From NCBI GenBank assembly GCA_965221125.1, contig CBDCRW010000004.1:480001-544000 (forward strand): a DNA stretch of 64,000 nt, written 5' to 3'. Below the pieces are notes generated by a model. The model did not search any database. It saw only the letters and a list, made by a program, of their open reading frames with translations, and was not told the origin of the DNA. This document shows positions 1 through 64,000 of the stretch, one piece after another. A program made the position numbers and the translations under genes. This stretch comes from Alphaproteobacteria bacterium. Lineage in GTDB: Bacteria > Pseudomonadota > Alphaproteobacteria > UBA828. Positions within the stretch are counted from its first letter, which is position 1; the number at the start of each line of letters is the position of its first letter.

Positions 1-49
1 CCGCCCCGGGCCGGAATGGTCTCGCGCCCGCCCGCCATGGCGGCGGCTC

Positions 50-1237
50 CTAGTGGAGGCGCTCGACGGCGAGCGCCGTGGCCTCGCCGCCGCCGATGCA
101 GAGCGCGGCCGCGCCCTTGTCGAGGCCGTACTTCTCCAGCGCCGCCAGCAGGGTAATGACGATGCGGGCACCCGACGCGCCGACCGGATGGCCGAGGGCG
201 CAGGCGCCGCCGTGGACGTTCACCTTCTCGTGGTCGAGGTCGAGGTCGCGCATCGCCGCCATCGTGACGACGGCGAAGGCCTCGTTGATCTCGTAGAGGT
301 CTACGTCGTCCGCCTCCCAGCCCACCTTCTCGAAGAGCTTGCGGAGCGCGGGCCCCGGCGCGGTGGTGAACCAGGCCGGCGCTTGCGCGTGCGTCGCGTG
401 GCCGTGGATGATGGCGATGGGCTCGAGCCCCCGCATCTCGGCCTCGGAGCGCCGCATCAGCACCAGCGCCGCGCCGCCGTCCGAAATCGAGCTGGAGTTG
501 GCGGCGGTCACCGAGCCGTCCTTGGCGAAGGCGGGGCGCAGCGTCGGGATCTTGTCGAAATCGGCGGTGAGCGGCTGCTCGTCTTGGGCGACGACGGTCT
601 CGCCCTTGCGGTGCCTGACGGTGACCGGCGTCACCTCGCCGTCGAAGGAGCCGTCCTCGATCGCCGTCTTCGCGCGGGTGAGCGAGGTGATGGCGAACTC
701 GTCCTGCTGCTCGCGGGTGAACTGGTAGCTGCGCGCCGTCTCCTCGGCGAAGTGGCCCATCAGCTTGCCCTTGTCGTAGGCGTCCTCCAGGCCGTCGAGG
801 AACATGTGGTCCTGCACCTTGCCGTGGCCGATGCGGTAGCCGCCGCGCGCGCGGTCGAGCAGGTAGGGCGCGTTGGTCATGCTCTCCATGCCGCCGGCCA
901 CGACGATGGCGCCGGAGCCGGCCGCGATCAGGTCGTGGGCGAACATGGTGGCCTTCATGCCGGAGCCGCACATCTTGTTGATGGTGGTGCAGCCGACGGC
1001 CTCGGGGATGCCGGCGCCGATGGAGGCCTGGCGCGCCGGCGCCTGCCCCTGGCCGGCGGAGAGGATGTTGCCCATGATCACTTCGTCGACCTCGTCGGCG
1101 GCGACGCCAGCGCGATCCAGCGCCGCTTCGATCGCGGCAGAGCCCAGCTCGGGCGCCCGCGCATCCTTCAGCGCACCCTGAAACCCGCCCATGGGGGTGC
1201 GCGCCATGCCAACGATGACGATCGGATCATCCATCAT
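50..1237 (-). CDS. acetyl-CoA C-acyltransferase (thiolase)
   Basis: Thiolase motifs NKMCGSGM (active Cys), [20 protein letters not shown]. Confidence 0.95.
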
Positions 1238-1387
1238 GTTCTGTGTTCTCCCGGCTCGAGCGCGCCAATGCTGCGCTGCAGCACACTACATAGTCCCTGC
1301 CCCGGCGAATATCCAATTTTCATGTTTCCCGGACGCGGGCTTCTCGATCTGGTGGGGCCGCGCGGCGAGCGAAGTGGCGAACGAAAG

Positions 1388-1415
1388 CCGGCCGGATGAG
1401 ATCCCATCCGGCCGG
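1388..1415 (-). terminator. probable intrinsic terminator of the sox operon
   Basis: 11-bp perfect stem ccggccggatg/catccggccgg followed on the minus strand by ctttcgtt, downstream of the soxF-like stop. Confidence 0.55.
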
Positions 1416-1477
1416 GTCGTGCCTCAGCGGGAACGACGGCGGCGCCCCGAGTCAGAGGGGGAGCGCCGCCGGCAGGA

Positions 1478-2773
1478 TCAGCTGAACATGTCGTCGCTAA
1501 TGGCGGCGTACCAGCCGAGCGATTCCTCGTAGGTCGCCTTGCGCAGCTCCGCGCTTTCCCCGGTCTTGGAGATGAAGCCGTCGGTCTTGGCGATCTTCTC
1601 GTCGGTCGCCTCGTAGGAGGCGCCGACCTTGACGCCGTCGTCGGTGCCGATCAGCGACCAGCAGGTGTTGGAGAAGCGCGGCGGGAATACCGAGGAGTCG
1701 GTAAGCGCGCCGCGCACCGCCATGGCGCAGGCCTTCGCCTGGCTGTTGGCCGAGAAGCCAGACTTCGGCATGTCGCCCTGGTGCGCGGCATCACCGAGTA
1801 CGTGGATGTTCTCGTCGGCCCGGCTCTGCATGGTGTGCGGCACGATGGGCGCCCAGCCGGCCTCGTTGGTGATGCCGGCGACCGCGGCGATGCGCCCGGC
1901 CTGCTGCGCCGGGATGACGTTGCAGACGTCCACCTTCATGGCCTCGCCGTCCACCACCACCTCCATGGCCTCAGGGCGCACCTCGACCTTGTCGCCCCCA
2001 AAATCCGGGCCGATGCGCTCGACCATGCCGGGGTAGTGGCGCTGCCAGCCGTCCTCGAACAGCCCCTGCTTGGAGAACTTCTCCTTGGGGTCGACGATGA
2101 TGATCTTCGCCGAAGGATTCGACTGCTTCAGCACGTGGGCCACCATCGAGATGCGCTCGTAGGGCCCGGGCGGGCAGCGGAAGGGGTTGGGGGGCGCCAC
2201 CATGCAGTAGGTGCCGCCCTCCGGCATGGCCTCGATCTGCGCCTTGAGAAGCTGGGTCTGCGAGCCGGCCTTGTAGGCGTGCGGCATGCGGTTTTGCTGC
2301 GAGAGGTCCCATCCGGGGACGGAGCCGTCGCGGAAGTCGATGCCCGGCGAGAGCACGAGGCGGTCGTAGGCGAGGCTGCCGCCGCCCGCGAGCCCTACGC
2401 TCCGCGTGTCGCGGTCGACGGAGACCGCCCAGTCGTGCACGACGTTGATTCCGTGGTTCGCGGCCAGCGCGCCGTAGCTGTGCCCGATGGACGCGTATTC
2501 GCGGAAGCCGCCGATGTAGAGGTTGGAGAAGAAGCAGGAGTAGTAGGCGCGGCTCGGCTCCACGAGCGTCACGTCCACCGCACCTTTCGAATCCTTGGCG
2601 ATGTAGCGGGCTGCCGTCGCGCCGCCCGCGCCGCCGCCCACGACCACGACGCGGGGGCGTCCCTCGGCCATCACCGCCGGCGCCGAGAGCGCCGATACCG
2701 CCGTCGTCGCCGCAGCCGCGGATGCAAGGAATCCGCGACGGCTGAGACCGTTCTTTCCGTTCTGTTTGCTCAT
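1478..2773 (-). CDS. soxF: flavocytochrome c sulfide dehydrogenase flavoprotein subunit (SoxF/FccB type), Tat-exported
   Basis: Tat motif SRRGFL; GGGAGG FAD motif; CPPGPYER; MPKSGFSANSQ; NTCWS. Start placed at MSKQ after a ggggaga RBS. Confidence 0.88.
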   Translation of the reverse strand: MSKQNGKNGLSRRGFLASAAAATTAVSALSAPAVMAEGRPRVVVVGGGAGGATAARYIAKDSKGAVDVTLVEPSRAYYSCFFSNLYIGGFREYASIGHSYGALAANHGINVVHDWAVSVDRDTRSVGLAGGGSLAYDRLVLSPGIDFRDGSVPGWDLSQQNRMPHAYKAGSQTQLLKAQIEAMPEGGTYCMVAPPNPFRCPPGPYERISMVAHVLKQSNPSAKIIIVDPKEKFSKQGLFEDGWQRHYPGMVERIGPDFGGDKVEVRPEAMEVVVDGEAMKVDVCNVIPAQQAGRIAAVAGITNEAGWAPIVPHTMQSRADENIHVLGDAAHQGDMPKSGFSANSQAKACAMAVRGALTDSSVFPPRFSNTCWSLIGTDDGVKVGASYEATDEKIAKTDGFISKTGESAELRKATYEESLGWYAAISDDMFS

Positions 2774-2790
2774 CACGCGTCTCCCCTGGT

Positions 2791-3585
2791 TCACGGGTTG
2801 TCTTCTGCTCTCTGGAAATGCGCAGCGAGAGCGGCGATCTCCTCGTCCGACAGGCGCCCGGCCACGAGCTGCATGACGGGATGGACCCTCTTTCCGCCCT
2901 TGTACGCGTGCAAGGCTATCACGAAGTCATCGAGCGGCCATCCGGTTATCGAGGGGATGCCCTCGTCCGTGCCGTCGATCCTGTGGCAGGTGGTGCATTC
3001 GCCCGCGAGGTAGGCGCCGTATTCCGGGTCTCCCTGGATGGCGAGGATATCGGGGTCGAGGCCGTATTCCTCGGGCGTGGCCGTCGGTTCCGCCGGCGGC
3101 AGATCGGCGCCCGCGCCGGAGAAGCCGCGCAGCCACGCCAGGAGCAGCGCCCGGTCCTCCGCACCCTCCATGCCGTCGAAGCTCATGCGCGAGTGCGGCA
3201 CGAAGGTGTGCGGATCGGCGAGAAACGCATCCAGGGTCGCCTCGCTCCAGACCAGGCCGCCGGCACCGGCCTCCCGCATCGCCTGGGAGTAGCGAAAGCC
3301 GGCAAGCGAGCCGGCGGTGCGGCCGAAGACGTCGTTGAGGTGCGGGCCGATCCGGTTCTCCGCGCCGCCGCCCGCCTGGTGGCAGCGCTTGCACTGGGCG
3401 AAGAGCGCCTTGCCGCGCTCGGCATCGGCGCTCCATGCGCCGGAGGCGGGGAGAACCATGAGCAGGCCCAGGGCAAGCAGGCCGGAAGCGAGGCATGCCG
3501 CGAGACCGGCCGGCCAGGGCCCGCGTCTCCGGGCGGCTCTAGTCGACCTCAACCCGCTTGCTGAGCGTGTAGACGGAGCCGTCAT
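2791..3585 (-). CDS. diheme c-type cytochrome (SoxE-like)
   Basis: Two CxxCH motifs (CKRCH, CTTCH), N-terminal hydrophobic signal, position between soxZ and soxF; start uncertain. Confidence 0.85.
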   Translation of the reverse strand: MTAPSTRSASGLRSTRAARRRGPWPAGLAACLASGLLALGLLMVLPASGAWSADAERGKALFAQCKRCHQAGGGAENRIGPHLNDVFGRTAGSLAGFRYSQAMREAGAGGLVWSEATLDAFLADPHTFVPHSRMSFDGMEGAEDRALLLAWLRGFSGAGADLPPAEPTATPEEYGLDPDILAIQGDPEYGAYLAGECTTCHRIDGTDEGIPSITGWPLDDFVIALHAYKGGKRVHPVMQLVAGRLSDEEIAALAAHFQRAEDNP

Positions 3586-3865
3586 CGTCGACCCATTGGA
3601 AATCCAGCTGGCCCGACTCCGGGACGGCCATCTCGAACTGGATGTAGGGATCGGCCGAGACCGCCGGCTCCAGATCGGCGGAGAACGCCACCTCGCCGTT
3701 GTAGCTCACCACGAAGCGGTTGATGATCCGGCGGGGCACGAGCGCGCCCTCGCTGTCGTGGCGCTCGCCCGTGTGCATCGGATGGGTGATGCGGGTCCTG
3801 ACCGTGAACGGGACGCCCGCCGCGATCGACCTCGGCAGCTTCACGCGCGGTGTGGGTTCCGCCAT
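3539..3865 (-). CDS. soxZ: sulfur carrier complex protein SoxZ
   Basis: HPMHTG, PRRIINRF, AVSADPYIQF, WVDDDG motifs; follows soxY. Confidence 0.9.
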   Translation of the reverse strand: MAEPTPRVKLPRSIAAGVPFTVRTRITHPMHTGERHDSEGALVPRRIINRFVVSYNGEVAFSADLEPAVSADPYIQFEMAVPESGQLDFQWVDDDGSVYTLSKRVEVD

Positions 3866-3875
3866 CGCCCGTTCC

Positions 3876-4295
3876 TCAGCCGCAGCCGCCGACCGTCACC
3901 GCGATCTTCTGGGAGGCCTCGCGGTATGTGCCGTCCGCCATCTCAGCCACCGCGTAGACCGTCTGGCTCTTGGCGAGGCGGATGCGGATCGTGGCTTCAG
4001 CCGGCACCAGCCTGCCGAAGTTGAAGACCGCGACGCCCGGATTGGGGTTGCCGTCGTTGAAGAGCGCGATGCGCCGCGCGCCCTCGGCGACGACACGGAC
4101 CGGCACGGCGCCGCCGTTGTCGAAGATCTCCGGCGCGTCCAGGAGCACGCCGCCTTCCAGCCTGAGCGCGCCGCCGGTGAACGCGTCGATGGCCTGGAAC
4201 ACGCCGTTGGAGGCGCTGGCCGCGCCGGCGGGAAGCAGCGCGGCCGCGGCGGCCCCGGCGCTTGCCAGCAACACATCCCTTCGTGTCGGAGTCAC
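3876..4295 (-). CDS. soxY: sulfur carrier protein SoxY
   Basis: Tat-like TRRDVL, APEIFDNGGAVP, NPNP, C-terminal VTVGGCG swinging arm. Confidence 0.9.
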   Translation of the reverse strand: MTPTRRDVLLASAGAAAAALLPAGAASASNGVFQAIDAFTGGALRLEGGVLLDAPEIFDNGGAVPVRVVAEGARRIALFNDGNPNPGVAVFNFGRLVPAEATIRIRLAKSQTVYAVAEMADGTYREASQKIAVTVGGCG

Positions 4296-4330
4296 GATGC
4301 AGCCTCCACCAGCCCGCAGGGCCTAGGGCG

Positions 4331-4359
4331 ATATGGCGCCCCATTCGGGCGCCGTCAAG
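4331..4359 (-). promoter_or_regulatory. putative sigma70 promoter of soxY
   Basis: Minus strand reads CTTGAC-N17-CCATAT, close to the alphaproteobacterial RpoD consensus CTTGAC-N17-CTATAT. Confidence 0.5.
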
Positions 4360-4384
4360 CCCCCGTTGCGGCCCGTCACATGCG

Positions 4385-4413
4385 TTGACGGGGGCGGGCC
4401 TTCGCGCCAGCAT
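4385..4413 (+). promoter_or_regulatory. putative sigma70 promoter of the amidohydrolase operon
   Basis: TTGACG-N17-CAGCAT, divergent from the soxY promoter. Confidence 0.35.
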
Positions 4414-4453
4414 AACGGATTCCGCGAGCGTGGCTCTCAGGGAGGAACGGGAC

Positions 4454-5731
4454 ATGGCGCGCACCGTCTTCACCAACGTCAGCATCTACGACGGCAACGG
4501 CAAGAGGCCCTTCCGGGGCGAGGTGTCGATTCAGGGCAACCGCATCGAGAGGGTCGCGAGGAACGGCCAGAAACTCTCGCGGCGGGGCGCCGCGGTGGTG
4601 GACGGCGACGGCGCCACGCTCATGCCGGGGCTCGTGAACGCCCACTGCCACATGAGCTACACCGGGCCGCAGTCGATGGCCGAGATCCCGCCCGAGGAGC
4701 ACACGCTCATCACCATGCACAACGCCAGGACGATCATCGACCACGGCGTGACGGCGGCGGTGGGCGCGGGCGCCGCAAAGACCCGCCTCGACATCGTGAT
4801 CCGGAACGAGATCGACGCGGGCCGCATCCCCGGCCCCCGCTACCGCGCGTGCTCGCCGGAGATCACCGTCACCGGCGGCCTCGGCGACCAGCGCATGGAG
4901 CACTACTACAAGAACGACCTCTCGCTCTTCGCCGACGGGCCGGAGGAGATCCGCCAGGCCTGTCGCATGCTGGTCCGCGAGGGGGTCGACATCATCAAGC
5001 TCATGCCGTCGGGCGATCATCTGATTCCGGGCTCGTGCGACGCCACCCAGAGCGCGATGGACGAGGATGAGATCGCCGCTGGTGCCAAGGTCGCGCACCA
5101 GCGGGGCCGCCGCCTCGCCGCGCACGCGCGCAACCCGGACTCCATCAGGCTCTGCATCAAGTACGGGATCGAGCTGATCTATCACGCGACCTACGCGGAC
5201 GAGGAATCCCTCGACCTGCTGGAAGAGCACAAGGACAAGCACTGGGTGGTGCCGGCCATCGGCTTCACCCATGCGACCGCCTACGAGGCCGGCGACTTCG
5301 GCATCACGCCGGAAGAGGCCGAGCGCTGGGGCTTCGTCCGCGAGCTTCAGATCGGGGCGGAGACGCTGAAGAAGATGCACAAGCGCGGCATCAAGGTGCT
5401 GCCCTTCGGCGACTATGGCTTCCCCTGGACGCCCCACGGCCAGATGGCGCGGGACTTCGAGCACTTCGTCAACTATCTCGGCATGAAACCCCATGAGATC
5501 CTGCGCGCCGCGACCCAGTACGGCGCCGAGGCCTTCGCTGCGCCGGACGAGCTGGGCCGAATCAAGCCCGGCTACCTCGCCGACCTGCTGCTGATCGACG
5601 GCAACCCCTTCGCCGACCTGACGCTCTTCCAGGACGAGGCGAACATCCTGATGGTCATGAAGGACGGCGCCTACCACAAGCCGCCGCGGGAAAGGCGCGC
5701 GCTCGCCCAGCAGGTCGCCGCCGCGGAATAG
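4454..5731 (+). CDS. metal-dependent amidohydrolase family protein
   Basis: MPGLVNAHCH (HxH), IKLM, AAHA, IYHA, GRIKPGYLADLLLIDGNP; ggagga RBS before the ATG at 4454. Confidence 0.88.
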   Translation: MARTVFTNVSIYDGNGKRPFRGEVSIQGNRIERVARNGQKLSRRGAAVVDGDGATLMPGLVNAHCHMSYTGPQSMAEIPPEEHTLITMHNARTIIDHGVTAAVGAGAAKTRLDIVIRNEIDAGRIPGPRYRACSPEITVTGGLGDQRMEHYYKNDLSLFADGPEEIRQACRMLVREGVDIIKLMPSGDHLIPGSCDATQSAMDEDEIAAGAKVAHQRGRRLAAHARNPDSIRLCIKYGIELIYHATYADEESLDLLEEHKDKHWVVPAIGFTHATAYEAGDFGITPEEAERWGFVRELQIGAETLKKMHKRGIKVLPFGDYGFPWTPHGQMARDFEHFVNYLGMKPHEILRAATQYGAEAFAAPDELGRIKPGYLADLLLIDGNPFADLTLFQDEANILMVMKDGAYHKPPRERRALAQQVAAAE

Positions 5732-5744
5732 CCGCGCGCCCGCC

Positions 5745-6917
5745 ATGGCGGCGCTCGACCGGGAGACCCTGCTCGCGCGTGCGGAGGCGCTGATCCCCGC
5801 GCTGCGCGAGCGGGCCGCCCAGGCCGAGGAGCTGCGGCGGATCCCCGACGAGAGCATTGGCGACCTTATCGAAAGCGGCCTGATCCGGGCGACGCTGCCG
5901 TCTCGCTTCGGCGGCGCCGAGGTGGATTACCGCACGATGATGGAGGTCGTGGCGCTGATCTCCCGCGGCTGTGCCTCCACCGGCTGGGTCTACTGCAACC
6001 TCGCGAGCTGCACCTTCAAGCTCGCGCTCTGGCCCCGCGAGGCGCAGGACGAAATCTGGGAGGCGGACAGGGACGCGCTGCTCACCGGCAACCTGATCTT
6101 CCCCTGCGGCAAGGCGACACGGGTGGAGGGCGGCTATCGGCTGAGCGGGCGCTGGCCCTTCGGCAGCGGCATCGACCACGCCTGCGCCAACTTCTTCGCC
6201 GCCATGGTGACGGGCAAGGAGCCGCCGGAGTTCCGCCTCTTCCTGGTGCCGAAGGGGGAGTACACGGTCCTCGACACCTGGCGGGCCTCCGGCCTGCGCG
6301 GCACCGGCAGCAACGACGCGGCCGTGGACGACCTGTTCGTGCCGGAATACCGCACCATCGATGCGAAGGATACGCGCAACGGCGCCGCACCCGGCAACGC
6401 GGTCAACCCCGGCACGGTCTACCGTCTGCCGCTCTTCGCCATGTTCTTCACCTGGGTGGGCGCGGCCGTGCTCGGCATGGCGGAAGCGGCGGTGGAAGGC
6501 TATGTCGAGGCCACGCGCACCCGCGCGGCGCACTACTCGGGCCAGCGCCTGGCGGAGCTCGGCACCATCCACGTCAAGATCGCCGAGGCCCGCGCTGCGG
6601 TGGCGACGGCGCGGCGCATCTACCTCGGCAACTGCGACGAGGCGACGGCGATCGCCGAGGGCGGCGCGCTGCCGGATGCCGAGGCCCGCGCCCGCTACCG
6701 GGCCGAGGGCGCCTTTGCCGCCCGGCTCTGCTGCCAGGCGGTCGATCTGATCACGGCGGCGAGCGGCGGCGGCGGCGTCTACGACACGAACCCGCTATCC
6801 CGCGCCTTCCGCGACATTCACGCGGGCACCGCCCACATCACCCAGACCTGGGACCCCAATGCCGTCACCTACGGCCGCCTCGCGCTCGGCCTGGAGACGG
6901 ACAACCCGCTGCTCTAA
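5745..6917 (+). CDS. flavin-dependent monooxygenase, acyl-CoA dehydrogenase fold (HsaA-like oxygenase component)
   Basis: RERAAQAEELRRIP, LSGRWPFGSG, GLRGTGSND, RAFRDIHAGTAH. Confidence 0.85.
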   Translation: MAALDRETLLARAEALIPALRERAAQAEELRRIPDESIGDLIESGLIRATLPSRFGGAEVDYRTMMEVVALISRGCASTGWVYCNLASCTFKLALWPREAQDEIWEADRDALLTGNLIFPCGKATRVEGGYRLSGRWPFGSGIDHACANFFAAMVTGKEPPEFRLFLVPKGEYTVLDTWRASGLRGTGSNDAAVDDLFVPEYRTIDAKDTRNGAAPGNAVNPGTVYRLPLFAMFFTWVGAAVLGMAEAAVEGYVEATRTRAAHYSGQRLAELGTIHVKIAEARAAVATARRIYLGNCDEATAIAEGGALPDAEARARYRAEGAFAARLCCQAVDLITAASGGGGVYDTNPLSRAFRDIHAGTAHITQTWDPNAVTYGRLALGLETDNPLL

Positions 6918-6941
6918 TCCCCTCACGCTCCGGCAGTTGCG

Positions 6942-7571
6942 TCAGTGCTGCTTGAGCGCGGGGAAGCCGGAGTATTCCGCGGAATGATCGCCCGCGTGGT
7001 TCTCCATGCCGGGCTTGGTGAGGCAGCCCTTGGGCAGGACGTAGCTGTCGATGCGTCTGACGGGCCTCTCGTGCCAGCGCAGGTTGAAGGCGGCGTATCT
7101 GGGGAAGAACATCATGTCCGAATACGGCAGGTTGTCGTGCACCCACCAGGCGAGCGCCCGCCACGGCGTGCCTGCCTCGTAGCGCCGGACGAACCAAGGG
7201 ATCACGATGCAGGCGGTCGCCCCCATGAGGCCGTCGGCGTCCCGCCGGTCCCACACGTGGCGGCTGTGGTTCCAGGTCGTCTCGGCGCAGTTGTAGCCGT
7301 GGTCCCGGCGCTCGTGGCCGAACTGGTTCACCCTGACGGAGCGAAACGCGGAACGGATCGACACGTGGCCGAAGGTGGCGTGCAGCGGCTCCAGCAATTC
7401 CTCGCAGAGCCGGGTTCCCGCCGCGATGGCGAGATCTGGATCGTCCGGCATGTTCGTGATGCCGTGAAAATTTGCGATTTCGCTATAGAGCATCTCGCGC
7501 ATGAAGAAGTGTTCCGACAACCGGACCCGGCCGAGCGTCTCGAGAGCCTTCATGGAAGCGGGTTTTTGCAT
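6942..7571 (-). CDS. conserved hypothetical protein, peptidase M15A-like N-terminus
   Basis: RLSEHFFMREMLYSE, LLEPL, IRSAFRS..VN resemble the M15A fold; start MQKP after an aaggag RBS. Confidence 0.65.
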   Translation of the reverse strand: MQKPASMKALETLGRVRLSEHFFMREMLYSEIANFHGITNMPDDPDLAIAAGTRLCEELLEPLHATFGHVSIRSAFRSVRVNQFGHERRDHGYNCAETTWNHSRHVWDRRDADGLMGATACIVIPWFVRRYEAGTPWRALAWWVHDNLPYSDMMFFPRYAAFNLRWHERPVRRIDSYVLPKGCLTKPGMENHAGDHSAEYSGFPALKQH

Positions 7572-7848
7572 GGCATGCTCCTTCCGCAGTCGCCGTCGGT
7601 CTATTGCAGAATACGCAATCGAGAGGCGGCGGCGACAGCCATCAAACTTGGGGGGCGCCCGGCGAGTCCCGTCGCCCGCCCCTTCACTCGCCCGCCCCAA
7701 TGTGATTCGGATGTGCCATCGGGCATGGCACCGGCAGGCTGAATCCGTGTATGATCCGCCTGATGCGTGCGCGGGGGCCGCGCCACGGCCAGGAGCGGCA
7801 GCCCGGCGCGAAACATTTTGGCGTGCTGACAGGCAAGGGAGGCTCAGC

Positions 7849-9042
7849 ATGAGCGAGAAATGGGGTAATCCGGACATATCGCGCCGCGGCGTGCTTAAGG
7901 GCGCGGCGGCCACAGCGGCGGTGGCTGCCGCGGGCACGCTTGGCGCGACGCGCGGCGTGCAGGCAGCGTCGACGACGGTCAAGGGCTACGGCGTCACCAC
8001 GTCGCAGCTCAAGGACTGGTCCATCATGGAGAAGGCCATCGGCATCACGATGGAGTTCACCGGGACCAACGCCGACATCGGCACCTACATGCGGGACGTG
8101 ATCTCGAACGACCTCGGCGAGACGCACGACATCTTCATCTTCGACGGCGGCACCGAGGACATCCTGGGGCCGCAGGGCTACTACGCCACGGTCATCGAGG
8201 ATCATCCGAACCTCGAGCTCTGGGGGCGGACGTCGGACGACTGGAAGCGCACCGACCTGCTGCAGGACAACGACGGCAACCAGTTCGGCGTGCCCGTCAT
8301 CGGTAATGCGGACAGCTTCGGCTACTTCCCCGAGGCGATCGGCGCCAACCCGGAGGGTCTCGACGAGATCCCCTGGAGCAAGATGTTCGAGGACGAGGAC
8401 ACCAAGGGCCGCGTCTCGCTCGACCGCAGCTGGCTGCTGTCCAGCCCCGAGGTCGCACTCTACCTCAAGGCGAACGGCCGGGCCGAGATCGACGACGTCG
8501 CCAACATGACCGGCGAGGAGGCCCGCGTGGTCGCGGACTTCGCGGCGGACCGCAAGCGCGCCGGCCAGTTCCGCTCGCTCCACGCGGCCTTCGAGGAGCA
8601 GGTGCAGCTTCTCAGCAACAAGGAGATCGACCTGATCAACTGCTGGGAGCCCGCGACCAAGGAGGCCAACAACATCCTCGGCCCCGGCACGGTGATCTAC
8701 GCATTCACCGTCGAGGGCTATTACAAGTGGGGCCACGGCGCCTACATGCACACCAAGGCCGGCGAGCGCGACAACGTCGACAACATCTACAAGGTCCTGA
8801 ACTACTACATGACCGGCGAGTACCGCGCCTATCAGGCGATCCAGCGCGGCTACGCCGGCCCCAACATGGACCTCGGCGTGCAGTTCGCGCAGGAGAACGG
8901 CTGGCCGGAGGAGCAGGTCGAAGAGCTCAAGTGGACCGAGGTCAAGGTCAACAAGAAGTTCGAGAAGCCCTTCTTCGGCAAGCCCGCGGCGCCGAACTCG
9001 GACGTGATGGAAGAGGAGTGGCAGCGGTTCCTGAACGCCTGA
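7849..9042 (+). CDS. ABC transporter substrate-binding protein, PotD/PotF-like, Tat-exported
   Basis: SRRGVLKG Tat motif; ggagg RBS; followed by two PotB/PotC-type permeases. Confidence 0.8.
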   Translation: MSEKWGNPDISRRGVLKGAAATAAVAAAGTLGATRGVQAASTTVKGYGVTTSQLKDWSIMEKAIGITMEFTGTNADIGTYMRDVISNDLGETHDIFIFDGGTEDILGPQGYYATVIEDHPNLELWGRTSDDWKRTDLLQDNDGNQFGVPVIGNADSFGYFPEAIGANPEGLDEIPWSKMFEDEDTKGRVSLDRSWLLSSPEVALYLKANGRAEIDDVANMTGEEARVVADFAADRKRAGQFRSLHAAFEEQVQLLSNKEIDLINCWEPATKEANNILGPGTVIYAFTVEGYYKWGHGAYMHTKAGERDNVDNIYKVLNYYMTGEYRAYQAIQRGYAGPNMDLGVQFAQENGWPEEQVEELKWTEVKVNKKFEKPFFGKPAAPNSDVMEEEWQRFLNA

Positions 9043-9066
9043 TCGCACACTCCTGATGTGACCAAG

Positions 9067-9120
9067 GCCCCGGTGCGCCCCGCGAACACCTTCGCACGGC
9101 GCGCCGGGGCTCTTTCTTTG
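9067..9120 (+). terminator. stem-loop with T-rich tail after the binding-protein gene
   Basis: gccccggtgcgcc...ggcgcgccggggc followed by tctttctttg. Confidence 0.45.
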
Positions 9121-9130
9121 TCGGCGAGCG

Positions 9131-10051
9131 ATGACTGACTCGGCGGGAAGCGGCTTCCTGGACGACCTCCGCGCCGGCTACACCCGGATGTTCTCGGGCA
9201 ACTGGGTGGTGCCGGTCTTCGTCGCGGTCTGGGTGATCATCGTCGTCCTGCCGCTGCTCGTCATGGTGGCGCACTCGTTCTTCGAGATGAAGAACTACCA
9301 GGTGTCCTACGACGCCGGGTTCAAGACGTGGAACTCGCTGATCGATTCCGGGCGCTGGATCGCGGCGGTGCGCACGCTCCGCGTCGTGCTCGTGATGACG
9401 GTCGTCGAGTTCCTGATCGCCTTCCCCTTCGCGCTGTGGCTCGCCAAGACCTGCAAGTCGAAGGTGACCAAGGCGGTCATCATCACGTTGCTCACCATCC
9501 CGTTCTTCCTCGACCCCTCGTCGCGGACGATCATCTGGCGCGCCATCCTCGGCAAGAACGGCATCATCAACACCGTCCTCATGGAGCTCGGCATCATCAG
9601 CGAGCCCATGGAATGGATGCTGTTCTCAGAATTCGCGGTCCACTTCGGGATGCTCGCGCCCTACTTCCCGACGATGGTGTTCCCCATCTTCCTGGTCGTC
9701 AGCCTCATCGACGACCACTACCTGGAGGCGAGCCGCGACCTCGGCGCGAGCAAGCTGCACACGCTCTTCTACATCATCCTGCCGCTCTCGCTGCCGGGCA
9801 TCGTCGCGGGCGCGGTCTTCACCATGGTGCCGCTCATGGCGACCTGGGTGGAGCCCGAGATGCTGGGCGGCGGCTTCGTCAACCTGCTCGGTCCATCGGT
9901 GGAAGCGGCGATTCGAAACCTGAAATACCCGACCGCGGCCGCGCTCTCGGTCTTCGTCATCATCGTGCTCGCGCTGCTGCTCACGCTGCTGATCCTGGCG
10001 ACGCGGCGGCTGGGCTCCATCGGCGACGTCTTCCAGGCGATGAGGCGCTAG
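9131..10051 (+). CDS. ABC transporter permease (PotB-like)
   Basis: Multiple TM segments; EAA loop EASRDLGAS; LPLSLPGI. Confidence 0.88.
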   Translation: MTDSAGSGFLDDLRAGYTRMFSGNWVVPVFVAVWVIIVVLPLLVMVAHSFFEMKNYQVSYDAGFKTWNSLIDSGRWIAAVRTLRVVLVMTVVEFLIAFPFALWLAKTCKSKVTKAVIITLLTIPFFLDPSSRTIIWRAILGKNGIINTVLMELGIISEPMEWMLFSEFAVHFGMLAPYFPTMVFPIFLVVSLIDDHYLEASRDLGASKLHTLFYIILPLSLPGIVAGAVFTMVPLMATWVEPEMLGGGFVNLLGPSVEAAIRNLKYPTAAALSVFVIIVLALLLTLLILATRRLGSIGDVFQAMRR

Positions 10052-10055
10052 GACG

Positions 10056-10931
10056 ATGAGCGACCGGGCGCAGCACAGGATGGCGGCCACCATCGACGAC
10101 CAGATCGGCCACGGCGGCGCGCTCTTCCTGCGCCGCATGTCGTCGTGGCGGCTCTGGACCGGGATCGCCAAGTGGCTCGGGCTGATCGTCATCCTGCTGA
10201 TGTATATCCCGCTGGTCTGGCTCGCGGTGATGTCCTTCAGCGGCCGGCCGCTCTCGGGTATCCCCTACCCGCTCACCATGGAGCACTACGACGAGCTCAT
10301 GGGCGCGTTCAACAAGTGGGGCGAGCCGCTCTACGAGAGCATCGCCATGGGCGTGGTCGTCGGCATCGTCTGCATGATCGTGGCGACCGCCGTGGGGCGC
10401 GCGATGCCGCGCATGCGCAAGCCCGGCGGGGTCATCCTGGTCGCGCTCATTCCTCTCTTCGTGCCCGGGCTCACCATGGGGGCCGCGCTCTTCATCTCCA
10501 TCCGCTCCTTCCTCGATCTCCGGCTTGGGCTCTGGTCGATCTTCGTCGGCCACATGGTGTGGTCGCTGCCGTTCTCGCTGCTGCTCGTGCTGATCATCGC
10601 GACCCGCTTCGACCACCGCCTGCTGGAGGCGGCGCAGGATCTCGGCGCCACCGGCTGGCGCCGCTTCTGGGACATCGAGTTCCCGATCCTCCGCCCCGGC
10701 ATCATCGGCGCCGGCATCTTCGGCTTCCTGCTCTCCTTCAACGAGCTGCTGCGCTCGATCTTCCTGCGGGGCTCCGAGACGACGATGCCGATCTACAACT
10801 GGACCATGACGGCCTCGCACCAGTCGCAGGTGCCGATCATCTTCTCGCTGTCGACGATCATCCTGGGCGTGACGCTGCCGATCCTCGGCGCCTTCTTCTG
10901 GCTGCTCTTCGCGAAGCTCGACCGCAGCTGA
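10056..10931 (+). CDS. ABC transporter permease (PotC-like)
   Basis: EAAQDLGAT, FLLSFNE, TMPI motifs. Confidence 0.88.
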   Translation: MSDRAQHRMAATIDDQIGHGGALFLRRMSSWRLWTGIAKWLGLIVILLMYIPLVWLAVMSFSGRPLSGIPYPLTMEHYDELMGAFNKWGEPLYESIAMGVVVGIVCMIVATAVGRAMPRMRKPGGVILVALIPLFVPGLTMGAALFISIRSFLDLRLGLWSIFVGHMVWSLPFSLLLVLIIATRFDHRLLEAAQDLGATGWRRFWDIEFPILRPGIIGAGIFGFLLSFNELLRSIFLRGSETTMPIYNWTMTASHQSQVPIIFSLSTIILGVTLPILGAFFWLLFAKLDRS

Positions 10932-10961
10932 GCCGCAACGCTCGCCGCCCGTGAAGCATGC

Positions 10962-10990
10962 TTGCGAGCGCCGGGCGATTTGGATAGGGT
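10962..10990 (+). promoter_or_regulatory. putative tRNA promoter
   Basis: TTGCGA-N17-TAGGGT followed by a GC-rich discriminator. Confidence 0.35.
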
Positions 10991-11027
10991 CCGCCGCGTG
11001 GCCGGCGCCGGGCGCCGCGCTACCCGC

Positions 11028-11104
11028 GCGCTCGTAGCTCAGCTGGATAGAGCACCAGACTACGAATCTGGGGGTCGGGGGTTCGAATCCTCCCGAGCGC
11101 GCCA
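11028..11104 (+). tRNA. tRNA-Arg (ACG)
   Basis: Acceptor stem GCGCTCG/CGAGCGC, anticodon arm CCAGA-CTACGAA-TCTGG, GTTCGAATC T-loop, encoded CCA. Confidence 0.97.
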
Positions 11105-11132
11105 TCCCATTCCTGCAGCTCCGCTGACGTGC

Positions 11133-11172
11133 CGGCCGTCCTGCGATTCCGCGCGCCTGCTGGCGCGACGGC
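11133..11172 (+). repeat. fragment of the dispersed multi-hairpin repeat
   Basis: cggccgtcctgcgattccgcgcgcctgctggcgcgacggc nearly matches 35782-35821. Confidence 0.7.
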
Positions 11173-11182
11173 GGCTTGCGCG

Positions 11183-12178
11183 TCAGGCGAAGTGGCAGGC
11201 GCCGTGGTGGCCGGGGGCAAGCGCGCGAAAGGCCGGCTTCTGCTCGCGGCAGATGGCCTCGGCGCGCGGGCAGCGCGGATGGAAGCGGCAGCCCGACGGC
11301 GGGTCGATCGGGCTCGGGATCTCGCCCTCGATCGGCACCAGCGTGCGCCGGCGCCTCGTCGTGGGCTCGGGGATCGCCGCCAGCAGCGCCTGCGTGTAGG
11401 GGTGGCGCGGCTCGCGGAAGAGCACCGCAGTCTCCGCCAGCTCCACCATCTCGCCGAGATACATCACGCCCACCCGGTCGCAGACGAAGCGGACGACGGA
11501 GAGGTCGTGCGAGATGAAGAGGATGCTGAGCGCGTAGCGGCGCTGGATCGCCTGCAGCATGTTGAGGATCTGCGCCTGCACCGAAACGTCGAGCGCGGAC
11601 ACGGGCTCGTCGGCCACCAACAGCTTGGGATCGAGCGCGAGCGCGCGGGCGAGGCCGATGCGCTGGCGCTGCCCGCCGCTGAACTGGTGCGGATAGCGCT
11701 GCGCGTGGCTGGGGTCGAGGCCCACCGCATCGAGCAGCTCGCTCACCCGCTGCCTGAGCGCGCGGCGCGCCACCACGCGGTGGGTGACGAGCGGCTCGGC
11801 CACGATGTGGAACACCGACCAGCGCGGGTCGAGCGAGGCGTAGGGGTTCTGAAAGATCATCTGCACGTCGCGGCGGCGGCGGCGGAGCGCGTCGCCCGAG
11901 AATGCGAGCCAGTCCTCGCCGTCGAGGATGACCTTCCCCGCGCTCGCCGGGATCAGGCGGGCGATGACCTTGCCGGTGGTCGACTTGCCGCTGCCGCTCT
12001 CTCCCACCAGGCCGAAGGTCTCCTCGCGCCCGATGGTGAAGGTGAGCCCGTCGACGGCGTGGACCACGCGGCGCTTGCCGAGCAGCGTCTCCGCCATGTC
12101 ACGGCGGACCGGGAAGTGCTTGGTGAGGCCGTCGACCTCCAGCAGGGGCGCGGTTGTCGGCTCGGACAAAACGGTCAC
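11183..12178 (-). CDS. oligopeptide/dipeptide ABC transporter ATP-binding protein (DppF/OppF)
   Basis: [27 protein letters not shown]-terminal CRFHPRC; GTG start overlapping the upstream stop. Confidence 0.92.
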
Positions 12179-13155
12179 GGGCCGGCCTCCGCGTAGAGGT
12201 GGCAGGCCGCAGCATGGCCGCCGTCCACGGCGAGCAAGTCCGGCCGCGCCGTGCGGCAGAGATCGTGCACGTGGGCGCAGCGCGGATTGAACTTGCAGCC
12301 GGGCGGCGGGCGGATCGGGTCCGCCACGACGCCGGGGATCGGGTTGAGAGTCTGGCCCTCCACGTCGAGGCGCGGGATCGATTCGATCAGGCCGACGGTG
12401 TAAGGGTGCCGGGGGTTCTCCAGCACCTCCTCGGTCGTGCCCGCCTCGACGATGGTGCCGGCGTACATGACGCAGACGCGCTCGCACATCTGGGCGACGA
12501 CGCCGAGGTCGTGGCTGATGAGGATGATCGAGGTGTTGGCCTCGCTCTCCTGCAGGCGCTTCAGCAGCGCGAGAATCTGCATCTGCACCGTGACGTCGAG
12601 CGCCGTGGTGGGCTCGTCGGCGATCACCAGCGCCGGATGCAGGATCAGGGCCGCGGCGATGATCACGCGCTGCTGCATGCCGCCCGAGAACTCGTGCGGG
12701 TAGTCGCGGTAGCGCTCGTGCGGCCGGGGAATGCCGACGTTGTCCAGCATCTCGATCACGCGCTCCCGCGCCGCCCGCGCGCCGATGCGCTCGTGGTAGC
12801 GGAACATCTCGGCGATCTGGTCGCCGATGGGCAGCACCGGGTTGAGCGTCGTGATCGGGTCCTGGAAGATCATCGAGATGCGGGCACCCCGGATGCGCCG
12901 CATCTCCTCCGGCGTCTTGTCCAGCAGGTTCTCGCCCTCGAAGACGATCTCGCCGCCGGCGATGTGGCCGGGCGGCTCGATCAGGCCGATGATCGAGTGA
13001 CCCGTGGCCGACTTGCCGCAGCCGCTCTCGCCGACGAGGCCGAGCGTCTCGCCCCGGCCGACACGGAAGCTCACGTCGTCCACCGCGTGCACGGTGCCGC
13101 GCTTGGTTGCGAAGTTCGTGACCAGCCCCCGGACATCGAGCAGCGCGTCCGCCAT
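12175..13155 (-). CDS. oligopeptide/dipeptide ABC transporter ATP-binding protein (DppD/OppD)
   Basis: [28 protein letters not shown]. Confidence 0.92.
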
Positions 13156-13163
13156 CGCCCGCC

Positions 13164-14093
13164 TCACAAGCCCGCCAGCCTGGGGTCGTAGGTGTCGCGC
13201 AGGAAGTCGCCGAAGAGGTTGATGGCGACGGCGGTGATCAGGATCGCGAGCCCCGGCCCCAGCGTCATCCACAGGCTCTCGAACATGTAGTTGCGCCCGT
13301 CCGAGATCATCACGCCCCAGGACGGCGTCGGCGGCTGGATGCCGAGGCCGAGGAAGCTCAGCGCCGCCTCGAAGATGATGACGAAGGCGATGTCGAGCGT
13401 CGCCATCACGATGATGGACGGCAGCACGTTGGGTACCACGTGGCGCAGGATGATGATGCTGTGGCGGACGCCAATGGAGCGCGCGGCCTGGATGAACTCC
13501 AGCTCGCGCAGCTTGAGCGTCTCGCCGCGCACGAGGCGCGCGTAGTTGACCCAGATCGCGACGGCGAGCGCGATCACCAGGCTGGTGAAGCCCGGTCCGA
13601 AGATCGCCATGAAGATGATGGCGAGCAGGATGAAGGGGAAGGAGAGCTGGAAGTCCGTGAGCCGCATGATGAAGCTGTCGACCAGCCCACCGAAGTAGCC
13701 GGCGATGGCGCCCAAGGCCGAGCCCACCACCAGCGCCAGCATCACCACGAAGGCGCCGACCGCCACGGACGTCTGCGTGCCCAGGATCACGCGGGAGAAG
13801 ATGTCGCGGCCGAGGTTGTCCGCGCCCAGGAAGTGCGGCCACTCGCCGCCCGCGAAGACCGGCGGCATGAAGCGGTTCTTGATGATCTGCTCGGTGGGGT
13901 CCGCCGGCAGCAGCAGGGGGGCGAAGATCGCGACGATGACGATGACCGCCATGCAGACGAAGCCGGTCATCCCCTTGGGGCTGGCCCGGAGCTCCTGGAA
14001 GAAGCGCCGGAGCGGCGGCACGTGATCGTCGAGCGGCGCGTCCGCGCGCGCCTCGGGCATGCCCTTTGCCTCGCCCGGCTCAAGCGCGGTCAT
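13164..14093 (-). CDS. peptide ABC transporter permease (DppC/OppC)
   Basis: [26 protein letters not shown]. Confidence 0.92.
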
Positions 14094-15075
14094 AGCGGAT
14101 CCTCGGGTCGACCATGCGGTAGATCACGTCGATGCCGATGTTGATGAGCACGAAGAGGCCGCCGATCACCACCACGATGCCCTGGATGATCGGGTAGTCG
14201 CGCCAGAAGATCGCCTGCACCGCGAGCCGGCCCACGCCCGGCCAGGCGAAGACGTTCTCGATCACGAAAGTGCCGCCCAGCAGGTAGCCGAGCTGCAGGC
14301 CCAGGATCGTGATGGTCGGGATCATCGCGTTGCGGAAGGCGTGGCGGATGTAGACCGCGCGATTCGGCAGCCCCTTGGCGCGGGCGAACTGCACGTAGTC
14401 CTGGCGCAGCGCCTCCAGCATGGCCGACCGCGTGAGCCGCGCGTTCCACGCCGTGATCGAGAGCGCGAGCGCCACCGACGGCAGCAGCAGGTAGCGAAAG
14501 CTCTTCCAGAAGACGCCGGCATCGCCCTCCACGACCGCGTTGTAGGCGGCGGTCAGGATGAACTCGCCGCGGCCCGACGCCGGCAGCCAGCGCAGGTCCA
14601 CCGCGAAGATGATGATGAGCAGGATCCCCAGCACGAAGCTCGGAATCGAGACGCCGAGGATCGCGACCACGGTGCCGGAGTAGTCGACCATCGAGCCCCG
14701 CCTGAGCGCCGTCACGACGCCCAAGGGAAGCGCGATCAGCATCGCGATGATCATCGAGAAGACCGTGAGCTCCAGCGTCGCCGGCAGGCGCTCGGCGATG
14801 AGCTGGGTCACGGGCACGCGGAAGCGGATGGACTGGCCGAGATCGCCCTGCACGGCGCCGGTGAGATAGGACGCGAATTGCTCGAGCGCCGGCCGCGTCA
14901 GGCCGAGCTGGGCGCGCAGCTTGTCCTTCTGCTCCTCGGTGATGCCGGGGTTGCCGGCCGCCATCACGTCGACGGGATCGCCGGGGATCACCTTGACGAT
15001 GAGCGAGACGACGAAGACCACCACCACGATGACGATGACGGCATGGACCAGCCGCTGGAGCAGGTATGACGGCAT
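14080..15075 (-). CDS. peptide ABC transporter permease (DppB/OppB)
   Basis: PGDP, GDLGQS, ARAKGL, ENVFAWPGVG, RDYP. Confidence 0.92.
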   Translation of the reverse strand: MPSYLLQRLVHAVIVIVVVVFVVSLIVKVIPGDPVDVMAAGNPGITEEQKDKLRAQLGLTRPALEQFASYLTGAVQGDLGQSIRFRVPVTQLIAERLPATLELTVFSMIIAMLIALPLGVVTALRRGSMVDYSGTVVAILGVSIPSFVLGILLIIIFAVDLRWLPASGRGEFILTAAYNAVVEGDAGVFWKSFRYLLLPSVALALSITAWNARLTRSAMLEALRQDYVQFARAKGLPNRAVYIRHAFRNAMIPTITILGLQLGYLLGGTFVIENVFAWPGVGRLAVQAIFWRDYPIIQGIVVVIGGLFVLINIGIDVIYRMVDPRIRYDRA

Positions 15076-15129
15076 GGGCAGGGCCCGCCGCGGCCCCTCA
15101 GCGACCGCGGCGGGTCAACGAATCGTACC

Positions 15130-16789
15130 CTACTCTTCGAGCCATATCTCCTGGAGGTGGTGGAAGCCCACGACGTTGAGCGTGACTCCGTGCACCTCTT
15201 CTCTCATGGCTGCGACGTACTTCCCTTCGTAGAGGATGGCCGAGTAGGCCATGCCGACGTAGCGCTCCTGAACCTTCTGCCAGAGCGCCTTGCGCTCCGC
15301 AGCGTCGAATATGTAGCGCTGGTCGGAGAGCATCTGGTCGAGCTCGGCATCCTCCGTGAACGACCAGTTGAAGGGCGTGGCCGTGCCCAGCATGTTGAAC
15401 AGGATGTCCGGATCCGAATAGGTGTACCAGATTATGGCCATGTCCTGATCGCCCTTCTGCGCGAGCGGGATGTACTCGGCGACAGGGAAGGCCTGGATGG
15501 AGACATTGATGCCGATCTTCGCCAGGTCCTCCTGCACGACCTCCGCGATGCGGCGGAACATCTCGGACGCCACCGTGTAGAACAGGACATCGATGCCATC
15601 GCCGTGGCCCGCCTCCTCCACGAGCTGCCGCGCCTTCTCGGGATCGTGGGGGTAGCCGAGGTCAGCCGAGCCCTCGAAATACTGCGGGAAGGAGGTCGCC
15701 ACCGGGCTGTGCGCGGTCGCGGCCTGGCCGTCCATCACCAGCGCAATGATCTTCTCGCGGTCGATGGCGTAGTTGACCGCCTTTCGCAGCCGCTCGTCCG
15801 CGAACGCCTTCTTGTTGTTAAGGTTGATGAAGTGCACACCGGCCGAGAGCCGCGTGAAGGTCTTCAGCCCCGGCGTCTGTCCGAGTTGGCGCACCTTGTC
15901 GAGCGGCAGGGCCTCGTCGCCCGAAATCATGTCGATGTCGCCCGAGCGCAAGGCGGCGAGCCGCGTCGCCTCCTCGGGAATCACCACGTACTCGACGCTG
16001 TCGAGGTAGGCCTTGCCCTGATTGTTGTACCAGGGCGTCGCCCAGTCGTGCTCCTCGTTGCGCTCCAGGCGAATGCCCTGATCGGGCCGCCAGCTCACGA
16101 ACTTGAACGGGCCGGTGCCGACCGGATTGCGGCCGTAGAGATCGCCGTGCTTCTTGGCCGCCGTCGGGCTGATGGGCGCGCAATAGGAGTAGCTGAGACC
16201 CACCCATAGCGGCACGAAGGGCTCGGTGTAGTGGTAGGCGACGGTGAGATCGTCGATCACCTCCACCCGGTCGAGCGGCCCCAGCAGGAACGCATTGGGC
16301 GAGGCCGTCTCCGGCGCGACATGCCGGTCCGCCGTGAACTTCATCGCCTCGGCGTTGAGCGGCGTGCCGTCGTGGAAATTCAGGCCCGGCCGCAGCTTGA
16401 AGGTGACGGTGAGGTTGTCGTTGGAGAACGCCCAGCTCTCGGCAGCCCCCGGATAGACGTTGCCGCTCGCGTCCAGGTAGATCAGCGAGTCGTAGATCTG
16501 CCACATGATCTCGTGGCTCACGAGCAGGAACGTCTTGTGCGGGTCAAGAGTGTCCGAATCCTGCGCGCGGCCGATCCTCAGGTGGCCGCCCGCTTGCTGC
16601 GCCTGTGCCGCCCGCTTGCTGCGCCTGTGCCGCCCGCGTGCCGAACCCTGCAAGCGCGAGGCCGCCCGCTGCAGCGGCCGATTGCAGGAACCCGCGGCGG
16701 GAAAGCGCCCAGTTCCGCGCATAGTCGTAGGTCTGTTGCTCGAAGGATTTCGCAACGGTGGTATCGGATGGTGACCGCTTGCTTGCCAT
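15130..16789 (-). pseudogene. family 5 ABC substrate-binding protein, frameshifted by a 22-bp duplication
   Basis: The Tat signal (MASK...SRRGFLQ) and the mature domain (LRIGRAQDSDTLDP, GTGPFKF) are in different frames; removing one 22-bp unit leaves 1638 nt in one frame. Confidence 0.85.
16585..16637. repeat. 22-bp tandem duplication
   Basis: gccgcccgcttgctgcgcctgt twice (16585-16628) plus a 9-nt partial third copy. Confidence 0.95.
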
Positions 16790-16852
16790 CGTTTCCTCCC
16801 TATGGCGTGCGTTGAAGGGCCCTTTCTTGTTGTTGCGAACCATCTCGCTGCT

Positions 16853-16887
16853 TGTCGGGGGGGGGGGCCGCAGGCCGCCCCCCAACA
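16853..16887 (-). terminator. GC-rich intercistronic stem-loop
   Basis: Inverted G-run/C-run around ggccgcaggcc just after the upstream SBP stop; contains a G11 homopolymer. Confidence 0.4.
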
Positions 16888-16895
16888 CGCAGAAC

Positions 16896-18539
16896 TCAGA
16901 CGTCGAGCCAGACGTCCTGCAGGTGGTGGAAGCCCACGAGGTTGAGCTCCAGCCCCTGCACCTCCTCCTTCATCGCGGCGACGTAGGTGCCCTCATAGAG
17001 GTAGAGCCAGTAGGCGTCCTTCACCGCGACCTCCTGGATCTGGCGGATCTGCTCCGCGCGCTTCTCCGCGTCGAACTCGATGCGCTGGGCTTCGATCAGG
17101 ACATCCAGATCGGCGTTCTCCGAGAAGGTCCAGTTGAGCCCGGCCCCGGTCAGCATCATGGGGTAGATCAGGTCGGGGTCGCTGTAGGTGTAGTAGAAGA
17201 AACTCGTGTGGAACTTGCCCTGGCCGCCCAAGGCGAACCACTCGGCCACCGGGTAGGACTGGATCTCCATCGAGACGTTGATCTGCGAGAGGTCCTCCTG
17301 GATCACCTCCGCGACCCGCCGGAAGATCGGGCTCTCGATGTTGAGGTAGCTCATGGTGAAGCCGTCCGCGAGCCCGGCTTCGGCCATGAGCGCCTTGGCC
17401 TTCTCCAGGTCGTGGCGGAAGCCGTAGGTCTCGGTCTCCGGGTTGTATTGGGCGTAGGACGACGCCACCGGGCTGAAGGCGGGCTGGCCCTGGCCGTCGA
17501 GGACCAGCGCGATGATCTTGTCGCGGTTGACCGCGTAGTTGAGCGCCTGGCGCACGCGCACGTCGTCAAGCGGCGCCATCTTGTGGTTGAACATGGCGAA
17601 GAAGACGCCGACGGCGGGCCGGCTGTAAATCTTGTAGCCCTCCGTCGCCTCGATCTGGCGCAGCTTGTCCACCGGCACCGCCTCGGTGCCCGAGATGCAG
17701 TCCACGTCGCCGCTGAGCAGCGCCGCGAGGCGGGTCGCATCCTCCGGGATCACCACGTATTCGACCCGCTCGAGATAGGCCTTGCCCTCGTTGCTGTACC
17801 AGGGCGTGGCCCAGTTGTGCTCGTCGTTGCGCACGAGCTCGATGCCCTGGTCCGGGTCCCAGCGCACGAACTTGAAGGGCCCCGTGCCGCTGGGATTGCG
17901 GCCGAAGGCATCGCCTCGTTCCTCGACGGCCGCCTTGCTGATGGGCGCGCAGTAGGAATACCCGAGCCCCACCCAGAGCGGCACGAAGGGATCGGTGTAG
18001 TGATAGGCGATCGTCATGTCGTCGATCACCTCGGTGCCTTCGATGGGGCCCAGCATCCACGAGGTGGGGGACGCCGTGGTCTCGGCGCGGTGGCGCTCCA
18101 CGGTCCAGCGCACGACCTCGGCGTTGAAGGGCGAGCCGTCGTGGAAGTTGACGCCTTCGCGCAGCTTGAAGGTGACCGTCTTGCCCTCGTTGGAGAACTC
18201 CCAGCTGGTGGCGAGGCCCGGATAGACCGTGCCTGCCTCGTCCAGGTAAATCAGCGAATCGTAGATCTGCCATGCGATCTCGTGGGCGACGAGCAGGGTG
18301 GTCTTCTGCGGGTCGAGGGTGTCGGACTCCTGCCCGCGCGCGATGCGGAGCGTGCCCCCCGGCTTGGCGGCATTCGCGCTCGGAATGCTGAGGCCGGCGA
18401 ACGCTGCCGTGCCGCCCAGCGCCGCGCCGGCCTTGAGGAAATCGCGCCTGTTCATCTGCGCCCAGGCGCGCGCGTAGGCATATGTCTTCTCCTCGAAGGT
18501 CATCTCTTCGATGGGCTTCTTGTCGTGCGTGTCCGTCAT
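16896..18539 (-). CDS. family 5 ABC substrate-binding protein, Tat-exported
   Basis: NRRDFLK Tat motif; LREGVNFHDGSP; GTGPFKF; paralog of the downstream frameshifted gene. Confidence 0.92.
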   Translation of the reverse strand: MTDTHDKKPIEEMTFEEKTYAYARAWAQMNRRDFLKAGAALGGTAAFAGLSIPSANAAKPGGTLRIARGQESDTLDPQKTTLLVAHEIAWQIYDSLIYLDEAGTVYPGLATSWEFSNEGKTVTFKLREGVNFHDGSPFNAEVVRWTVERHRAETTASPTSWMLGPIEGTEVIDDMTIAYHYTDPFVPLWVGLGYSYCAPISKAAVEERGDAFGRNPSGTGPFKFVRWDPDQGIELVRNDEHNWATPWYSNEGKAYLERVEYVVIPEDATRLAALLSGDVDCISGTEAVPVDKLRQIEATEGYKIYSRPAVGVFFAMFNHKMAPLDDVRVRQALNYAVNRDKIIALVLDGQGQPAFSPVASSYAQYNPETETYGFRHDLEKAKALMAEAGLADGFTMSYLNIESPIFRRVAEVIQEDLSQINVSMEIQSYPVAEWFALGGQGKFHTSFFYYTYSDPDLIYPMMLTGAGLNWTFSENADLDVLIEAQRIEFDAEKRAEQIRQIQEVAVKDAYWLYLYEGTYVAAMKEEVQGLELNLVGFHHLQDVWLDV

Positions 18540-18653
18540 CTCCCCGTCTCCCTATCTTGCTTCGTGTTTGTTGGTTGGAAGTAGCGTAACCCGGATTACT
18601 CGCCACGGTCACGGCCGAAGCCGGCGATCCGGCCCTTTGTGATCGGCGGGCGG

Positions 18654-19763
18654 TCACACCTCCACCCGCACGGCGCCGGCCGCGAGGGGCGCGAGGCGTG
18701 CGGGATCGAAGGGCGCGAGGTCGACGGTGCTGGCCTCTCCGTCGGCGATCAGCTCCGCGACCGCCTCGCCCGTGGCCGGGCCGTTCAGCATCCCCCACAC
18801 CGAGTGGGCCGTCGCCACGTAGGCGCCCGCAGCGCCTGGAACGGCGCCGATGAGCGGCAGCCCGTCCTCGACCACAGGGCGGTAGCAGGCCTGCTCGGCC
18901 AACACCTCGGCGCTGCCCAGCGCCGGCGCGAACTGCGCCGTCATGGCGCGGAGCCTGTCGCAGCCGCCCTCGTCCGGCACTACCGCGGCGGGGTCCACCG
19001 GCAGCGGCTGCTCGCTGGAAAGGCCGCAGACGTAGGTGGTGCCATCGGGCCGGGGCATCACCTCGGGCGAGGCGAGGATGCCGCCCTCGGCCTCCAGCTC
19101 CACGAAGAGCGCGTTGGGCACGGGCTCCGGCGCATAGCGGAAGACCAGGCTGTGGCCCTTCAGGCCGTAAATCGCCGGGAGCGGCAGCCAGTTGCTCGCG
19201 AGGACCGACCAGGGGCCCATGGCGATGACGACCGCATCGCCCGCCATCTCGTGCCCGTCCACCACGACGCCCCGCACGGCGCCATCGGCCTCCCGCGCCA
19301 CGCCGCTGACGGTGCCGATGGTCACCCGCGCGCCTTCGCTGAGCGCCGCCCGCATCATGGCGCCGGTGAACGCGGCGGGGTCGAGCTGGGCCGTGGTCTC
19401 GGCGGTGCCGAGCCTGGCGTGGACCGCCGCGCTGCCCGCGAGCCAGTCCGGCGCCGCGAGCTTGCGATAGAAGCCCACGTCGCGGCGGGCGCTGCTCACG
19501 ACGCCGAGGGTGTCGAGCCTGCGATACCCCCACTCGTCGTCGATGCGCTCGGCAAGCTCCGCGTGGAGCGCGAAGCTGCGCCGCGCCAGCGCCTCGACCG
19601 GCGAGCCGTCGCACCAGTCGAGCGCGAGGAACCCGCCCGACTTGCCGGAGGCCGCATTGGCGATGCCGGTGCGCTCGATCACCGTGCACGCGATGCCGCG
19701 CAGGCTGAGGAAGTAGGCGATCGACGTGCCGATCACGCCGCCACCGCAGATCAGCACCCGCAT
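18654..19763 (-). CDS. FAD-dependent oxidoreductase, D-amino acid oxidase family
   Basis: GGGVIG, AASGKSGGFLA, ACYRP..DGLPLIG, HSVWGMLNGPATG. Confidence 0.85.
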   Translation of the reverse strand: MRVLICGGGVIGTSIAYFLSLRGIACTVIERTGIANAASGKSGGFLALDWCDGSPVEALARRSFALHAELAERIDDEWGYRRLDTLGVVSSARRDVGFYRKLAAPDWLAGSAAVHARLGTAETTAQLDPAAFTGAMMRAALSEGARVTIGTVSGVAREADGAVRGVVVDGHEMAGDAVVIAMGPWSVLASNWLPLPAIYGLKGHSLVFRYAPEPVPNALFVELEAEGGILASPEVMPRPDGTTYVCGLSSEQPLPVDPAAVVPDEGGCDRLRAMTAQFAPALGSAEVLAEQACYRPVVEDGLPLIGAVPGAAGAYVATAHSVWGMLNGPATGEAVAELIADGEASTVDLAPFDPARLAPLAAGAVRVEV

Positions 19764-19922
19764 GCGCGCCTCGCGGTGGCCACTCCTGACCGCATGGTGG
19801 TCGACACGGCGTCTCCAATCGCGTGAGCGACGCTCAGCCTAGCGCCGGCCCGGCAGCGGTTGCAAAGGCAGGCCCCTCGGCTACAGTCGGCGCCCTTTCA
19901 TCCCATGCACGGACGGACGCCC

Positions 19923-20306
19923 ATGCTCACCCGCGCGGAACTGATCGCACTCGTCGAGGACGCCTATTTCGCCAATGTCGACAACAAGAACCTGGAGCCT
20001 GCGGTCGCGTGCTTCGCGGAGGACGCGGAGCTCCGCATCCAGTCGGCGCACGTGAGCCACACCGGCCACGACCAGATCAGGCGCATGTTCAGCGACTTTA
20101 TGGGCGCGACCAAGATCATCTATCACGGCGACTTCACGCACGTCGTCGACGTGGAGCGCCAGTGGATCGCCTCGCAGTTCGTCGCCCGCAACGACTACGA
20201 CGACGGCCGCAACGTGGAGATGCGCAACTGCAACTTCTTCCAGGTCGAGGACGGCCGCTTCAAGCGCGTCACCATCTACATGACCGACGAGAACCCGCTG
20301 GTCTGA
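19923..20306 (+). CDS. NTF2/SnoaL-like protein
   Basis: Small protein with YFANVD, FAEDA, G.DQI...F and EDGRFKRVTIY pattern; start uncertain. Confidence 0.75.
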   Translation: MLTRAELIALVEDAYFANVDNKNLEPAVACFAEDAELRIQSAHVSHTGHDQIRRMFSDFMGATKIIYHGDFTHVVDVERQWIASQFVARNDYDDGRNVEMRNCNFFQVEDGRFKRVTIYMTDENPLV

Positions 20307-20385
20307 TTGGGGCGTTGCCGGGCGGCTTCTTGCGGCATCCGGTGCTATTCGCCAGACTCGGCGCCGAAATCGCGAAGGATAAGGC

Positions 20386-21396
20386 ATGAGCGAACGCCCG
20401 CAGATCGACCCGCCCTATCTGCTCTTCCTCGGCGATGCGCGCGATGCGCTCGCCGCCAAGACCGCGCGCGGCGTGTTCGTCTTCCGCCCGGAGTGGTGCC
20501 TCGGCCAGATCAGGCTGCCGGGCTGCAAACCCCGCCTCGACCTGCCCGAGATGACGGTGGAGGAGGCGGCGGCCAAGGGTGCCAAGAGCCTCATCGTCGG
20601 AGTCGCCAACGCGGGCGGCGTGGTCAGCGAGAGCTGGATCGAGACCCTCGTGGCGGCGCTGGAAGCGGGCCTCGACGTCGCCAGTGGGCTGCACGTGCGC
20701 CTGAGCGACCTGCCGGCGGTGCGGGATGCCGCCGAGGCGAACGGCCGGCACCTCTTCGACGTGCGCCACCCGTCGCAGGAGTTCAAGGTGGGCTCCGGCG
20801 TGAAGAGGGCCGGCAAGCGCCTGCTTACGGTGGGCACCGACGCCTCGGTCGGCAAGATGTACGCCACGCTCGCGCTCGAAGCCGAGTGGCGCCGGCGCGG
20901 CGTCCCCTGCACCTTCCGCGCGACCGGGCAAACCGGCATCTTCGTCGCGGGCCGCGGGGTCTCGGTCGACGCGGTGGTGGCGGACTTCATCTCCGGCGCC
21001 ACCGAGTGGCTTACGCCTGAGAACGACCCGGAGCATTGGGACCTGGTCGAGGGGCAGGGCTCGCTCCACCATCCCTCCTACGCGGGCGTGACCCTCGGCC
21101 TGATCCACGGCGCCCAGCCGGACGCCATCGTGGTCTGCCACGAGCCGACGCGGACCAACATGCGCGGCCTGCCGCACTGGCCGCTGCCGGAGCTCGGCGA
21201 GAGCATCGAGGCCAACCTGCAGGCGGCGCGGCTCACCAATCCGGACGTCGTCTGCGCCGGCATCTGCGTCAACACCGAGGCGCTCGGCGACGCGGAGGCC
21301 GCGGCGCTGCTGGACGAGCTCGGCGCGGCCCACGGGCTCCCCTGCGTCGATCCCATCCGCACCGGCACGGGCTCCATCGCCGACCGCGTGCTGTAG
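20386..21396 (+). CDS. dgcN: DUF1611 family D-glutamate N-acetyltransferase DgcN
   Basis: PYLLFLGD, AAKTA.G, GTDASVGKM, ATGQTG, EGQGSLHHP; directly upstream of dgcA. Confidence 0.88.
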   Translation: MSERPQIDPPYLLFLGDARDALAAKTARGVFVFRPEWCLGQIRLPGCKPRLDLPEMTVEEAAAKGAKSLIVGVANAGGVVSESWIETLVAALEAGLDVASGLHVRLSDLPAVRDAAEANGRHLFDVRHPSQEFKVGSGVKRAGKRLLTVGTDASVGKMYATLALEAEWRRRGVPCTFRATGQTGIFVAGRGVSVDAVVADFISGATEWLTPENDPEHWDLVEGQGSLHHPSYAGVTLGLIHGAQPDAIVVCHEPTRTNMRGLPHWPLPELGESIEANLQAARLTNPDVVCAGICVNTEALGDAEAAALLDELGAAHGLPCVDPIRTGTGSIADRVL

Positions 21397-21408
21397 AGGC
21401 CGGGCCCC

Positions 21409-22389
21409 GTGAGGCGGCTCACCGTTCGCCTCGAAACCTGGCCGCTCGCGAGCGCCTTCCGCATCTCGCGCGGCGCCAAGACCGAGGCGCACGTCGTCGT
21501 CGCCGAGGTCGCCGACGGCGCCTGCGCCGGCCGGGGCGAGGCGGTTCCCTATCCCCGCTACGACGAGACGCCGGAGGGCACGCGGGCGGAGATCGAGAGC
21601 GTGCGGGACGCCGTGGAGGGCGGACTCGGCCGCGAGGCCCTGCTGGAGGCGCTGCCGCCGGGCGCCGCCCGCAACGCGCTCGACTGCGCTCTCTGGGATC
21701 TCGAAGCGAAGCAGGCGGGCCAGCCGGCCTGGGCGCTGGCGGGGCTCGCAGCGCCGAAGCCCTGCGTCACCGCCGTGACGCTCAGCCTCGATACGCCGGA
21801 GAACATGGGTGCAGCCGCGGCCCGGCATGCGCACCTGCCCCTGCTCAAGCTCAAGGTCACCGGCGAGGGCGACGCGGAGCGCATCCGTGCCGTGCGCGAG
21901 AACGCGCCCCGCGCCCGGCTGATCGTGGATGCGAACGAGGGCTGGTCGCTACCCATGCTGGACGAGCTGCTGCCGGCCCTTGCCGCGCTCGGGGTGGAGA
22001 TGGTGGAGCAGCCGCTGCCTGAGGCGGAGGACGCGGCGCTCGAAGGCCGCCAACCGGCCATCCCGCTTTGCGCCGACGAGAGCTGCCACACCCGTGCCGA
22101 CCTGCCCCGGCTCGCCGGCCGCTATCCCGTGGTCAACATCAAGCTGGACAAGACCGGAGGGCTGACGGAGGCGCTGGCGCTGGCCAGGGAGGCGCAGGCC
22201 ATGGGCTTTCGCATCATGGTCGGCAGCATGGTCGGCACCTCGCTCGCCATGGCGCCGGCGGCGCTGCTCGCGGGCTTTGCCGAGTACGTCGATCTCGACG
22301 GCCCCCTGCTGCTGGCCCGCGACCGCGCGCCGGGGCTCGTCTACGACGGCGCGGTGATGTCACCGCCCGATCCCGCGCTTTGGGGATAG
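21409..22389 (+). CDS. dgcA: N-acetyl-D-glutamate racemase DgcA (dipeptide epimerase family)
   Basis: FRISRGAK, LKLK, DANEGW, EQP, ADES, NIKLDKTGG, DLDG. Confidence 0.88.
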   Translation: MRRLTVRLETWPLASAFRISRGAKTEAHVVVAEVADGACAGRGEAVPYPRYDETPEGTRAEIESVRDAVEGGLGREALLEALPPGAARNALDCALWDLEAKQAGQPAWALAGLAAPKPCVTAVTLSLDTPENMGAAAARHAHLPLLKLKVTGEGDAERIRAVRENAPRARLIVDANEGWSLPMLDELLPALAALGVEMVEQPLPEAEDAALEGRQPAIPLCADESCHTRADLPRLAGRYPVVNIKLDKTGGLTEALALAREAQAMGFRIMVGSMVGTSLAMAPAALLAGFAEYVDLDGPLLLARDRAPGLVYDGAVMSPPDPALWG

Positions 22390-22403
22390 CGTCCCACCGT
22401 CGA

Positions 22404-22432
22404 TTCTTTACCAATTGCGTTAGGGTAAAGAA
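22404..22432. promoter_or_regulatory. inverted repeat, probable TA operator
   Basis: ttctttacc-N11-ggtaaagaa in an AT-rich patch upstream of the antitoxin. Confidence 0.6.
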
Positions 22433-22478
22433 ATAGATAGTGTTTGCGCGAGTTGGCTGTGCCCGAAGGGACGACCGC

Positions 22479-22706
22479 ATGCCGCGAGTCAGCGCCAAGC
22501 GACAGATCACGCTTCCCATCGATCAGTGCAGGGAAGTCGGGATCGGGCCGGGGGACGAGTACCGGAGCTTCGTCGCCGACGGCCGCATCACCATCGTGCG
22601 GAAGACCTCCGGCGCGGCCCGAGGGTTCCTGCGCCATGTCGCCGGCGATCCTGCCGTCAGCGACGATGAGTCCCTGCAGGACGCGCTGGACGAGCCGACG
22701 TCTTGA
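22479..22706 (+). CDS. AbrB/MazE-fold antitoxin
   Basis: RVSAKRQITLP...VGIGPGD; stop overlaps the PIN toxin start. Confidence 0.8.
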   Translation: MPRVSAKRQITLPIDQCREVGIGPGDEYRSFVADGRITIVRKTSGAARGFLRHVAGDPAVSDDESLQDALDEPTS

Positions 22707-23137
22707 TCGCCGTCGACACCAGTGTCCTGCTCCGGTATCTGCTGCACGACGATGAGGCCCAGGCGGCACGGGCGGATGCTGTTTTCGCTGCGGGCGAGAC
22801 CGTCCTGATCACGGACGTCGTGCTGGCGGAGGCCGTGTGGACCCTCGCCGGGCGCAAGTACCGGCTGGGCAGGGCCGGGCTGGCGGCCGTCCTGGAACGG
22901 CTCTTCAGCGAGCCGAACGTCCGTTTCGAGGACGACCAGGTGGTCTGGCGCGCCCTGCAGGCGTACCGACGCGCCGCCCCGGCGGGCGAGGCCGGATCAG
23001 CGAAGGGTGCCGGCTTCGCCGATGCGTTGATCGTGTTCAAGGCTCGGCGCGCCGCGGCGGACTCCGACCAGGCGTTGAGGGGCGTCTGCACCTTCGACGC
23101 GGCCATGGGGCGGCTGCCGCACGCCGTATCGCTCTGA
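22703..23137 (+). CDS. PIN-domain toxin, VapC family
   Basis: IAVDTSVLLRYL, LAEAVW, GFADALI, TFD acidic residues. Confidence 0.85.
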   Translation: MIAVDTSVLLRYLLHDDEAQAARADAVFAAGETVLITDVVLAEAVWTLAGRKYRLGRAGLAAVLERLFSEPNVRFEDDQVVWRALQAYRRAAPAGEAGSAKGAGFADALIVFKARRAAADSDQALRGVCTFDAAMGRLPHAVSL

Positions 23138-23256
23138 AAGCGCCTGCCCTTTGTAATTCAATCGGGCTGTAGTCTTGTCTCTGCCGGTCCTATCTGAAAT
23201 TCTGGCCGCGACATCGGGAGGCCCGGCGCGGACCGGGCCGGCACAGCGAGGGGGCG

Positions 23257-23910
23257 ATGGGCCGCCTGTTGGAGCTCGGGGAGCGGGTGGAGCTTGTCTC
23301 CATGGACCCGCACTTCCACGACATCAGCATCGCCCTCTACCGCTGCAGTGGGGAGGGCGGCGCGTCGTGTTACCTCGTCCACAGCTACAGCGGGAAGGAG
23401 GGCGCCGCCGAACGGCTGGCCTTCGTGATGCGGGCGATGGCGGTCATGGGCGGCATGGGGCCCGCGCCGGGGCAACCGGGTCGCCTGGCCTTCGCCTGCG
23501 GCGCCGAGCACCGGGCGGCGGTCAAGCGGCTCTTCCTCGAAGCCTGCAAGAAGGCACCGGGTTCGGACGTCGAAGCGCTGCCCATGAGCATCTACGACAA
23601 GAAGAACGACTTCACCATCAGCGCGACCAATATCGGCGGGGGCGCCTACCGGCTCGCAGCCGACGTCGGCGCGGCGGACGACAAGGTGGCGCGGCGCGTG
23701 GACGGCGTGACGCGCGGGCTGATCAAGCTCGCCGAGATGGAGCCGGGCGAGGCGCCGGGCGAGGCCCGCTTTGCCTGCGGCACGGCCCATGACGAGCTCG
23801 TGGGCCTCCTGCTCGGCCGGGCGCTCAACGTCCGCGCCGCCATGCGCGAGGCGGAGGCCGCGGCGGCGCGGGGCGTCCTCGCCGCGCCGAGCGCGCAACA
23901 GCAGACCTGA
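23257..23910 (+). CDS. hypothetical protein with duplicated FACGxxH motif
   Basis: gagggg RBS; 18 nt from the methyltransferase gene; FACGAEH and FACGTAH repeats. Confidence 0.75.
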   Translation: MGRLLELGERVELVSMDPHFHDISIALYRCSGEGGASCYLVHSYSGKEGAAERLAFVMRAMAVMGGMGPAPGQPGRLAFACGAEHRAAVKRLFLEACKKAPGSDVEALPMSIYDKKNDFTISATNIGGGAYRLAADVGAADDKVARRVDGVTRGLIKLAEMEPGEAPGEARFACGTAHDELVGLLLGRALNVRAAMREAEAAAARGVLAAPSAQQQT

Positions 23911-23928
23911 GGATCGGGAGCGAGAGCG

Positions 23929-24972
23929 ATGACGGCAGTACCCTCGATGACCAGCCGCGAGCGGGTGCTCGCAGCGCTGAACCGCAAGCCGGTGGATCGC
24001 ACGCCCGTGTGCAACCCCACCTCGGTCGCCACGGTGGAGCTGATGGACCTGGTGGACGCGAACTTTCCGTTCGCGAACCGCGACCCGGAGCTGATGGCGC
24101 GGCTCGCCGCCACCAGCTACACCGAATTGGGCTTCGACAGCATCATGCCGGTCTTCTCGATCATCCAGGAGTCGTCGGCGCTCGGCTGCAAGATGCAATG
24201 GGAGCAGAAGGACAATTGGCCGACCGTGCGCATGCGCGAGCCGATCTGGGAGGACGTGGACGACATCCGCATCCCCAACGACTTTCTCCTGCACCCGGAC
24301 ATGGCTTGCGTGATCGAGGGGATCCGCATGCTGCGCCGCGAGTTCGGCAACGAGGTCGCAATCATCGGCAAGACCATGGGGCCGTGGACCCTCGGCTATC
24401 ACTGCTTCGGCGTCGAGCCCTTCCTGCTGATGTCCCTCGACGATCCGGGCAAGACCAAGCTCGCGCTCGACCGCATGAAGGAGGCGACGATCATCTTCGG
24501 GCTGGCACAGATCGAGGCGGGCGCGGACGCGCTCACGCTCCCCGATCACGCCACCGGCGACCTGGTGAGCGCGGACTACTACAGGCGCTATCTCAAGGAT
24601 CTCCACATCGAGTTCGTGGAGCGCCTGCCGGTGCCGATCATCCTCCACATCTGCGGGCGCACCGTGGACCGCATGGGCTATATCGCCGAGACCGGGATCG
24701 CCGCCTTCCACTTCGATTCCAAGAACGCACCGGCCGAGTCCATGCAGATGATGGACGATCGCGTCTCGCTGGTCGGCAACATCAACAATCCCGAGACGCT
24801 GTTCGCCAAGGGGCCGGAGGACGTGCGCAAGGAGGTGTATGCCAACCTCGACGCCGGCGTGCAGGGAGTGGGGCCGGAATGCGCCATCCCGCTCCAGACT
24901 TCGATCGAGAACCTGCGCGAGATACCGCTGGCGGTGCGCGACTGGCACGCCGAGCACGGCCGCTCTCACTGA
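23929..24972 (+). CDS. MtaA/CmuA family corrinoid methyltransferase (UroD fold, Zn-binding)
   Basis: MTSRERVLAAL...VDRTPV, GPWTL, AQIEAGAD, LHICG (HxC), LVGNI, GPECAIP. Confidence 0.85.
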   Translation: MTAVPSMTSRERVLAALNRKPVDRTPVCNPTSVATVELMDLVDANFPFANRDPELMARLAATSYTELGFDSIMPVFSIIQESSALGCKMQWEQKDNWPTVRMREPIWEDVDDIRIPNDFLLHPDMACVIEGIRMLRREFGNEVAIIGKTMGPWTLGYHCFGVEPFLLMSLDDPGKTKLALDRMKEATIIFGLAQIEAGADALTLPDHATGDLVSADYYRRYLKDLHIEFVERLPVPIILHICGRTVDRMGYIAETGIAAFHFDSKNAPAESMQMMDDRVSLVGNINNPETLFAKGPEDVRKEVYANLDAGVQGVGPECAIPLQTSIENLREIPLAVRDWHAEHGRSH

Positions 24973-25019
24973 TCGCCTTGGCCTCCTGACGCCCCGCCGA
25001 ATCCACCACTGAGTCCCCG

Positions 25020-25769
25020 ATGGTCGAGCTTGCCGACATCGCCAACGCGGTGATCCGCGACGAGATCGAGGAGTTTCTCGAGCGCCCCGACGAGATCGAG
25101 CGCAACGTCGCGCTCTTCGCCCGCATGCGGCCCGAGATGCAGGACATCGCTGCCGCCCTGATCGAAGGCGACAACCACACGGTGGACGCGCTCACGACCA
25201 AGGCGCTGGAGGAAGGCACCGAGGCGCTGGAGATCATGGACGACGGGCTCATCGCCGGCATGGGGATCGTCGGCATCAAGTTCCGCGAGAATTTCATCTT
25301 CGTGCCCGAGGTGCTGGCGTGTGCGCGGGCGATGAAGGCGGGCATGGCCCACATCGAGCCGATTCTCTCCGCCTCGGGTGTGGAGCCCATCGGCACCGTC
25401 ATCATGGGCACGGTCAAGGGCGACCTCCACGATATCGGCAAGAACCTCTGCATCATGATGCTTTCGGGCGCCGGCTTCGACGTGGTCGACCTCGGCGTCG
25501 ACACCTCCGAGGACGAGTTCATCGCGGCGCTGGAGGAGCACGAGGCACCGATCATGGGCATGTCCGCGTTGCTCACCACGACGATGCCGAACATGGGCAA
25601 GACCATCGAGGCGCTGATCGACGCCGACCTGCGCGACGACGTGATGGTGATGGTGGGCGGTGCGCCGGTGACGCAAGAGTTCGCCGACGACATGGGCGCC
25701 GACGGCTACGGCAAGGACGCGCTCTCCTGCGTGGCGCTCGCCAAGAAGCTGGTGGAAGAGCGCGGTTAG
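25020..25769 (+). CDS. corrinoid-binding protein (MtaC/MttC-like)
   Basis: Cap domain FVPEVL, GTVKGDLHDIGKNL (DxHxxG), SALLTTT, GGAP, GADGY. Confidence 0.92.
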   Translation: MVELADIANAVIRDEIEEFLERPDEIERNVALFARMRPEMQDIAAALIEGDNHTVDALTTKALEEGTEALEIMDDGLIAGMGIVGIKFRENFIFVPEVLACARAMKAGMAHIEPILSASGVEPIGTVIMGTVKGDLHDIGKNLCIMMLSGAGFDVVDLGVDTSEDEFIAALEEHEAPIMGMSALLTTTMPNMGKTIEALIDADLRDDVMVMVGGAPVTQEFADDMGADGYGKDALSCVALAKKLVEERG

Positions 25770-25778
25770 GCGAAGCCG

Positions 25779-27773
25779 TTGCCGAAGATCAGCCAGCAGG
25801 ACTACCAGAAGCGGCTCGACCGGCTCACCGAGATCTTTTCGGACATCGTGAGCCACGCCGACGTACAGGCCACGCAACGCTGCCCCTACCGCGATGCGCG
25901 CGACCGCTGCACCGCCGCCTTCTCCTGCGGCAACCAGATCCCTGCCGTGGAAAAGGACGAGCCCGCCACCTGCGGCCACGACGGCACCTTCGACTACAGC
26001 CTGGCGTGGGAGAGCGATCCCGCCACCCGCGATCGCGCGCGCAAGCAGCTCGACCGCGTCAAGCAGGATGCCGCGGCGCGGCGCGAGGGCGGCGCGCTGC
26101 CGGCAGGGCCCGGCACGGTCTCCCACGACGGCAAGACGGAGCCGATCGCCGTCGGCATGACGCTCTTCGACTGCGCCGACGAGCTTGCCGTCGAAGTGCC
26201 GACCTCGTGCCTCCGCAACGGTCGCTGCCACGAGTGCGTGGTCGAGGTGAGCGCGGGCGACGACGCGCTCTGCGCGCGCACGGAGGCCGAGGGCTTCCTG
26301 CGGCCTCCCTACCGCCTCGCCTGCCAGGCGCTGGTCGAGCGCGACGACATCGACGTGGCCTTCGCGCCGCTCCGCCGCCGCCCGCGCATCCTGGTGCGCG
26401 CCCGTGCAGATGCGGCGGCCCTGCCCGAAACCCTCGACCCCCTCGTCACCCGGCGGGGCGACGATGTGCTCTACGACGGCGCGGTGGTGGACCGCTACCG
26501 CGGGCGCATGCTGGGGCTCGCGGTCGACCTCGGCACCACGACGGTGGTGCTCGACTTCGTCGATCTGGAGACGGGAAAGAGCGTGCACAGCGCCGCCTTC
26601 GAGAACCCGCAGGCCTTCGGCGGCAGCGACGTGATGCACCGCATCTCCTACGACCGCGACGACAAGGCCGGCGAGCTGCAGAAGGCCGCAGCGTCGGCCA
26701 TCAGCCGCGTCGTGGTGGACGGTTGCGCCCGGCTCGGGCTCGGCCGTGAGACGATCTACGAGATCGTGGTGGCGGCCAATCCCACCATGCGCGACATCCT
26801 GTTCAAGCTCGACGTGCAGGGCATCGGCCAGAAGCCCTACAAGTCGTCGGTCGAGCACGCCTTCCTCGCGGGCGAGCGGGCGAACACGGCGCTCTGCGCG
26901 CTGGCCCGGCGCCTCGGCCTGCGCGCGAACCGGGAGGCGCGGGTCTATGGCTTGCCGCTGATCGCGAGCCACGTGGGCGGCGATGCCGCCGCCGCCCTGG
27001 TGGCACTGGAACAGGGGTTCGCGGACGCGGAGACCGTGATGCTCGTGGACATGGGCACCAACACCGAGGTCGTGCTGAAGCACCGGGGACGGATGCTATC
27101 TGCCTCCTGCCCGGCGGGGCCTGCGTTCGAGGGCGGGCTGGTGCGCTACGGCATGCCGGCCTGCGACGGCGCCATCGAGACGGTGCGGCTCGGGGCGGAC
27201 GGCGCGGCCGCCTGGGAGACCATCGGCGGTGGGGAGCCCACGGGCCTCTGCGGCTCCGGCCTGATCGACCTGGTGGCGGAGCTCCGGCGAGGCGACGTGC
27301 TCACCGCCAAGGGCGTCTTCACCGCCGACCGCAAGCAGAAGGAGACGACCGTGGTGCCCGAGCACGGCATCACCTTCTCCAGGGAGGACGCCAGCAACCT
27401 GGGCCAGGCCAAGGCCGCCAACTACTGCGGGCAATACATCGTCATGCGCGCGCTCGGCGTCGATCCGGCCGCCATCGAGCGGCTCTATCTCGCGGGCGGC
27501 TTTGCCAACTACGTGAACGTGCAGAACGCCCAGTCCATCGGCCTGCTGGCGCCGGTGCCGGAGAAGCGCGTGGTCAAGGCCGGCAACGCGGCGGCGCGGG
27601 GCGCGAGGGCGATTCTGCTCTCGGGCAGCCGGCGCCGTGCGCTGGAACGCGAAGTCCAGGCCATCGAGCATATCGAGCTCGAGACCACGCCGGATTTCTT
27701 CGACCTCTTCGTGGACGGCTGCCAGTTCAAGCCGATGCCCGCGCATCTCGTACCGGAAGGGACCGCCGCATGA
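25779..27773 (+). CDS. ASKHA-type reductive activator of corrinoid proteins (RACo-like) with 2Fe-2S domain
   Basis: CLRNGRCHEC...RLACQ ferredoxin motif; DLGTTT, GSDVMHRI, DMGTNTE, GPAFEG, CGSGLID, LAGGF; TTG start. Confidence 0.88.
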   Translation: MPKISQQDYQKRLDRLTEIFSDIVSHADVQATQRCPYRDARDRCTAAFSCGNQIPAVEKDEPATCGHDGTFDYSLAWESDPATRDRARKQLDRVKQDAAARREGGALPAGPGTVSHDGKTEPIAVGMTLFDCADELAVEVPTSCLRNGRCHECVVEVSAGDDALCARTEAEGFLRPPYRLACQALVERDDIDVAFAPLRRRPRILVRARADAAALPETLDPLVTRRGDDVLYDGAVVDRYRGRMLGLAVDLGTTTVVLDFVDLETGKSVHSAAFENPQAFGGSDVMHRISYDRDDKAGELQKAAASAISRVVVDGCARLGLGRETIYEIVVAANPTMRDILFKLDVQGIGQKPYKSSVEHAFLAGERANTALCALARRLGLRANREARVYGLPLIASHVGGDAAAALVALEQGFADAETVMLVDMGTNTEVVLKHRGRMLSASCPAGPAFEGGLVRYGMPACDGAIETVRLGADGAAAWETIGGGEPTGLCGSGLIDLVAELRRGDVLTAKGVFTADRKQKETTVVPEHGITFSREDASNLGQAKAANYCGQYIVMRALGVDPAAIERLYLAGGFANYVNVQNAQSIGLLAPVPEKRVVKAGNAAARGARAILLSGSRRRALEREVQAIEHIELETTPDFFDLFVDGCQFKPMPAHLVPEGTAA

Positions 27774-28801
27774 CCGCCCCGCCAACGCTCATCGTCATCG
27801 GCGAGAACATCCACTGCACCCGCGTGGCACTCCGCAAGGGCAAGCGCATCGCCGAGCGCGACGGGGCCGAGGTCATCCTCTACGAGAGCGCGGATGGCGA
27901 GGCGCGTGCCCTGCCGGTGACGGCGGAAGCCAAGCGGACCAAGGACTACGAGGAAGGCCGCGTCAAGCACGTGCACGTCGCCATCGAGACGGCGATGGAG
28001 ACGGCGGCGGGCGATCCCGCCGAGGGAATGCGCTACATCGAGGCGCTCATCCGCCATCAGGAGCGCGCGGGCGCGGCCTTCCTCGACCTCAACGTCGACG
28101 AGATGTCACCCAAGCTCAGCGTGCAGACCGGCGCCATGGCCTGGCTCGCGGCGACGGTGCAGGACCTGACCGAACTTCCGCTCTCCATCGATTCGTCCAG
28201 CGTCGACGTGATCCGCGCAGGGCTGGAAGCGATCGCGCCGGCCAAGATGCGCCCGATGCTCAACTCCGCCTCGCTGGAGCGGCAGGACGCGCTCGACCTC
28301 GCACGGGAGCACGACTGCCGCGTGGTGGTGACCGCCGCCGGCGAGCGCGGCATGCCGAACGGCGCCGACGAGCGGGTGGCGAATGCGTCCCGCATGGTGG
28401 AAGCAGCGCTCGCCAGGGGCTTCGCGCTGGGCGATCTCTACGTCGACCCGCTGGTCTTCCCTATCTCGGTCGATTCCACCTTCGGCCATCACTGCTTCGA
28501 TGCGATCCGCGCCTTACGGGAGCGTTTCGGCAGCGAGATCCACATCACAGGTGGCATGAGCAACGTCTCCTTCGGGCTGCCGGCGCGGAAGCTTCTGAAT
28601 GAGATGTTCGTGCTGCTGGCGGTGGACGCCGGCGCCGACGGCGGCATCATGGACCCGGTGGCAAGCCCGCCGGAGGCGATCTTCGCCATCGACCGCGCGG
28701 ACCCCAACTACAAGCTCGCCGAGGACGTGCTGCTGGGCCGCGACGAGCACTGCATGGCCTACATCCGCGCCTGGCGGAAGAGCAGGCGCAAGCCCAAGTG
28801 A
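27770..28801 (+). CDS. pterin-binding methyltetrahydrofolate:corrinoid methyltransferase (AcsE/MeTr-like)
   Basis: IGENI, LDLNVD, SIDSS, MLNS, DPLV, GMSNVSFGLP.R; ATGA overlap with the activator gene. Confidence 0.85.
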   Translation: MTAPPTLIVIGENIHCTRVALRKGKRIAERDGAEVILYESADGEARALPVTAEAKRTKDYEEGRVKHVHVAIETAMETAAGDPAEGMRYIEALIRHQERAGAAFLDLNVDEMSPKLSVQTGAMAWLAATVQDLTELPLSIDSSSVDVIRAGLEAIAPAKMRPMLNSASLERQDALDLAREHDCRVVVTAAGERGMPNGADERVANASRMVEAALARGFALGDLYVDPLVFPISVDSTFGHHCFDAIRALRERFGSEIHITGGMSNVSFGLPARKLLNEMFVLLAVDAGADGGIMDPVASPPEAIFAIDRADPNYKLAEDVLLGRDEHCMAYIRAWRKSRRKPK

Positions 28802-28814
28802 AGAAGAGGCCGCC

Positions 28815-29216
28815 ATGACCGAGACCGAACGGCCACCGCAAACCGAGCCTGCGCTCCGCACGCTCGCCATGCCCGCCGACGCCAACCCCAACGGCGACAT
28901 CTTCGGCGGCTGGGTGCTGGCGCAGATGGACCTCGCCGGCGGCGTCGTGGCGGCGCGGCGCGCGCGCGGGCGCCTGGCCACGGTGGCGGTGGAGGCGATG
29001 CGCTTCCACGCGCCGATCGCCGTGGGCGACCTGGTGACCTGCTACGCCGAGATTGCGAAGACCGGGACGACCTCGATCACCGTCTCCATCGAGACCTGGG
29101 CCCGGCGACGCCGCGGCCCCATGGAGGTGAAGGTGACCGAGGGCACCTTCATCTACGTCGCGATCGACGACGCGGGCCGCCCCCGGCCGCTTCCCGAAGA
29201 GCCGGCGGAGGGCTGA
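28815..29216 (+). CDS. acyl-CoA thioesterase (YciA-like hotdog fold)
   Basis: AMPADANPNGDIFGGW..QMDLAG. Confidence 0.9.
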   Translation: MTETERPPQTEPALRTLAMPADANPNGDIFGGWVLAQMDLAGGVVAARRARGRLATVAVEAMRFHAPIAVGDLVTCYAEIAKTGTTSITVSIETWARRRRGPMEVKVTEGTFIYVAIDDAGRPRPLPEEPAEG

Positions 29217-29249
29217 CGGCAGGGCAGGTTGCCGCGCCGGTTCGCCCCG

Positions 29250-30674
29250 TCAGGAGGCGGCGCCGAGGGCGTGGTCGTGTTCCGGATCGAGGCCGCGGAT
29301 GATGACGCAGGGCATGGGTGACGCGCGAAGCGCCCGGCATGCCCTGACGGCGTCGCTCTTGTAGAGCCCCAGGAAGCGCGCCCGGTAGAGCGTGCCGGGC
29401 CCCATATCGCTGGGAACGAGAGTCGGTATCGCGTCACCGAGCAGCGGCGCCCGCGTGGACGCCCGGCGCATGGCGATTTCGGCCGCCGTCACCGACTCGT
29501 AGGCGCCGACTTGGATGCCCCAGGGGCGGGCGGTCACCGAATCCGCCCGGAACCCCTTCGGCGACGCCGGAGATTCGGGTGCAGGCGTCAACGCCGCGAC
29601 CGCCGTGGTCTCGGCCCCCGGCTTTGCGGGTGGAATCTCCGGGGGCGGCGGGCCCGCGGCAACTTCCGCCTCCATCGCCTCGACAGTCACGATCGGCTCG
29701 GCCGCAGGCGCGGCAGCTCCTTCGGCCAGCTCAGGCGCTTCGACAGCCGCCACCATGATCGCCGCGGGCTTGAAGCGCGCAGCCGGTGCGGCGAGGCCGG
29801 ACCCGGCGGGCGGGCGGGGAATGCCTGCGTAGCGAACGCGGCCGCGCTTGGCGTCACGCTCGGCGATGCGCGTGAAGCCGAGGTCGAGAAGGGTGGTCAT
29901 ATGCTGATTGCGCGAGCGCGCGGTCTTGCCGCCGAAGACCACCGCGATGACACGCCGGCCGTCGCGTTCCGCCGACGCCACGAGATTGAAGCCGGAGGCC
30001 CGGATGTAGCCGGTCTTGATGCCGTCCATGCCGCGATAGCTGCCGAGCAGCCGGTTCGGCGAGCGATGCGACCGCCCGCTGTAGCGGAAGCGCTGGTCGT
30101 CGAAATAGTGGTAGCGGTGGGGAAAGTCCCGCATGAGCGCGCGCGCGAGAAAAGACATGTCGCGCGCCGTGCTGCGCTGCTTGCGGTTGGGCAGGCCGGA
30201 CGCATTGCGGAACGTGGTTCGGGACATGCCGAGCGCCTGGGCCTTTCTCGTCATCATCCGGGCGAACTCGACCTCGGTTCCGCCCAGCGCCTCGGCGACC
30301 ACGACCGCGATATCGTTGGCCGACTTGACCACCAGCGCCTTGATCGCGTCCTCGACCTCGATCGTGGAGCCCGCAGGAAGGCCCAGCTTCGACGGCGGCT
30401 GGCCGGCGGCCCGCTGCGAGACCTTGAGCTTGGAGGTGAGGTTGAGCCGCCCCTCGTCGATCGCCTCGAAGAGCAGATAGAGAGTCATCATCTTGGTGAG
30501 CGACGCCGGATACCTGCGGATGTCGGCGTTGCGGGAGCGCAGGACCTCGCCGGTTTCGGCGTCGACGACGATGGAGGCGTAACGCGCTTCGGCCCTCTCG
30601 GCGGCGAACACCTGGGACATGACGACGACGCTGAGCGAGAGGACGAGACCGAGAATGATGGAGCCGGGCCGCAT
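29250..30674 (-). CDS. D-alanyl-D-alanine carboxypeptidase with C-terminal SPOR domain
   Basis: SxxK (ASLTK), SxN (SAND), KTG; WGIQVGAY; signal peptide; alternative GTG start at 30704. Confidence 0.9.
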   Translation of the reverse strand: MRPGSIILGLVLSLSVVVMSQVFAAERAEARYASIVVDAETGEVLRSRNADIRRYPASLTKMMTLYLLFEAIDEGRLNLTSKLKVSQRAAGQPPSKLGLPAGSTIEVEDAIKALVVKSANDIAVVVAEALGGTEVEFARMMTRKAQALGMSRTTFRNASGLPNRKQRSTARDMSFLARALMRDFPHRYHYFDDQRFRYSGRSHRSPNRLLGSYRGMDGIKTGYIRASGFNLVASAERDGRRVIAVVFGGKTARSRNQHMTTLLDLGFTRIAERDAKRGRVRYAGIPRPPAGSGLAAPAARFKPAAIMVAAVEAPELAEGAAAPAAEPIVTVEAMEAEVAAGPPPPEIPPAKPGAETTAVAALTPAPESPASPKGFRADSVTARPWGIQVGAYESVTAAEIAMRRASTRAPLLGDAIPTLVPSDMGPGTLYRARFLGLYKSDAVRACRALRASPMPCVIIRGLDPEHDHALGAAS

Positions 30675-30926
30675 GATTCTTCTTCTTTTTTGCCGCGCTT
30701 TCACGTGCGCCCCGCCCCGTCGCCGACTCGAAACGACGCTCCATATGGGTTCAAACGGACATGTTCGTCAAGCACAGCCTGTGAAAAAGGCTCTGGAACT
30801 CGTTGATTCGGCGACATCTCTTGCCGAATGACAAGAGCCTATAGGGCATATCGGCGGACGCCGAGGGCATGGGAAGCGTGGCCGCACCCAGCTCCGTCGC
30901 CCGAGTCGCGCCGGGATCGGCCGCCC

Positions 30927-32321
30927 TCAGAAATCCGGTGGCTCGACCCCGCTTGCCCGCAGTTGCAGCGCGAGATCGTCCTTCAGGCGCCGCAGGGCGG
31001 CTTGGTCGGCGGCCTCGCATCGGGCCACCAGCATGGGCTGGGTGTTGGAGGCGCGCAGCAGCCACCAGCCGTCCGTGCTCTCGGCCCGGACTCCGTCGAT
31101 GCCCGTGAACCTTGCCCCGGCGGCGCTGAGCCGCTCGCGAATCTCGTCGGCCACCCGGAACTTGCGCGCGTCCGGGCAGGGGAAGCGGACTTCTGGGGTG
31201 CTCACCGGGCACGGCAGCTCGGCCCTGAGGGCGGCGAGCGAGCGCCCCTCACCGGCGATCAGCCGCAGCAGGCGGAGGGCAGCGTAGATCGCGTCGTCGA
31301 AGCCGTAGTAGCGGTCGGCGAAGAAGACATGGCCGCTCATCTCGCCGGCGAGCGGTGCGCCGATCTCCGCCATCTTCGCCTTGATCGGCGCGTGGCCTGT
31401 CCGCCACATCAAGGGCCTGCCGCCGAGGCGGGCGATCTCGTCGAACAGGACCCGGCTCGCCTTGACGTCGCCGATGACGGTGGCGCCGGGCCGCTCGCGC
31501 AGCACCTCGCGCGCGAGGAGCGCCACGAGCTGGTCGCCCCAGAGGATCGCGCCCGTCTCGTCCACGACCCCGATGCGGTCGCCGTCGCCATCGAAGGCGA
31601 TGCCGAGATCGCAGCGCTCGGCCCGCACCATGTCGATGAGCTGGGCCAGGTTCTCGGCTACCGTGGGGTCGGGGTGGTGCGCGGGAAAGGTGCCGTCGAC
31701 CTCCGCGTTCAGCAGGATGTGGCGGCCGGAGAGGCCGTCCGTGAGCGCACCGAGCACCGCGCCGGCGGCGCCGTTGCCTGCGTCCCACGCCACCGCAAGC
31801 GGCGTCTTCACCGCCTCGGTGAGAAGGCGCGCGACGTAGGGCGTGGCAAGGTCGGCGTCTGCCACCTTGCCCGTGCTGCCTGCGTGATCGCTGCCGGCGG
31901 CAACGGTTCGTGCCAGCTCCTCGATATCGGGGCCGAAGAACGGGCGCCTGCCCAGCACCATCTTGACGCCGTTGTAGTCCGGCGGATTGTGCGAGCCGGT
32001 GACCATCATGCCGCCGTCGCTCTGGCGCTCGTGGACGGCGAAGTAGAGCATCGGGGTGGGGCCGGTGCCGATGCGGAGAACGTCCGCGCCGGCGTCCGTC
32101 AAACCCTCGACCAGGTGATCCTCCAGATCCGGCGAGCTCAGCCGGCCGTCGCGCCCGACGCAGATCAGCGGCGGTCGATCGGTGGCCTGCCGGCGGCGGG
32201 CAATGGTGGCGAAGCCCCGGCCGATGGCGGCCATGTCGGCCCCGGTCAGCGTCTCGCCGACGATCCCCCGGATGTCGTAGGCACCGAGGATCGCGGGATC
32301 GAGCGTGCGTGCCCCGCTCAC
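30927..32321 (-). CDS. phosphomannomutase/phosphoglucomutase (AlgC-like)
   Basis: YDIRG, VTGSHNP, FDGDGDR, GEMSGH, RASNT; GTG start overlapping the galU stop. Confidence 0.92.
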   Translation of the reverse strand: MSGARTLDPAILGAYDIRGIVGETLTGADMAAIGRGFATIARRRQATDRPPLICVGRDGRLSSPDLEDHLVEGLTDAGADVLRIGTGPTPMLYFAVHERQSDGGMMVTGSHNPPDYNGVKMVLGRRPFFGPDIEELARTVAAGSDHAGSTGKVADADLATPYVARLLTEAVKTPLAVAWDAGNGAAGAVLGALTDGLSGRHILLNAEVDGTFPAHHPDPTVAENLAQLIDMVRAERCDLGIAFDGDGDRIGVVDETGAILWGDQLVALLAREVLRERPGATVIGDVKASRVLFDEIARLGGRPLMWRTGHAPIKAKMAEIGAPLAGEMSGHVFFADRYYGFDDAIYAALRLLRLIAGEGRSLAALRAELPCPVSTPEVRFPCPDARKFRVADEIRERLSAAGARFTGIDGVRAESTDGWWLLRASNTQPMLVARCEAADQAALRRLKDDLALQLRASGVEPPDF

Positions 32322-33196
32322 GGCGACGCCGCGATCCCGCGCAGGAAGGAGAGAAGGTCCTGCCTCAGCGCCGGCCTCTCCAGCGCGCAGGCGACCGTCG
32401 CCTGAAGGTAGCCGGCCGGGCTGCCGCAATCGAAGCGCCGGCCGGCGAACCGCACGCCGTGAAACGGCGCCTCCCTTGCCATCGCGGCCATGGCATCGGT
32501 CAGCTGGATCTCGCCGCCCGCGCCGGGCGGCTGCGCGGCGAGCCGCGAGAAGAGCGCCGGCTGCAGGACGTAGCGGCCGATGAGCGCGAGCCGCGACGGC
32601 GCATGCGCGGACGCCGGTTTTTCCACCATGCCGGAGAGCGTGACGGTGCGCCCATCGTCGGCCGCGACCTCGGCAATGCCGTAACGGCCGGTCTCGGCCG
32701 GCGGCACTTCGGTGAGTGCCACCACGCTGCCTCCGGTCCGCTCGTGGACCTCGACCAGCTCCGCCAGACACGGCGGATCGCCCAGGAGCAGCTCGTCCGC
32801 AAGCAGCACCGCGAAGGGCTCGTCGCCCACCAGGGACCGAGCGCAGAGGACGGCATGGCCGAGGCCGAGCGGTTCCTCCTGACGCGCAAATGCAACGGCG
32901 CCGGGCTCGAGCACGGCGCCCGCCACGCGCGCCCGGGCTGTCTCGTCATGGCGCGCCGCGAGATACGCGTCGAGCGTCTCGTCAGGGCCGAAATGATCCG
33001 CAATCGCCGCCTCACCCCGGCCCGTGACGAAGATGAACTGCTCGATCCCCGCCGCCTGCGCCTCCTCCACCGCGTATTGGATGAGCGGCTTGTCGACCAC
33101 CGGCAGCATCGCCTTGGGCACCGCCTTGCTCGCAGGCAGGAACCGCGTGGCCATGCCGGCGACCGGCAGGACGGCCTTTCTCACTGGTTGCGGCAT
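32318..33196 (-). CDS. galU: UTP--glucose-1-phosphate uridylyltransferase
   Basis: KAVLPVAGMATRFLPASK, PLGLGHAV, VEKP, GEIQLTDA, FDCG. Confidence 0.92.
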   Translation of the reverse strand: MPQPVRKAVLPVAGMATRFLPASKAVPKAMLPVVDKPLIQYAVEEAQAAGIEQFIFVTGRGEAAIADHFGPDETLDAYLAARHDETARARVAGAVLEPGAVAFARQEEPLGLGHAVLCARSLVGDEPFAVLLADELLLGDPPCLAELVEVHERTGGSVVALTEVPPAETGRYGIAEVAADDGRTVTLSGMVEKPASAHAPSRLALIGRYVLQPALFSRLAAQPPGAGGEIQLTDAMAAMAREAPFHGVRFAGRRFDCGSPAGYLQATVACALERPALRQDLLSFLRGIAASP

Positions 33197-33236
33197 TGCA
33201 GGGGCCTCGTCACGGCGGCCGGCGGCGGCGCATGTC

Positions 33237-33983
33237 TCAGCCGCCGAGCAGCAGCTCCTTCGCCTGGTTGATCTTGGCCGCGAGGTAGTTGGAGCCGCCG
33301 TGGTCGGGGTGGAGCTTGCGCATGAGCGTGCGGTGCGCCTCCTTGATCTCCTCGGCGCCGGCGCCGGGCTGGAGGCCGAGAATCTCGTAAGCCTCCTCGC
33401 GGGTCATCGGCGTGCGGCCGGCCCCCGCTTTCTGGCGCCCCCAGCCCCGGCCCGTGCCGGCCTCCGCGCGGCGTTCGCGCTCTGCCTCTTCCTCGACGTG
33501 ATCGCGCCAGTCGGGGCCGAGGATACGGTCGAGATAGGCCTCCAGCAGCCGCCGGCCCTCCTCGTCCCGCAGGCTGCACTCGTCCCAGAGGTCCAGAAGC
33601 TCGCGCTCCGAGAGCTCGTCGAGCCGGCGCCCGGTGTGGCGCCCCTGCAGCACCGTGCCCTCCATCTCGCCGCTGTCGTGGTCGAGCGTCATGCGGAGAT
33701 ACGGGGTCTCGACGTCCGAGCGCTGGCCGGCGGTGGGATTCGGGTTCATCCGGCCTGCGGCCATGCGGCCCATGAGCCAGGGCAGCCCGGCGAGCGCGAG
33801 CGGCAGGAAAGCGAGATGCGCCTTGCCGGTGACGCCCAGGAAGATCGTGGCCGCCCCACCAGCGGCGATGACGCCCCACTTGACCCAGCGCGCGAGGCTC
33901 GACGGGTTGGCCGTGGCGAACCAGCGGCTGAGGAACACCACCAGCACCAGGAGTCCGAGCCCGAGAAGGACGTAGTGGATCAT
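33237..33983 (-). CDS. membrane protein with C-terminal DnaJ domain
   Basis: N-terminal TM helices; EAYEILGL...HPDHGGS...INQAK. Confidence 0.88.
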
Positions 33984-34033
33984 CGTGGGCGTAGTTTAGC
34001 GGATCGGAAGGCGGGTGCGCGTACCAGCTAAGC

Positions 34034-34744
34034 TCATTTGATCTGATGGGCGATCTGCAGCACCGCCTCGCCGCGCCGGCGGCCGTAGTCCGTGAGCGCC
34101 TTGCGCCCGCCGGCGGCATAGACCGCGACCGCGCCGAGAAGTTCCTTGAGCTGGCGCGCGCTCGACGCGTCGAAGCGCAGGTAGGCGCCGTTGCTGAGCC
34201 GCGCGATCTGGCGAAAGGCCAGTGCGGCCCCCGGATCCGGCCCCTCGTGGAACATGAAGGCGGGAACCCCGCGCAAGCCCAGCTCGCCGGCGATGGCGCA
34301 AAGCTCGTCCACGTTCTCTTCCATGGCGTCGCCGACGAAGACGAGCGCGTGGACCCGCTGCACTTGCGTCTCGTCGAGGGCGTGCTGCAGCACCCTGCGG
34401 ATCTGGGTGTGGCCGCCGAGACAGTGGACGGCGGTCATGGCCCGCACCAGGGCCCGCGAATCCCGCACCCACTTGCTCGCCCGGCACTCGCCGAAGCCGC
34501 GGTAGTAGACGAGTTGCACCGAGAGCCCGCCGAGCGAGGCCGTGGCGTCGAACATCTCCCCCTGGATCTGGCAGGCGTTGTCCCACGAGGGCTCCCTGCT
34601 CGCCGTCGCGTCCATGGCGAAGATGAGCCGCCCGGTCTCGCCCTGCCTCACCGGCGCGGGAGTCGCCGCGACCCGGCGCAGGAAGGCATCCACCTCGGCC
34701 TTCTCGGTCTGGCCCTTCGTCGGCAGCTTTCGCTCGCGGCTCAT
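34034..34744 (-). CDS. VWA domain-containing protein
   Basis: MIDAS-like DATAS, GGHTQI, VFVGDAMEE. Confidence 0.8.
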   Translation of the reverse strand: MSRERKLPTKGQTEKAEVDAFLRRVAATPAPVRQGETGRLIFAMDATASREPSWDNACQIQGEMFDATASLGGLSVQLVYYRGFGECRASKWVRDSRALVRAMTAVHCLGGHTQIRRVLQHALDETQVQRVHALVFVGDAMEENVDELCAIAGELGLRGVPAFMFHEGPDPGAALAFRQIARLSNGAYLRFDASSARQLKELLGAVAVYAAGGRKALTDYGRRRGEAVLQIAHQIK

Positions 34745-34759
34745 ATGAGGCTCCCCCTT

Positions 34760-35707
34760 CTATATGGGGGCGGCCGGCAGCCGCGCCAGGCGCTCGGTCA
34801 GCATGGCGAAGAAGCCGTCGGCATCGACGCGCTCGAGCACGCGGGCGTTGGCGGCGCCGCCGGTGCGGCCGTAACGGTCACAGACAGTGCGCCCGAAGCA
34901 GTGGCCGTCGCCCAACTCGACGTCGACCCGCATGGCGCGGCCCTCGAAGAGATCCGGCGCCAGCAGATAGGCGATGACGCAGGGGTCGTGCATGGGCGCG
35001 CCGTGGTGATAGGCCTCGACGTTCTTGGCGCCGTAGAGGTCGAGCATCCCGCAGACCGCCGCCGCCGGCGGGCTGCCGAGCGCGCGGATCGCCTCCAGCC
35101 TGGGCGGCGTCGCGATCGCCTGGTGGGTCACGTCGAGCCCGATCATGGTGAGCGGTGCGCCGGCCTCGAACACCACGTGCGCGGCGTGGGGGTCGGCGTG
35201 GATGTTGAACTCGGCCGCAGGCGTGACGTTGCCGAGGCCGAGCGCGCCCCCCATGGTGACGATCTCGCGCACGTTGGCGAGGACGCCCGGGTTCTTAACG
35301 ATGGCGAGCGCGACGTTGGTGAGGGGGCCGAGCGTCGCCAGCGTGATGGGCTCCGGCGCTGTGCTCAGCGTGTCCACGAGATAGTCCACCGCATGGGCCG
35401 CCTCGGCCGGGCGGCTCGGCTCAGGCAGGTCGGCGCCGTCGATCCCCGTTTCTCCGTGGATGTACTCCGCGCTCACCGGCTCGCGCACCATGGGCCTCGG
35501 GCAGCCGGCATAGACCGGCACCTCGGGGCGGCCCGCCAGATCCCTGATCCGGCGCGCGTTGTCCTCGGTCCTGGCCAGCGGCACGTTGCCGGCGACGGCG
35601 GTGATGCCGAGCAGGTCGAATTCCTCGGCGGACGCGAAGGCGAGCAGCAGGGCGACGGCGTCGTCCTGGCCGGGGTCGCAGTCGATGATCAGCGGTCGTG
35701 CGCTCAT
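34760..35707 (-). CDS. inosine/uridine-preferring nucleoside hydrolase
   Basis: DCDPGQDD, AEFNI..DP, GLDVT, MHDP. Confidence 0.93.
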   Translation of the reverse strand: MSARPLIIDCDPGQDDAVALLLAFASAEEFDLLGITAVAGNVPLARTEDNARRIRDLAGRPEVPVYAGCPRPMVREPVSAEYIHGETGIDGADLPEPSRPAEAAHAVDYLVDTLSTAPEPITLATLGPLTNVALAIVKNPGVLANVREIVTMGGALGLGNVTPAAEFNIHADPHAAHVVFEAGAPLTMIGLDVTHQAIATPPRLEAIRALGSPPAAAVCGMLDLYGAKNVEAYHHGAPMHDPCVIAYLLAPDLFEGRAMRVDVELGDGHCFGRTVCDRYGRTGGAANARVLERVDADGFFAMLTERLARLPAAPI

Positions 35708-35726
35708 GGCAGGCCCGAATCATACC

Positions 35727-35902
35727 TAGAGCGTTTCCGTTGTGCACGGAAACGCTCTAGGTATTTCTCGCTCACGGCAATCGGCCGTCGCGCGATTCCG
35801 CGCGCCTGCCGGCGCGACGGCCGGCGCCTGCACGGGCGCGCCGCATACGCGGCGGGCCGCGGTCGCGGCCTGTCGCGCGTCCGTGCAAGTCGGACGCGCT
35901 CT
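35727..35902 (+). repeat. dispersed multi-hairpin repeat (MITE-like), copy 1
   Basis: Starts TAGAGCGTTTCCG, ends CGGACGCGCTCT; 19-bp perfect inverted repeat 35722-35740/35746-35764; core TCGCTCACGGCA. Confidence 0.85.
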
Positions 35903-35946
35903 GGCTCCGGCCGTCGCCCGCCGATGGTGGGGGTCTGGCGGGGCCG

Positions 35947-36251
35947 TTAGCGCGGGCTTGCCATCCCTGTGCCCCGGTCGCCGGATCGAGGGCGGTCGTC
36001 CGAAGATGCCTCTTCCGGTGGATCGCCGTTGGGCCCGGCGGCAGGATCGGCGCTCTCTTCGCCATCGGCCTTGTCGTCGACTCCGTGCCGGTCGATCGAA
36101 TTGGCCGGGTGGAAGGCGATCCCGTGGCCGCCGGTGCTGCCCTCGCCGCCGTCGGCGCCCTTCCACCAGGCCTCGGCCGCCTCGCGCACCGCGTCCCAGT
36201 CCAGCTCGAAGCCCAGCCCCGGCCGGTCGAGGACCGGCAGCATGCCCCCTT
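35947..36251 (-). pseudogene. C-terminal fragment of the IS-interrupted mandelate racemase/MLE family gene
   Basis: LPVLDRPGLGFELDWDAV is the usual enolase-superfamily C-terminus and joins in frame to the 38342 fragment. Confidence 0.85.
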
Positions 36252-38341
36252 CAGGAACATTTTTTAGTCATGGCTGAGAGGGCGGGATGACCGAGAGCGG
36301 GCAGGCTTGGGCCGATGAAGGTCCTGGCCGAGCTTGGCTGGGCGGCTGCATGGGGTCCGCGGGGGCCGGTAGGGCTCGGTTTTCGGGCTCGCCGGGCAAA
36401 GCGATCCCGCCGCGCCGTTCGACGGCGCGTCCCGTCGCGCTCTGCGACGCGGTTACGCCCGCAGGATCATGCAGCGGGCGCGATCAGGATCGCGTCGAGA
36501 GCCTCCTGGGCGCGGGCGGCATAATGCCGGTTGGCCTCGGGCAGGAAGCGGAAGCGCCCGTCGCAGCGCACGATGGCGATGGCCGCGTTGGTCAGGCAGG
36601 AGAGATTGCGCGGCAGGTGGCGCACGTACGCCCGGCAGCGGTCTTCGTCATAGGTGAAGTCGCGCACGTAGTGCAGCCGGTTCTCGATGTGCCAGTGATT
36701 GCGGACCAGAGCCAGAAGCTCCTCGGGCCCGGCGCGGTCTGCGCCGAGCGAGGTCAGGCTCCAGGTCACCTCGACGCTGCGCTCGCCGGTCTTGAGGATC
36801 TCGCGCTCGCGTTCGATGCGCATCGCCTGGCGGCGTCCGTGAAGGTTGGCGTAGCCGTCCCATTCGGCAGCGGAGAGGTCGACGACGGCGCAGCGGCGGC
36901 GCTCGATGCGGCCATGGCCCTTGTCGACGGTTTCGTGCCAGGGCGCGTCGGAGAAGTCGATCGCCTTGAGGTCTTCGAGGATGGTCTCCTGATTGTCCTT
37001 CACCGCGGTGACCACGTAGTCGGCGCGACGCCCGAGCAGGCAGCGCGCGGTCTCGTGCTGGGCGTGCATCGCATCGAGGGTGACGGTCCGGCCTGCGAGG
37101 TCGAGACTGCTGGAGAGTTCGCGCACGGCGGGGATCTCGTTGCTCTTTCTATCGACCTCGACCTGTCCCAGGACCATGCCGGTCTTGTGCACCAGCGCCG
37201 CGACCATCATGCGCCGCCCGTCTTCGGTCTGCTTCGAGGCGCCGCGCAGGTCCTTTCCGTCCATGGCGACCGGGGCGTGCGCGCCGTCGTGCTGGCCGGT
37301 CCACCGGCCGATGGCGTTGTCCAGCGTCTCCGGCGGCAGGGCGGCGAGGATGTTGTGGAAGGTGGTGATCGCGGGCGCGGTGTAGCGCTTCTTCGAAGGG
37401 CTCCAGAACGCGCCGACCGCCTCGAGCTGCTCCTGCGAGAGCAGGGCGGCGAACTGGGCGAAGGCTGTCGAGCCCCGGTAGCCGGCAAGGCGGGCGGCGA
37501 CGGCAACCGCCAGCACGGTCTTCAAGGGATAGCGCTTGCCCCGGGCATGGCGGCACTCGGGCACCTCGCCCAGGCACTCGAACAGGCTGCGCAGCCGGGG
37601 CGCCGTCATCGGCTCGCTGTGTTGCTCGGCGTTCCAGTTCGCCGGGATCTCGGCCCGGCTCAGCGCTTCGGCGGCGCCATCGCTAAGTTCGAACACGAAG
37701 ACCTCCTTGGGCTGGCCGTGGTGGCGCCAGCGCGGAGCAGCTCCGGGGTCACGGGCAAAGCCGCGCGTCATCCCCAGCGAGCGCCAGTTCGACGCGCGGT
37801 AGCAGGTGCCGGCGAAGCGCGCGGGATCGACGAAGGTCTCGGCCAGGAGCGCCGGGTATCCATGCACCGCCTGGGTGTCCGCAGACAGCCGCCGCAGGCT
37901 CAGCCCCAGAACCCGCGAGGCCAGGTTGGGAACCCGCTCAGGCGTCAGGATCACGAAGCGCGAGTTGTTCGCGATCAGATGCAGGCGCCGGAACTGCTGC
38001 TCCGCCGACCAGCCGATCCAGCGGTCGCGCGCGGCCAGCTTGAACGCGCCCGGCTGCCAGCCGATCAGGGCGAGCCAGGTCTCGCCATGCACCGCGACAT
38101 GGCGCAGCCCCTTGCCGACGACGCCGTGGAATCGCAGGTAGTGGTGCTCCTCCACCAGCCGGTCCCAGCGCCGGTGCTCCCGCGCGCCCCAGGTCGGGCG
38201 CACCGTGACCGCACGCAGATCAATGGACGAATCCAGGCCCGGCAACGTCGCCATGGCCGCTACACTGCCACAGCGAAAACGAAATGACCAGCGCCGCGAT
38301 CACCTCACGCCGCTCGCCGGGCGGACAAAAAACGAGCCCTG
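36252..38341 (-). mobile_element. ISAs1-family-like insertion sequence, 2090 bp
   Basis: Flanked by the 10-bp direct repeat atgccccctt (36242-36251, 38342-38351); imperfect CAGG-starting terminal IRs (12/18 identical). Confidence 0.92.
36467..38254 (-). CDS. ISAs1 family DDE transposase with N-terminal DUF4338-like domain
   Basis: C-part: DGKDLRG, KSNEIPA, DAMHAQ, VKDNQ, KGHGRIERR, HWHIENRLH..RD....ED. N-part: HHYL, RDRWIGW, NNSRFVIL, NLAS, ETFVD...GTCYRASNW. Confidence 0.9.
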   Translation of the reverse strand: MATLPGLDSSIDLRAVTVRPTWGAREHRRWDRLVEEHHYLRFHGVVGKGLRHVAVHGETWLALIGWQPGAFKLAARDRWIGWSAEQQFRRLHLIANNSRFVILTPERVPNLASRVLGLSLRRLSADTQAVHGYPALLAETFVDPARFAGTCYRASNWRSLGMTRGFARDPGAAPRWRHHGQPKEVFVFELSDGAAEALSRAEIPANWNAEQHSEPMTAPRLRSLFECLGEVPECRHARGKRYPLKTVLAVAVAARLAGYRGSTAFAQFAALLSQEQLEAVGAFWSPSKKRYTAPAITTFHNILAALPPETLDNAIGRWTGQHDGAHAPVAMDGKDLRGASKQTEDGRRMMVAALVHKTGMVLGQVEVDRKSNEIPAVRELSSSLDLAGRTVTLDAMHAQHETARCLLGRRADYVVTAVKDNQETILEDLKAIDFSDAPWHETVDKGHGRIERRRCAVVDLSAAEWDGYANLHGRRQAMRIEREREILKTGERSVEVTWSLTSLGADRAGPEELLALVRNHWHIENRLHYVRDFTYDEDRCRAYVRHLPRNLSCLTNAAIAIVRCDGRFRFLPEANRHYAARAQEALDAILIAPAA

Positions 38342-39378
38342 ATGCCCCCTTGCAGCGAAAGGCTGGGTTGCTTGACGATGTCCCAGGCCAGGAAATTGTT
38401 CATGTACTGGTTGCCGTCGTCCAGGTTGGGCGTCACCGCCGCCACGTGGGACGCCGCCACGGTGGTGATCCCGGTTTCGTGAAGGCCATGAATGCAGACG
38501 TCGATGTTGGCCGCCTCCGCGATGTGGGCCACCTTGCAGAAGCGCAGCAGGCCTCCGGTCTCGTGCAGCCCGACGACGATCAGGTCGGCAGCGCGCAGGC
38601 GGCAGAGGTCGAAGGCCTCGCCCAGCGCAATGACGCCCTGGTCCGCCGCGATCGAGACCGGGCTCGTGGCCCGGACCCGCGCCAGCGCCTCGACGCTTTC
38701 CGCATCGATCGGCTGCTCCACGACTTCGATGTCGAAGCGGGAGAGTTTGCGCAACATGCGGGTGGCCTGGACCGGGTGCCAGCGGCCGTTGGGGTCGAGA
38801 CGCAGGCGCTTGTCGGGCCCGATGGCGGCCCGGACCCGGGACACGATCTCGGCGTCCAGATCGTCGCCACGCCCCACCTCGACATAGATCACTTCGTGCC
38901 CCGACGCCGCGAGCCGTGCGGCCTCGCTCGCGATTTCGCCGGCGCCATCCCCCTGCGGGAAGCCGAAGTAGCGCACCTCGTCGCGCACGGCGCCGCCAAG
39001 CAGGCCATGAACGGGGCAGCCCGCCGCCTTGCCCATGGCGTCCCACAGCGCCATCTCCAGCCCCGCAAGCGCCTTGCCCGCGAACGTGGACGCCCTGGAC
39101 GCTTCCTCGCGCCCGAACAGCGCATTGTAGGCGTCGCCGATAAGGCGGGCGTTCTCGAACGGGCTGCGCCCGACACAGAAGTCCGCCGCGAGCGAAAGAT
39201 GGGCGCGGACGGCGTCGGCGGACGGCGTTGCAATCGACTCCCCGTAGCCGACGACGCCTTTATCGGTGTGGACCTCGACCAGGATTACTTCGGCGCCGTG
39301 GGTGACGCCCTGAGACCAGTGAAAGGGCTGCTCGTAGGGGATCCAGAGCGGCGTCGTCAGAACCTCGCTGATCTTCAC
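38342..39378 (-). pseudogene. mandelate racemase/muconate lactonizing enzyme family gene, N-terminal part (IS-interrupted)
   Basis: EMALWDAMGK, LLGG, RLDPN, EQP, AADQ; GTG start after ggagga; reading frame runs into the IS. Confidence 0.88.
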
Positions 39379-39576
39379 GTCCCTTCCTCCGGCGCACGAC
39401 ACCTTCGGGTGGTCCATTCCGAATACTAGTTATGCGGGCCGTCTAATGCCATATTCGATATGCTGAATTATCAATAATGGCAGCAATGTCGCCTCCCGAC
39501 GCGGGTACGGCCAGCCTTGGCGGCAGCGCGATCTGCCGGGCGCGGGCGCGGTATGTTCGATGTGCTATGGTGAGCC

Positions 39577-40773
39577 ATGACCCGCTCCGGCGCCCGCGAC
39601 GTGGCGCTCCTTGCCACCTGCCAGGCGCTCTTCCTCACCTCGATGTCCGCGGTGGTGGCCGCGGCCGCCCTGATCGGGCACCAGCTCGCCGATACCAAGG
39701 TGCTGGCGACGCTCCCCATCGGCATTCAGTTCGTGATGACGATGGTGGCGACGGTGCCGGCGTCGCTGCTCATGAAGCGCATCGGGCGGCGCGACGGCTT
39801 CACCGTGGGTGCCGGCATCGGGCTTGCCGGCGCGCTGCTCGGCTTCTGGGCGATCATGGAAGCGAGCTTCCCGCTCTTCTGCGTCGCGCTCGCGCTAATC
39901 GGTGCGGCCAATGGATTCGCCCAGTACTACCGCTTCGCTGCGGCGGATGCGGCGAGCGAGGCCTTCAGGAGCCGGGCGATCTCGCTGGTGCTGGCAGGCG
40001 GCGTGATCGCCTCGGTCGGTCCCCTGCTCGCCGACTGGTCCAAGGACCTCTTCGCGCCGATCGCGTTCGCAGGCGTGTTCGCTACCATGGCTGCGCTCTA
40101 CGTGGCCACGCTGGTGGTGCTGCGCTTCATCACCATCCCGCCGCCGGACGCGGAGGAGCGCAGCAACACGGGCCGGCCGCTGCTCACGATCATGCGCCAG
40201 CCGACGTTCATCATCGCCGTGCTCGGCTCCCTCGTCGGCTACGCGATGATGTCGCTGCTGATGACCGCGACGCCGCTCGCCATGATGTTCTGCGGCTTCG
40301 GCTTCTCCGATTCGGCGCAGACGATCCAGTGGCACGTGCTCGGCATGTTCGCGCCCGCCTTCGTCACCGGCCACCTGATCAAGCGCTTCGGCACGAAGAC
40401 GATCATGGCCTGCGGCGCGCTGCTGATCGGGCTCTGCGCCGCAACCAACCTGCAAGGCATCGCACTGGCCAACTTCCAGGTCGCGCTGGTTCTGCTGGGG
40501 GTCGGCTGGAACTTCCTCTTCACCGGCGGCACGACGCTGGTGACCGAGATTCACAGCCCGGCGGAGAAGGCGAAGACGCAGGCTGCGCACGACTTCACCG
40601 TGTTCACCGGCGTCGCGGCGGCGGCGCTGCTCTCCGGCGCGCTGCACGAGGCCGTGGGCTGGCAAACGATGAACTACGCCGTGCTGCCGTTCCTCGCGAT
40701 CGTGCTCGCGGGGCTCGCCTGGCTCGGGCTGACCGGCCGCCGCGCCGCCGCAACCACGACGGCGGCGGAGTGA
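39577..40773 (+). CDS. MFS transporter
   Basis: About 12 TM helices; KRIGRR, YRFAAAD, IQWHVLGMFAP, GWNF. Confidence 0.9.
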   Translation: MTRSGARDVALLATCQALFLTSMSAVVAAAALIGHQLADTKVLATLPIGIQFVMTMVATVPASLLMKRIGRRDGFTVGAGIGLAGALLGFWAIMEASFPLFCVALALIGAANGFAQYYRFAAADAASEAFRSRAISLVLAGGVIASVGPLLADWSKDLFAPIAFAGVFATMAALYVATLVVLRFITIPPPDAEERSNTGRPLLTIMRQPTFIIAVLGSLVGYAMMSLLMTATPLAMMFCGFGFSDSAQTIQWHVLGMFAPAFVTGHLIKRFGTKTIMACGALLIGLCAATNLQGIALANFQVALVLLGVGWNFLFTGGTTLVTEIHSPAEKAKTQAAHDFTVFTGVAAAALLSGALHEAVGWQTMNYAVLPFLAIVLAGLAWLGLTGRRAAATTTAAE

Positions 40774-40797
40774 CGCCCGGCGGCGGACTACAGGAAC

Positions 40798-40946
40798 TCA
40801 GACCGTTTCCGCTTTACACTGAAATTCTCTGACTCTTTGTCGCTCACGGCAGCCGGTCTTCGACCGGCGCCTGCGCGGGCGCGCCGCATTCGCGGCGGGC
40901 CGCGGTCGCGGCCTGTCGCGCGTCCGTCAAAGCCGGACGCGCTCTA
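40798..40946 (+). repeat. dispersed multi-hairpin repeat, copy 2
   Basis: Core TCGCTCACGGCA and 3' block GGCCGCGGTCGCGGCCTGTCGCGCGTCCG...CGGACGCGCTCTA; its terminal CTA is the moaD stop codon. Confidence 0.85.
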
Positions 40947-41189
40947 ACCACCACCGATGCGGGGCAGGAAGCAGACCTCGCTCTCTGGTGCGACCGGGGC
41001 GAACAGGTCGTCCTGGTGGATCTGGCCATCGACGGCGACGGCCATGCCCTCCTCCAGCTCGCGCCCGATCCCCGCATAGCGGGCCTCGAGCGCGCGGATC
41101 ACGCCGCGAATGTCGCTCGCCTCGACCTCAAGCTCCTTCACCCCGCCGGTGTAGCGGGCGAGGCTCGAGGGCAGGACGACCTGCACCAA
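40944..41189 (-). CDS. MoaD/ThiS family sulfur carrier
   Basis: 81 aa ubiquitin-like size, VAVDG, C-terminal PRIGGG. Confidence 0.85.
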   Translation of the reverse strand: MVQVVLPSSLARYTGGVKELEVEASDIRGVIRALEARYAGIGRELEEGMAVAVDGQIHQDDLFAPVAPESEVCFLPRIGGG

Positions 41190-41221
41190 GGCGCTCAGGC
41201 GCCCCCGCCGTCAAGCGCCGT

Positions 41222-43519
41222 TCAGGCGCTGCCCCCGCCGTTATCCATCGCCTCCAGGAGCCTGGGCGGCGACATCGGCAGGTCGGTCATGCGCACGCCG
41301 GTCGCGTTCTCGATCGCGTTGGCGACCGCCGCCATGGGCGGCACGATCGGCGTCTCGCCGACGCCGCGCACGCCGTAGGGGTGGTTCGGGTTGGGCACTT
41401 CGACGATGACCGCGTCGATCATCGGCAGGTCCGAGGCCACGGGCATGCGGTAGTCGAGGAAGCCCGGATTCTCGAGCCGGCCATCCTTGTCGTAGATGTA
41501 CTCCTCGTTGAGCGCCCAGCCGATGCCCTGGGCGGCGCCGCCCTGGATCTGGCCTTCGACGTAGCTCGGATGCACCGCCTTGCCGGCGTCCTGCACGGCG
41601 GTGTAGCGCAGCACGGTGACGCGCCCGGTCTCGCGGTCCACCTCCACGTCGCAGACATGGGTGCCGAAGCCGGGGCCCGCGCCTTGCGCGTTGATGGCCG
41701 CGGTCGCCGCGATGGGGCCGCCGGTCTTGCCGGCCTGGGCCGCGATCTCGGCCATGCTCATGGGCTCGAAGTCGCCGGCGTTGCTGCCCGACGGCTTGGC
41801 GTAGCCGTCCTCCCATTCGACCGCGTCGACCGGGATGTCCCAGATCTTGGCGGCCCGTGCGCGCAGCTCTGCCACGACCTTGCCCGCCGCCTCGATGGCC
41901 GCCATGCCGGTGGCGAAGGTGACGCGGCTGCCGCCGGTGAGGAAGGTGTAGCCGATGGAATCGGTGTCGGCGACCAGCGGGCGCACCCGCTCCGGCGGGA
42001 TGCCGAGGGCTTCCGCCGCCTGCAGCTGGATCGAGGCGCGCGAGCCGCCGATGTCGGGGTTGCCCTCGATCACCGTCGCCGTGCCGTCCTCGTTGACGTT
42101 GATGGTGGCGCAGGATTCGCCGCCGATGTTGAACCAGAAGCCGGTGGCGATGCCGCGGCCCTGGTTGGGGCCGAGCGGTGTCTTGTAGTGCTCGCTGCTG
42201 CGCGCGGCCTCCAGCGTCTCGATGCAGCCGACGGGCCCGAACTTGGGTCCGTAGAGGGCGCGCGTGCCCTCCTTCGCCGCGTTCATCAGGCGGAACTCGG
42301 CAGGCTCGATGCCGAGCTTCTTGGCGAGCTCGTCGACCACCCCTTCGGACGCGAACTCCGAGATCGGCGCGCCCGGCGCGCGGTAGGCGGCGACCTTGGG
42401 CCGGTTCACCACCACGTCGTAGCCCTCGACCTCGGCGTTCTCGATGTCGTAGGGGGCGAAGACGCACATACAGCCCGGCCCGATCGGCGAGCCGGGGAAG
42501 GCGCCGGCCTGATAGGCGAGCCATGCCTTGGCGGCGGTGATCTTGCCGTCCTTGGTGGCGCCCATCTTGATCGTCATGGCGCCGCCGGAGGTCGGCCCGC
42601 TCGCGCGGAAGACTTCTTCCCGCGACATCACCATCTTGACCGGCCGGCCGGCAAGCTGCGACAGCCTGAGCGCGATCGGCTCGAGATAGACCACGGTCTT
42701 GCCGCCGAAGCCGCCGCCGATCTCCGACGGCGTGACGTTGATCTTGCCGATGTCGATGCCGAGCAGGTTGGCGCAGTAGGCGCGCACGGTGAACTGCCCC
42801 TGGGTGCAGCACCAGACCTCGCACTGGCCGTCCTCGCCGGCGCTGGCGACCACGGCGTGGGGCTCGATGTAGCCCTGATGCACGGGCTTGGTGGTGAACG
42901 TGCGCTCGACGATCACGTCGGCCTCGCCGAACCCCTTCTCCAGGTCGCCGGTGGAGAACTCGACCTTCTTGAAGATGTTGGACGGCGTCTCCGGCGTGGG
43001 CTCCACGCCCTCGGTGAACATGTCGTCGTGAAGCACGGGCGCGTCCGGCTTCATCGCCTCGCGCACGTCGATCACGTGCGGCAGCACCTCGTAGTCCACC
43101 TCGATCAGGTCGAGCGCCTGCTTGGCGATGGCCTGAGAGGTCGCCGCCACGGCCGCCACGGCGTGGCCGTCATAGAGCGCCTTCTCCCGCGCCATCACGT
43201 TCTGCGACATGTCGCGGTAGTTGACCGCCACCTCGCCTGCCGGAACCCACTGGTTGGGAATGTCCGGCAGCTCGTCGCGGGTGACGATGGCCTTCACGCT
43301 CGGCAGCGCGCGGGCCTTCGACGTGTCGATGGAGCGGATGCGCGCGTGCGCGTGGGGGCTGCGCAGCACCCGGCCCACCAGCATGCCCGGCAGCGAGATG
43401 TCCGCGCCGAACTTGGCCCGGCCGGTCACCTTGTCGACGCCGTCAGGGCGCCACGGCCGGGTGCCGACGTACTTGAGCGAGCCGTTGCCGTTACCGATCT
43501 CCTGCTTGGCGGTTGCCAT
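41222..43519 (-). CDS. xanthine dehydrogenase family molybdopterin-binding subunit
   Basis: KVTGRAKF, RSPHAHARI, GGGFGGK, AYRAPG, EGQIQGG, GVGE. Confidence 0.92.
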   Translation of the reverse strand: MATAKQEIGNGNGSLKYVGTRPWRPDGVDKVTGRAKFGADISLPGMLVGRVLRSPHAHARIRSIDTSKARALPSVKAIVTRDELPDIPNQWVPAGEVAVNYRDMSQNVMAREKALYDGHAVAAVAATSQAIAKQALDLIEVDYEVLPHVIDVREAMKPDAPVLHDDMFTEGVEPTPETPSNIFKKVEFSTGDLEKGFGEADVIVERTFTTKPVHQGYIEPHAVVASAGEDGQCEVWCCTQGQFTVRAYCANLLGIDIGKINVTPSEIGGGFGGKTVVYLEPIALRLSQLAGRPVKMVMSREEVFRASGPTSGGAMTIKMGATKDGKITAAKAWLAYQAGAFPGSPIGPGCMCVFAPYDIENAEVEGYDVVVNRPKVAAYRAPGAPISEFASEGVVDELAKKLGIEPAEFRLMNAAKEGTRALYGPKFGPVGCIETLEAARSSEHYKTPLGPNQGRGIATGFWFNIGGESCATINVNEDGTATVIEGNPDIGGSRASIQLQAAEALGIPPERVRPLVADTDSIGYTFLTGGSRVTFATGMAAIEAAGKVVAELRARAAKIWDIPVDAVEWEDGYAKPSGSNAGDFEPMSMAEIAAQAGKTGGPIAATAAINAQGAGPGFGTHVCDVEVDRETGRVTVLRYTAVQDAGKAVHPSYVEGQIQGGAAQGIGWALNEEYIYDKDGRLENPGFLDYRMPVASDLPMIDAVIVEVPNPNHPYGVRGVGETPIVPPMAAVANAIENATGVRMTDLPMSPPRLLEAMDNGGGSA

Positions 43520-43522
43520 GGG

Positions 43523-43999
43523 TTATTCTCCTCTCAGCTCGGCCGCCGTCGTCATCACGGCGCGGATGATCTTGTCGTAGCCGGTGCAGCGGCAGAGATT
43601 GCCGGCCAGCCAGTAGCGTGCCTCGGTCTCAGTCGGATTGGGGTTCTCTTCCAGGAGCGCCTTGGCGGCGACCAGGAAGCCCGGCGTGCAGACGCCGCAT
43701 TGCAGCGCCGCGTCCTCCAGGAACTGGCGCTGCAGCGGGTGCAGCGTCTCGCCCTCGGCCATGCCCTCGATGGTGCCGATCTCGCGGCCCTCGGCCTCGG
43801 TGCCGAGCATGAGGCAGGAGCAGACGAGGGTGCCATCCACGGTCACGCTGCAGGCGCCGCAGTCGCCGGTGGCGCAGCCTTCCTTGGTGCCGGTGAGCTC
43901 CAGCTCGTCGCGGAGCACGTCGAGAAGGGTCTGCTCGCCCGAGCAGAGGAACTCCGTCGGCTCGCCGTTGATGCTGGTGGTTACATGATACTTGGCCAT
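43523..43999 (-). CDS. xanthine dehydrogenase family 2Fe-2S subunit
   Basis: GCATGDCGAC, QCGVCTPG, NLCRCTGY. Confidence 0.92.
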   Translation of the reverse strand: MAKYHVTTSINGEPTEFLCSGEQTLLDVLRDELELTGTKEGCATGDCGACSVTVDGTLVCSCLMLGTEAEGREIGTIEGMAEGETLHPLQRQFLEDAALQCGVCTPGFLVAAKALLEENPNPTETEARYWLAGNLCRCTGYDKIIRAVMTTAAELRGE

Positions 44000-44871
44000 C
44001 AGCCGTTGCTCCTCGCTCGCTCGAGGGCGATGAGCGCGGCCCGCCTGGCCAGCACCCCCGCCACCTTGACCCGGTATTCGATGGTTCCGCGCTTGTCGTC
44101 GATGGGGTTGCACGCGGCGCTCGCGGCCGCTGCGAGGTTGGCCAGCGCGTCGTCGTCCACCGTGGTGCCGATCAGCGCCTTCGCGCCGTCCTCCACCAGC
44201 AGCGGGCGGGGCGCGACCGCGCCGAGGCCCAGCCTCGCGTGGGTGCAGACGCCCGCGTCGTCCAACGTGAGCGCGACGCCGGCGCCGACCACGGCGATGT
44301 CCATCTCCGTGCGCGGGATGAAGCGCAGGTAGGCATCGCCCGAGCGGGGCGGCGGCTTCGGCATGACGAAGGAGACCACGATCTCGCCGGCGCCGAGGGA
44401 GAGCTGGCCGGGGCCGGTCACCACGTCCTCCACCGGCACCGAGCGGGTGCCGCCGGGGCCTGCGATCTCGCACACGGCCCCGGCCGCGATCAGCGCGGGC
44501 ACGCTGTCGGCGGCGGGCGAGCCGTTGCAGAGGTTGCCGCCGAGCGAGGCGCGGCCCTGAATCTGGGTCGAGCCGATCAGCTCCAGCGCTTCCACCACGC
44601 CGGGCCATGCGGCCTTCACGGCCTCGTTCTTGCCGAGGGTCGCACCGGAGACGGCGGCACCGACGCGAATCTCGTCGCCGTTGGCCGTCACGTCCATGAG
44701 CGCCGGGATGCGCTTCAGATCGACGATCAGGCCCGGCCGGACGAAGTCCGTCCGCAGCTGCACCAGGAGGTCGGTGCCGCCGGCGAGCGCTTTGGCTTCG
44801 CCGTCGGCGTCAGCGAGAAGCCGGACGGCGTCGTCGACCGTCTCGGGCGCCTCGAATCGTAGGCTGGTCAT
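43999..44871 (-). CDS. xanthine dehydrogenase family FAD-binding subunit
   Basis: [29 protein letters not shown]. Confidence 0.92.
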
Positions 44872-45049
44872 GTGCGAGGGGTTCCTCCTGTTGGCGCAGC
44901 ACCGTGTTGGCGCCCTCTTTTACCCGAAAAGCCCGGAAGGTTCACAGGGGCAAAATGGCAGGGCATATCGCGGTTACACAAGGCGCGCGCGGCGTGGCAC
45001 TATCCGGGTGCGCGACGCTGCGAGCGCCGGAGGGTGGGAGCCCAGCGCC

Positions 45050-47194
45050 ATGACCGATTCCGCCGACAAGACCGCCGCCGACTGGGAGGCGCTCGCTGCC
45101 CGTGAGCTGAAGGGCAGGGACCCGTCCGGGCTCGCGTGGGAGACGCCGGAAGGCATCACGGTCAAGCCGCTCTATACCGCAGCCGACCTGGAGGCGCTGG
45201 AGGACCAGCCGGGGCTGCCGGGCTTCGCGCCGTACACGCGGGGCGTGCGCGCCACCATGTTCGCCAACCGGCCGTGGACGATCCGCCAGTACGCAGGCTT
45301 CGCCACCGCCGAGGAGTCGAACGCCTTCTACAAGCGGAACCTCGCGGCCGGGCAGAAGGGGCTCTCCGTGGCCTTCGATCTGGCCACGCACCGGGGCTAC
45401 GACAGCGACCATCCGCGCGTGCGCGGCGACGTCGGCAAGGCGGGCGTCGCCATCGACACCGTGGAGGACATGAAGCGCCTCTTCGACGGCATTCCCTTGG
45501 GCGAGGTCAGCGTGTCGATGACCATGAACGGCGCCGTGCTGCCGGTGCTGGCCGCCTACGTCGTGGCGGCCGAGGAGCAGGGTGTCGGGCCGGAGAAGCT
45601 GGCCGGGACCATCCAGAACGACATCCTCAAGGAGTTCATGGTCCGCAACACCTACATCTACCCGCCCGAGCCCAGCATGCGGATCGTGGCCGACATCATC
45701 GCCTATACCGCGCAGAACATGCCGCGCTTCAACTCGATCTCGATCTCCGGCTACCACATGCAGGAGGCCGGCGCGACGCTGGTGCAGGAGCTAGGTTTCA
45801 CGCTGGCCGACGGGCTCGACTACGTGCGCGCGGCGCTCTCGCGCGGGCTCGCCATCGACGATTTCGCGCCCCGGCTCTCGTTCTTCTTCTGCATCGGCAT
45901 GAACTTCTTCATGGAGGTGGCGAAGCTGCGCGCGGCGCGGCTGCTCTGGGCGCGCTTCATGCAGGGTTTTGGGGCGAAGGACCCGCGCTCGCTCATGCTG
46001 CGCACCCACTGCCAGACTTCGGGCGTCTCGCTGGCCGAGCAGGACCCCTACAACAACGTGGTCCGCACCGCCTACGAGGCGATGGCGGCGGTGCTTGGCG
46101 GCACCCAGTCGCTGCACACCAACGCGCTGGACGAGGCGGTGGCGCTGCCCACCGACTTTTCGGCCCGGATCGCGCGCAACACCCAGCTCATCCTGCAGCA
46201 CGAGACCGGCGTGCCCCGGGTGGTGGATCCGCTCGGCGGCTCCTACTACGTAGAGGCGCTCACCGCGTCGCTCGCGCGGGAGGCGTCGGCGCTGATCGAC
46301 GAGGTGGAGGAACTCGGCGGCATGACCAAGGCGGTGGCCGCCGGCATGCCCAAGCTCCGCATCGAGGAGGCCGCCGCGCGCCACCAGGCGCGGCTCGACC
46401 GGGGCGAGGATGTGGTGGTCGGCGTCAACCGCTACCAGACGGATTCGGACGACATGCCGGCTCTTCTGGACGTGGACAACTATGCGGTGCGCGAGGCGCA
46501 GATCGCCCGCATCGCCGAGGTCCGCGCCGGACGGGACGAGGCAGCCTGCCGGGCTGCGCTCGACCGCCTGACGGAAGCCGCGAACGGGGACGGCAACCTG
46601 CTTGCGCTCACGGTGGACGCCATGCGCGCGAGAGCGACGGTGGGCGAGGTCTCCGACGCGCTGGAGGCGGCGTTCACCCGCCACCGGGCGACGGTGCGCA
46701 CGGTCTCCGGCGTCTACGGCGCGGCCTACGCACAGGACGACGCCTTTCAGACCATCCGCCGCGAGACCGCGCTCTTCGCCGAGGCGGAGGGGCGCAGGCC
46801 CCGCATCCTCGTGGTCAAGCTCGGCCAGGACGGGCACGACCGGGGCGCCAAGGTGATCGCGACGGCCTTCGCCGACATCGGCTTCGACGTCGATATCGGC
46901 CCGCTCTTCCAGACGCCGGAGGAGGCCGCCCGCGATGCGCTGGAGAACGACGTGCATGTGGTGGGCGTCTCCAGCCAGGCGGCCGGCCACAAGACGCTGG
47001 TGCCGGAGCTGGTGCAGGCGTTGCGTGAGGCCGGCGCGGGCCACGTGGCGGTGGTGTGCGGCGGCGTGATTCCGCCGCAGGACCACGAGTTCCTGCACGA
47101 TGCCGGCGTCGCCGCCGTCTACGGCCCCGGCACCAACATCCCCGCCGCCGCGCAGGACATCATGGCGCTGATCCGCCGCCCCGAGGCGGCGTAG
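45050..47194 (+). CDS. scpA: methylmalonyl-CoA mutase
   Basis: [46 protein letters not shown]12 motif. Confidence 0.95.
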
Positions 47195-47313
47195 CGCCCC
47201 CACCCCTCTGCGGCGGCATTTGATCCGACCCCGCTTCGTGCTTATGTGAGACGCGCACGTAACGTGCGCCGAGCCCTGCCGCCGGCGGGGCACGCCACCG
47301 GATTCACGGCCCC

Positions 47314-49206
47314 ATGGTTGCTCTCGATCGCGAGGCCCGCGAGCCCGCAAGGGAAGAACGCTCGCACCTGCACACCATCCGCACGCTGCTGCCCTATCTC
47401 TGGCCGCGCGATTCGCTGGAGATGCGGGGCCGCGTGGTGCTCGCGGTCATCCTCCTGGTCGGCGCCAAGGTGGCCAACGTCTACGTGCCCATCCTCTACA
47501 AGGACGCGGTCGACATCCTGTCGGACGGCACGGCGGCGGTCATCGTCGTGCCGGTGGCGATCCTGCTGGCCTATGGTGCGCTCCGGGTGCTCACGGTCGC
47601 CTTCGGGGAGCTCAGGGACGCCGTCTTCGCCAAGGTGGGCGAGCGCGCGATCCGCACCGTGGCGCTGCAGGTCTTCAACCACCTGCACGAGCTTTCGCTC
47701 CGCTACCACATCGAGCGGCGCACCGGCGGGCTCAGCCGCGCCATCGAGCGCGGCGTCAAGGGGATCGAGTTCCTGCTCACCTTCATGCTGTTCAACATCC
47801 TGCCGACCCTGGTGGAGGTCACCATGGTCTGCGGCATCCTCTGGGTCCTCTACGGCATCACCTACGCGGCGGTGACCTTCGTCACCATCGGGCTCTTCAT
47901 CGCCTTCACGCTCACCGTCACCGAGTGGCGCCTGAAGTACCGGCGGCGCATGAACGAGAAGGACAGCGAGGCCAACACCAAGGCCATCGACAGCCTGCTC
48001 AACTACGAGACGGTCAAGTATTTCGGCAACGAGATGCACGAGGCACAGCGCTTCGACGTCTCGCGGCGGCAGTACGAGCGCGCGGCGGTCCAGAGCAAGA
48101 CCAGCCTCTCGCTGATGAACATCGGCCAGGGGTTCATCATCGCCACCGGGCTCACCGGCATCACGATCATGGCCGGCTACGAGGTCGCCGCCGGCACCAT
48201 GACCATCGGCGACTTCGTGCTGGTGAACACCTACCTGCTCCAGCTTTACATCCCGCTCAACTTCCTGGGCTTCGTCTATCGCGAGATCAAGCAGTCGCTC
48301 ACCGACATGGAGGCGATGTTCGTCATCCTCAAGGTGGAGCGCGAGATCGAGGACGCGGCGGACGCGCCGCCGCTCCAGGTGACGGCCGGCGCCATCGAGT
48401 TCGAGGACGTGCGCTTCCGCTACGAGGAACGCCGCGGCATCCTCGACGGCATCTCGTTCAGCGTCCGCCCCGGCACCACCACGGCCATCGTCGGCGCGAG
48501 CGGCGCCGGCAAGTCGACCATCTCGCGCATCCTCTTCCGCTTCTACGATATCGAGTCCGGCAGCGTCAGGATCGACGGCCAGGACGTGCGCAACGTGACG
48601 CAGGAGAGCCTGCGCGCGGCCATCGGCATCGTTCCGCAGGACACGGTGCTCTTCAACGACACGATCCTCTACAACATCGCCTACGGCCGGCCCGACGCGA
48701 GCCGCGAAGAGGTGGAGGAAGCGGCAAGGCTCGCCCGCATCCACGACTTCATCGCTGCGCTGCCCGACGGCTACGAGAGCATGGTGGGCGAACGCGGCCT
48801 CAAGCTCTCCGGCGGCGAGAAGCAGCGGGTGGCGATTGCGCGCACGATCCTCAAGAATCCCCGTATCCTGCTGTTCGACGAGGCCACCTCGGCCCTCGAT
48901 TCGCAGACCGAGAAGGAGATCCAGGCGAGTCTGCGGGAGGTCAGCCGCGACCGCTCCACGCTCATGATCGCGCACCGCCTTTCCACGGTCATCGACGCAG
49001 ATCAGATCCTCGTGCTGGACGCGGGCCGCATCGTCGAGCGCGGCCGCCACGCCGAGCTGCTGGTGCGCGACGGCCGCTACGCCGAGATGTGGTGGCGCCA
49101 GCAGGAGACCGCCGAGCTGCGGGAGGAGCTGGAGCAACGGCTCGCCGACGAGCAAGGGCAGGGCGCAGAGACGACGCCTCAGCCTGACGAGACCACCACG
49201 CCATGA
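47314..49206 (+). CDS. Atm1/HMT1-type ABCB exporter (fused TMD-NBD)
   Basis: DSLLNYETVKYF, PLNFLG..YREI, GASGAGKST, GERGLKLSGGEKQR. Confidence 0.92.
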   Translation: MVALDREAREPAREERSHLHTIRTLLPYLWPRDSLEMRGRVVLAVILLVGAKVANVYVPILYKDAVDILSDGTAAVIVVPVAILLAYGALRVLTVAFGELRDAVFAKVGERAIRTVALQVFNHLHELSLRYHIERRTGGLSRAIERGVKGIEFLLTFMLFNILPTLVEVTMVCGILWVLYGITYAAVTFVTIGLFIAFTLTVTEWRLKYRRRMNEKDSEANTKAIDSLLNYETVKYFGNEMHEAQRFDVSRRQYERAAVQSKTSLSLMNIGQGFIIATGLTGITIMAGYEVAAGTMTIGDFVLVNTYLLQLYIPLNFLGFVYREIKQSLTDMEAMFVILKVEREIEDAADAPPLQVTAGAIEFEDVRFRYEERRGILDGISFSVRPGTTTAIVGASGAGKSTISRILFRFYDIESGSVRIDGQDVRNVTQESLRAAIGIVPQDTVLFNDTILYNIAYGRPDASREEVEEAARLARIHDFIAALPDGYESMVGERGLKLSGGEKQRVAIARTILKNPRILLFDEATSALDSQTEKEIQASLREVSRDRSTLMIAHRLSTVIDADQILVLDAGRIVERGRHAELLVRDGRYAEMWWRQQETAELREELEQRLADEQGQGAETTPQPDETTTP

Positions 49207-50198
49207 GCACGCGCCGGCAGGGTAAGGACCGGGTGCCGCTGCTCGACGACATCATAGCGGGCGACCGCCGCGCGCTGGCCGCCGCGATCACCCTTGTCGA
49301 ATCGACGCGGGAGGAGGACCACGAGCCGGCCGAGGCGCTGCTCCAAGCGCTGCTGCCGCATGCGGGCAAGGCCGTGCGCCTCGGCATCTCGGGCGCGCCG
49401 GGGGTCGGCAAGTCGACCTTCATCGAGGCCTTCGGCACGCGCGCCATCGCGGCAGGCCGGCGGCTCGCGGTGCTCGCGGTCGACCCGTCCAGCGAGCGCT
49501 CCGGCGGCTCGATCCTCGGCGACAAGACGCGTATGCCGGAGCTTGCGCGGAGCGAGCGCAGCTTCATCCGCGCCACGCCTGCGGGCGGCGCGCTCGGCGG
49601 CGTCGCGCGGCGCACGCGCGATGCGATGATCGCCTGCGAGGCGGCGGGCTTCGACTTCGTGATGGTCGAGACCGTGGGCGTCGGCCAGTCCGAGGCCGCC
49701 GTCGCTGACATGGTGGACCTCTTCATGCTGCTGGTGCAGCCCGGCGCCGGCGACGAGCTGCAGGGCATCAAGCGGGGCGTGATGGAGCGCGCCGACATCG
49801 TCGTCGTCACCAAGGCCGACGGCGCGCTGGCAGCGCCGGCCGCCCACGCCAAGGCGGACTTCGAGGCCGCGCTCTCGCTCCACGCGGGCGAGGGGCCGTG
49901 GACGCCCTGCGTCATCGCGTGCTCGTCCGTGGAGGGGACGGGCCTCGACGAGATCGCGGATGCGGTGGAGCGCCACCGGGCGGCGCTGGACGCAGAAGGC
50001 GCGCTGGAGGCCAGGCGGGCTGCCCAGGCCAGGACCTGGCTCTGGCGTGAGGTCGAGGCGTCGCTGATGGCGCGGCTCCGCGCCGACGGCAGGCTCGCGC
50101 CGACGGTCGAGGCGCTGGAGGCCGAGGTCACGGCCCAGACGCTCACGCCCGCCGCCGCCGCCCGCCGCATCGTCGCCGGCATCCTGAGCCGCGACTGA
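49203..50198 (+). CDS. meaB: methylmalonyl-CoA mutase-associated GTPase
   Basis: GAPGVGKST, DPSS..SGGSILGDKTRM, ETVGVGQSE, GDELQGIKRG. Confidence 0.93.
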   Translation: MSTRRQGKDRVPLLDDIIAGDRRALAAAITLVESTREEDHEPAEALLQALLPHAGKAVRLGISGAPGVGKSTFIEAFGTRAIAAGRRLAVLAVDPSSERSGGSILGDKTRMPELARSERSFIRATPAGGALGGVARRTRDAMIACEAAGFDFVMVETVGVGQSEAAVADMVDLFMLLVQPGAGDELQGIKRGVMERADIVVVTKADGALAAPAAHAKADFEAALSLHAGEGPWTPCVIACSSVEGTGLDEIADAVERHRAALDAEGALEARRAAQARTWLWREVEASLMARLRADGRLAPTVEALEAEVTAQTLTPAAAARRIVAGILSRD

Positions 50199-50200
50199 CT

Positions 50201-50325
50201 GTTTCTCGCTCACGGCGGTTGGCGGTTCTGCGATTCCGTGCGCCTGGCGGCGCGACGGCCAACGCCTGCGCGGGCGGGCCGCTGTCGCGGCCTGTCGTGC
50301 GTCCGTGCATGTCGGACGCGGTCTA
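50201..50325 (+). repeat. dispersed multi-hairpin repeat, copy 3 (5'-truncated)
   Basis: TCGCTCACGGC core through CGGACGCGGTCTA; lacks the first hairpin and one internal hairpin. Confidence 0.8.
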
Positions 50326-50331
50326 AACGAC

Positions 50332-50361
50332 ACCGGCCCCCGGCTTCCACCGGGGGCCGGT
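50332..50361. terminator. hairpin between convergent genes
   Basis: 12-bp perfect stem accggcccccgg/ccgggggccggt. Confidence 0.55.
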
Positions 50362-50380
50362 CGCTCTCGTCAGAGAGCGG

Positions 50381-51370
50381 CTACTGGGCGAGGCAGCTGT
50401 CGTGGTTGTCGTTGTTGCAGACGTCGAGGCCCGTGTAGATCGGGTCGTCGACCTGCTTGCCCTCGGCAATGTCCTTCATGATGTGCATGGCCATGTAGCC
50501 CATCTCGAAGGGCCGCTGACCGACGTTGCCGTTGGCGAGGCCTTCGGCCAGCTGCTCCATCTGCATCGGCAGCGTGTCGGCGACGACGATGGTGAGCTCA
50601 CCGGCGTTCATGCGGTCCGTGTAGGGTGCGACGGCCTGACGATAGGCGTTGTCGTACCACTGCGTGAAGGCGCCGGTCGACAGGAACGCGGTGAGATCGG
50701 GATTGGCGGCCAGGATGTCCGTCATGCCGTTCACGGCGACGTTGCCGTCGTCGTTGGTGATGAGCGGACAGCCGGAGATCTCGGTCCAGCCGCCTTCGCC
50801 GGCCAAAGCCGCGCCGGGAGGCGTGCCCGTGTCGGCGCCGGCGAGCGTGTCGCGCGCGCCTTTCAGGCGCTCGTTGTGGTTGGCCGCCGCGGCGCCGCCG
50901 GTCTGCAGGCAGATCGTGCCGCCGTCCGCATGGCGCGCCATGACGAGCTTGGCGAGGTTGACGCCGATGTCGTAGTTGTAGGTGCCCACGTAGGTGGTGC
51001 GGAGACCGGCGTCCTCGGGCAGCAGGTCCGAATCCCAGGTCATCACCGGAATGCCGGCTTCCTGCGCGGCCCTCAGCGCCTTGGCCATCGCCGGCGCGTT
51101 GGACGGCGCCACCGCGATGCCGTCAACACCCTTGGAGATGAGGTCCTGAACGATCTGGATCTGCTCCATTTCGGTGTGCTCGCCAGGGCCGATGTACTCG
51201 CAGGTCACGTCCGCCAGCTCTTCCTGAGCCTTGTAGCAGCCGTCCCGGGCCAGATCGAAAAACGGATTGTTCATCGCCTTCGGCACGAGCGCGAAGGTGT
51301 AGTCCGCCGCCTGGACGATTCCGGGCGCGGCAAACGCCGCAACCACTGCGGCGATCAGAAGCTTCTTCAT
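50381..51370 (-). CDS. sugar ABC transporter substrate-binding protein
   Basis: Sec signal; VPKAMNNPFF, DGIAVAP, TWDSD, GQRPFEMG. Confidence 0.9.
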   Translation of the reverse strand: MKKLLIAAVVAAFAAPGIVQAADYTFALVPKAMNNPFFDLARDGCYKAQEELADVTCEYIGPGEHTEMEQIQIVQDLISKGVDGIAVAPSNAPAMAKALRAAQEAGIPVMTWDSDLLPEDAGLRTTYVGTYNYDIGVNLAKLVMARHADGGTICLQTGGAAAANHNERLKGARDTLAGADTGTPPGAALAGEGGWTEISGCPLITNDDGNVAVNGMTDILAANPDLTAFLSTGAFTQWYDNAYRQAVAPYTDRMNAGELTIVVADTLPMQMEQLAEGLANGNVGQRPFEMGYMAMHIMKDIAEGKQVDDPIYTGLDVCNNDNHDSCLAQ

Positions 51371-51406
51371 CGACTATCTCCCATCGGTTGAGGTTTGCAG
51401 GCGGTC

Positions 51407-52423
51407 TCAGTTGCGCCTGCGGTTGCGGATCTGCTCCAGAAGAACGGCCAGGATCAGGAACAGGCCTACGAAGAATTGCTGCCACAGGGCATCGATGCCT
51501 GCAAGGAGCAGCGAGTTTCGTATCAGCTCCATCAATCCGGCCCCGATCGGCGCGCCGATGGCAAACACGACTCCGCCGAGCAGGTTGGCGCCGCCGATGA
51601 CCGAGGCGGCGATCACGTTGAGCTCGTAGGTGAGGCCGAGAGCGTTCGTCACCGAGCCGAACCAGCCGACCATCAGGAAGGCGGCCAGGCCGGCGCAGAG
51701 CGAGCAGACGACATAGACGGAGACGATGACGCGCTCCACGGGGATGCCCGAGAGCTTCGCGGCCTGCGCGTTGCCGCCGATGGCGATCACCCAGCGGCCC
51801 CAGGTCGAGAAGCGCCAGACCCACGAGAAGACGATGGTGAGGAATATCAGCACCCAGACCGGGTTCGGCACGCCGATGACGCTCGAGCCGCCGATCCACT
51901 CGAACAGGTCCTGGTCGGGCCCGAAATTGTAGATCATCTTGTTGTTGGAGACGACCATGGCGATGGATCGCGCCATCGCCAGCATCCCGAGAGTCACGAC
52001 GAAGGGCGCCAATCGCAGGTAGGCGATGAGCACGCCGTTCACGAGGCCGACCAGTGCCGCCACACCCATGCAGGCCACGAAGCCCAGGCCGATGCTGTGG
52101 CCCGCCTGCATCACCAGGCCGGCGACGATGCCCGTGAGCCCCATCAGGGAGCCCACCGAGAGATCGATGCCCGCCGTGCAGATCACCGCGGACATGCCGA
52201 GCGCCATGATGCCGAAGAAGGCGAAGTTGCGGGTGATGTTGAACAGGTTTCGCTCGGTCATGAACACGTCCGAGACGAAGGTCATGGCGATCACGATCAC
52301 GCAGATCGAGACGAGCACCCAGAAGGGCTGCGTGCGGAAGGCGGCCTGGAGCCCGGTCAGCTCCTGCCTTTGTGTGACGCTCTCGTCGATCTCGGCGAAG
52401 GATTTCCGGTCGGGATCCGTCAT
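51407..52423 (-). CDS. sugar ABC transporter permease (RbsC-like)
   Basis: GIDLSVGS, PFVVTLG, AIGGN..AA.LSGI, YEL.VIAA.VIGG. Confidence 0.92.
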   Translation of the reverse strand: MTDPDRKSFAEIDESVTQRQELTGLQAAFRTQPFWVLVSICVIVIAMTFVSDVFMTERNLFNITRNFAFFGIMALGMSAVICTAGIDLSVGSLMGLTGIVAGLVMQAGHSIGLGFVACMGVAALVGLVNGVLIAYLRLAPFVVTLGMLAMARSIAMVVSNNKMIYNFGPDQDLFEWIGGSSVIGVPNPVWVLIFLTIVFSWVWRFSTWGRWVIAIGGNAQAAKLSGIPVERVIVSVYVVCSLCAGLAAFLMVGWFGSVTNALGLTYELNVIAASVIGGANLLGGVVFAIGAPIGAGLMELIRNSLLLAGIDALWQQFFVGLFLILAVLLEQIRNRRRN

Positions 52424-53160
52424 GCCTGCTCGATCGCCCCAGTAATCAGTCCCGTCACTTCTTCGGGGCTCGTGTCCTTGATCGCCTTGTCGGAGACCTT
52501 CCTGCCGCGGCGCAGCACGGCGACCCGGTCGCAGACCGCGAACACGTCCGGCATTCTGTGGGAGACCAGCACGACGGCATGGCTGGTCTCCTTCAGGCGC
52601 TCGATCAACGCGAGGACTTCGGCGACCTGGCGGACCGAAATTGCCGCCGTCGGCTCATCCATCAGCACCAGCTTCGGGTCCGAGAGGCGGGTGCGCGCGA
52701 TCGCGACCGCCTGACGCTGCCCGCCCGACATCTGGCGCACGAGATCGCGCGGCCGGGTCTCGGACTTGAGCTCGGTGAAGAGCTCGCCCGCGCGCCGGAA
52801 CATGGCCTTGTGGTCGAGATAGCGGAACGGCCCGAAGCGCTTCTTGCGCTCGCGGCCCAGGAACACGTTGGCGGCGGCGGTGAGATTGTCGCAGAGCGCG
52901 AGGTCCTGATAGACGATCTCGATGCCGTGCTGGCGTGCGTCGATCGGCTTGTGGAAATGGACTTCCTCGCCTTCGATGCGGATCGAGCCTGCCGTCGGCG
53001 GGTAATTGCCGGCGACGATCTTCATCAGCGTCGACTTGCCCGCGCCGTTGTCGCCCATGAGGCCCACCGCCTCGCCGACGGAGACGGTGAGATCGACGTC
53101 CTGCAGGGCCTGAATTGCACCGAAGCTCTTCGAGATGCTCTCGAGTTCGAGCAGGCTCAC
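52420..53160 (-). CDS. sugar ABC transporter ATP-binding protein
   Basis: GDNGAGKST, SGGQRQ, DEPTAA. Confidence 0.92.
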   Translation of the reverse strand: MSLLELESISKSFGAIQALQDVDLTVSVGEAVGLMGDNGAGKSTLMKIVAGNYPPTAGSIRIEGEEVHFHKPIDARQHGIEIVYQDLALCDNLTAAANVFLGRERKKRFGPFRYLDHKAMFRRAGELFTELKSETRPRDLVRQMSGGQRQAVAIARTRLSDPKLVLMDEPTAAISVRQVAEVLALIERLKETSHAVVLVSHRMPDVFAVCDRVAVLRRGRKVSDKAIKDTSPEEVTGLITGAIEQA

Positions 53161-53286
53161 TCCGGGTTCTCCCGCATTGCAGCGCTCCGGGCGTCGGACA
53201 CGCGGCCGACGCCCTTCATGCCGCGACTAAAGCCGCATTTCTCGCCAATGTCACGGTCTGCGTCGAGGGGACCGCAGCAACCGGCG

Positions 53287-54294
53287 TCAGGCGATTTCGG
53301 AGACCTGGACCAGCCGCTTTTCCTTGATCGACACGTAGGCCGCCTCGGCCAGGATGAGGGCGCGGCGGCCGTCCTCGAAGCTCACCTCGGGCTCTTCGCC
53401 CTTCTCGACCGCATCGACGAAGGAGTCGATCTCGGCCATGAAGGCCTCGGTGTAGCGCTCGATGAAGAAGTAGAGGTAGGGCGCGGCGACCTCGCCGCTC
53501 TTCGCCGAATAGCGCCGCATCTCGTGGGGCTTGCGGTTGCCGGACTGCACCATGCCCTGCGACCCCATCAGCTCGATGCGCTGGTCGTAGCCGTAGACGG
53601 CGGTGCGCGAGTTGTTGATGTGGCACTGCTTGCCGCTCGCCGTGCGCATCACGATCATGGCGGTGTCGATCTCGTCGAGCTCCCCCATGAGCACGGGGTC
53701 GATCAGCGCGCCCGCCACCGCGAAGACCTCGACCGGCTCCTCGCCCAGCATGTAGCGGGCGAGGTCGAAGTCGTGGATCGACATGTCGCGCAGCAGCCCG
53801 CCGGCCGCCTCGAGGTAGCCGCGCGGCGGCAGCTCCGGGTCGCGCGAGGTGATGATGACCTGGTGGAGGTCGCCGATCTCGCCGGCGAGCACGGCGTTGC
53901 GCGCGGCGCGATGGCCCGGATCGAAGCGGCGGTTGAAGCCGATCTGCACGGGCACGGAGGAGCCGGCGATCCGGGCCCGGCAGGCCTCGACGCGGGCGAG
54001 GCCGAGATCGATGGGCTTCTCGCAGAGCGTGGGCTTGCCGGCGTCCACCGCCATCTCGATGTAGTCGGCGTGGGTCGGCGTCGCGGACGCGATCAGGACC
54101 GCGTCGACCTCCGCCGAGGCGAGGACCTCCTCGACGCTAGCCGCGACGCGGGCGCCCTCGCGCGCGGCCACGGCCGCCGCCGCTTCTGCATCGATGTCGT
54201 AGACCAGGGGAAGAGAGGTGCGCGGGTGACGCCCGACATTGGCCGCGTGCATCTGGCCGATGCGCCCGCACCCGAGAACCGCGATACGCAACAT
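53287..54294 (-). CDS. iolG: inositol 2-dehydrogenase
   Basis: GCGRIG, CEKP, GFNRRFDP, TSRDP, DMSIHDFD, YGYDQRIE, FFIERY; gaggag RBS. Confidence 0.85.
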   Translation of the reverse strand: MLRIAVLGCGRIGQMHAANVGRHPRTSLPLVYDIDAEAAAAVAAREGARVAASVEEVLASAEVDAVLIASATPTHADYIEMAVDAGKPTLCEKPIDLGLARVEACRARIAGSSVPVQIGFNRRFDPGHRAARNAVLAGEIGDLHQVIITSRDPELPPRGYLEAAGGLLRDMSIHDFDLARYMLGEEPVEVFAVAGALIDPVLMGELDEIDTAMIVMRTASGKQCHINNSRTAVYGYDQRIELMGSQGMVQSGNRKPHEMRRYSAKSGEVAAPYLYFFIERYTEAFMAEIDSFVDAVEKGEEPEVSFEDGRRALILAEAAYVSIKEKRLVQVSEIA

Positions 54295-54347
54295 CCCAAT
54301 CTCCTCTTGCAAGTCTGTGCCGTTCGGCGATCAGCGCCGCGGCGGGG

Positions 54348-55481
54348 TCAGGCCTCGACGGGGAGCCAGCGCCGCTCGCGCGAAGACCGCTGGATCGTCT
54401 CCACCAGGGTCTGGATACGCAGGCCGCCGCGGAAGTTGAAGGGTTCGGGACCCCGACCCGCCAGGGCGTCGACGTAGCCCGCGATCTCGATCGCCTTCAG
54501 GTCGTTGAAGCCGAGCTGGTGGCCCGCGCCAGGGCAGAAGCGGCCGTAGGGCGGATGATCCGGCGCGGCCTCGATGCGGCGGAAGCCGCGCCGGCCCGGC
54601 GCATCGTCCACGCTGTAGTAGTGCAGCTCGCTGAAGCGCTCCTGGCTGAAGGCGAGCGCGCCCTTGGCTCCGTAGACCTCGAAGTCGTGCTGCATCTTGC
54701 GCCCGGTCGAGATCCAGTTGCCCTCGACGGAGCCGGTGGCGCCATTCTCGAACACGACGAAGGCGCGGCCCAGATCGTCGACCTCCATGGTGCGCCGGCC
54801 GCCCCCTTCGTCGGTGCGCTCGGCGATCATGGTCACGCAATGCCCCATCACCTCGGCGATGGGCCCCAGCAGATACTCCGCCGTGGCGAGCGCGTGGCTG
54901 CCGATATCGGCCAGCGCGCCCCCGCCCGCCGGCTCGTGGCGGAAGTTGGGCGGCGCCTCGGCATCGGTCATGTAGTCCTCGCAGTGGATGCCGCGGTAGC
55001 CGAGGATCGCGCCGAGCTCGCCGGCCGCGATCATCGCCCTTGCTGCCGCCATCATCGGGTTGCAGAGGTAGTTGAAGCCGACCTGCGTCTTCACGCCTGC
55101 GGCTTCCGCCGCCTCCGTCATCGCGCGCGCGTCCTCGACCGAGGTTGCGAGCGGCTTCTCGCAGTGGACGTGCTTGCCCGCGGCGATGGCCGCGAGCGAC
55201 ATCTCCTTGTGCAGCGCGTTGGGCGTGGTGACGTGGATCACGTCGATCTCGGGATCGTCGATCATGGTGCGCCAGTCGGTCGTCCACCGGCCGAAGCCGA
55301 GCGAGTCGGCGGCACCGGCCGCAAGCTCCTCCGTGACGTCGGCGACCGTATGCAGAACTGGCGCGAGCGGCAGGCCCAGGACCCGCTGCGCCGTCGCATA
55401 GCCGAAGACATGGGCCTTGCCCATGTAGCCGGTGCCGATCAGGCCGATGCGGAGCGGCGGCTTCTCCGCCGCAGCCGGCAT
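54348..55481 (-). CDS. Gfo/Idh/MocA family oxidoreductase
   Basis: GTGYMG, TPNALH, CEKPLA, DIGSH, GHQLGFNDLK. Confidence 0.88.
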   Translation of the reverse strand: MPAAAEKPPLRIGLIGTGYMGKAHVFGYATAQRVLGLPLAPVLHTVADVTEELAAGAADSLGFGRWTTDWRTMIDDPEIDVIHVTTPNALHKEMSLAAIAAGKHVHCEKPLATSVEDARAMTEAAEAAGVKTQVGFNYLCNPMMAAARAMIAAGELGAILGYRGIHCEDYMTDAEAPPNFRHEPAGGGALADIGSHALATAEYLLGPIAEVMGHCVTMIAERTDEGGGRRTMEVDDLGRAFVVFENGATGSVEGNWISTGRKMQHDFEVYGAKGALAFSQERFSELHYYSVDDAPGRRGFRRIEAAPDHPPYGRFCPGAGHQLGFNDLKAIEIAGYVDALAGRGPEPFNFRGGLRIQTLVETIQRSSRERRWLPVEA

Positions 55482-56290
55482 CAGTAGATGCTCCCGGACT
55501 TCACCTCGGCGCCGTCCCGGCCGACCAGGCTGCGCCATTCGGCGACCGAGGCGCCTGCGGCGGCCGCGAGCAGCCGCGAATCGGCCGCGACCGTGGTCCA
55601 CTCGTAGCCCCACTCGATGGCGCGGAACGCGTATTCGGGCGTGCCGCAATGGATGCCCGCCTTGATGCCGTTGGCCCGGCAGGCATCGGCGATGCGGCGG
55701 ATGATCTCGATCATCTCCGGCTCTTCGCGGTCGAGGGCGGGCGGCAGCCGCCCCTGCTGGGTGCCGAGGGTGAGGTCGGCGGGCCCGACGTAGACGCCGT
55801 CGACGCCGGGGGTGGCGCAGATCTCGTCCAGGTTGCGGACCCCGTCGGCGGTCTCGATCATCGCCATCGCGAGGACCTCGCCGTTCGCCTCGACCCCGTA
55901 ACCCGGATCGGCGACGGCCGCGCGCGTCGGCCCGAAGCTGCGCTGGCCGAGCGGCGGGTAGCGCATGTAGGAGACGAGCGCTTCCGCGTCCTCGCGGTTG
56001 TTGACCATGGGGCAGATGATGCCCATGGCGCCGGCGTCGAGCGCCTTCATGATGATGCCCGGCTCGAGCCAGGGAACGCGCGCCAGCGGCGTGACGCCGG
56101 TCGCGCGCACCGCCTGCAGCATGGGAAGGAGCGCGGCATAGTCGAGCGCCCCGTGCTGCACGTCGATGTTGATCGCGTCGTAGCCCTGGCCGGCCATGAT
56201 CTCGGCCGTGAAGGGGTTGCCGATGGAACACCAGCCCACGAGCACCGGCTGTCCCGAGGCCCAGATGTCTTTCAGCTTGTTGCGTTGCAT
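55481..56290 (-). CDS. HpcH/HpaI aldolase family protein
   Basis: DVQHG, LDAGA.GIICPMV, RYPP.G.RS, MIET, GPADL; TGATG overlap with the next gene. Confidence 0.9.
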   Translation of the reverse strand: MQRNKLKDIWASGQPVLVGWCSIGNPFTAEIMAGQGYDAINIDVQHGALDYAALLPMLQAVRATGVTPLARVPWLEPGIIMKALDAGAMGIICPMVNNREDAEALVSYMRYPPLGQRSFGPTRAAVADPGYGVEANGEVLAMAMIETADGVRNLDEICATPGVDGVYVGPADLTLGTQQGRLPPALDREEPEMIEIIRRIADACRANGIKAGIHCGTPEYAFRAIEWGYEWTTVAADSRLLAAAAGASVAEWRSLVGRDGAEVKSGSIY

Positions 56291-56471
56291 GTCGTTCCCC
56301 TCAACTGGCGGGCCGGACCGGGCGCGGTCTCGCCGGGCTCGCGGGTCCCCTCGCTGCGGCGCTTTCCTATCATTGCTGGCGGCGGAAGGCGAACCGCCAC
56401 CTCCCAATCCGACAATCCCTTACTCGGGGAATGAGGGCGCTCGCAAGGCGGCAACCGGCCCCGCGGCCTTG

Positions 56472-56500
56472 TTGACTCGCTTCGGCCTCCGGGGCTAAAT
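56472..56500 (+). promoter_or_regulatory. putative sdh promoter
   Basis: TTGACT-N17-CTAAAT upstream of sdhC. Confidence 0.4.
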
Positions 56501-56549
56501 CGCGGGCGGTGGCGCGGCCCGCCCCAGGGCCCGATCTCAGAGGTGATTC

Positions 56550-56966
56550 GTGGCAGAGCAAACAAGCGGCAGCAGCGTTCGCGCGCGACCGATCTCGCCA
56601 CACCTCACCGTCTATCGCCCGCAGCTCACCTCGGTGCTCTCGATTCTACACCGCTTGACCGGCGTGTTCCTGGCCTCCGGCGCGGCGATGCTCTGCGCCT
56701 GGCTGCTGACCGCCGCCGCAGGCGAGCGCTACTACGACTGGACCGCGTGGTTCCTCACCTCGTGGCTCGGCTACGCGCTGCTGGCGGCCTGGTCCTGGTG
56801 CCTCTTCTACCACCTCTGCAACGGAATCCGGCACCTGTTCTGGGATGCTGGGCTCTGCCTCACGCTCCGCCAGACCTACGCGTCGGGCGCTGCCGTGGTG
56901 GTGGCCTCGTTCGTGCTGACCGGGCTCGCCTGGGGCCTCGGCCTCGCCTGCAACCTGGCCGGCTGA
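56550..56966 (+). CDS. sdhC: succinate dehydrogenase cytochrome b556 subunit
   Basis: RPISPHL, SILHRLTG, HLCNGIRHLFWD. Confidence 0.95.
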   Translation: MAEQTSGSSVRARPISPHLTVYRPQLTSVLSILHRLTGVFLASGAAMLCAWLLTAAAGERYYDWTAWFLTSWLGYALLAAWSWCLFYHLCNGIRHLFWDAGLCLTLRQTYASGAAVVVASFVLTGLAWGLGLACNLAG

Positions 56967-56974
56967 GGCACGCC

Positions 56975-57358
56975 ATGGCACTGCAGACCCCGCTCGCCAA
57001 GGTCCGCCATCTGGGCTCCGCCAAGGAGGGCGTGAACCACTGGTGGTGGCAGCGGCTGACCGCGATCCTGCTGGTGCCGCTCTCGCTCTGGTTCGTGGGC
57101 TCGCTCCTGTCGCTCGTGGCGGCTGGCGCCGACCGCGACGACTTCGTCGACTGGCTCTCCGGCCCGGTTGCAGCCGTGCTGATGCTGCTCTTCCTCGGCG
57201 CCACCTTCTACCACCTGAAGCTCGGCCTCCAGGTGGTGATCGAGGACTACGTGCACGGCACGTGCAAGTGGGTGCTGCTGATCCTGAACACGCTGATGTG
57301 CCTCCTGCTGGGGCTTGCAGCGCTCTATTCCGTGATCCTCATCGCGGTGCAGGGGTGA
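56975..57358 (+). CDS. sdhD: succinate dehydrogenase membrane anchor
   Basis: [28 protein letters not shown]. Confidence 0.95.
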
Positions 57359-57362
57359 GCGC

Positions 57363-59156
57363 ATGACCGCCGCCTACCCGATCACCGAGCACCACGACGA
57401 CGTGGTGGTGGTGGGTGCCGGCGGCGCCGGCCTGCGCGCGACCCTCGGCCTCGCCGAGGCCGGGTTGCAGACCGCCTGCATCAGCAAGCTCTTCCCCACC
57501 CGCAGCCACACCGTGGCAGCGCAAGGGGGCATCTCGGCCGCGCTCGGCAACATGGAGGAGGACGACTGGCGCTGGCACATGTACGACACCGTCAAGGGGT
57601 CGGACTGGCTCGGCGATCAGGACGCGATCGAATACCTCTGCAAGGAGGGCCCCCGCGCCGTCATCGAGCTCGAGCACTACGGCGTGCCCTTCTCGCGCAC
57701 GCCGGACGGCAAGATCTACCAGCGCGCCTTCGGCGGCATGAGCCTCAACTACGGCGAGCGCCAGGCGCACCGCACCTGCGCCGCCGCCGACCGCACCGGC
57801 CATGCCATCCTGCACACGCTCTACCAGCAGTCGCTCCGCCACAAGGCGGCGTTCTTCATCGAGTACTTCGCCCTCGACCTGGTGATGGACGAGGAAGGAG
57901 CCTGCCGCGGCGTGCTCGCCTGGAACCTCGACGACGGCACGCTCCACCTCTTCCGCGCCCACATGGTGATCCTGGCGACCGGCGGCTACGGCCGCGCCTA
58001 CTTCTCCGCCACCTCGGCCCACACGTGCACGGGCGACGGCAACGCCATGGTGCTGCGCGCAGGGCTGCCGCTGCAGGACATGGAGTTCGTGCAGTTCCAC
58101 CCGACCGGCATCTACGGCTCCGGCTGCCTGATGAGCGAGGGGGCGCGCGGTGAGGGCGGCTACCTCATCAACTCGGAGGGCGAGCGCTTCATGGAGCGCT
58201 ATGCGCCCAACGCCAAGGACCTCGCCTCGCGCGACGTGGTCAGCCGCTCGATCACCATGGAGATCCGCGAGGGACGCGGCGTCGGGCCCGAGAAGGACCA
58301 CATGCACCTGAAGATGGACCATCTCGGCGCCGAGGTGCTGAACGAGCGCCTCCCCGGCATTACCGAGACGGCCCGCATCTTCGCCGGCGTCGATGCCTCC
58401 AAGGAGCCGATCCCGGTGATTCCCACCGTCCACTACAACATGGGCGGCATTCCCTGCGTCTACACCGGCGAGACGGTGACGGTGCGGGACGGCGACCCCG
58501 AATCCGTGGTCCCCGGCCTGATGTCGGTGGGCGAGGCCGCCTGCGTCTCGGTCCACGGCGCCAACCGGCTGGGGTCGAACTCGCTGCTCGACCTCGTCGT
58601 CTTCGGCCGCGCGGCGGCGCAGCGCTGTGCCGAGACCGTCGAGGCAGGCGCGCCCCACAAGCCGATGGGGAACGGCGCGCTCGACAAGAGCCTCGACTGG
58701 TTCGACCGGCTCCGCCATGCCAAGGGCGCCACGCCCACGGCGTCCATCCGCCTCGACATGCAGCGCACCATGCAGGAGCACGCCGGCGTCTTCCGCACCC
58801 GCGACATCATGGAGGAAGGTGCGCGCAAGCTCGACGGCGTCTGGGACGGCTTCCGCAACGACATCAGCGTCGCCGACCGCTCGCTCGTCTGGAACTCCGA
58901 TCTCGCCGAGACCATCGAGCTCGACAACCTTATGCGCCAGGCGAGCGTCACGCTTCACTCGGCGCTCAATCGGGAGGAGAGCCGCGGCGGCCATGCGCGC
59001 GAGGATTTTCCTGACCGCGACGACGACACGTGGCTCAAGCACTCCATCGCCTGGCTCGACGACGACGGCAAGACTCGTCTCGACTACCGCCCGGTGCACA
59101 TGCAGACGCTCAGCAACGAGGTCGAGACCATTCCTCTCAAGGCACGGGTCTACTAG
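57363..59156 (+). CDS. sdhA: succinate dehydrogenase flavoprotein subunit
   Basis: [34 protein letters not shown]. Confidence 0.97.
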
Positions 59157-59171
59157 GGAGGTCGGTCACCG

Positions 59172-59951
59172 ATGGCGCAACTCACGCTCCCGCAGAACTC
59201 GAAGGTCGGCAAGGGCAAGCACTTCCCGGTGGAAGCGGGCGGGAGCAACACCCGGCGCTTCAAGATCTACCGCTACGATCCCGACGGCAGCGAGAACCCG
59301 CGCACGGACACCTACGACCTCGATCTCGACCGCTGCGGCCCGATGGTCCTGGACGCCCTCATCACGATCAAGAACGAGGTGGACTCCACGCTCACCTTCC
59401 GCCGCAGCTGCCGCGAGGGGATCTGCGGTTCCTGCGCCATGAACGTCGACGGCACCAACACACTCGCCTGCATCAAGCCCATCGACGAGGTGAAGGGCGA
59501 GGTGCGCATCTACCCGCTGCCGCACATGCCGGTGGTGAAGGACCTGGTGCCCGACATGGCGGACTTTTATGCCCAGTATGCTTCCATCGAGCCCTGGATG
59601 AAGACGGACACCGCGCCGCCGTCGTCGACCGAGCGGCTGCAGGCGCCGGAGGACCGCGAGAAGCTCGACGGCCTCTACGAGTGCATCCTCTGCGCCTGCT
59701 GCTCGACGAGCTGTCCGAGCTACTGGTGGAACAGCGATCGCTACCTCGGCCCCGCGACCCTGCTGCAGGCCTACCGCTGGCTTGCCGACAGCCGCGACGA
59801 GGCCACCGGCGAGCGGCTCGACGAGCTGGAGGACCCCTTCCGCCTCTACCGCTGCCACACCATCATGAACTGCACCCGCACCTGCCCGAAGCACCTGAAC
59901 CCGGCCAAGGCGATCGCCGAGATCAAGAAGATGATGGTTGCCCGCCGCTAG
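59172..59951 (+). CDS. sdhB: succinate dehydrogenase iron-sulfur subunit
   Basis: [33 protein letters not shown]. Confidence 0.97.
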
Positions 59952-59994
59952 TGTCGTTTCCCGGAAGAACGCATGAAATACCTTGGCCTCCCAC

Positions 59995-60084
59995 CGTCAT
60001 GCCCGGACTTGTTCCGGGCATCCAGCCACAATAGGCGTGGCCGGGGTTGCCTCGTGGATGGCCGGGACAAGCCCGGCCATGACG
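59995..60084. repeat. CGTCATG-type palindromic REP doublet
   Basis: cgtcatgcccggacttgttccgggcatcca ... tggatggccgggacaagcccggccatgacg: two inverted, self-palindromic units 30 nt apart. Confidence 0.8.
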
Positions 60085-60125
60085 TGCGGGAGTTTGTGAA
60101 CGTCGGTGCCGGGACAGGACGCTAA

Positions 60126-61112
<987 letters not shown>

Positions 61113-61129
61113 CAAACTTAGTTCGTCAC

Positions 61130-61768
61130 TTACGCAGGATGACGAGTAATAAAATCTCGCACGCTTTGCAATAGTAGCGACACCTGATCTTTAGTGTACG
61201 CGGAATAGTTACCATGCGCCGCGTCGTTTCTTAGACCAAGCCACGCCGTTACGTTTTTTTGATCAAGCTTGGAATACACTTTTTGTTTGGCTAACTCCGC
61301 GTTTAATTCGTCGACTTTCTTTGCCTTGCCGTTACGTTCAGTGCTGATGCTGTGCTTGCTACACATATTTTTCAGATGAACTTCAAGCGTGCCTCCTGTC
61401 AGCACCGCAGCGGCATCCTTATAATCGTTGTCCAACAGATGCATAGCCATTTCAAAGTAGTCACCAAATACATTTCCATGCAATAGCTCTTCAACGGATT
61501 GTAGGTAGCCGTTGCGGATGTCAGAAATCAAAGCTTTCGCTATTCCTATTTCCATCTGAAGACAAACCCAATCTCTGCTCTCATTTTTTCTAAGCTCTAC
61601 GACGTTCGTACAATACGCAGAAGTTGAGCCTGAAGCTCTTTTGACTGCGGCAATGCAACGAGTTCGGAGTTCGGCAATTCCTCCGTAATCAAGATCAGTC
61701 CCCTGAGCAGTGCGCTCGTCGTATTCGGAGACAACATCTGCCAATTGCTGTTCGAAGACTTGTGTCAT
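61130..61768 (-). CDS. AT-rich hypothetical protein with HEPN-like (DUF4145-type) C-terminal domain
   Basis: DAAAVL.GGTLE.HL helix and RNDAAH (Rx4H) motif; composition and codon usage clearly foreign. Confidence 0.7.
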   Translation of the reverse strand: MTQVFEQQLADVVSEYDERTAQGTDLDYGGIAELRTRCIAAVKRASGSTSAYCTNVVELRKNESRDWVCLQMEIGIAKALISDIRNGYLQSVEELLHGNVFGDYFEMAMHLLDNDYKDAAAVLTGGTLEVHLKNMCSKHSISTERNGKAKKVDELNAELAKQKVYSKLDQKNVTAWLGLRNDAAHGNYSAYTKDQVSLLLQSVRDFITRHPA

Positions 61769-61803
61769 TAGTTTTCCAGGCTGCTAGACAATTTCCGAGT
61801 TCC

Positions 61804-62712
61804 CTACCCCGCCGCCTCCAACCAGTGGCGGGCGATTTCCTCGCGGGTTGCGAACCAGACGCCCTCGTGCGCCTGCGCGTGCTCGATGAAGCGGCTGAGC
61901 CCCGCGATCCGCCCCGGTCGGCCGATCATGCGGGCGTGCAGCCCGATGGACATCATCTTCGGGCAAGTCGCCGATTCCGCGTAGAGCGTGTCGAAACTGT
62001 CCCGCGCGTACTGATAGAAGTGATCGGCGGTAAGGAAGCCGGGCGCCGTCCAGAAGGAGAAGTCATTGATATCGCACGTGTAGGGGATGACCAGATGGCG
62101 CTTTCCGCCGACCTCGACGAAGAAGGGCAGGTCGTCGTTGTAGGCGTCTGAATCGTAGATGAAGCCGCCTTCGTCAACCACAAGCTCGCGGGTGTGGATC
62201 GAGGGGCCGAAGCGGCAGTACCAGCCCACGGGCCGCTTGCCGCAGGTGCGCTCGAAGGATTCGATGGCGAGCCGAATGTGCTCGCGCTCCTCCTCGCGGC
62301 TCAGGCGGAACACCTCCTCCCAGCGCCAGCCGTGGCTGCACACTTCGTGGCCGCCGGCGACCACGGCGCGGGCCACCTCCGGGTTCTGCTCGAAAGCGAC
62401 GGCGCAGGCATAGAAGGTGGACTTGATCCCGGTCCTCTCGAAGAGCCGCAGAATACGCCAGACACCGGCGCGGGAGCCGTACTCGAACATCGATTCCATG
62501 GCGAGGTTGCGATAGACCTCGGGCAGCGAGTAGCTGCCGAACTCGGTGAGCCCTTCCTGGCGCGCATCGCCCATGGCGTGCGAATACTCCGAGCCCTCCT
62601 CGTAGTTGACCACCACCGAGACGGCGATGCGCGCCCCGTTCGGCCAGGGGATCGCCGGCGGGTTCGCGCCATAGCCCACGAGATCGCGCCCGCCTGAAAT
62701 TATCTCCGCCAT
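61804..62712 (-). CDS. polysaccharide deacetylase family protein (PuuE allantoinase-like)
   Basis: WPNGARIAV, NYEEG.E, EYGSRAG.WR, HGWRW, DDLP, MMSIGLH.R..GRPGR. Confidence 0.88.
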   Translation of the reverse strand: MAEIISGGRDLVGYGANPPAIPWPNGARIAVSVVVNYEEGSEYSHAMGDARQEGLTEFGSYSLPEVYRNLAMESMFEYGSRAGVWRILRLFERTGIKSTFYACAVAFEQNPEVARAVVAGGHEVCSHGWRWEEVFRLSREEEREHIRLAIESFERTCGKRPVGWYCRFGPSIHTRELVVDEGGFIYDSDAYNDDLPFFVEVGGKRHLVIPYTCDINDFSFWTAPGFLTADHFYQYARDSFDTLYAESATCPKMMSIGLHARMIGRPGRIAGLSRFIEHAQAHEGVWFATREEIARHWLEAAG

Positions 62713-62772
62713 GATTCGCCTTCCCTTGCCCCGCCGCGCGCGTCAGCCCTACGCCGGCCCACTGTCGTCTCT

Positions 62773-62903
62773 TGAGCGTTTCCGTTTCACACGGAAACGC
62801 TCTTGCCTTTTGTCGCTCACGGCAGCCGGCCGTTGGCCGGCGCCTGCGCGAGCGCGCCGCATGCGCGGCGGGCCGCGGTCGCGGCCTGTCGCGAGTCCGT
62901 CAA
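62773..62903 (+). repeat. dispersed multi-hairpin repeat, copy 4 (3'-truncated)
   Basis: GAGCGTTTCCGT-N5-ACGGAAACGCTC hairpin, TCGCTCACGGCA core and internal hairpins. Confidence 0.85.
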
Positions 62904-62933
62904 CGACGGCCTCGCTCCCCCCATCATAGAGCG

Positions 62934-64000
62934 TCACGCGTCGCTGTCGTAATGGGCCTGGAGGATGGCAACGACGCCGTCGCGGCTGTATTCGGGCGGG
63001 ATCGCCTCGCGCTCGGCGAACATCTCGCGGAGCCGCGTACCCGAGATGCGGAGCTTCCCCTCGTCGCCGTGGCGGCAGGGCCGGCCGGCAGCCTCGCCCG
63101 TCGCCACCGCTGCCACCGCACGATGGCGCTCCGCCTCGGCGGGCGTGTTCGCCCGGCCGTCGGCGGCGAAGCACACGTTGCCCGTCGCCATGCCCTCGCA
63201 GTCGAAGCAATGGAACGTGTCGTCGACCTTGATGGGCCGGATGGCGAGGCTGTCCGCGCCGATCTCGTCGAAGATATGCTGCGCGTCGTAGGGCCCGTAA
63301 TAGCCGCCGAGCCCGGCATGGTCGCGCCCGACCACCAGGTGCGAGCACCCGAAATTCTGGCGGAAGAGCGCGTGCAGCAGCGCCTCCCTTGGGCCGGCGT
63401 AGCGCATCTCGATGGGGTAGCCCGCCTGGATCACGCGCCCTTCCGGGAAGTGGTTGGCGACCAGCCAGTCGATGGCGCGGACCCGCACGTCCGCCGGGAT
63501 GTCGCCTTGCTTGAGCGCGCCGAGCACCTGGTGAATGAGCACCCCGTCGCACACCTCGATGGCGACCTTGGCGAGAAACTCGTGGCTGCGGTGCATGGGG
63601 TTGCGGGTCTGGAAGGCGGCCACCGTAGACCAGCCGTGTTCGGCAAACAGCGCGCGGGTCTCGGCAGGCCGCAGGTAAAGCCCCCGGTACGTCTCGGGAA
63701 AGTGCCCCTCGGAGAGGACCGAGACCGGTCCCGCCAGGTTCACGGCGCCCTGCGCCATCACCTTGGCGACGCCGGGGTGGGCCTCGTCGGTCGTGCGGTA
63801 GACTTCGCGGCATTCCAGCGCCTTGTCGATGGCGTATCTCTCGGTAACGGTGAGGACGCCGAGAATCTCGCCCCCTTCGTCCATCAGCGCCGCCTCGTCG
63901 CCGACGGCGACGCCCACGTCCGCGCCGCAGGAAAGCGTGATGGGCAGCGGCCAGAAGAGCCCGTTCTCCAGGCGCATGTCGAGGCAGGCGCCCTTCCAGT
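62934..64000 (-). CDS. sat: sulfate adenylyltransferase (5' end outside the window)
   Basis: [38 protein letters not shown]; frame open to the window edge. Confidence 0.93.

What the first reader, a model, noticed from the sequence alone, without database searches (positions are those of the whole stretch)
23257..28801. Complete methanogen/acetogen-style corrinoid methyl-transfer cluster of unknown substrate in an apparently aerobic alphaproteobacterium
Seen: five tightly spaced co-oriented genes: unknown protein, MtaA/CmuA Zn methyltransferase (HxC plus distal Cys), corrinoid protein, ASKHA reductive activator, and pterin-binding methyltransferase. Known: this MT1-corrinoid-MT2-activator layout moves methyl groups between a substrate and tetrahydrofolate. 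MtaA-family Zn enzymes act on thiols (CoM, methylthiols) or, as CmuA, on methyl halides. It differs from cmu (fused CmuA with MtrH-like CmuB) and there is no MttB/MtgB amine methyltransferase here. Inference: a possibly undescribed pathway that demethylates a methylthio or halomethane compound into the folate pool, or runs in reverse to methylate a thiol. This is the best candidate for a new system in the window.
Basis: partly seen in the sequence, partly recalled or inferred. Interest (0 to 1): 0.8.

Follow-up and report, generated by a model that had tools for sequence, protein, structure and literature searches.

The report
Corrinoid methyl-transfer cluster with orphan partner
A real five-gene vitamin-B12 methyl-transfer operon whose shared core is already known from aerobic marine bacteria, but whose substrate-specific part, a very highly conserved MtaA-like zinc enzyme always paired with an unnamed protein, appears undescribed and may handle methylated sulfur compounds.

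Summary
Five co-oriented, tightly packed genes sit at exactly 23257-28801. They encode an orphan 217-aa protein (g1), an MtaA/CmuA-family zinc methyltransferase, a His-on corrinoid protein, a RACo/RamA-type activase and a pterin-binding methyl-THF methyltransferase.

The last three genes are distant homologues (33-45% identity) of a hub already described in aerobes: the split methionine synthase of Phaeobacter and MtgC/MtgD/RamA of Ruegeria and Sinorhizobium. So a "methanogen-style system in an aerobe" is not new in itself.

What looks new is the g1 + MtaA-like pair, which stands where MtgB stands in that hub. The pair is adjacent in 79 of 80 related loci from at least six phyla. The methyltransferase is about 80% identical across phyla although synonymous sites are saturated. 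It forms its own clade, apart from the MtaA and MtbA anchors, and is 25% identical to CmuA. g1 has no Pfam, NCBIfam or PDB relative. It is an internal duplication with invariant Cys-x3-His in each half.

My best reading (confidence about 0.4) is a donor module that demethylates an S-methyl compound (MeSH, DMS or MMPA type) onto the corrinoid. From there the methyl goes to THF or homocysteine. Direction and substrate are inferred.

The parts
23257..23910 (+). g1: orphan 217-aa soluble protein, an internal tandem duplication, the constant partner of the methyltransferase
   Evidence: No Pfam or NCBIfam hit. 0 convincing Pfam hits for 45 of 45 family members (best E 0.03). Best PDB profile hit E 0.3. 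1827 relatives at E<=1e-3; among the 120 listed, every name shown is 'hypothetical protein' and none has a Pfam domain. N and C halves align with hhalign probability 96.7%, E 3.9e-10. C81, H85, C174 and H178 are invariant in 45 of 45, and the C-terminal RG-x-L-x-x-PS tail is conserved. Lies upstream of the methyltransferase on the same strand in 79 of 80 loci. No transmembrane segment; pI 6.5.
23929..24972 (+). MtaA/CmuA-family zinc corrinoid methyltransferase with a His-Cys-Cys sphere
   Evidence: URO-D E 2.5e-64. TIGR01463 245.7 bits against a cut-off of 235.4; below the MtaA cut-off (220.7 of 400) and the MtbA cut-off (186.7 of 600). PDB 4ay7 MtaA E 1.7e-52. H240, C242 and C318 invariant. 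Forms its own clade, SH-aLRT 100. 25% identity to CmuA.
25020..25769 (+). Corrinoid (B12) protein with cap and Rossmann domain; His-on DxHxxG motif (GDLHDIGKN)
   Evidence: PF02607 + PF02310. Best NCBIfam hit is MtgC_2, 203.9 bits, below its cut-off of 370. Motif read. PDB 1y80 E 1.1e-60. 45% identity to the S. meliloti cobalamin-binding protein that sits next to an MttB-family gene.
25779..27773 (+). RACo/RamA-type ATP-dependent reductive activase. It has a 2Fe-2S ferredoxin domain and an extra Cys-rich N-terminal domain of about 110 aa.
   Evidence: Fer2 + Raco_middle + RACo_C_ter. PDB 3zyy E 3.2e-64 over residues 243-659. 33% identity to the S. meliloti ASKHA protein. The N-terminal domain has no Pfam hit and is a separate ORF of about 100 aa in 14 related loci. 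The start codon is TTG.
27770..28801 (+). Pterin-binding methyl-THF:corrinoid methyltransferase (MT2, MtgD/AcsE-like)
   Evidence: Pterin_bind E 3.5e-20. PRK07535 203.4 bits, below its cut-off of 259. PDB 4o0q (D. hafniense MT II) E 6.1e-31 and AcsE entries. 35% identity to the S. meliloti methyltetrahydrofolate cobalamin methyltransferase. Its start overlaps the activase stop by 4 nt.

Best explanation
This is a modular corrinoid (B12) methyl-transfer operon built on the hub already known from aerobic bacteria.

What the domains show:
- A His-on corrinoid protein cycles between Co(I) and CH3-Co(III).
- A pterin-binding methyltransferase exchanges the methyl group with tetrahydrofolate.
- A RamA/RACo-type activase uses ATP and a 2Fe-2S domain to re-reduce Co(II), which matters in an oxygen-exposed cell.

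What is inferred:
- The substrate-specific arm is the g1 + MtaA-like pair, working together. Co-function is inferred from adjacency; physical binding was not tested.
- The zinc site (His240, Cys242, Cys318) holds a sulfur atom. The enzyme removes the methyl group from a small, membrane-permeant S-methyl compound such as methanethiol, dimethylsulfide or methylmercaptopropionate. The methyl goes onto Co(I), and the thiolate leaves on zinc.
- The methyl group then goes to THF, for oxidation through an MTHFR encoded in related loci. Alternatively it goes to homocysteine, through a separate homocysteine methyltransferase encoded in related loci.
- g1 is an accessory subunit carrying a Cys2His2 metal site formed between its two repeats.
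For: Architecture: the domain assignments come, and the His-on motif.

Hub homology: the S. meliloti locus holds bmt (PF02574), an MttB-family gene, a cobalamin-binding protein, DUF1638, a 'virulence factor', MTHFR_C, MTHFR, a methyl-THF cobalamin methyltransferase and an ASKHA protein. The window proteins are 45%, 35% and 33% identical to the corrinoid protein, methyl-THF methyltransferase and ASKHA protein. The same accessory genes recur beside the g1 + MT pair in the 80 related loci: MTHFR-DUF5981 in 15, PF13769 in 10 and PF02574 in 7. One further locus has a core-MetE-like PF01717 gene plus MTHFR (L039).

Donor role: in Ruegeria the homologous hub takes methyl from MtgB, and the metF2 next to mtgD is proposed to oxidise methyl-THF (PMC12478193, Results read). 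Here g1 + MT occupies the MtgB position. A separate homocysteine arm exists in 8 loci, so the MtaA-like enzyme is not needed for that arm. A divergent GntR/FCD regulator is present in 18 of 80 loci.

Sulfur: the His-Cys-Cys sphere is invariant in 24 of 24. According to PMC10418091 (Results read) this sphere marks S- or Se-methyltransferases of the UroD superfamily, whereas O-demethylases replace the Cys residues.

Permeant substrate: no transporter family recurs among neighbours in the 80 loci.

Partnership: g1 is adjacent on the same strand in 79 of 80 loci; the 80th locus is cut 90 nt upstream.

Functional importance: the MT has a median 80% and the corrinoid protein a median 80% amino-acid identity across phyla. 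By contrast, third-codon-position identity within identical residues falls to 0.32-0.42 against low-GC hosts. The conservation is therefore selection, not recent transfer.
Against:
- The nearest characterised relatives, MtaA and MtbA, methylate a thiol (CoM). They do not demethylate a donor.
- Recalled thermodynamics: methyl transfer from methyl-pterin to a thiol is exergonic by roughly 30 kJ/mol. Thioether-to-THF transfer therefore runs uphill and must be pulled. Thioether-to-homocysteine transfer is roughly neutral.
- CmuA also aligns with H-x-C and the distal Cys, so the triad does not exclude methyl halides.
- No gene of known methylated-sulfur catabolism recurs in the neighbourhoods.
- GntR is present in only 18 of 80 loci.
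- The 80 loci are the best of 481 confirmed and are dominated by Poribacteria (46 of 80 by record title). In 40 of those 46 only the g1 + MT pair is in the locus.
- No riboswitch or other regulatory clue was found.
Confidence: 0.4

Rival explanations
1. Same machinery run in the biosynthetic direction. CH2-THF is reduced to CH3-THF, and the methyl passes through the pterin methyltransferase and the corrinoid protein. The MtaA-like enzyme, with g1, then methylates a thiol other than homocysteine, for example sulfide to methanethiol, methanethiol to DMS, 3-mercaptopropionate, or a CoM-like cofactor.
For: The closest solved and curated relatives are methylcobamide:CoM methyltransferases. Recalled thermodynamics favours thiol methylation. 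MTHFR lies beside the pterin methyltransferase in 15 of 80 loci. The extreme conservation of the MT and corrinoid protein suggests a housekeeping role.
Against: No candidate acceptor pathway is encoded nearby. By composition the homologous Mtg hub uses its special methyltransferase as the donor arm, and its MTHFR is proposed to run oxidatively (PMC12478193). The need for a methylated thiol across six phyla of heterotrophs is unexplained.
Confidence: 0.2
2. A variant split methionine synthase. The MtaA-like zinc enzyme replaces the PF02574 homocysteine-binding module, and g1 replaces DUF1638. The cluster then simply makes methionine from methyl-THF.
For: Three of the five parts of the P. inhibens split MetH are present (PMC5764234 passages). 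The window cluster has no PF02574 and no DUF1638. The high conservation fits an essential enzyme. Related loci sit in a methionine and C1 context.
Against: In 7 of 80 loci a PF02574 protein, and in one more a core-MetE-like protein, is encoded beside the same cluster. That would make the MtaA-like enzyme redundant there. g1 shows no similarity to DUF1638 (E 18). No SAM or B12 riboswitch was found in the window or in 8 loci.
Confidence: 0.1
3. A methyl-halide (CH3Cl, CH3Br, CH3I) dehalogenating methyltransferase. It would be a non-cmu route of the kind still unknown in marine Leisingera.
For: The protein falls in the MtaA/CmuA family. CmuA keeps the same H-x-C and distal Cys in the alignment. 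The absence of a recurrent transporter fits a permeant substrate. Marine methyl-halide degraders without cmu exist (PMC4197683, passages).
Against: Only 25% identity to CmuA, and a separate clade. The characterised anaerobic haloalkane enzyme CdmB needs no zinc (PMC13222342, passages). No purU/folD set of the cmu type recurs in the neighbourhoods.
Confidence: 0.1
4. A methyl-selenium system that demethylates methylselenol or dimethylselenide to recover selenium, as proposed for type 1 mlp clusters.
For: A His-Cys-Cys sphere also suits Se, and an Mlp2 was active with selenide (PMC10418091, Results read).
Against: Type 1 mlp clusters are reported only from obligate anaerobes. They carry two or more Mlps and no folate methyltransferase (same paper). 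No sel genes appear in the window or in the neighbours scanned.
Confidence: 0.07
5. An O-demethylase of the acetogen type (MT I, CP, MT II, AE) acting on methoxylated aromatics or methylated sugars.
For: The four-component layout is the same. The pterin methyltransferase is closest in the PDB to the D. hafniense O-demethylase MT II. Sugar and inositol-type genes lie upstream in 4 Latescibacterota loci.
Against: Both Cys ligands are invariant, whereas O-demethylases replace them (PMC10418091). The methyltransferase is far nearer to MtaA (E 1.7e-52) than to anything else in the PDB.
Confidence: 0.04

Closest known systems
MtgB/MtgC/MtgD/MtgE + RamA hub of aerobic bacteria (Ruegeria pomeroyi, S. 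meliloti; Mausz et al. 2025) and the three-part split MetH of Phaeobacter inhibens (Price et al. 2018)
   Same: A separate His-on corrinoid protein, a pterin-binding methyltransferase and a Fer2 + ASKHA activase. In related loci the same MTHFR, MTHFR_C, PF13769 and PF02574 genes appear. The host is aerobic.
   Different: The donor module is not an MttB-family protein (PF06253) but an MtaA-like UroD-fold zinc enzyme plus the orphan g1. There is no DUF1638. Identities to the S. meliloti proteins are only 33-45%. The activase carries an extra Cys-rich N-terminal domain.
Methanogen methylcobamide:CoM methyltransferases MtaA and MtbA (and, from recall, MtsA and MtpA)
   Same: UroD fold and His-x-Cys plus distal Cys zinc ligands. 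M. mazei MtaA is the best PDB hit, E 1.7e-52. Meets the TIGR01463 cut-off.
   Different: Scores below the MtaA and MtbA equivalog cut-offs. Lies in a 33-row clade separate from the 55-row clade that holds the four MtaA and one MtbA anchors. Bacterial, linked to folate, and paired with g1. MtsA and MtpA could not be placed, because no named sequences were available.
CmuA/CmuB chloromethane dehalogenase of Methylorubrum extorquens CM4
   Same: An aerobic alphaproteobacterium, a corrinoid route to methyl-THF, a methyltransferase domain of the same broad family, and the same Cys/His positions.
   Different: CmuA is one fused 617-aa protein. Its corrinoid domain has Gln where the window protein has His. 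Identity is 25% to the window methyltransferase and 32% to the window corrinoid protein.
Type 1 mlp gene clusters (Kountz and Balskus preprint)
   Same: [quoted passage not shown] An S- or Se-methyl role is proposed.
   Different: Those clusters have two or three Mlps, no folate methyltransferase, and occur only in obligate anaerobes (PMC10418091, Results read). This cluster has one MtaA-like gene, a folate methyltransferase and g1.
Acetogen and Desulfitobacterium O-demethylases (MT I, CP, MT II, AE) and Cdm of A. dehalogenans
   Same: Four-component logic. The MT II-like and RACo-like proteins are the nearest solved structures for genes 5 and 4.
   Different: Their MT I enzymes lack the Cys-Cys zinc sphere or lack zinc altogether (PMC10418091; PMC13222342, passages). 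They come from anaerobes.

Membership tests
MtaA/CmuA family methyltransferase (TIGR01463) | Score at or above the curated cut-off of the family model | tested here: met
   245.7 bits against a cut-off of 235.4. URO-D Pfam E 2.5e-64, matched end to end.
MtaA/CmuA family methyltransferase (TIGR01463) | Zinc ligands His-x-Cys plus a distal Cys | tested here: met
   H240, C242 and C318 align with 4ay7 and are invariant in 24 of 24 sequences. Metal content itself is not testable here.
MtaA (NF040654) or MtbA (NF041608) equivalogs: methylcobamide:CoM methyltransferase | Score at or above the equivalog cut-off, and clade membership | tested here: not met
   220.7 of 400 and 186.7 of 600 bits. Lies in a different starred clade from the 4 MtaA anchors and 1 MtbA anchor.
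CmuA chloromethane methyltransferase | Two-domain fusion of methyltransferase and corrinoid domains, and close sequence kinship | tested here: not met
   The genes are separate. Identity is 25% over the methyltransferase domain and 32% over the corrinoid domain.
Aerobic modular corrinoid hub (split MetH / MtgCDE + RamA) | Separate PF02607 + PF02310 corrinoid protein, PF00809 pterin methyltransferase, and Fer2 + ASKHA (DUF4445) activase | tested here: met
   Homology to the S. meliloti locus proteins at 45%, 35% and 33% identity.
Aerobic modular corrinoid hub (split MetH / MtgCDE + RamA) | PF02574 homocysteine module (MtgE) and DUF1638 | tested here: not met
   Neither is among the 59 window ORFs scanned. 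PF02574 lies beside the cluster in 7 of 80 related loci. The rest of the genome could not be searched.
Aerobic modular corrinoid hub (split MetH / MtgCDE + RamA) | MttB-family (PF06253) donor methyltransferase MtgB | tested here: not met
   No PF06253 hit in the window ORFs or in the neighbour ORFs scanned.
Type 1 mlp gene cluster | At least an Mlp2 and an Mlp3 together, no folate methyltransferase, an anaerobic host | tested here: not met
   One MtaA-like gene only, and a Pterin_bind gene is present. The window carries succinate dehydrogenase, cytochrome c and flavocytochrome c genes. Clade assignment to Mlp1-3 was not tested, because no named Mlp sequences were available.
Corrinoid O-demethylase (MT I, CP, MT II, AE) | A UroD-family MT I in which the zinc Cys ligands are replaced or absent | tested here: not met
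   Both Cys residues are invariant. The criterion is taken from PMC10418091.
g1: any known protein family | A significant match to a curated profile or a solved structure | tested here: not met
   Pfam and NCBIfam: none. PDB profile search: best E 0.3. Atlas: no usable hit.

The most novel reading that the evidence does not exclude
The g1 + MtaA-like pair is the long-sought cobalamin-dependent methyltransferase by which aerobic bacteria demethylate dimethylsulfide and/or methanethiol. Such an enzyme was proposed in 1993 and was still called 'as yet unidentified' in 2019 (PMC6548844). In this reading g1 is a new Cys2His2 metal subunit. The pair would feed methyl groups from methylated sulfur directly into folate and methionine in sponge-associated and pelagic bacteria of at least six phyla.
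Probability: 0.25. Interest if true: 0.85.

Novelty: new variant of a known kind. Interest (0 to 1): 0.7.

Why it matters
If the reading holds, it adds a second kind of substrate module to the B12-dependent methyl-transfer hub of aerobic bacteria. That module is a UroD-fold zinc enzyme rather than an MttB-family enzyme, and it comes with an obligatory subunit from a protein family nobody has named.

The family is large. The genome scan confirmed 481 stretches, and the protein searches returned thousands of hits. It is among the most conserved genes in these loci. By record titles it is concentrated in Poribacteria, Latescibacterota and other marine lineages.

It would also give a concrete, testable candidate for aerobic, cobalamin-dependent turnover of methylated sulfur, or alternatively of methyl halides. 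Both questions are open and bear on marine sulfur and halogen budgets. Finally, it would widen the known B12 demand of marine symbionts.

Tried and rejected
No fold search was therefore possible.
- Complex prediction of g1 with the methyltransferase was unavailable. Binding was not tested.
- Atlas search: the window protein is not held, the machine was busy, and a stored homologue gave no usable hit.
- Plasmid collection: no DNA match to the cluster, no g1 match, and only HemE-like hits below 28% identity for the methyltransferase.
- Riboswitch search: nothing at or near the gathering score in the window cluster, and 0 matches in 8 related loci.
- Promoter and terminator scan: 0 sites.
- g1 against DUF5981-MTHFR, PF13769, the small Cys-rich ORF, PhyH, the methyltransferase, the corrinoid protein, RACo, the pterin methyltransferase, the homocysteine methyltransferase and GntR by hhalign: all probabilities are 1.6% or lower. 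g1 against S. meliloti DUF1638: E 18.
- Longer fused forms of g1: 3 singletons only. One is an MTHFR with a partial g1-like tail lacking the Cys/His residues, and one is a g1 half run into a URO-D reading. I read these as probable gene-calling or frameshift products and as weak evidence at best.
- P0262, a fused MT + corrinoid representative, was considered as a CmuA stand-in and rejected. It is only 23.5% identical to CmuA.
- The downstream 4HBT thioesterase was considered as part of the cluster and rejected. It is conserved only in the closest relatives L001-L004.
- The careful IQ-TREE search did not finish in the time allowed. The tree cited is the quick one, with SH-aLRT support only.

Full report
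OBSERVATION

The ORF list shows five + strand ORFs at 23257-23910, 23929-24972, 25020-25769, 25779-27773 and 27770-28801. These are exactly the finding's limits. The spacers are 18, 47 and 9 nt, followed by a 4-nt overlap.

Pfam and NCBIfam give the following:
- Gene 1 (g1): no hit.
- Gene 2: URO-D (E 2.5e-64). TIGR01463 'MtaA/CmuA family' scores 245.7 bits against a cut-off of 235.4.
- Gene 3: B12-binding_2 + B12-binding.
- Gene 4: Fer2 + Raco_middle + RACo_C_ter.
- Gene 5: Pterin_bind.

The nearest solved structures are:
- M. mazei MtaA 4ay7 for gene 2 (E 1.7e-52).
- 1y80 for gene 3 (1.1e-60).
- RACo 3zyy for gene 4 (3.2e-64).
- The D. hafniense MT II 4o0q and AcsE for gene 5 (6.1e-31).

H240-I-C242 and C318 align with MtaA and are invariant in 24 of 24 family members. 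The corrinoid protein carries the His-on motif GDLHDIGKN. Eight overlapping ORFs in other frames gave 0 Pfam hits. The five genes have GC3 of 0.91-0.94 in a window of about 69% G+C.

SURROUNDINGS

Upstream lie a peptide ABC transporter, a DAO oxidase, a DUF1611 + MR_MLE pair and a VapB/PIN pair. Downstream lie a 4HBT thioesterase and a D-Ala-D-Ala carboxypeptidase.

Among the 59 window ORFs scanned (5 + 16 + 38) there is no MttB-family gene, PF02574, MetH, MetE or DUF1638. Succinate dehydrogenase, cytochrome c, a flavocytochrome c sulfide dehydrogenase and a CoxL-type molybdoenzyme fit an aerobic lifestyle but do not prove it.

The closest loci are titled 'Alphaproteobacteria bacterium' MAGs. 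L001-L004 (methyltransferase 93-97% identical) share the flanking genes; L005-L006 (90%) do not.

RELATIVES OF THE METHYLTRANSFERASE

The word-indexed search found 4749 proteins at E<=1e-3 among 7807 candidates. All 120 listed are 78-94% identical and carry only generic names.

A hand count of the record titles gives:
- Poribacteria: 46
- Alphaproteobacteria-type: 15
- Latescibacterota: 8
- Acidobacteriota-type: 5
- Lentisphaeria: 3
- Gemmatimonadota: 2
- 'bacterium': 1

All 80 are MAGs or single-cell genomes. This sample is the top of the ranking and is biased.

SYNTENY

- g1 lies upstream of the methyltransferase on the same strand in 79 of 80 loci. The 80th locus, L050, has only 90 nt upstream. 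The median gap is 40 nt. In 8 Poribacteria loci a ruvC gene lies between the two.
- A corrinoid protein follows in 39 of 80 loci. That is 33 of the 34 non-Poribacteria loci (the 34th ends at the methyltransferase), but only 6 of the 46 Poribacteria loci.
- The activase is present in 34 loci and the pterin methyltransferase in 26.
- The same contiguous five-gene order as in the window occurs in 14 of 80 loci: 13 alphaproteobacterial and one Acidobacteria MAG.
- Other recurrent neighbours are a divergent GntR/FCD regulator (18 loci), a fused MTHFR-DUF5981 (15), PF13769 'virulence factor' (10), a PF02574 homocysteine S-methyltransferase (7) and PhyH dioxygenases.
- One locus (L039) has a core-MetE-like PF01717 gene and an MTHFR just upstream.
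- No transporter family recurs.

CONSERVATION

Outside the six closest loci, median identity to the window proteins is 80% for the methyltransferase, 80% for the corrinoid protein, 58% for the activase, 56% for the pterin methyltransferase and 47% for g1.

Among seven loci from four phylum-level groups, the methyltransferase (median pairwise 83%) and the corrinoid protein (79%) are more conserved than the homocysteine methyltransferase (62%), MTHFR (67%) or the pterin methyltransferase (60%).

Third codon positions within identical residues are only 0.32-0.42 identical against hosts of 47-51% G+C. The high protein identity therefore reflects purifying selection, not recent transfer.

g1

g1 has no Pfam or NCBIfam hit. 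Pfam gave no convincing hit for any of 45 members. The PDB profile search gave no hit better than E 0.3. The Atlas gave no usable hit, and the plasmid collection gave no match.

The profile search found 1827 relatives. Among the 120 listed, every name shown is 'hypothetical protein' and none has a Pfam domain.

The two halves of g1 are homologous (hhalign probability 96.7%, E 3.9e-10). Each half carries an invariant F-x-C-x3-H (C81/H85 and C174/H178). The C terminus ends in a conserved RG-x-L-x-x-PS-x-Q. The protein is soluble.

g1 is unrelated to the other cluster families and to DUF1638. A Cys2His2 metal site between the repeats is my inference.

PLACING THE METHYLTRANSFERASE

Against 1.84 billion representative proteins there were 2290 hits at E<=1e-3. 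The nearest full-length protein outside the family is 51% identical, and the next are 42-47%.

An NCBIfam scan of 80 full-length representatives supplied the anchors: four proteins above the MtaA cut-off and one above the MtbA cut-off.

In a quick IQ-TREE of 88 rows, the window protein and seven family members form a clade with SH-aLRT 100 and a stem of 0.58. That clade lies inside a 33-row clade (support 99), separate from the 55-row clade that holds all five anchors. The careful search did not finish, and the rows are unnamed because the listing of cluster members was off.

CmuA, fetched from pCMU01, is 25% identical to the window methyltransferase and 32% identical to the window corrinoid protein.

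THE KNOWN HUB

Price et al. 2018 (PMC5764234, passages read) showed a methionine synthase in P. inhibens split into PF02574, PF00809 and PF02607 + PF02310 proteins, with a Fer2 + DUF4445 RamA-like protein and a DUF1638 protein.

Mausz et al. 2025 (PMC12478193; abstract, Results and Discussion read) showed in R. pomeroyi that the corrinoid protein MtgC and the pterin protein MtgD serve two roles. They support methionine synthesis (with MtgE) and glycine betaine demethylation (with the MttB-family MtgB). A metF2 next to mtgD is proposed to oxidise methyl-THF.

The annotated S. meliloti locus contains all of these genes plus a 'virulence factor' and MTHFR_C. Its proteins are 45%, 35% and 33% identical to window genes 3, 5 and 4.

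Genes 3-5 are therefore a distant member of a described aerobic hub. The related loci share its accessory set.

MECHANISM

Shown by homology: a Co(I)/CH3-Co(III) carrier, a folate-side methyltransferase, an ATP-driven reductive activase, and a zinc methyltransferase of the thiol-handling type.

Inferred: g1 + MT is the substrate-specific arm in the place of MtgB. Kountz and Balskus (PMC10418091, Results read) state that His-Cys-Cys marks S- or Se-methyltransferases in this superfamily, and that O-demethylases replace the Cys residues.

I favour the donor direction for four reasons:
- A separate homocysteine arm is encoded beside the cluster in 8 loci.
- The MTHFR/PF13769/pterin-methyltransferase module matches the one proposed to run oxidatively in Ruegeria.
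- A GntR regulator is frequent.
- No transporter recurs, which fits a small permeant substrate.

I therefore propose that a small permeant S-methyl compound (MeSH, DMS or MMPA type) donates its methyl group to the corrinoid protein, and that the methyl then goes to THF or homocysteine.

Against this reading:
- The characterised relatives methylate a thiol.
- Recalled thermodynamics makes thioether-to-folate transfer uphill.
- CmuA keeps the same ligands.
- No sulfur-catabolic gene recurs in the neighbourhoods.

My confidence is 0.4. The rivals are listed separately in the report.

NOVELTY

Six searches of the paper library found no description of this pair or of g1. The nearest work is the mlp preprint, which covers anaerobes with several Mlps and no folate methyltransferase.

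Kröber and Schäfer 2019 (PMC6548844, passages) still call the cobalamin-dependent DMS methyltransferase of aerobes unidentified. Nadalig et al. 2014 (PMC4197683, passages) report an unknown, non-cmu chloromethane pathway in a marine alphaproteobacterium. Either question could be tested with this gene pair.

The library lacks most subscription journals, and I saw no figures or supplements. A published description cannot be excluded.

LIMITS

There is no structure or complex model, no names for the sister clade, and no whole-genome check for metH or metE. The locus sample is biased to Poribacteria. Substrate and direction rest on context only.

Noticed in passing
window 25779-26110 (N terminus of the activase gene); L014:4179-4550, L007:5035-5376 and 12 other loci: The activase begins with a Cys-rich domain of about 110 aa (C-x8-C-x5-C, then C-x-H-D-G) that has no Pfam hit. 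In 14 related loci it is a separate small ORF between the corrinoid protein and the activase. In L007 it is present although the ASKHA part is missing. The small hypothetical ORF at the same position in S. meliloti is not similar.
   Followed up: partly
window 22440-23137: A VapB-like ORF plus a PIN-domain (VapC-type) toxin-antitoxin pair sits directly upstream of g1. It is present in L001 and L004 but absent from the otherwise syntenic L002 and L003, so it looks like a variable insertion.
   Followed up: partly
L016, L018, L019, L021, L022, L036, L061, L070 (between g1 and the methyltransferase): In 8 Poribacteria loci a ruvC gene (PF02075) lies between g1 and the methyltransferase. In 40 of 46 Poribacteria loci no corrinoid protein, activase or pterin methyltransferase lies within the stretch held. 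The pair can therefore be separated from its hub.
   Followed up: partly
protein P0396 (517 aa, found): A single record has an MTHFR domain followed by a g1-like C-terminal part (41% identity over g1 residues 70-215) in which both Cys/His motifs are lost. It may be a real fusion linking g1 to the folate side, or a gene-calling artefact.
   Followed up: partly
window 36467-38254 (-): One 595-aa ORF combines a Druantia DruA-like N terminus with DDE_Tnp_1_assoc and DDE_Tnp_1 transposase domains.
   Followed up: no
window 44630-50198: There is a second B12-dependent enzyme set: methylmalonyl-CoA mutase (its Pfam match starts at residue 171, so the true start is probably later) and MeaB, with an ABC exporter gene between them.
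   Followed up: no
window 1478-3585 (-) and 62934-63977 (-): A flavocytochrome c sulfide dehydrogenase pair (FCSD flavoprotein plus dihaem cytochrome c) and an ATP sulfurylase. These are sulfur-oxidation and sulfur-activation genes in the same window, but 20-35 kb from the cluster and not linked to it in other loci.
   Followed up: no
window 20386-22389 with 11183-19763: A DUF1611 + MR_MLE (dipeptide-epimerase-like) pair lies next to two SBP_bac_5 binding proteins, Opp-type permeases, an ATPase and a DAO oxidase. The block is conserved upstream of the cluster only in the closest relatives L001-L004.
   Followed up: no
L053, L072, L075, L080 (upstream of the GntR gene): In four Latescibacterota loci, a block lies beside the cluster holding xylose-isomerase-like TIM barrel, ceramidase-like, GFO/IDH/MocA and HAD genes, plus MR_MLE, PhyH and aldo-keto reductase genes between the activase and MTHFR. 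This could hint at a sugar- or inositol-derived substrate in that phylum.
   Followed up: partly
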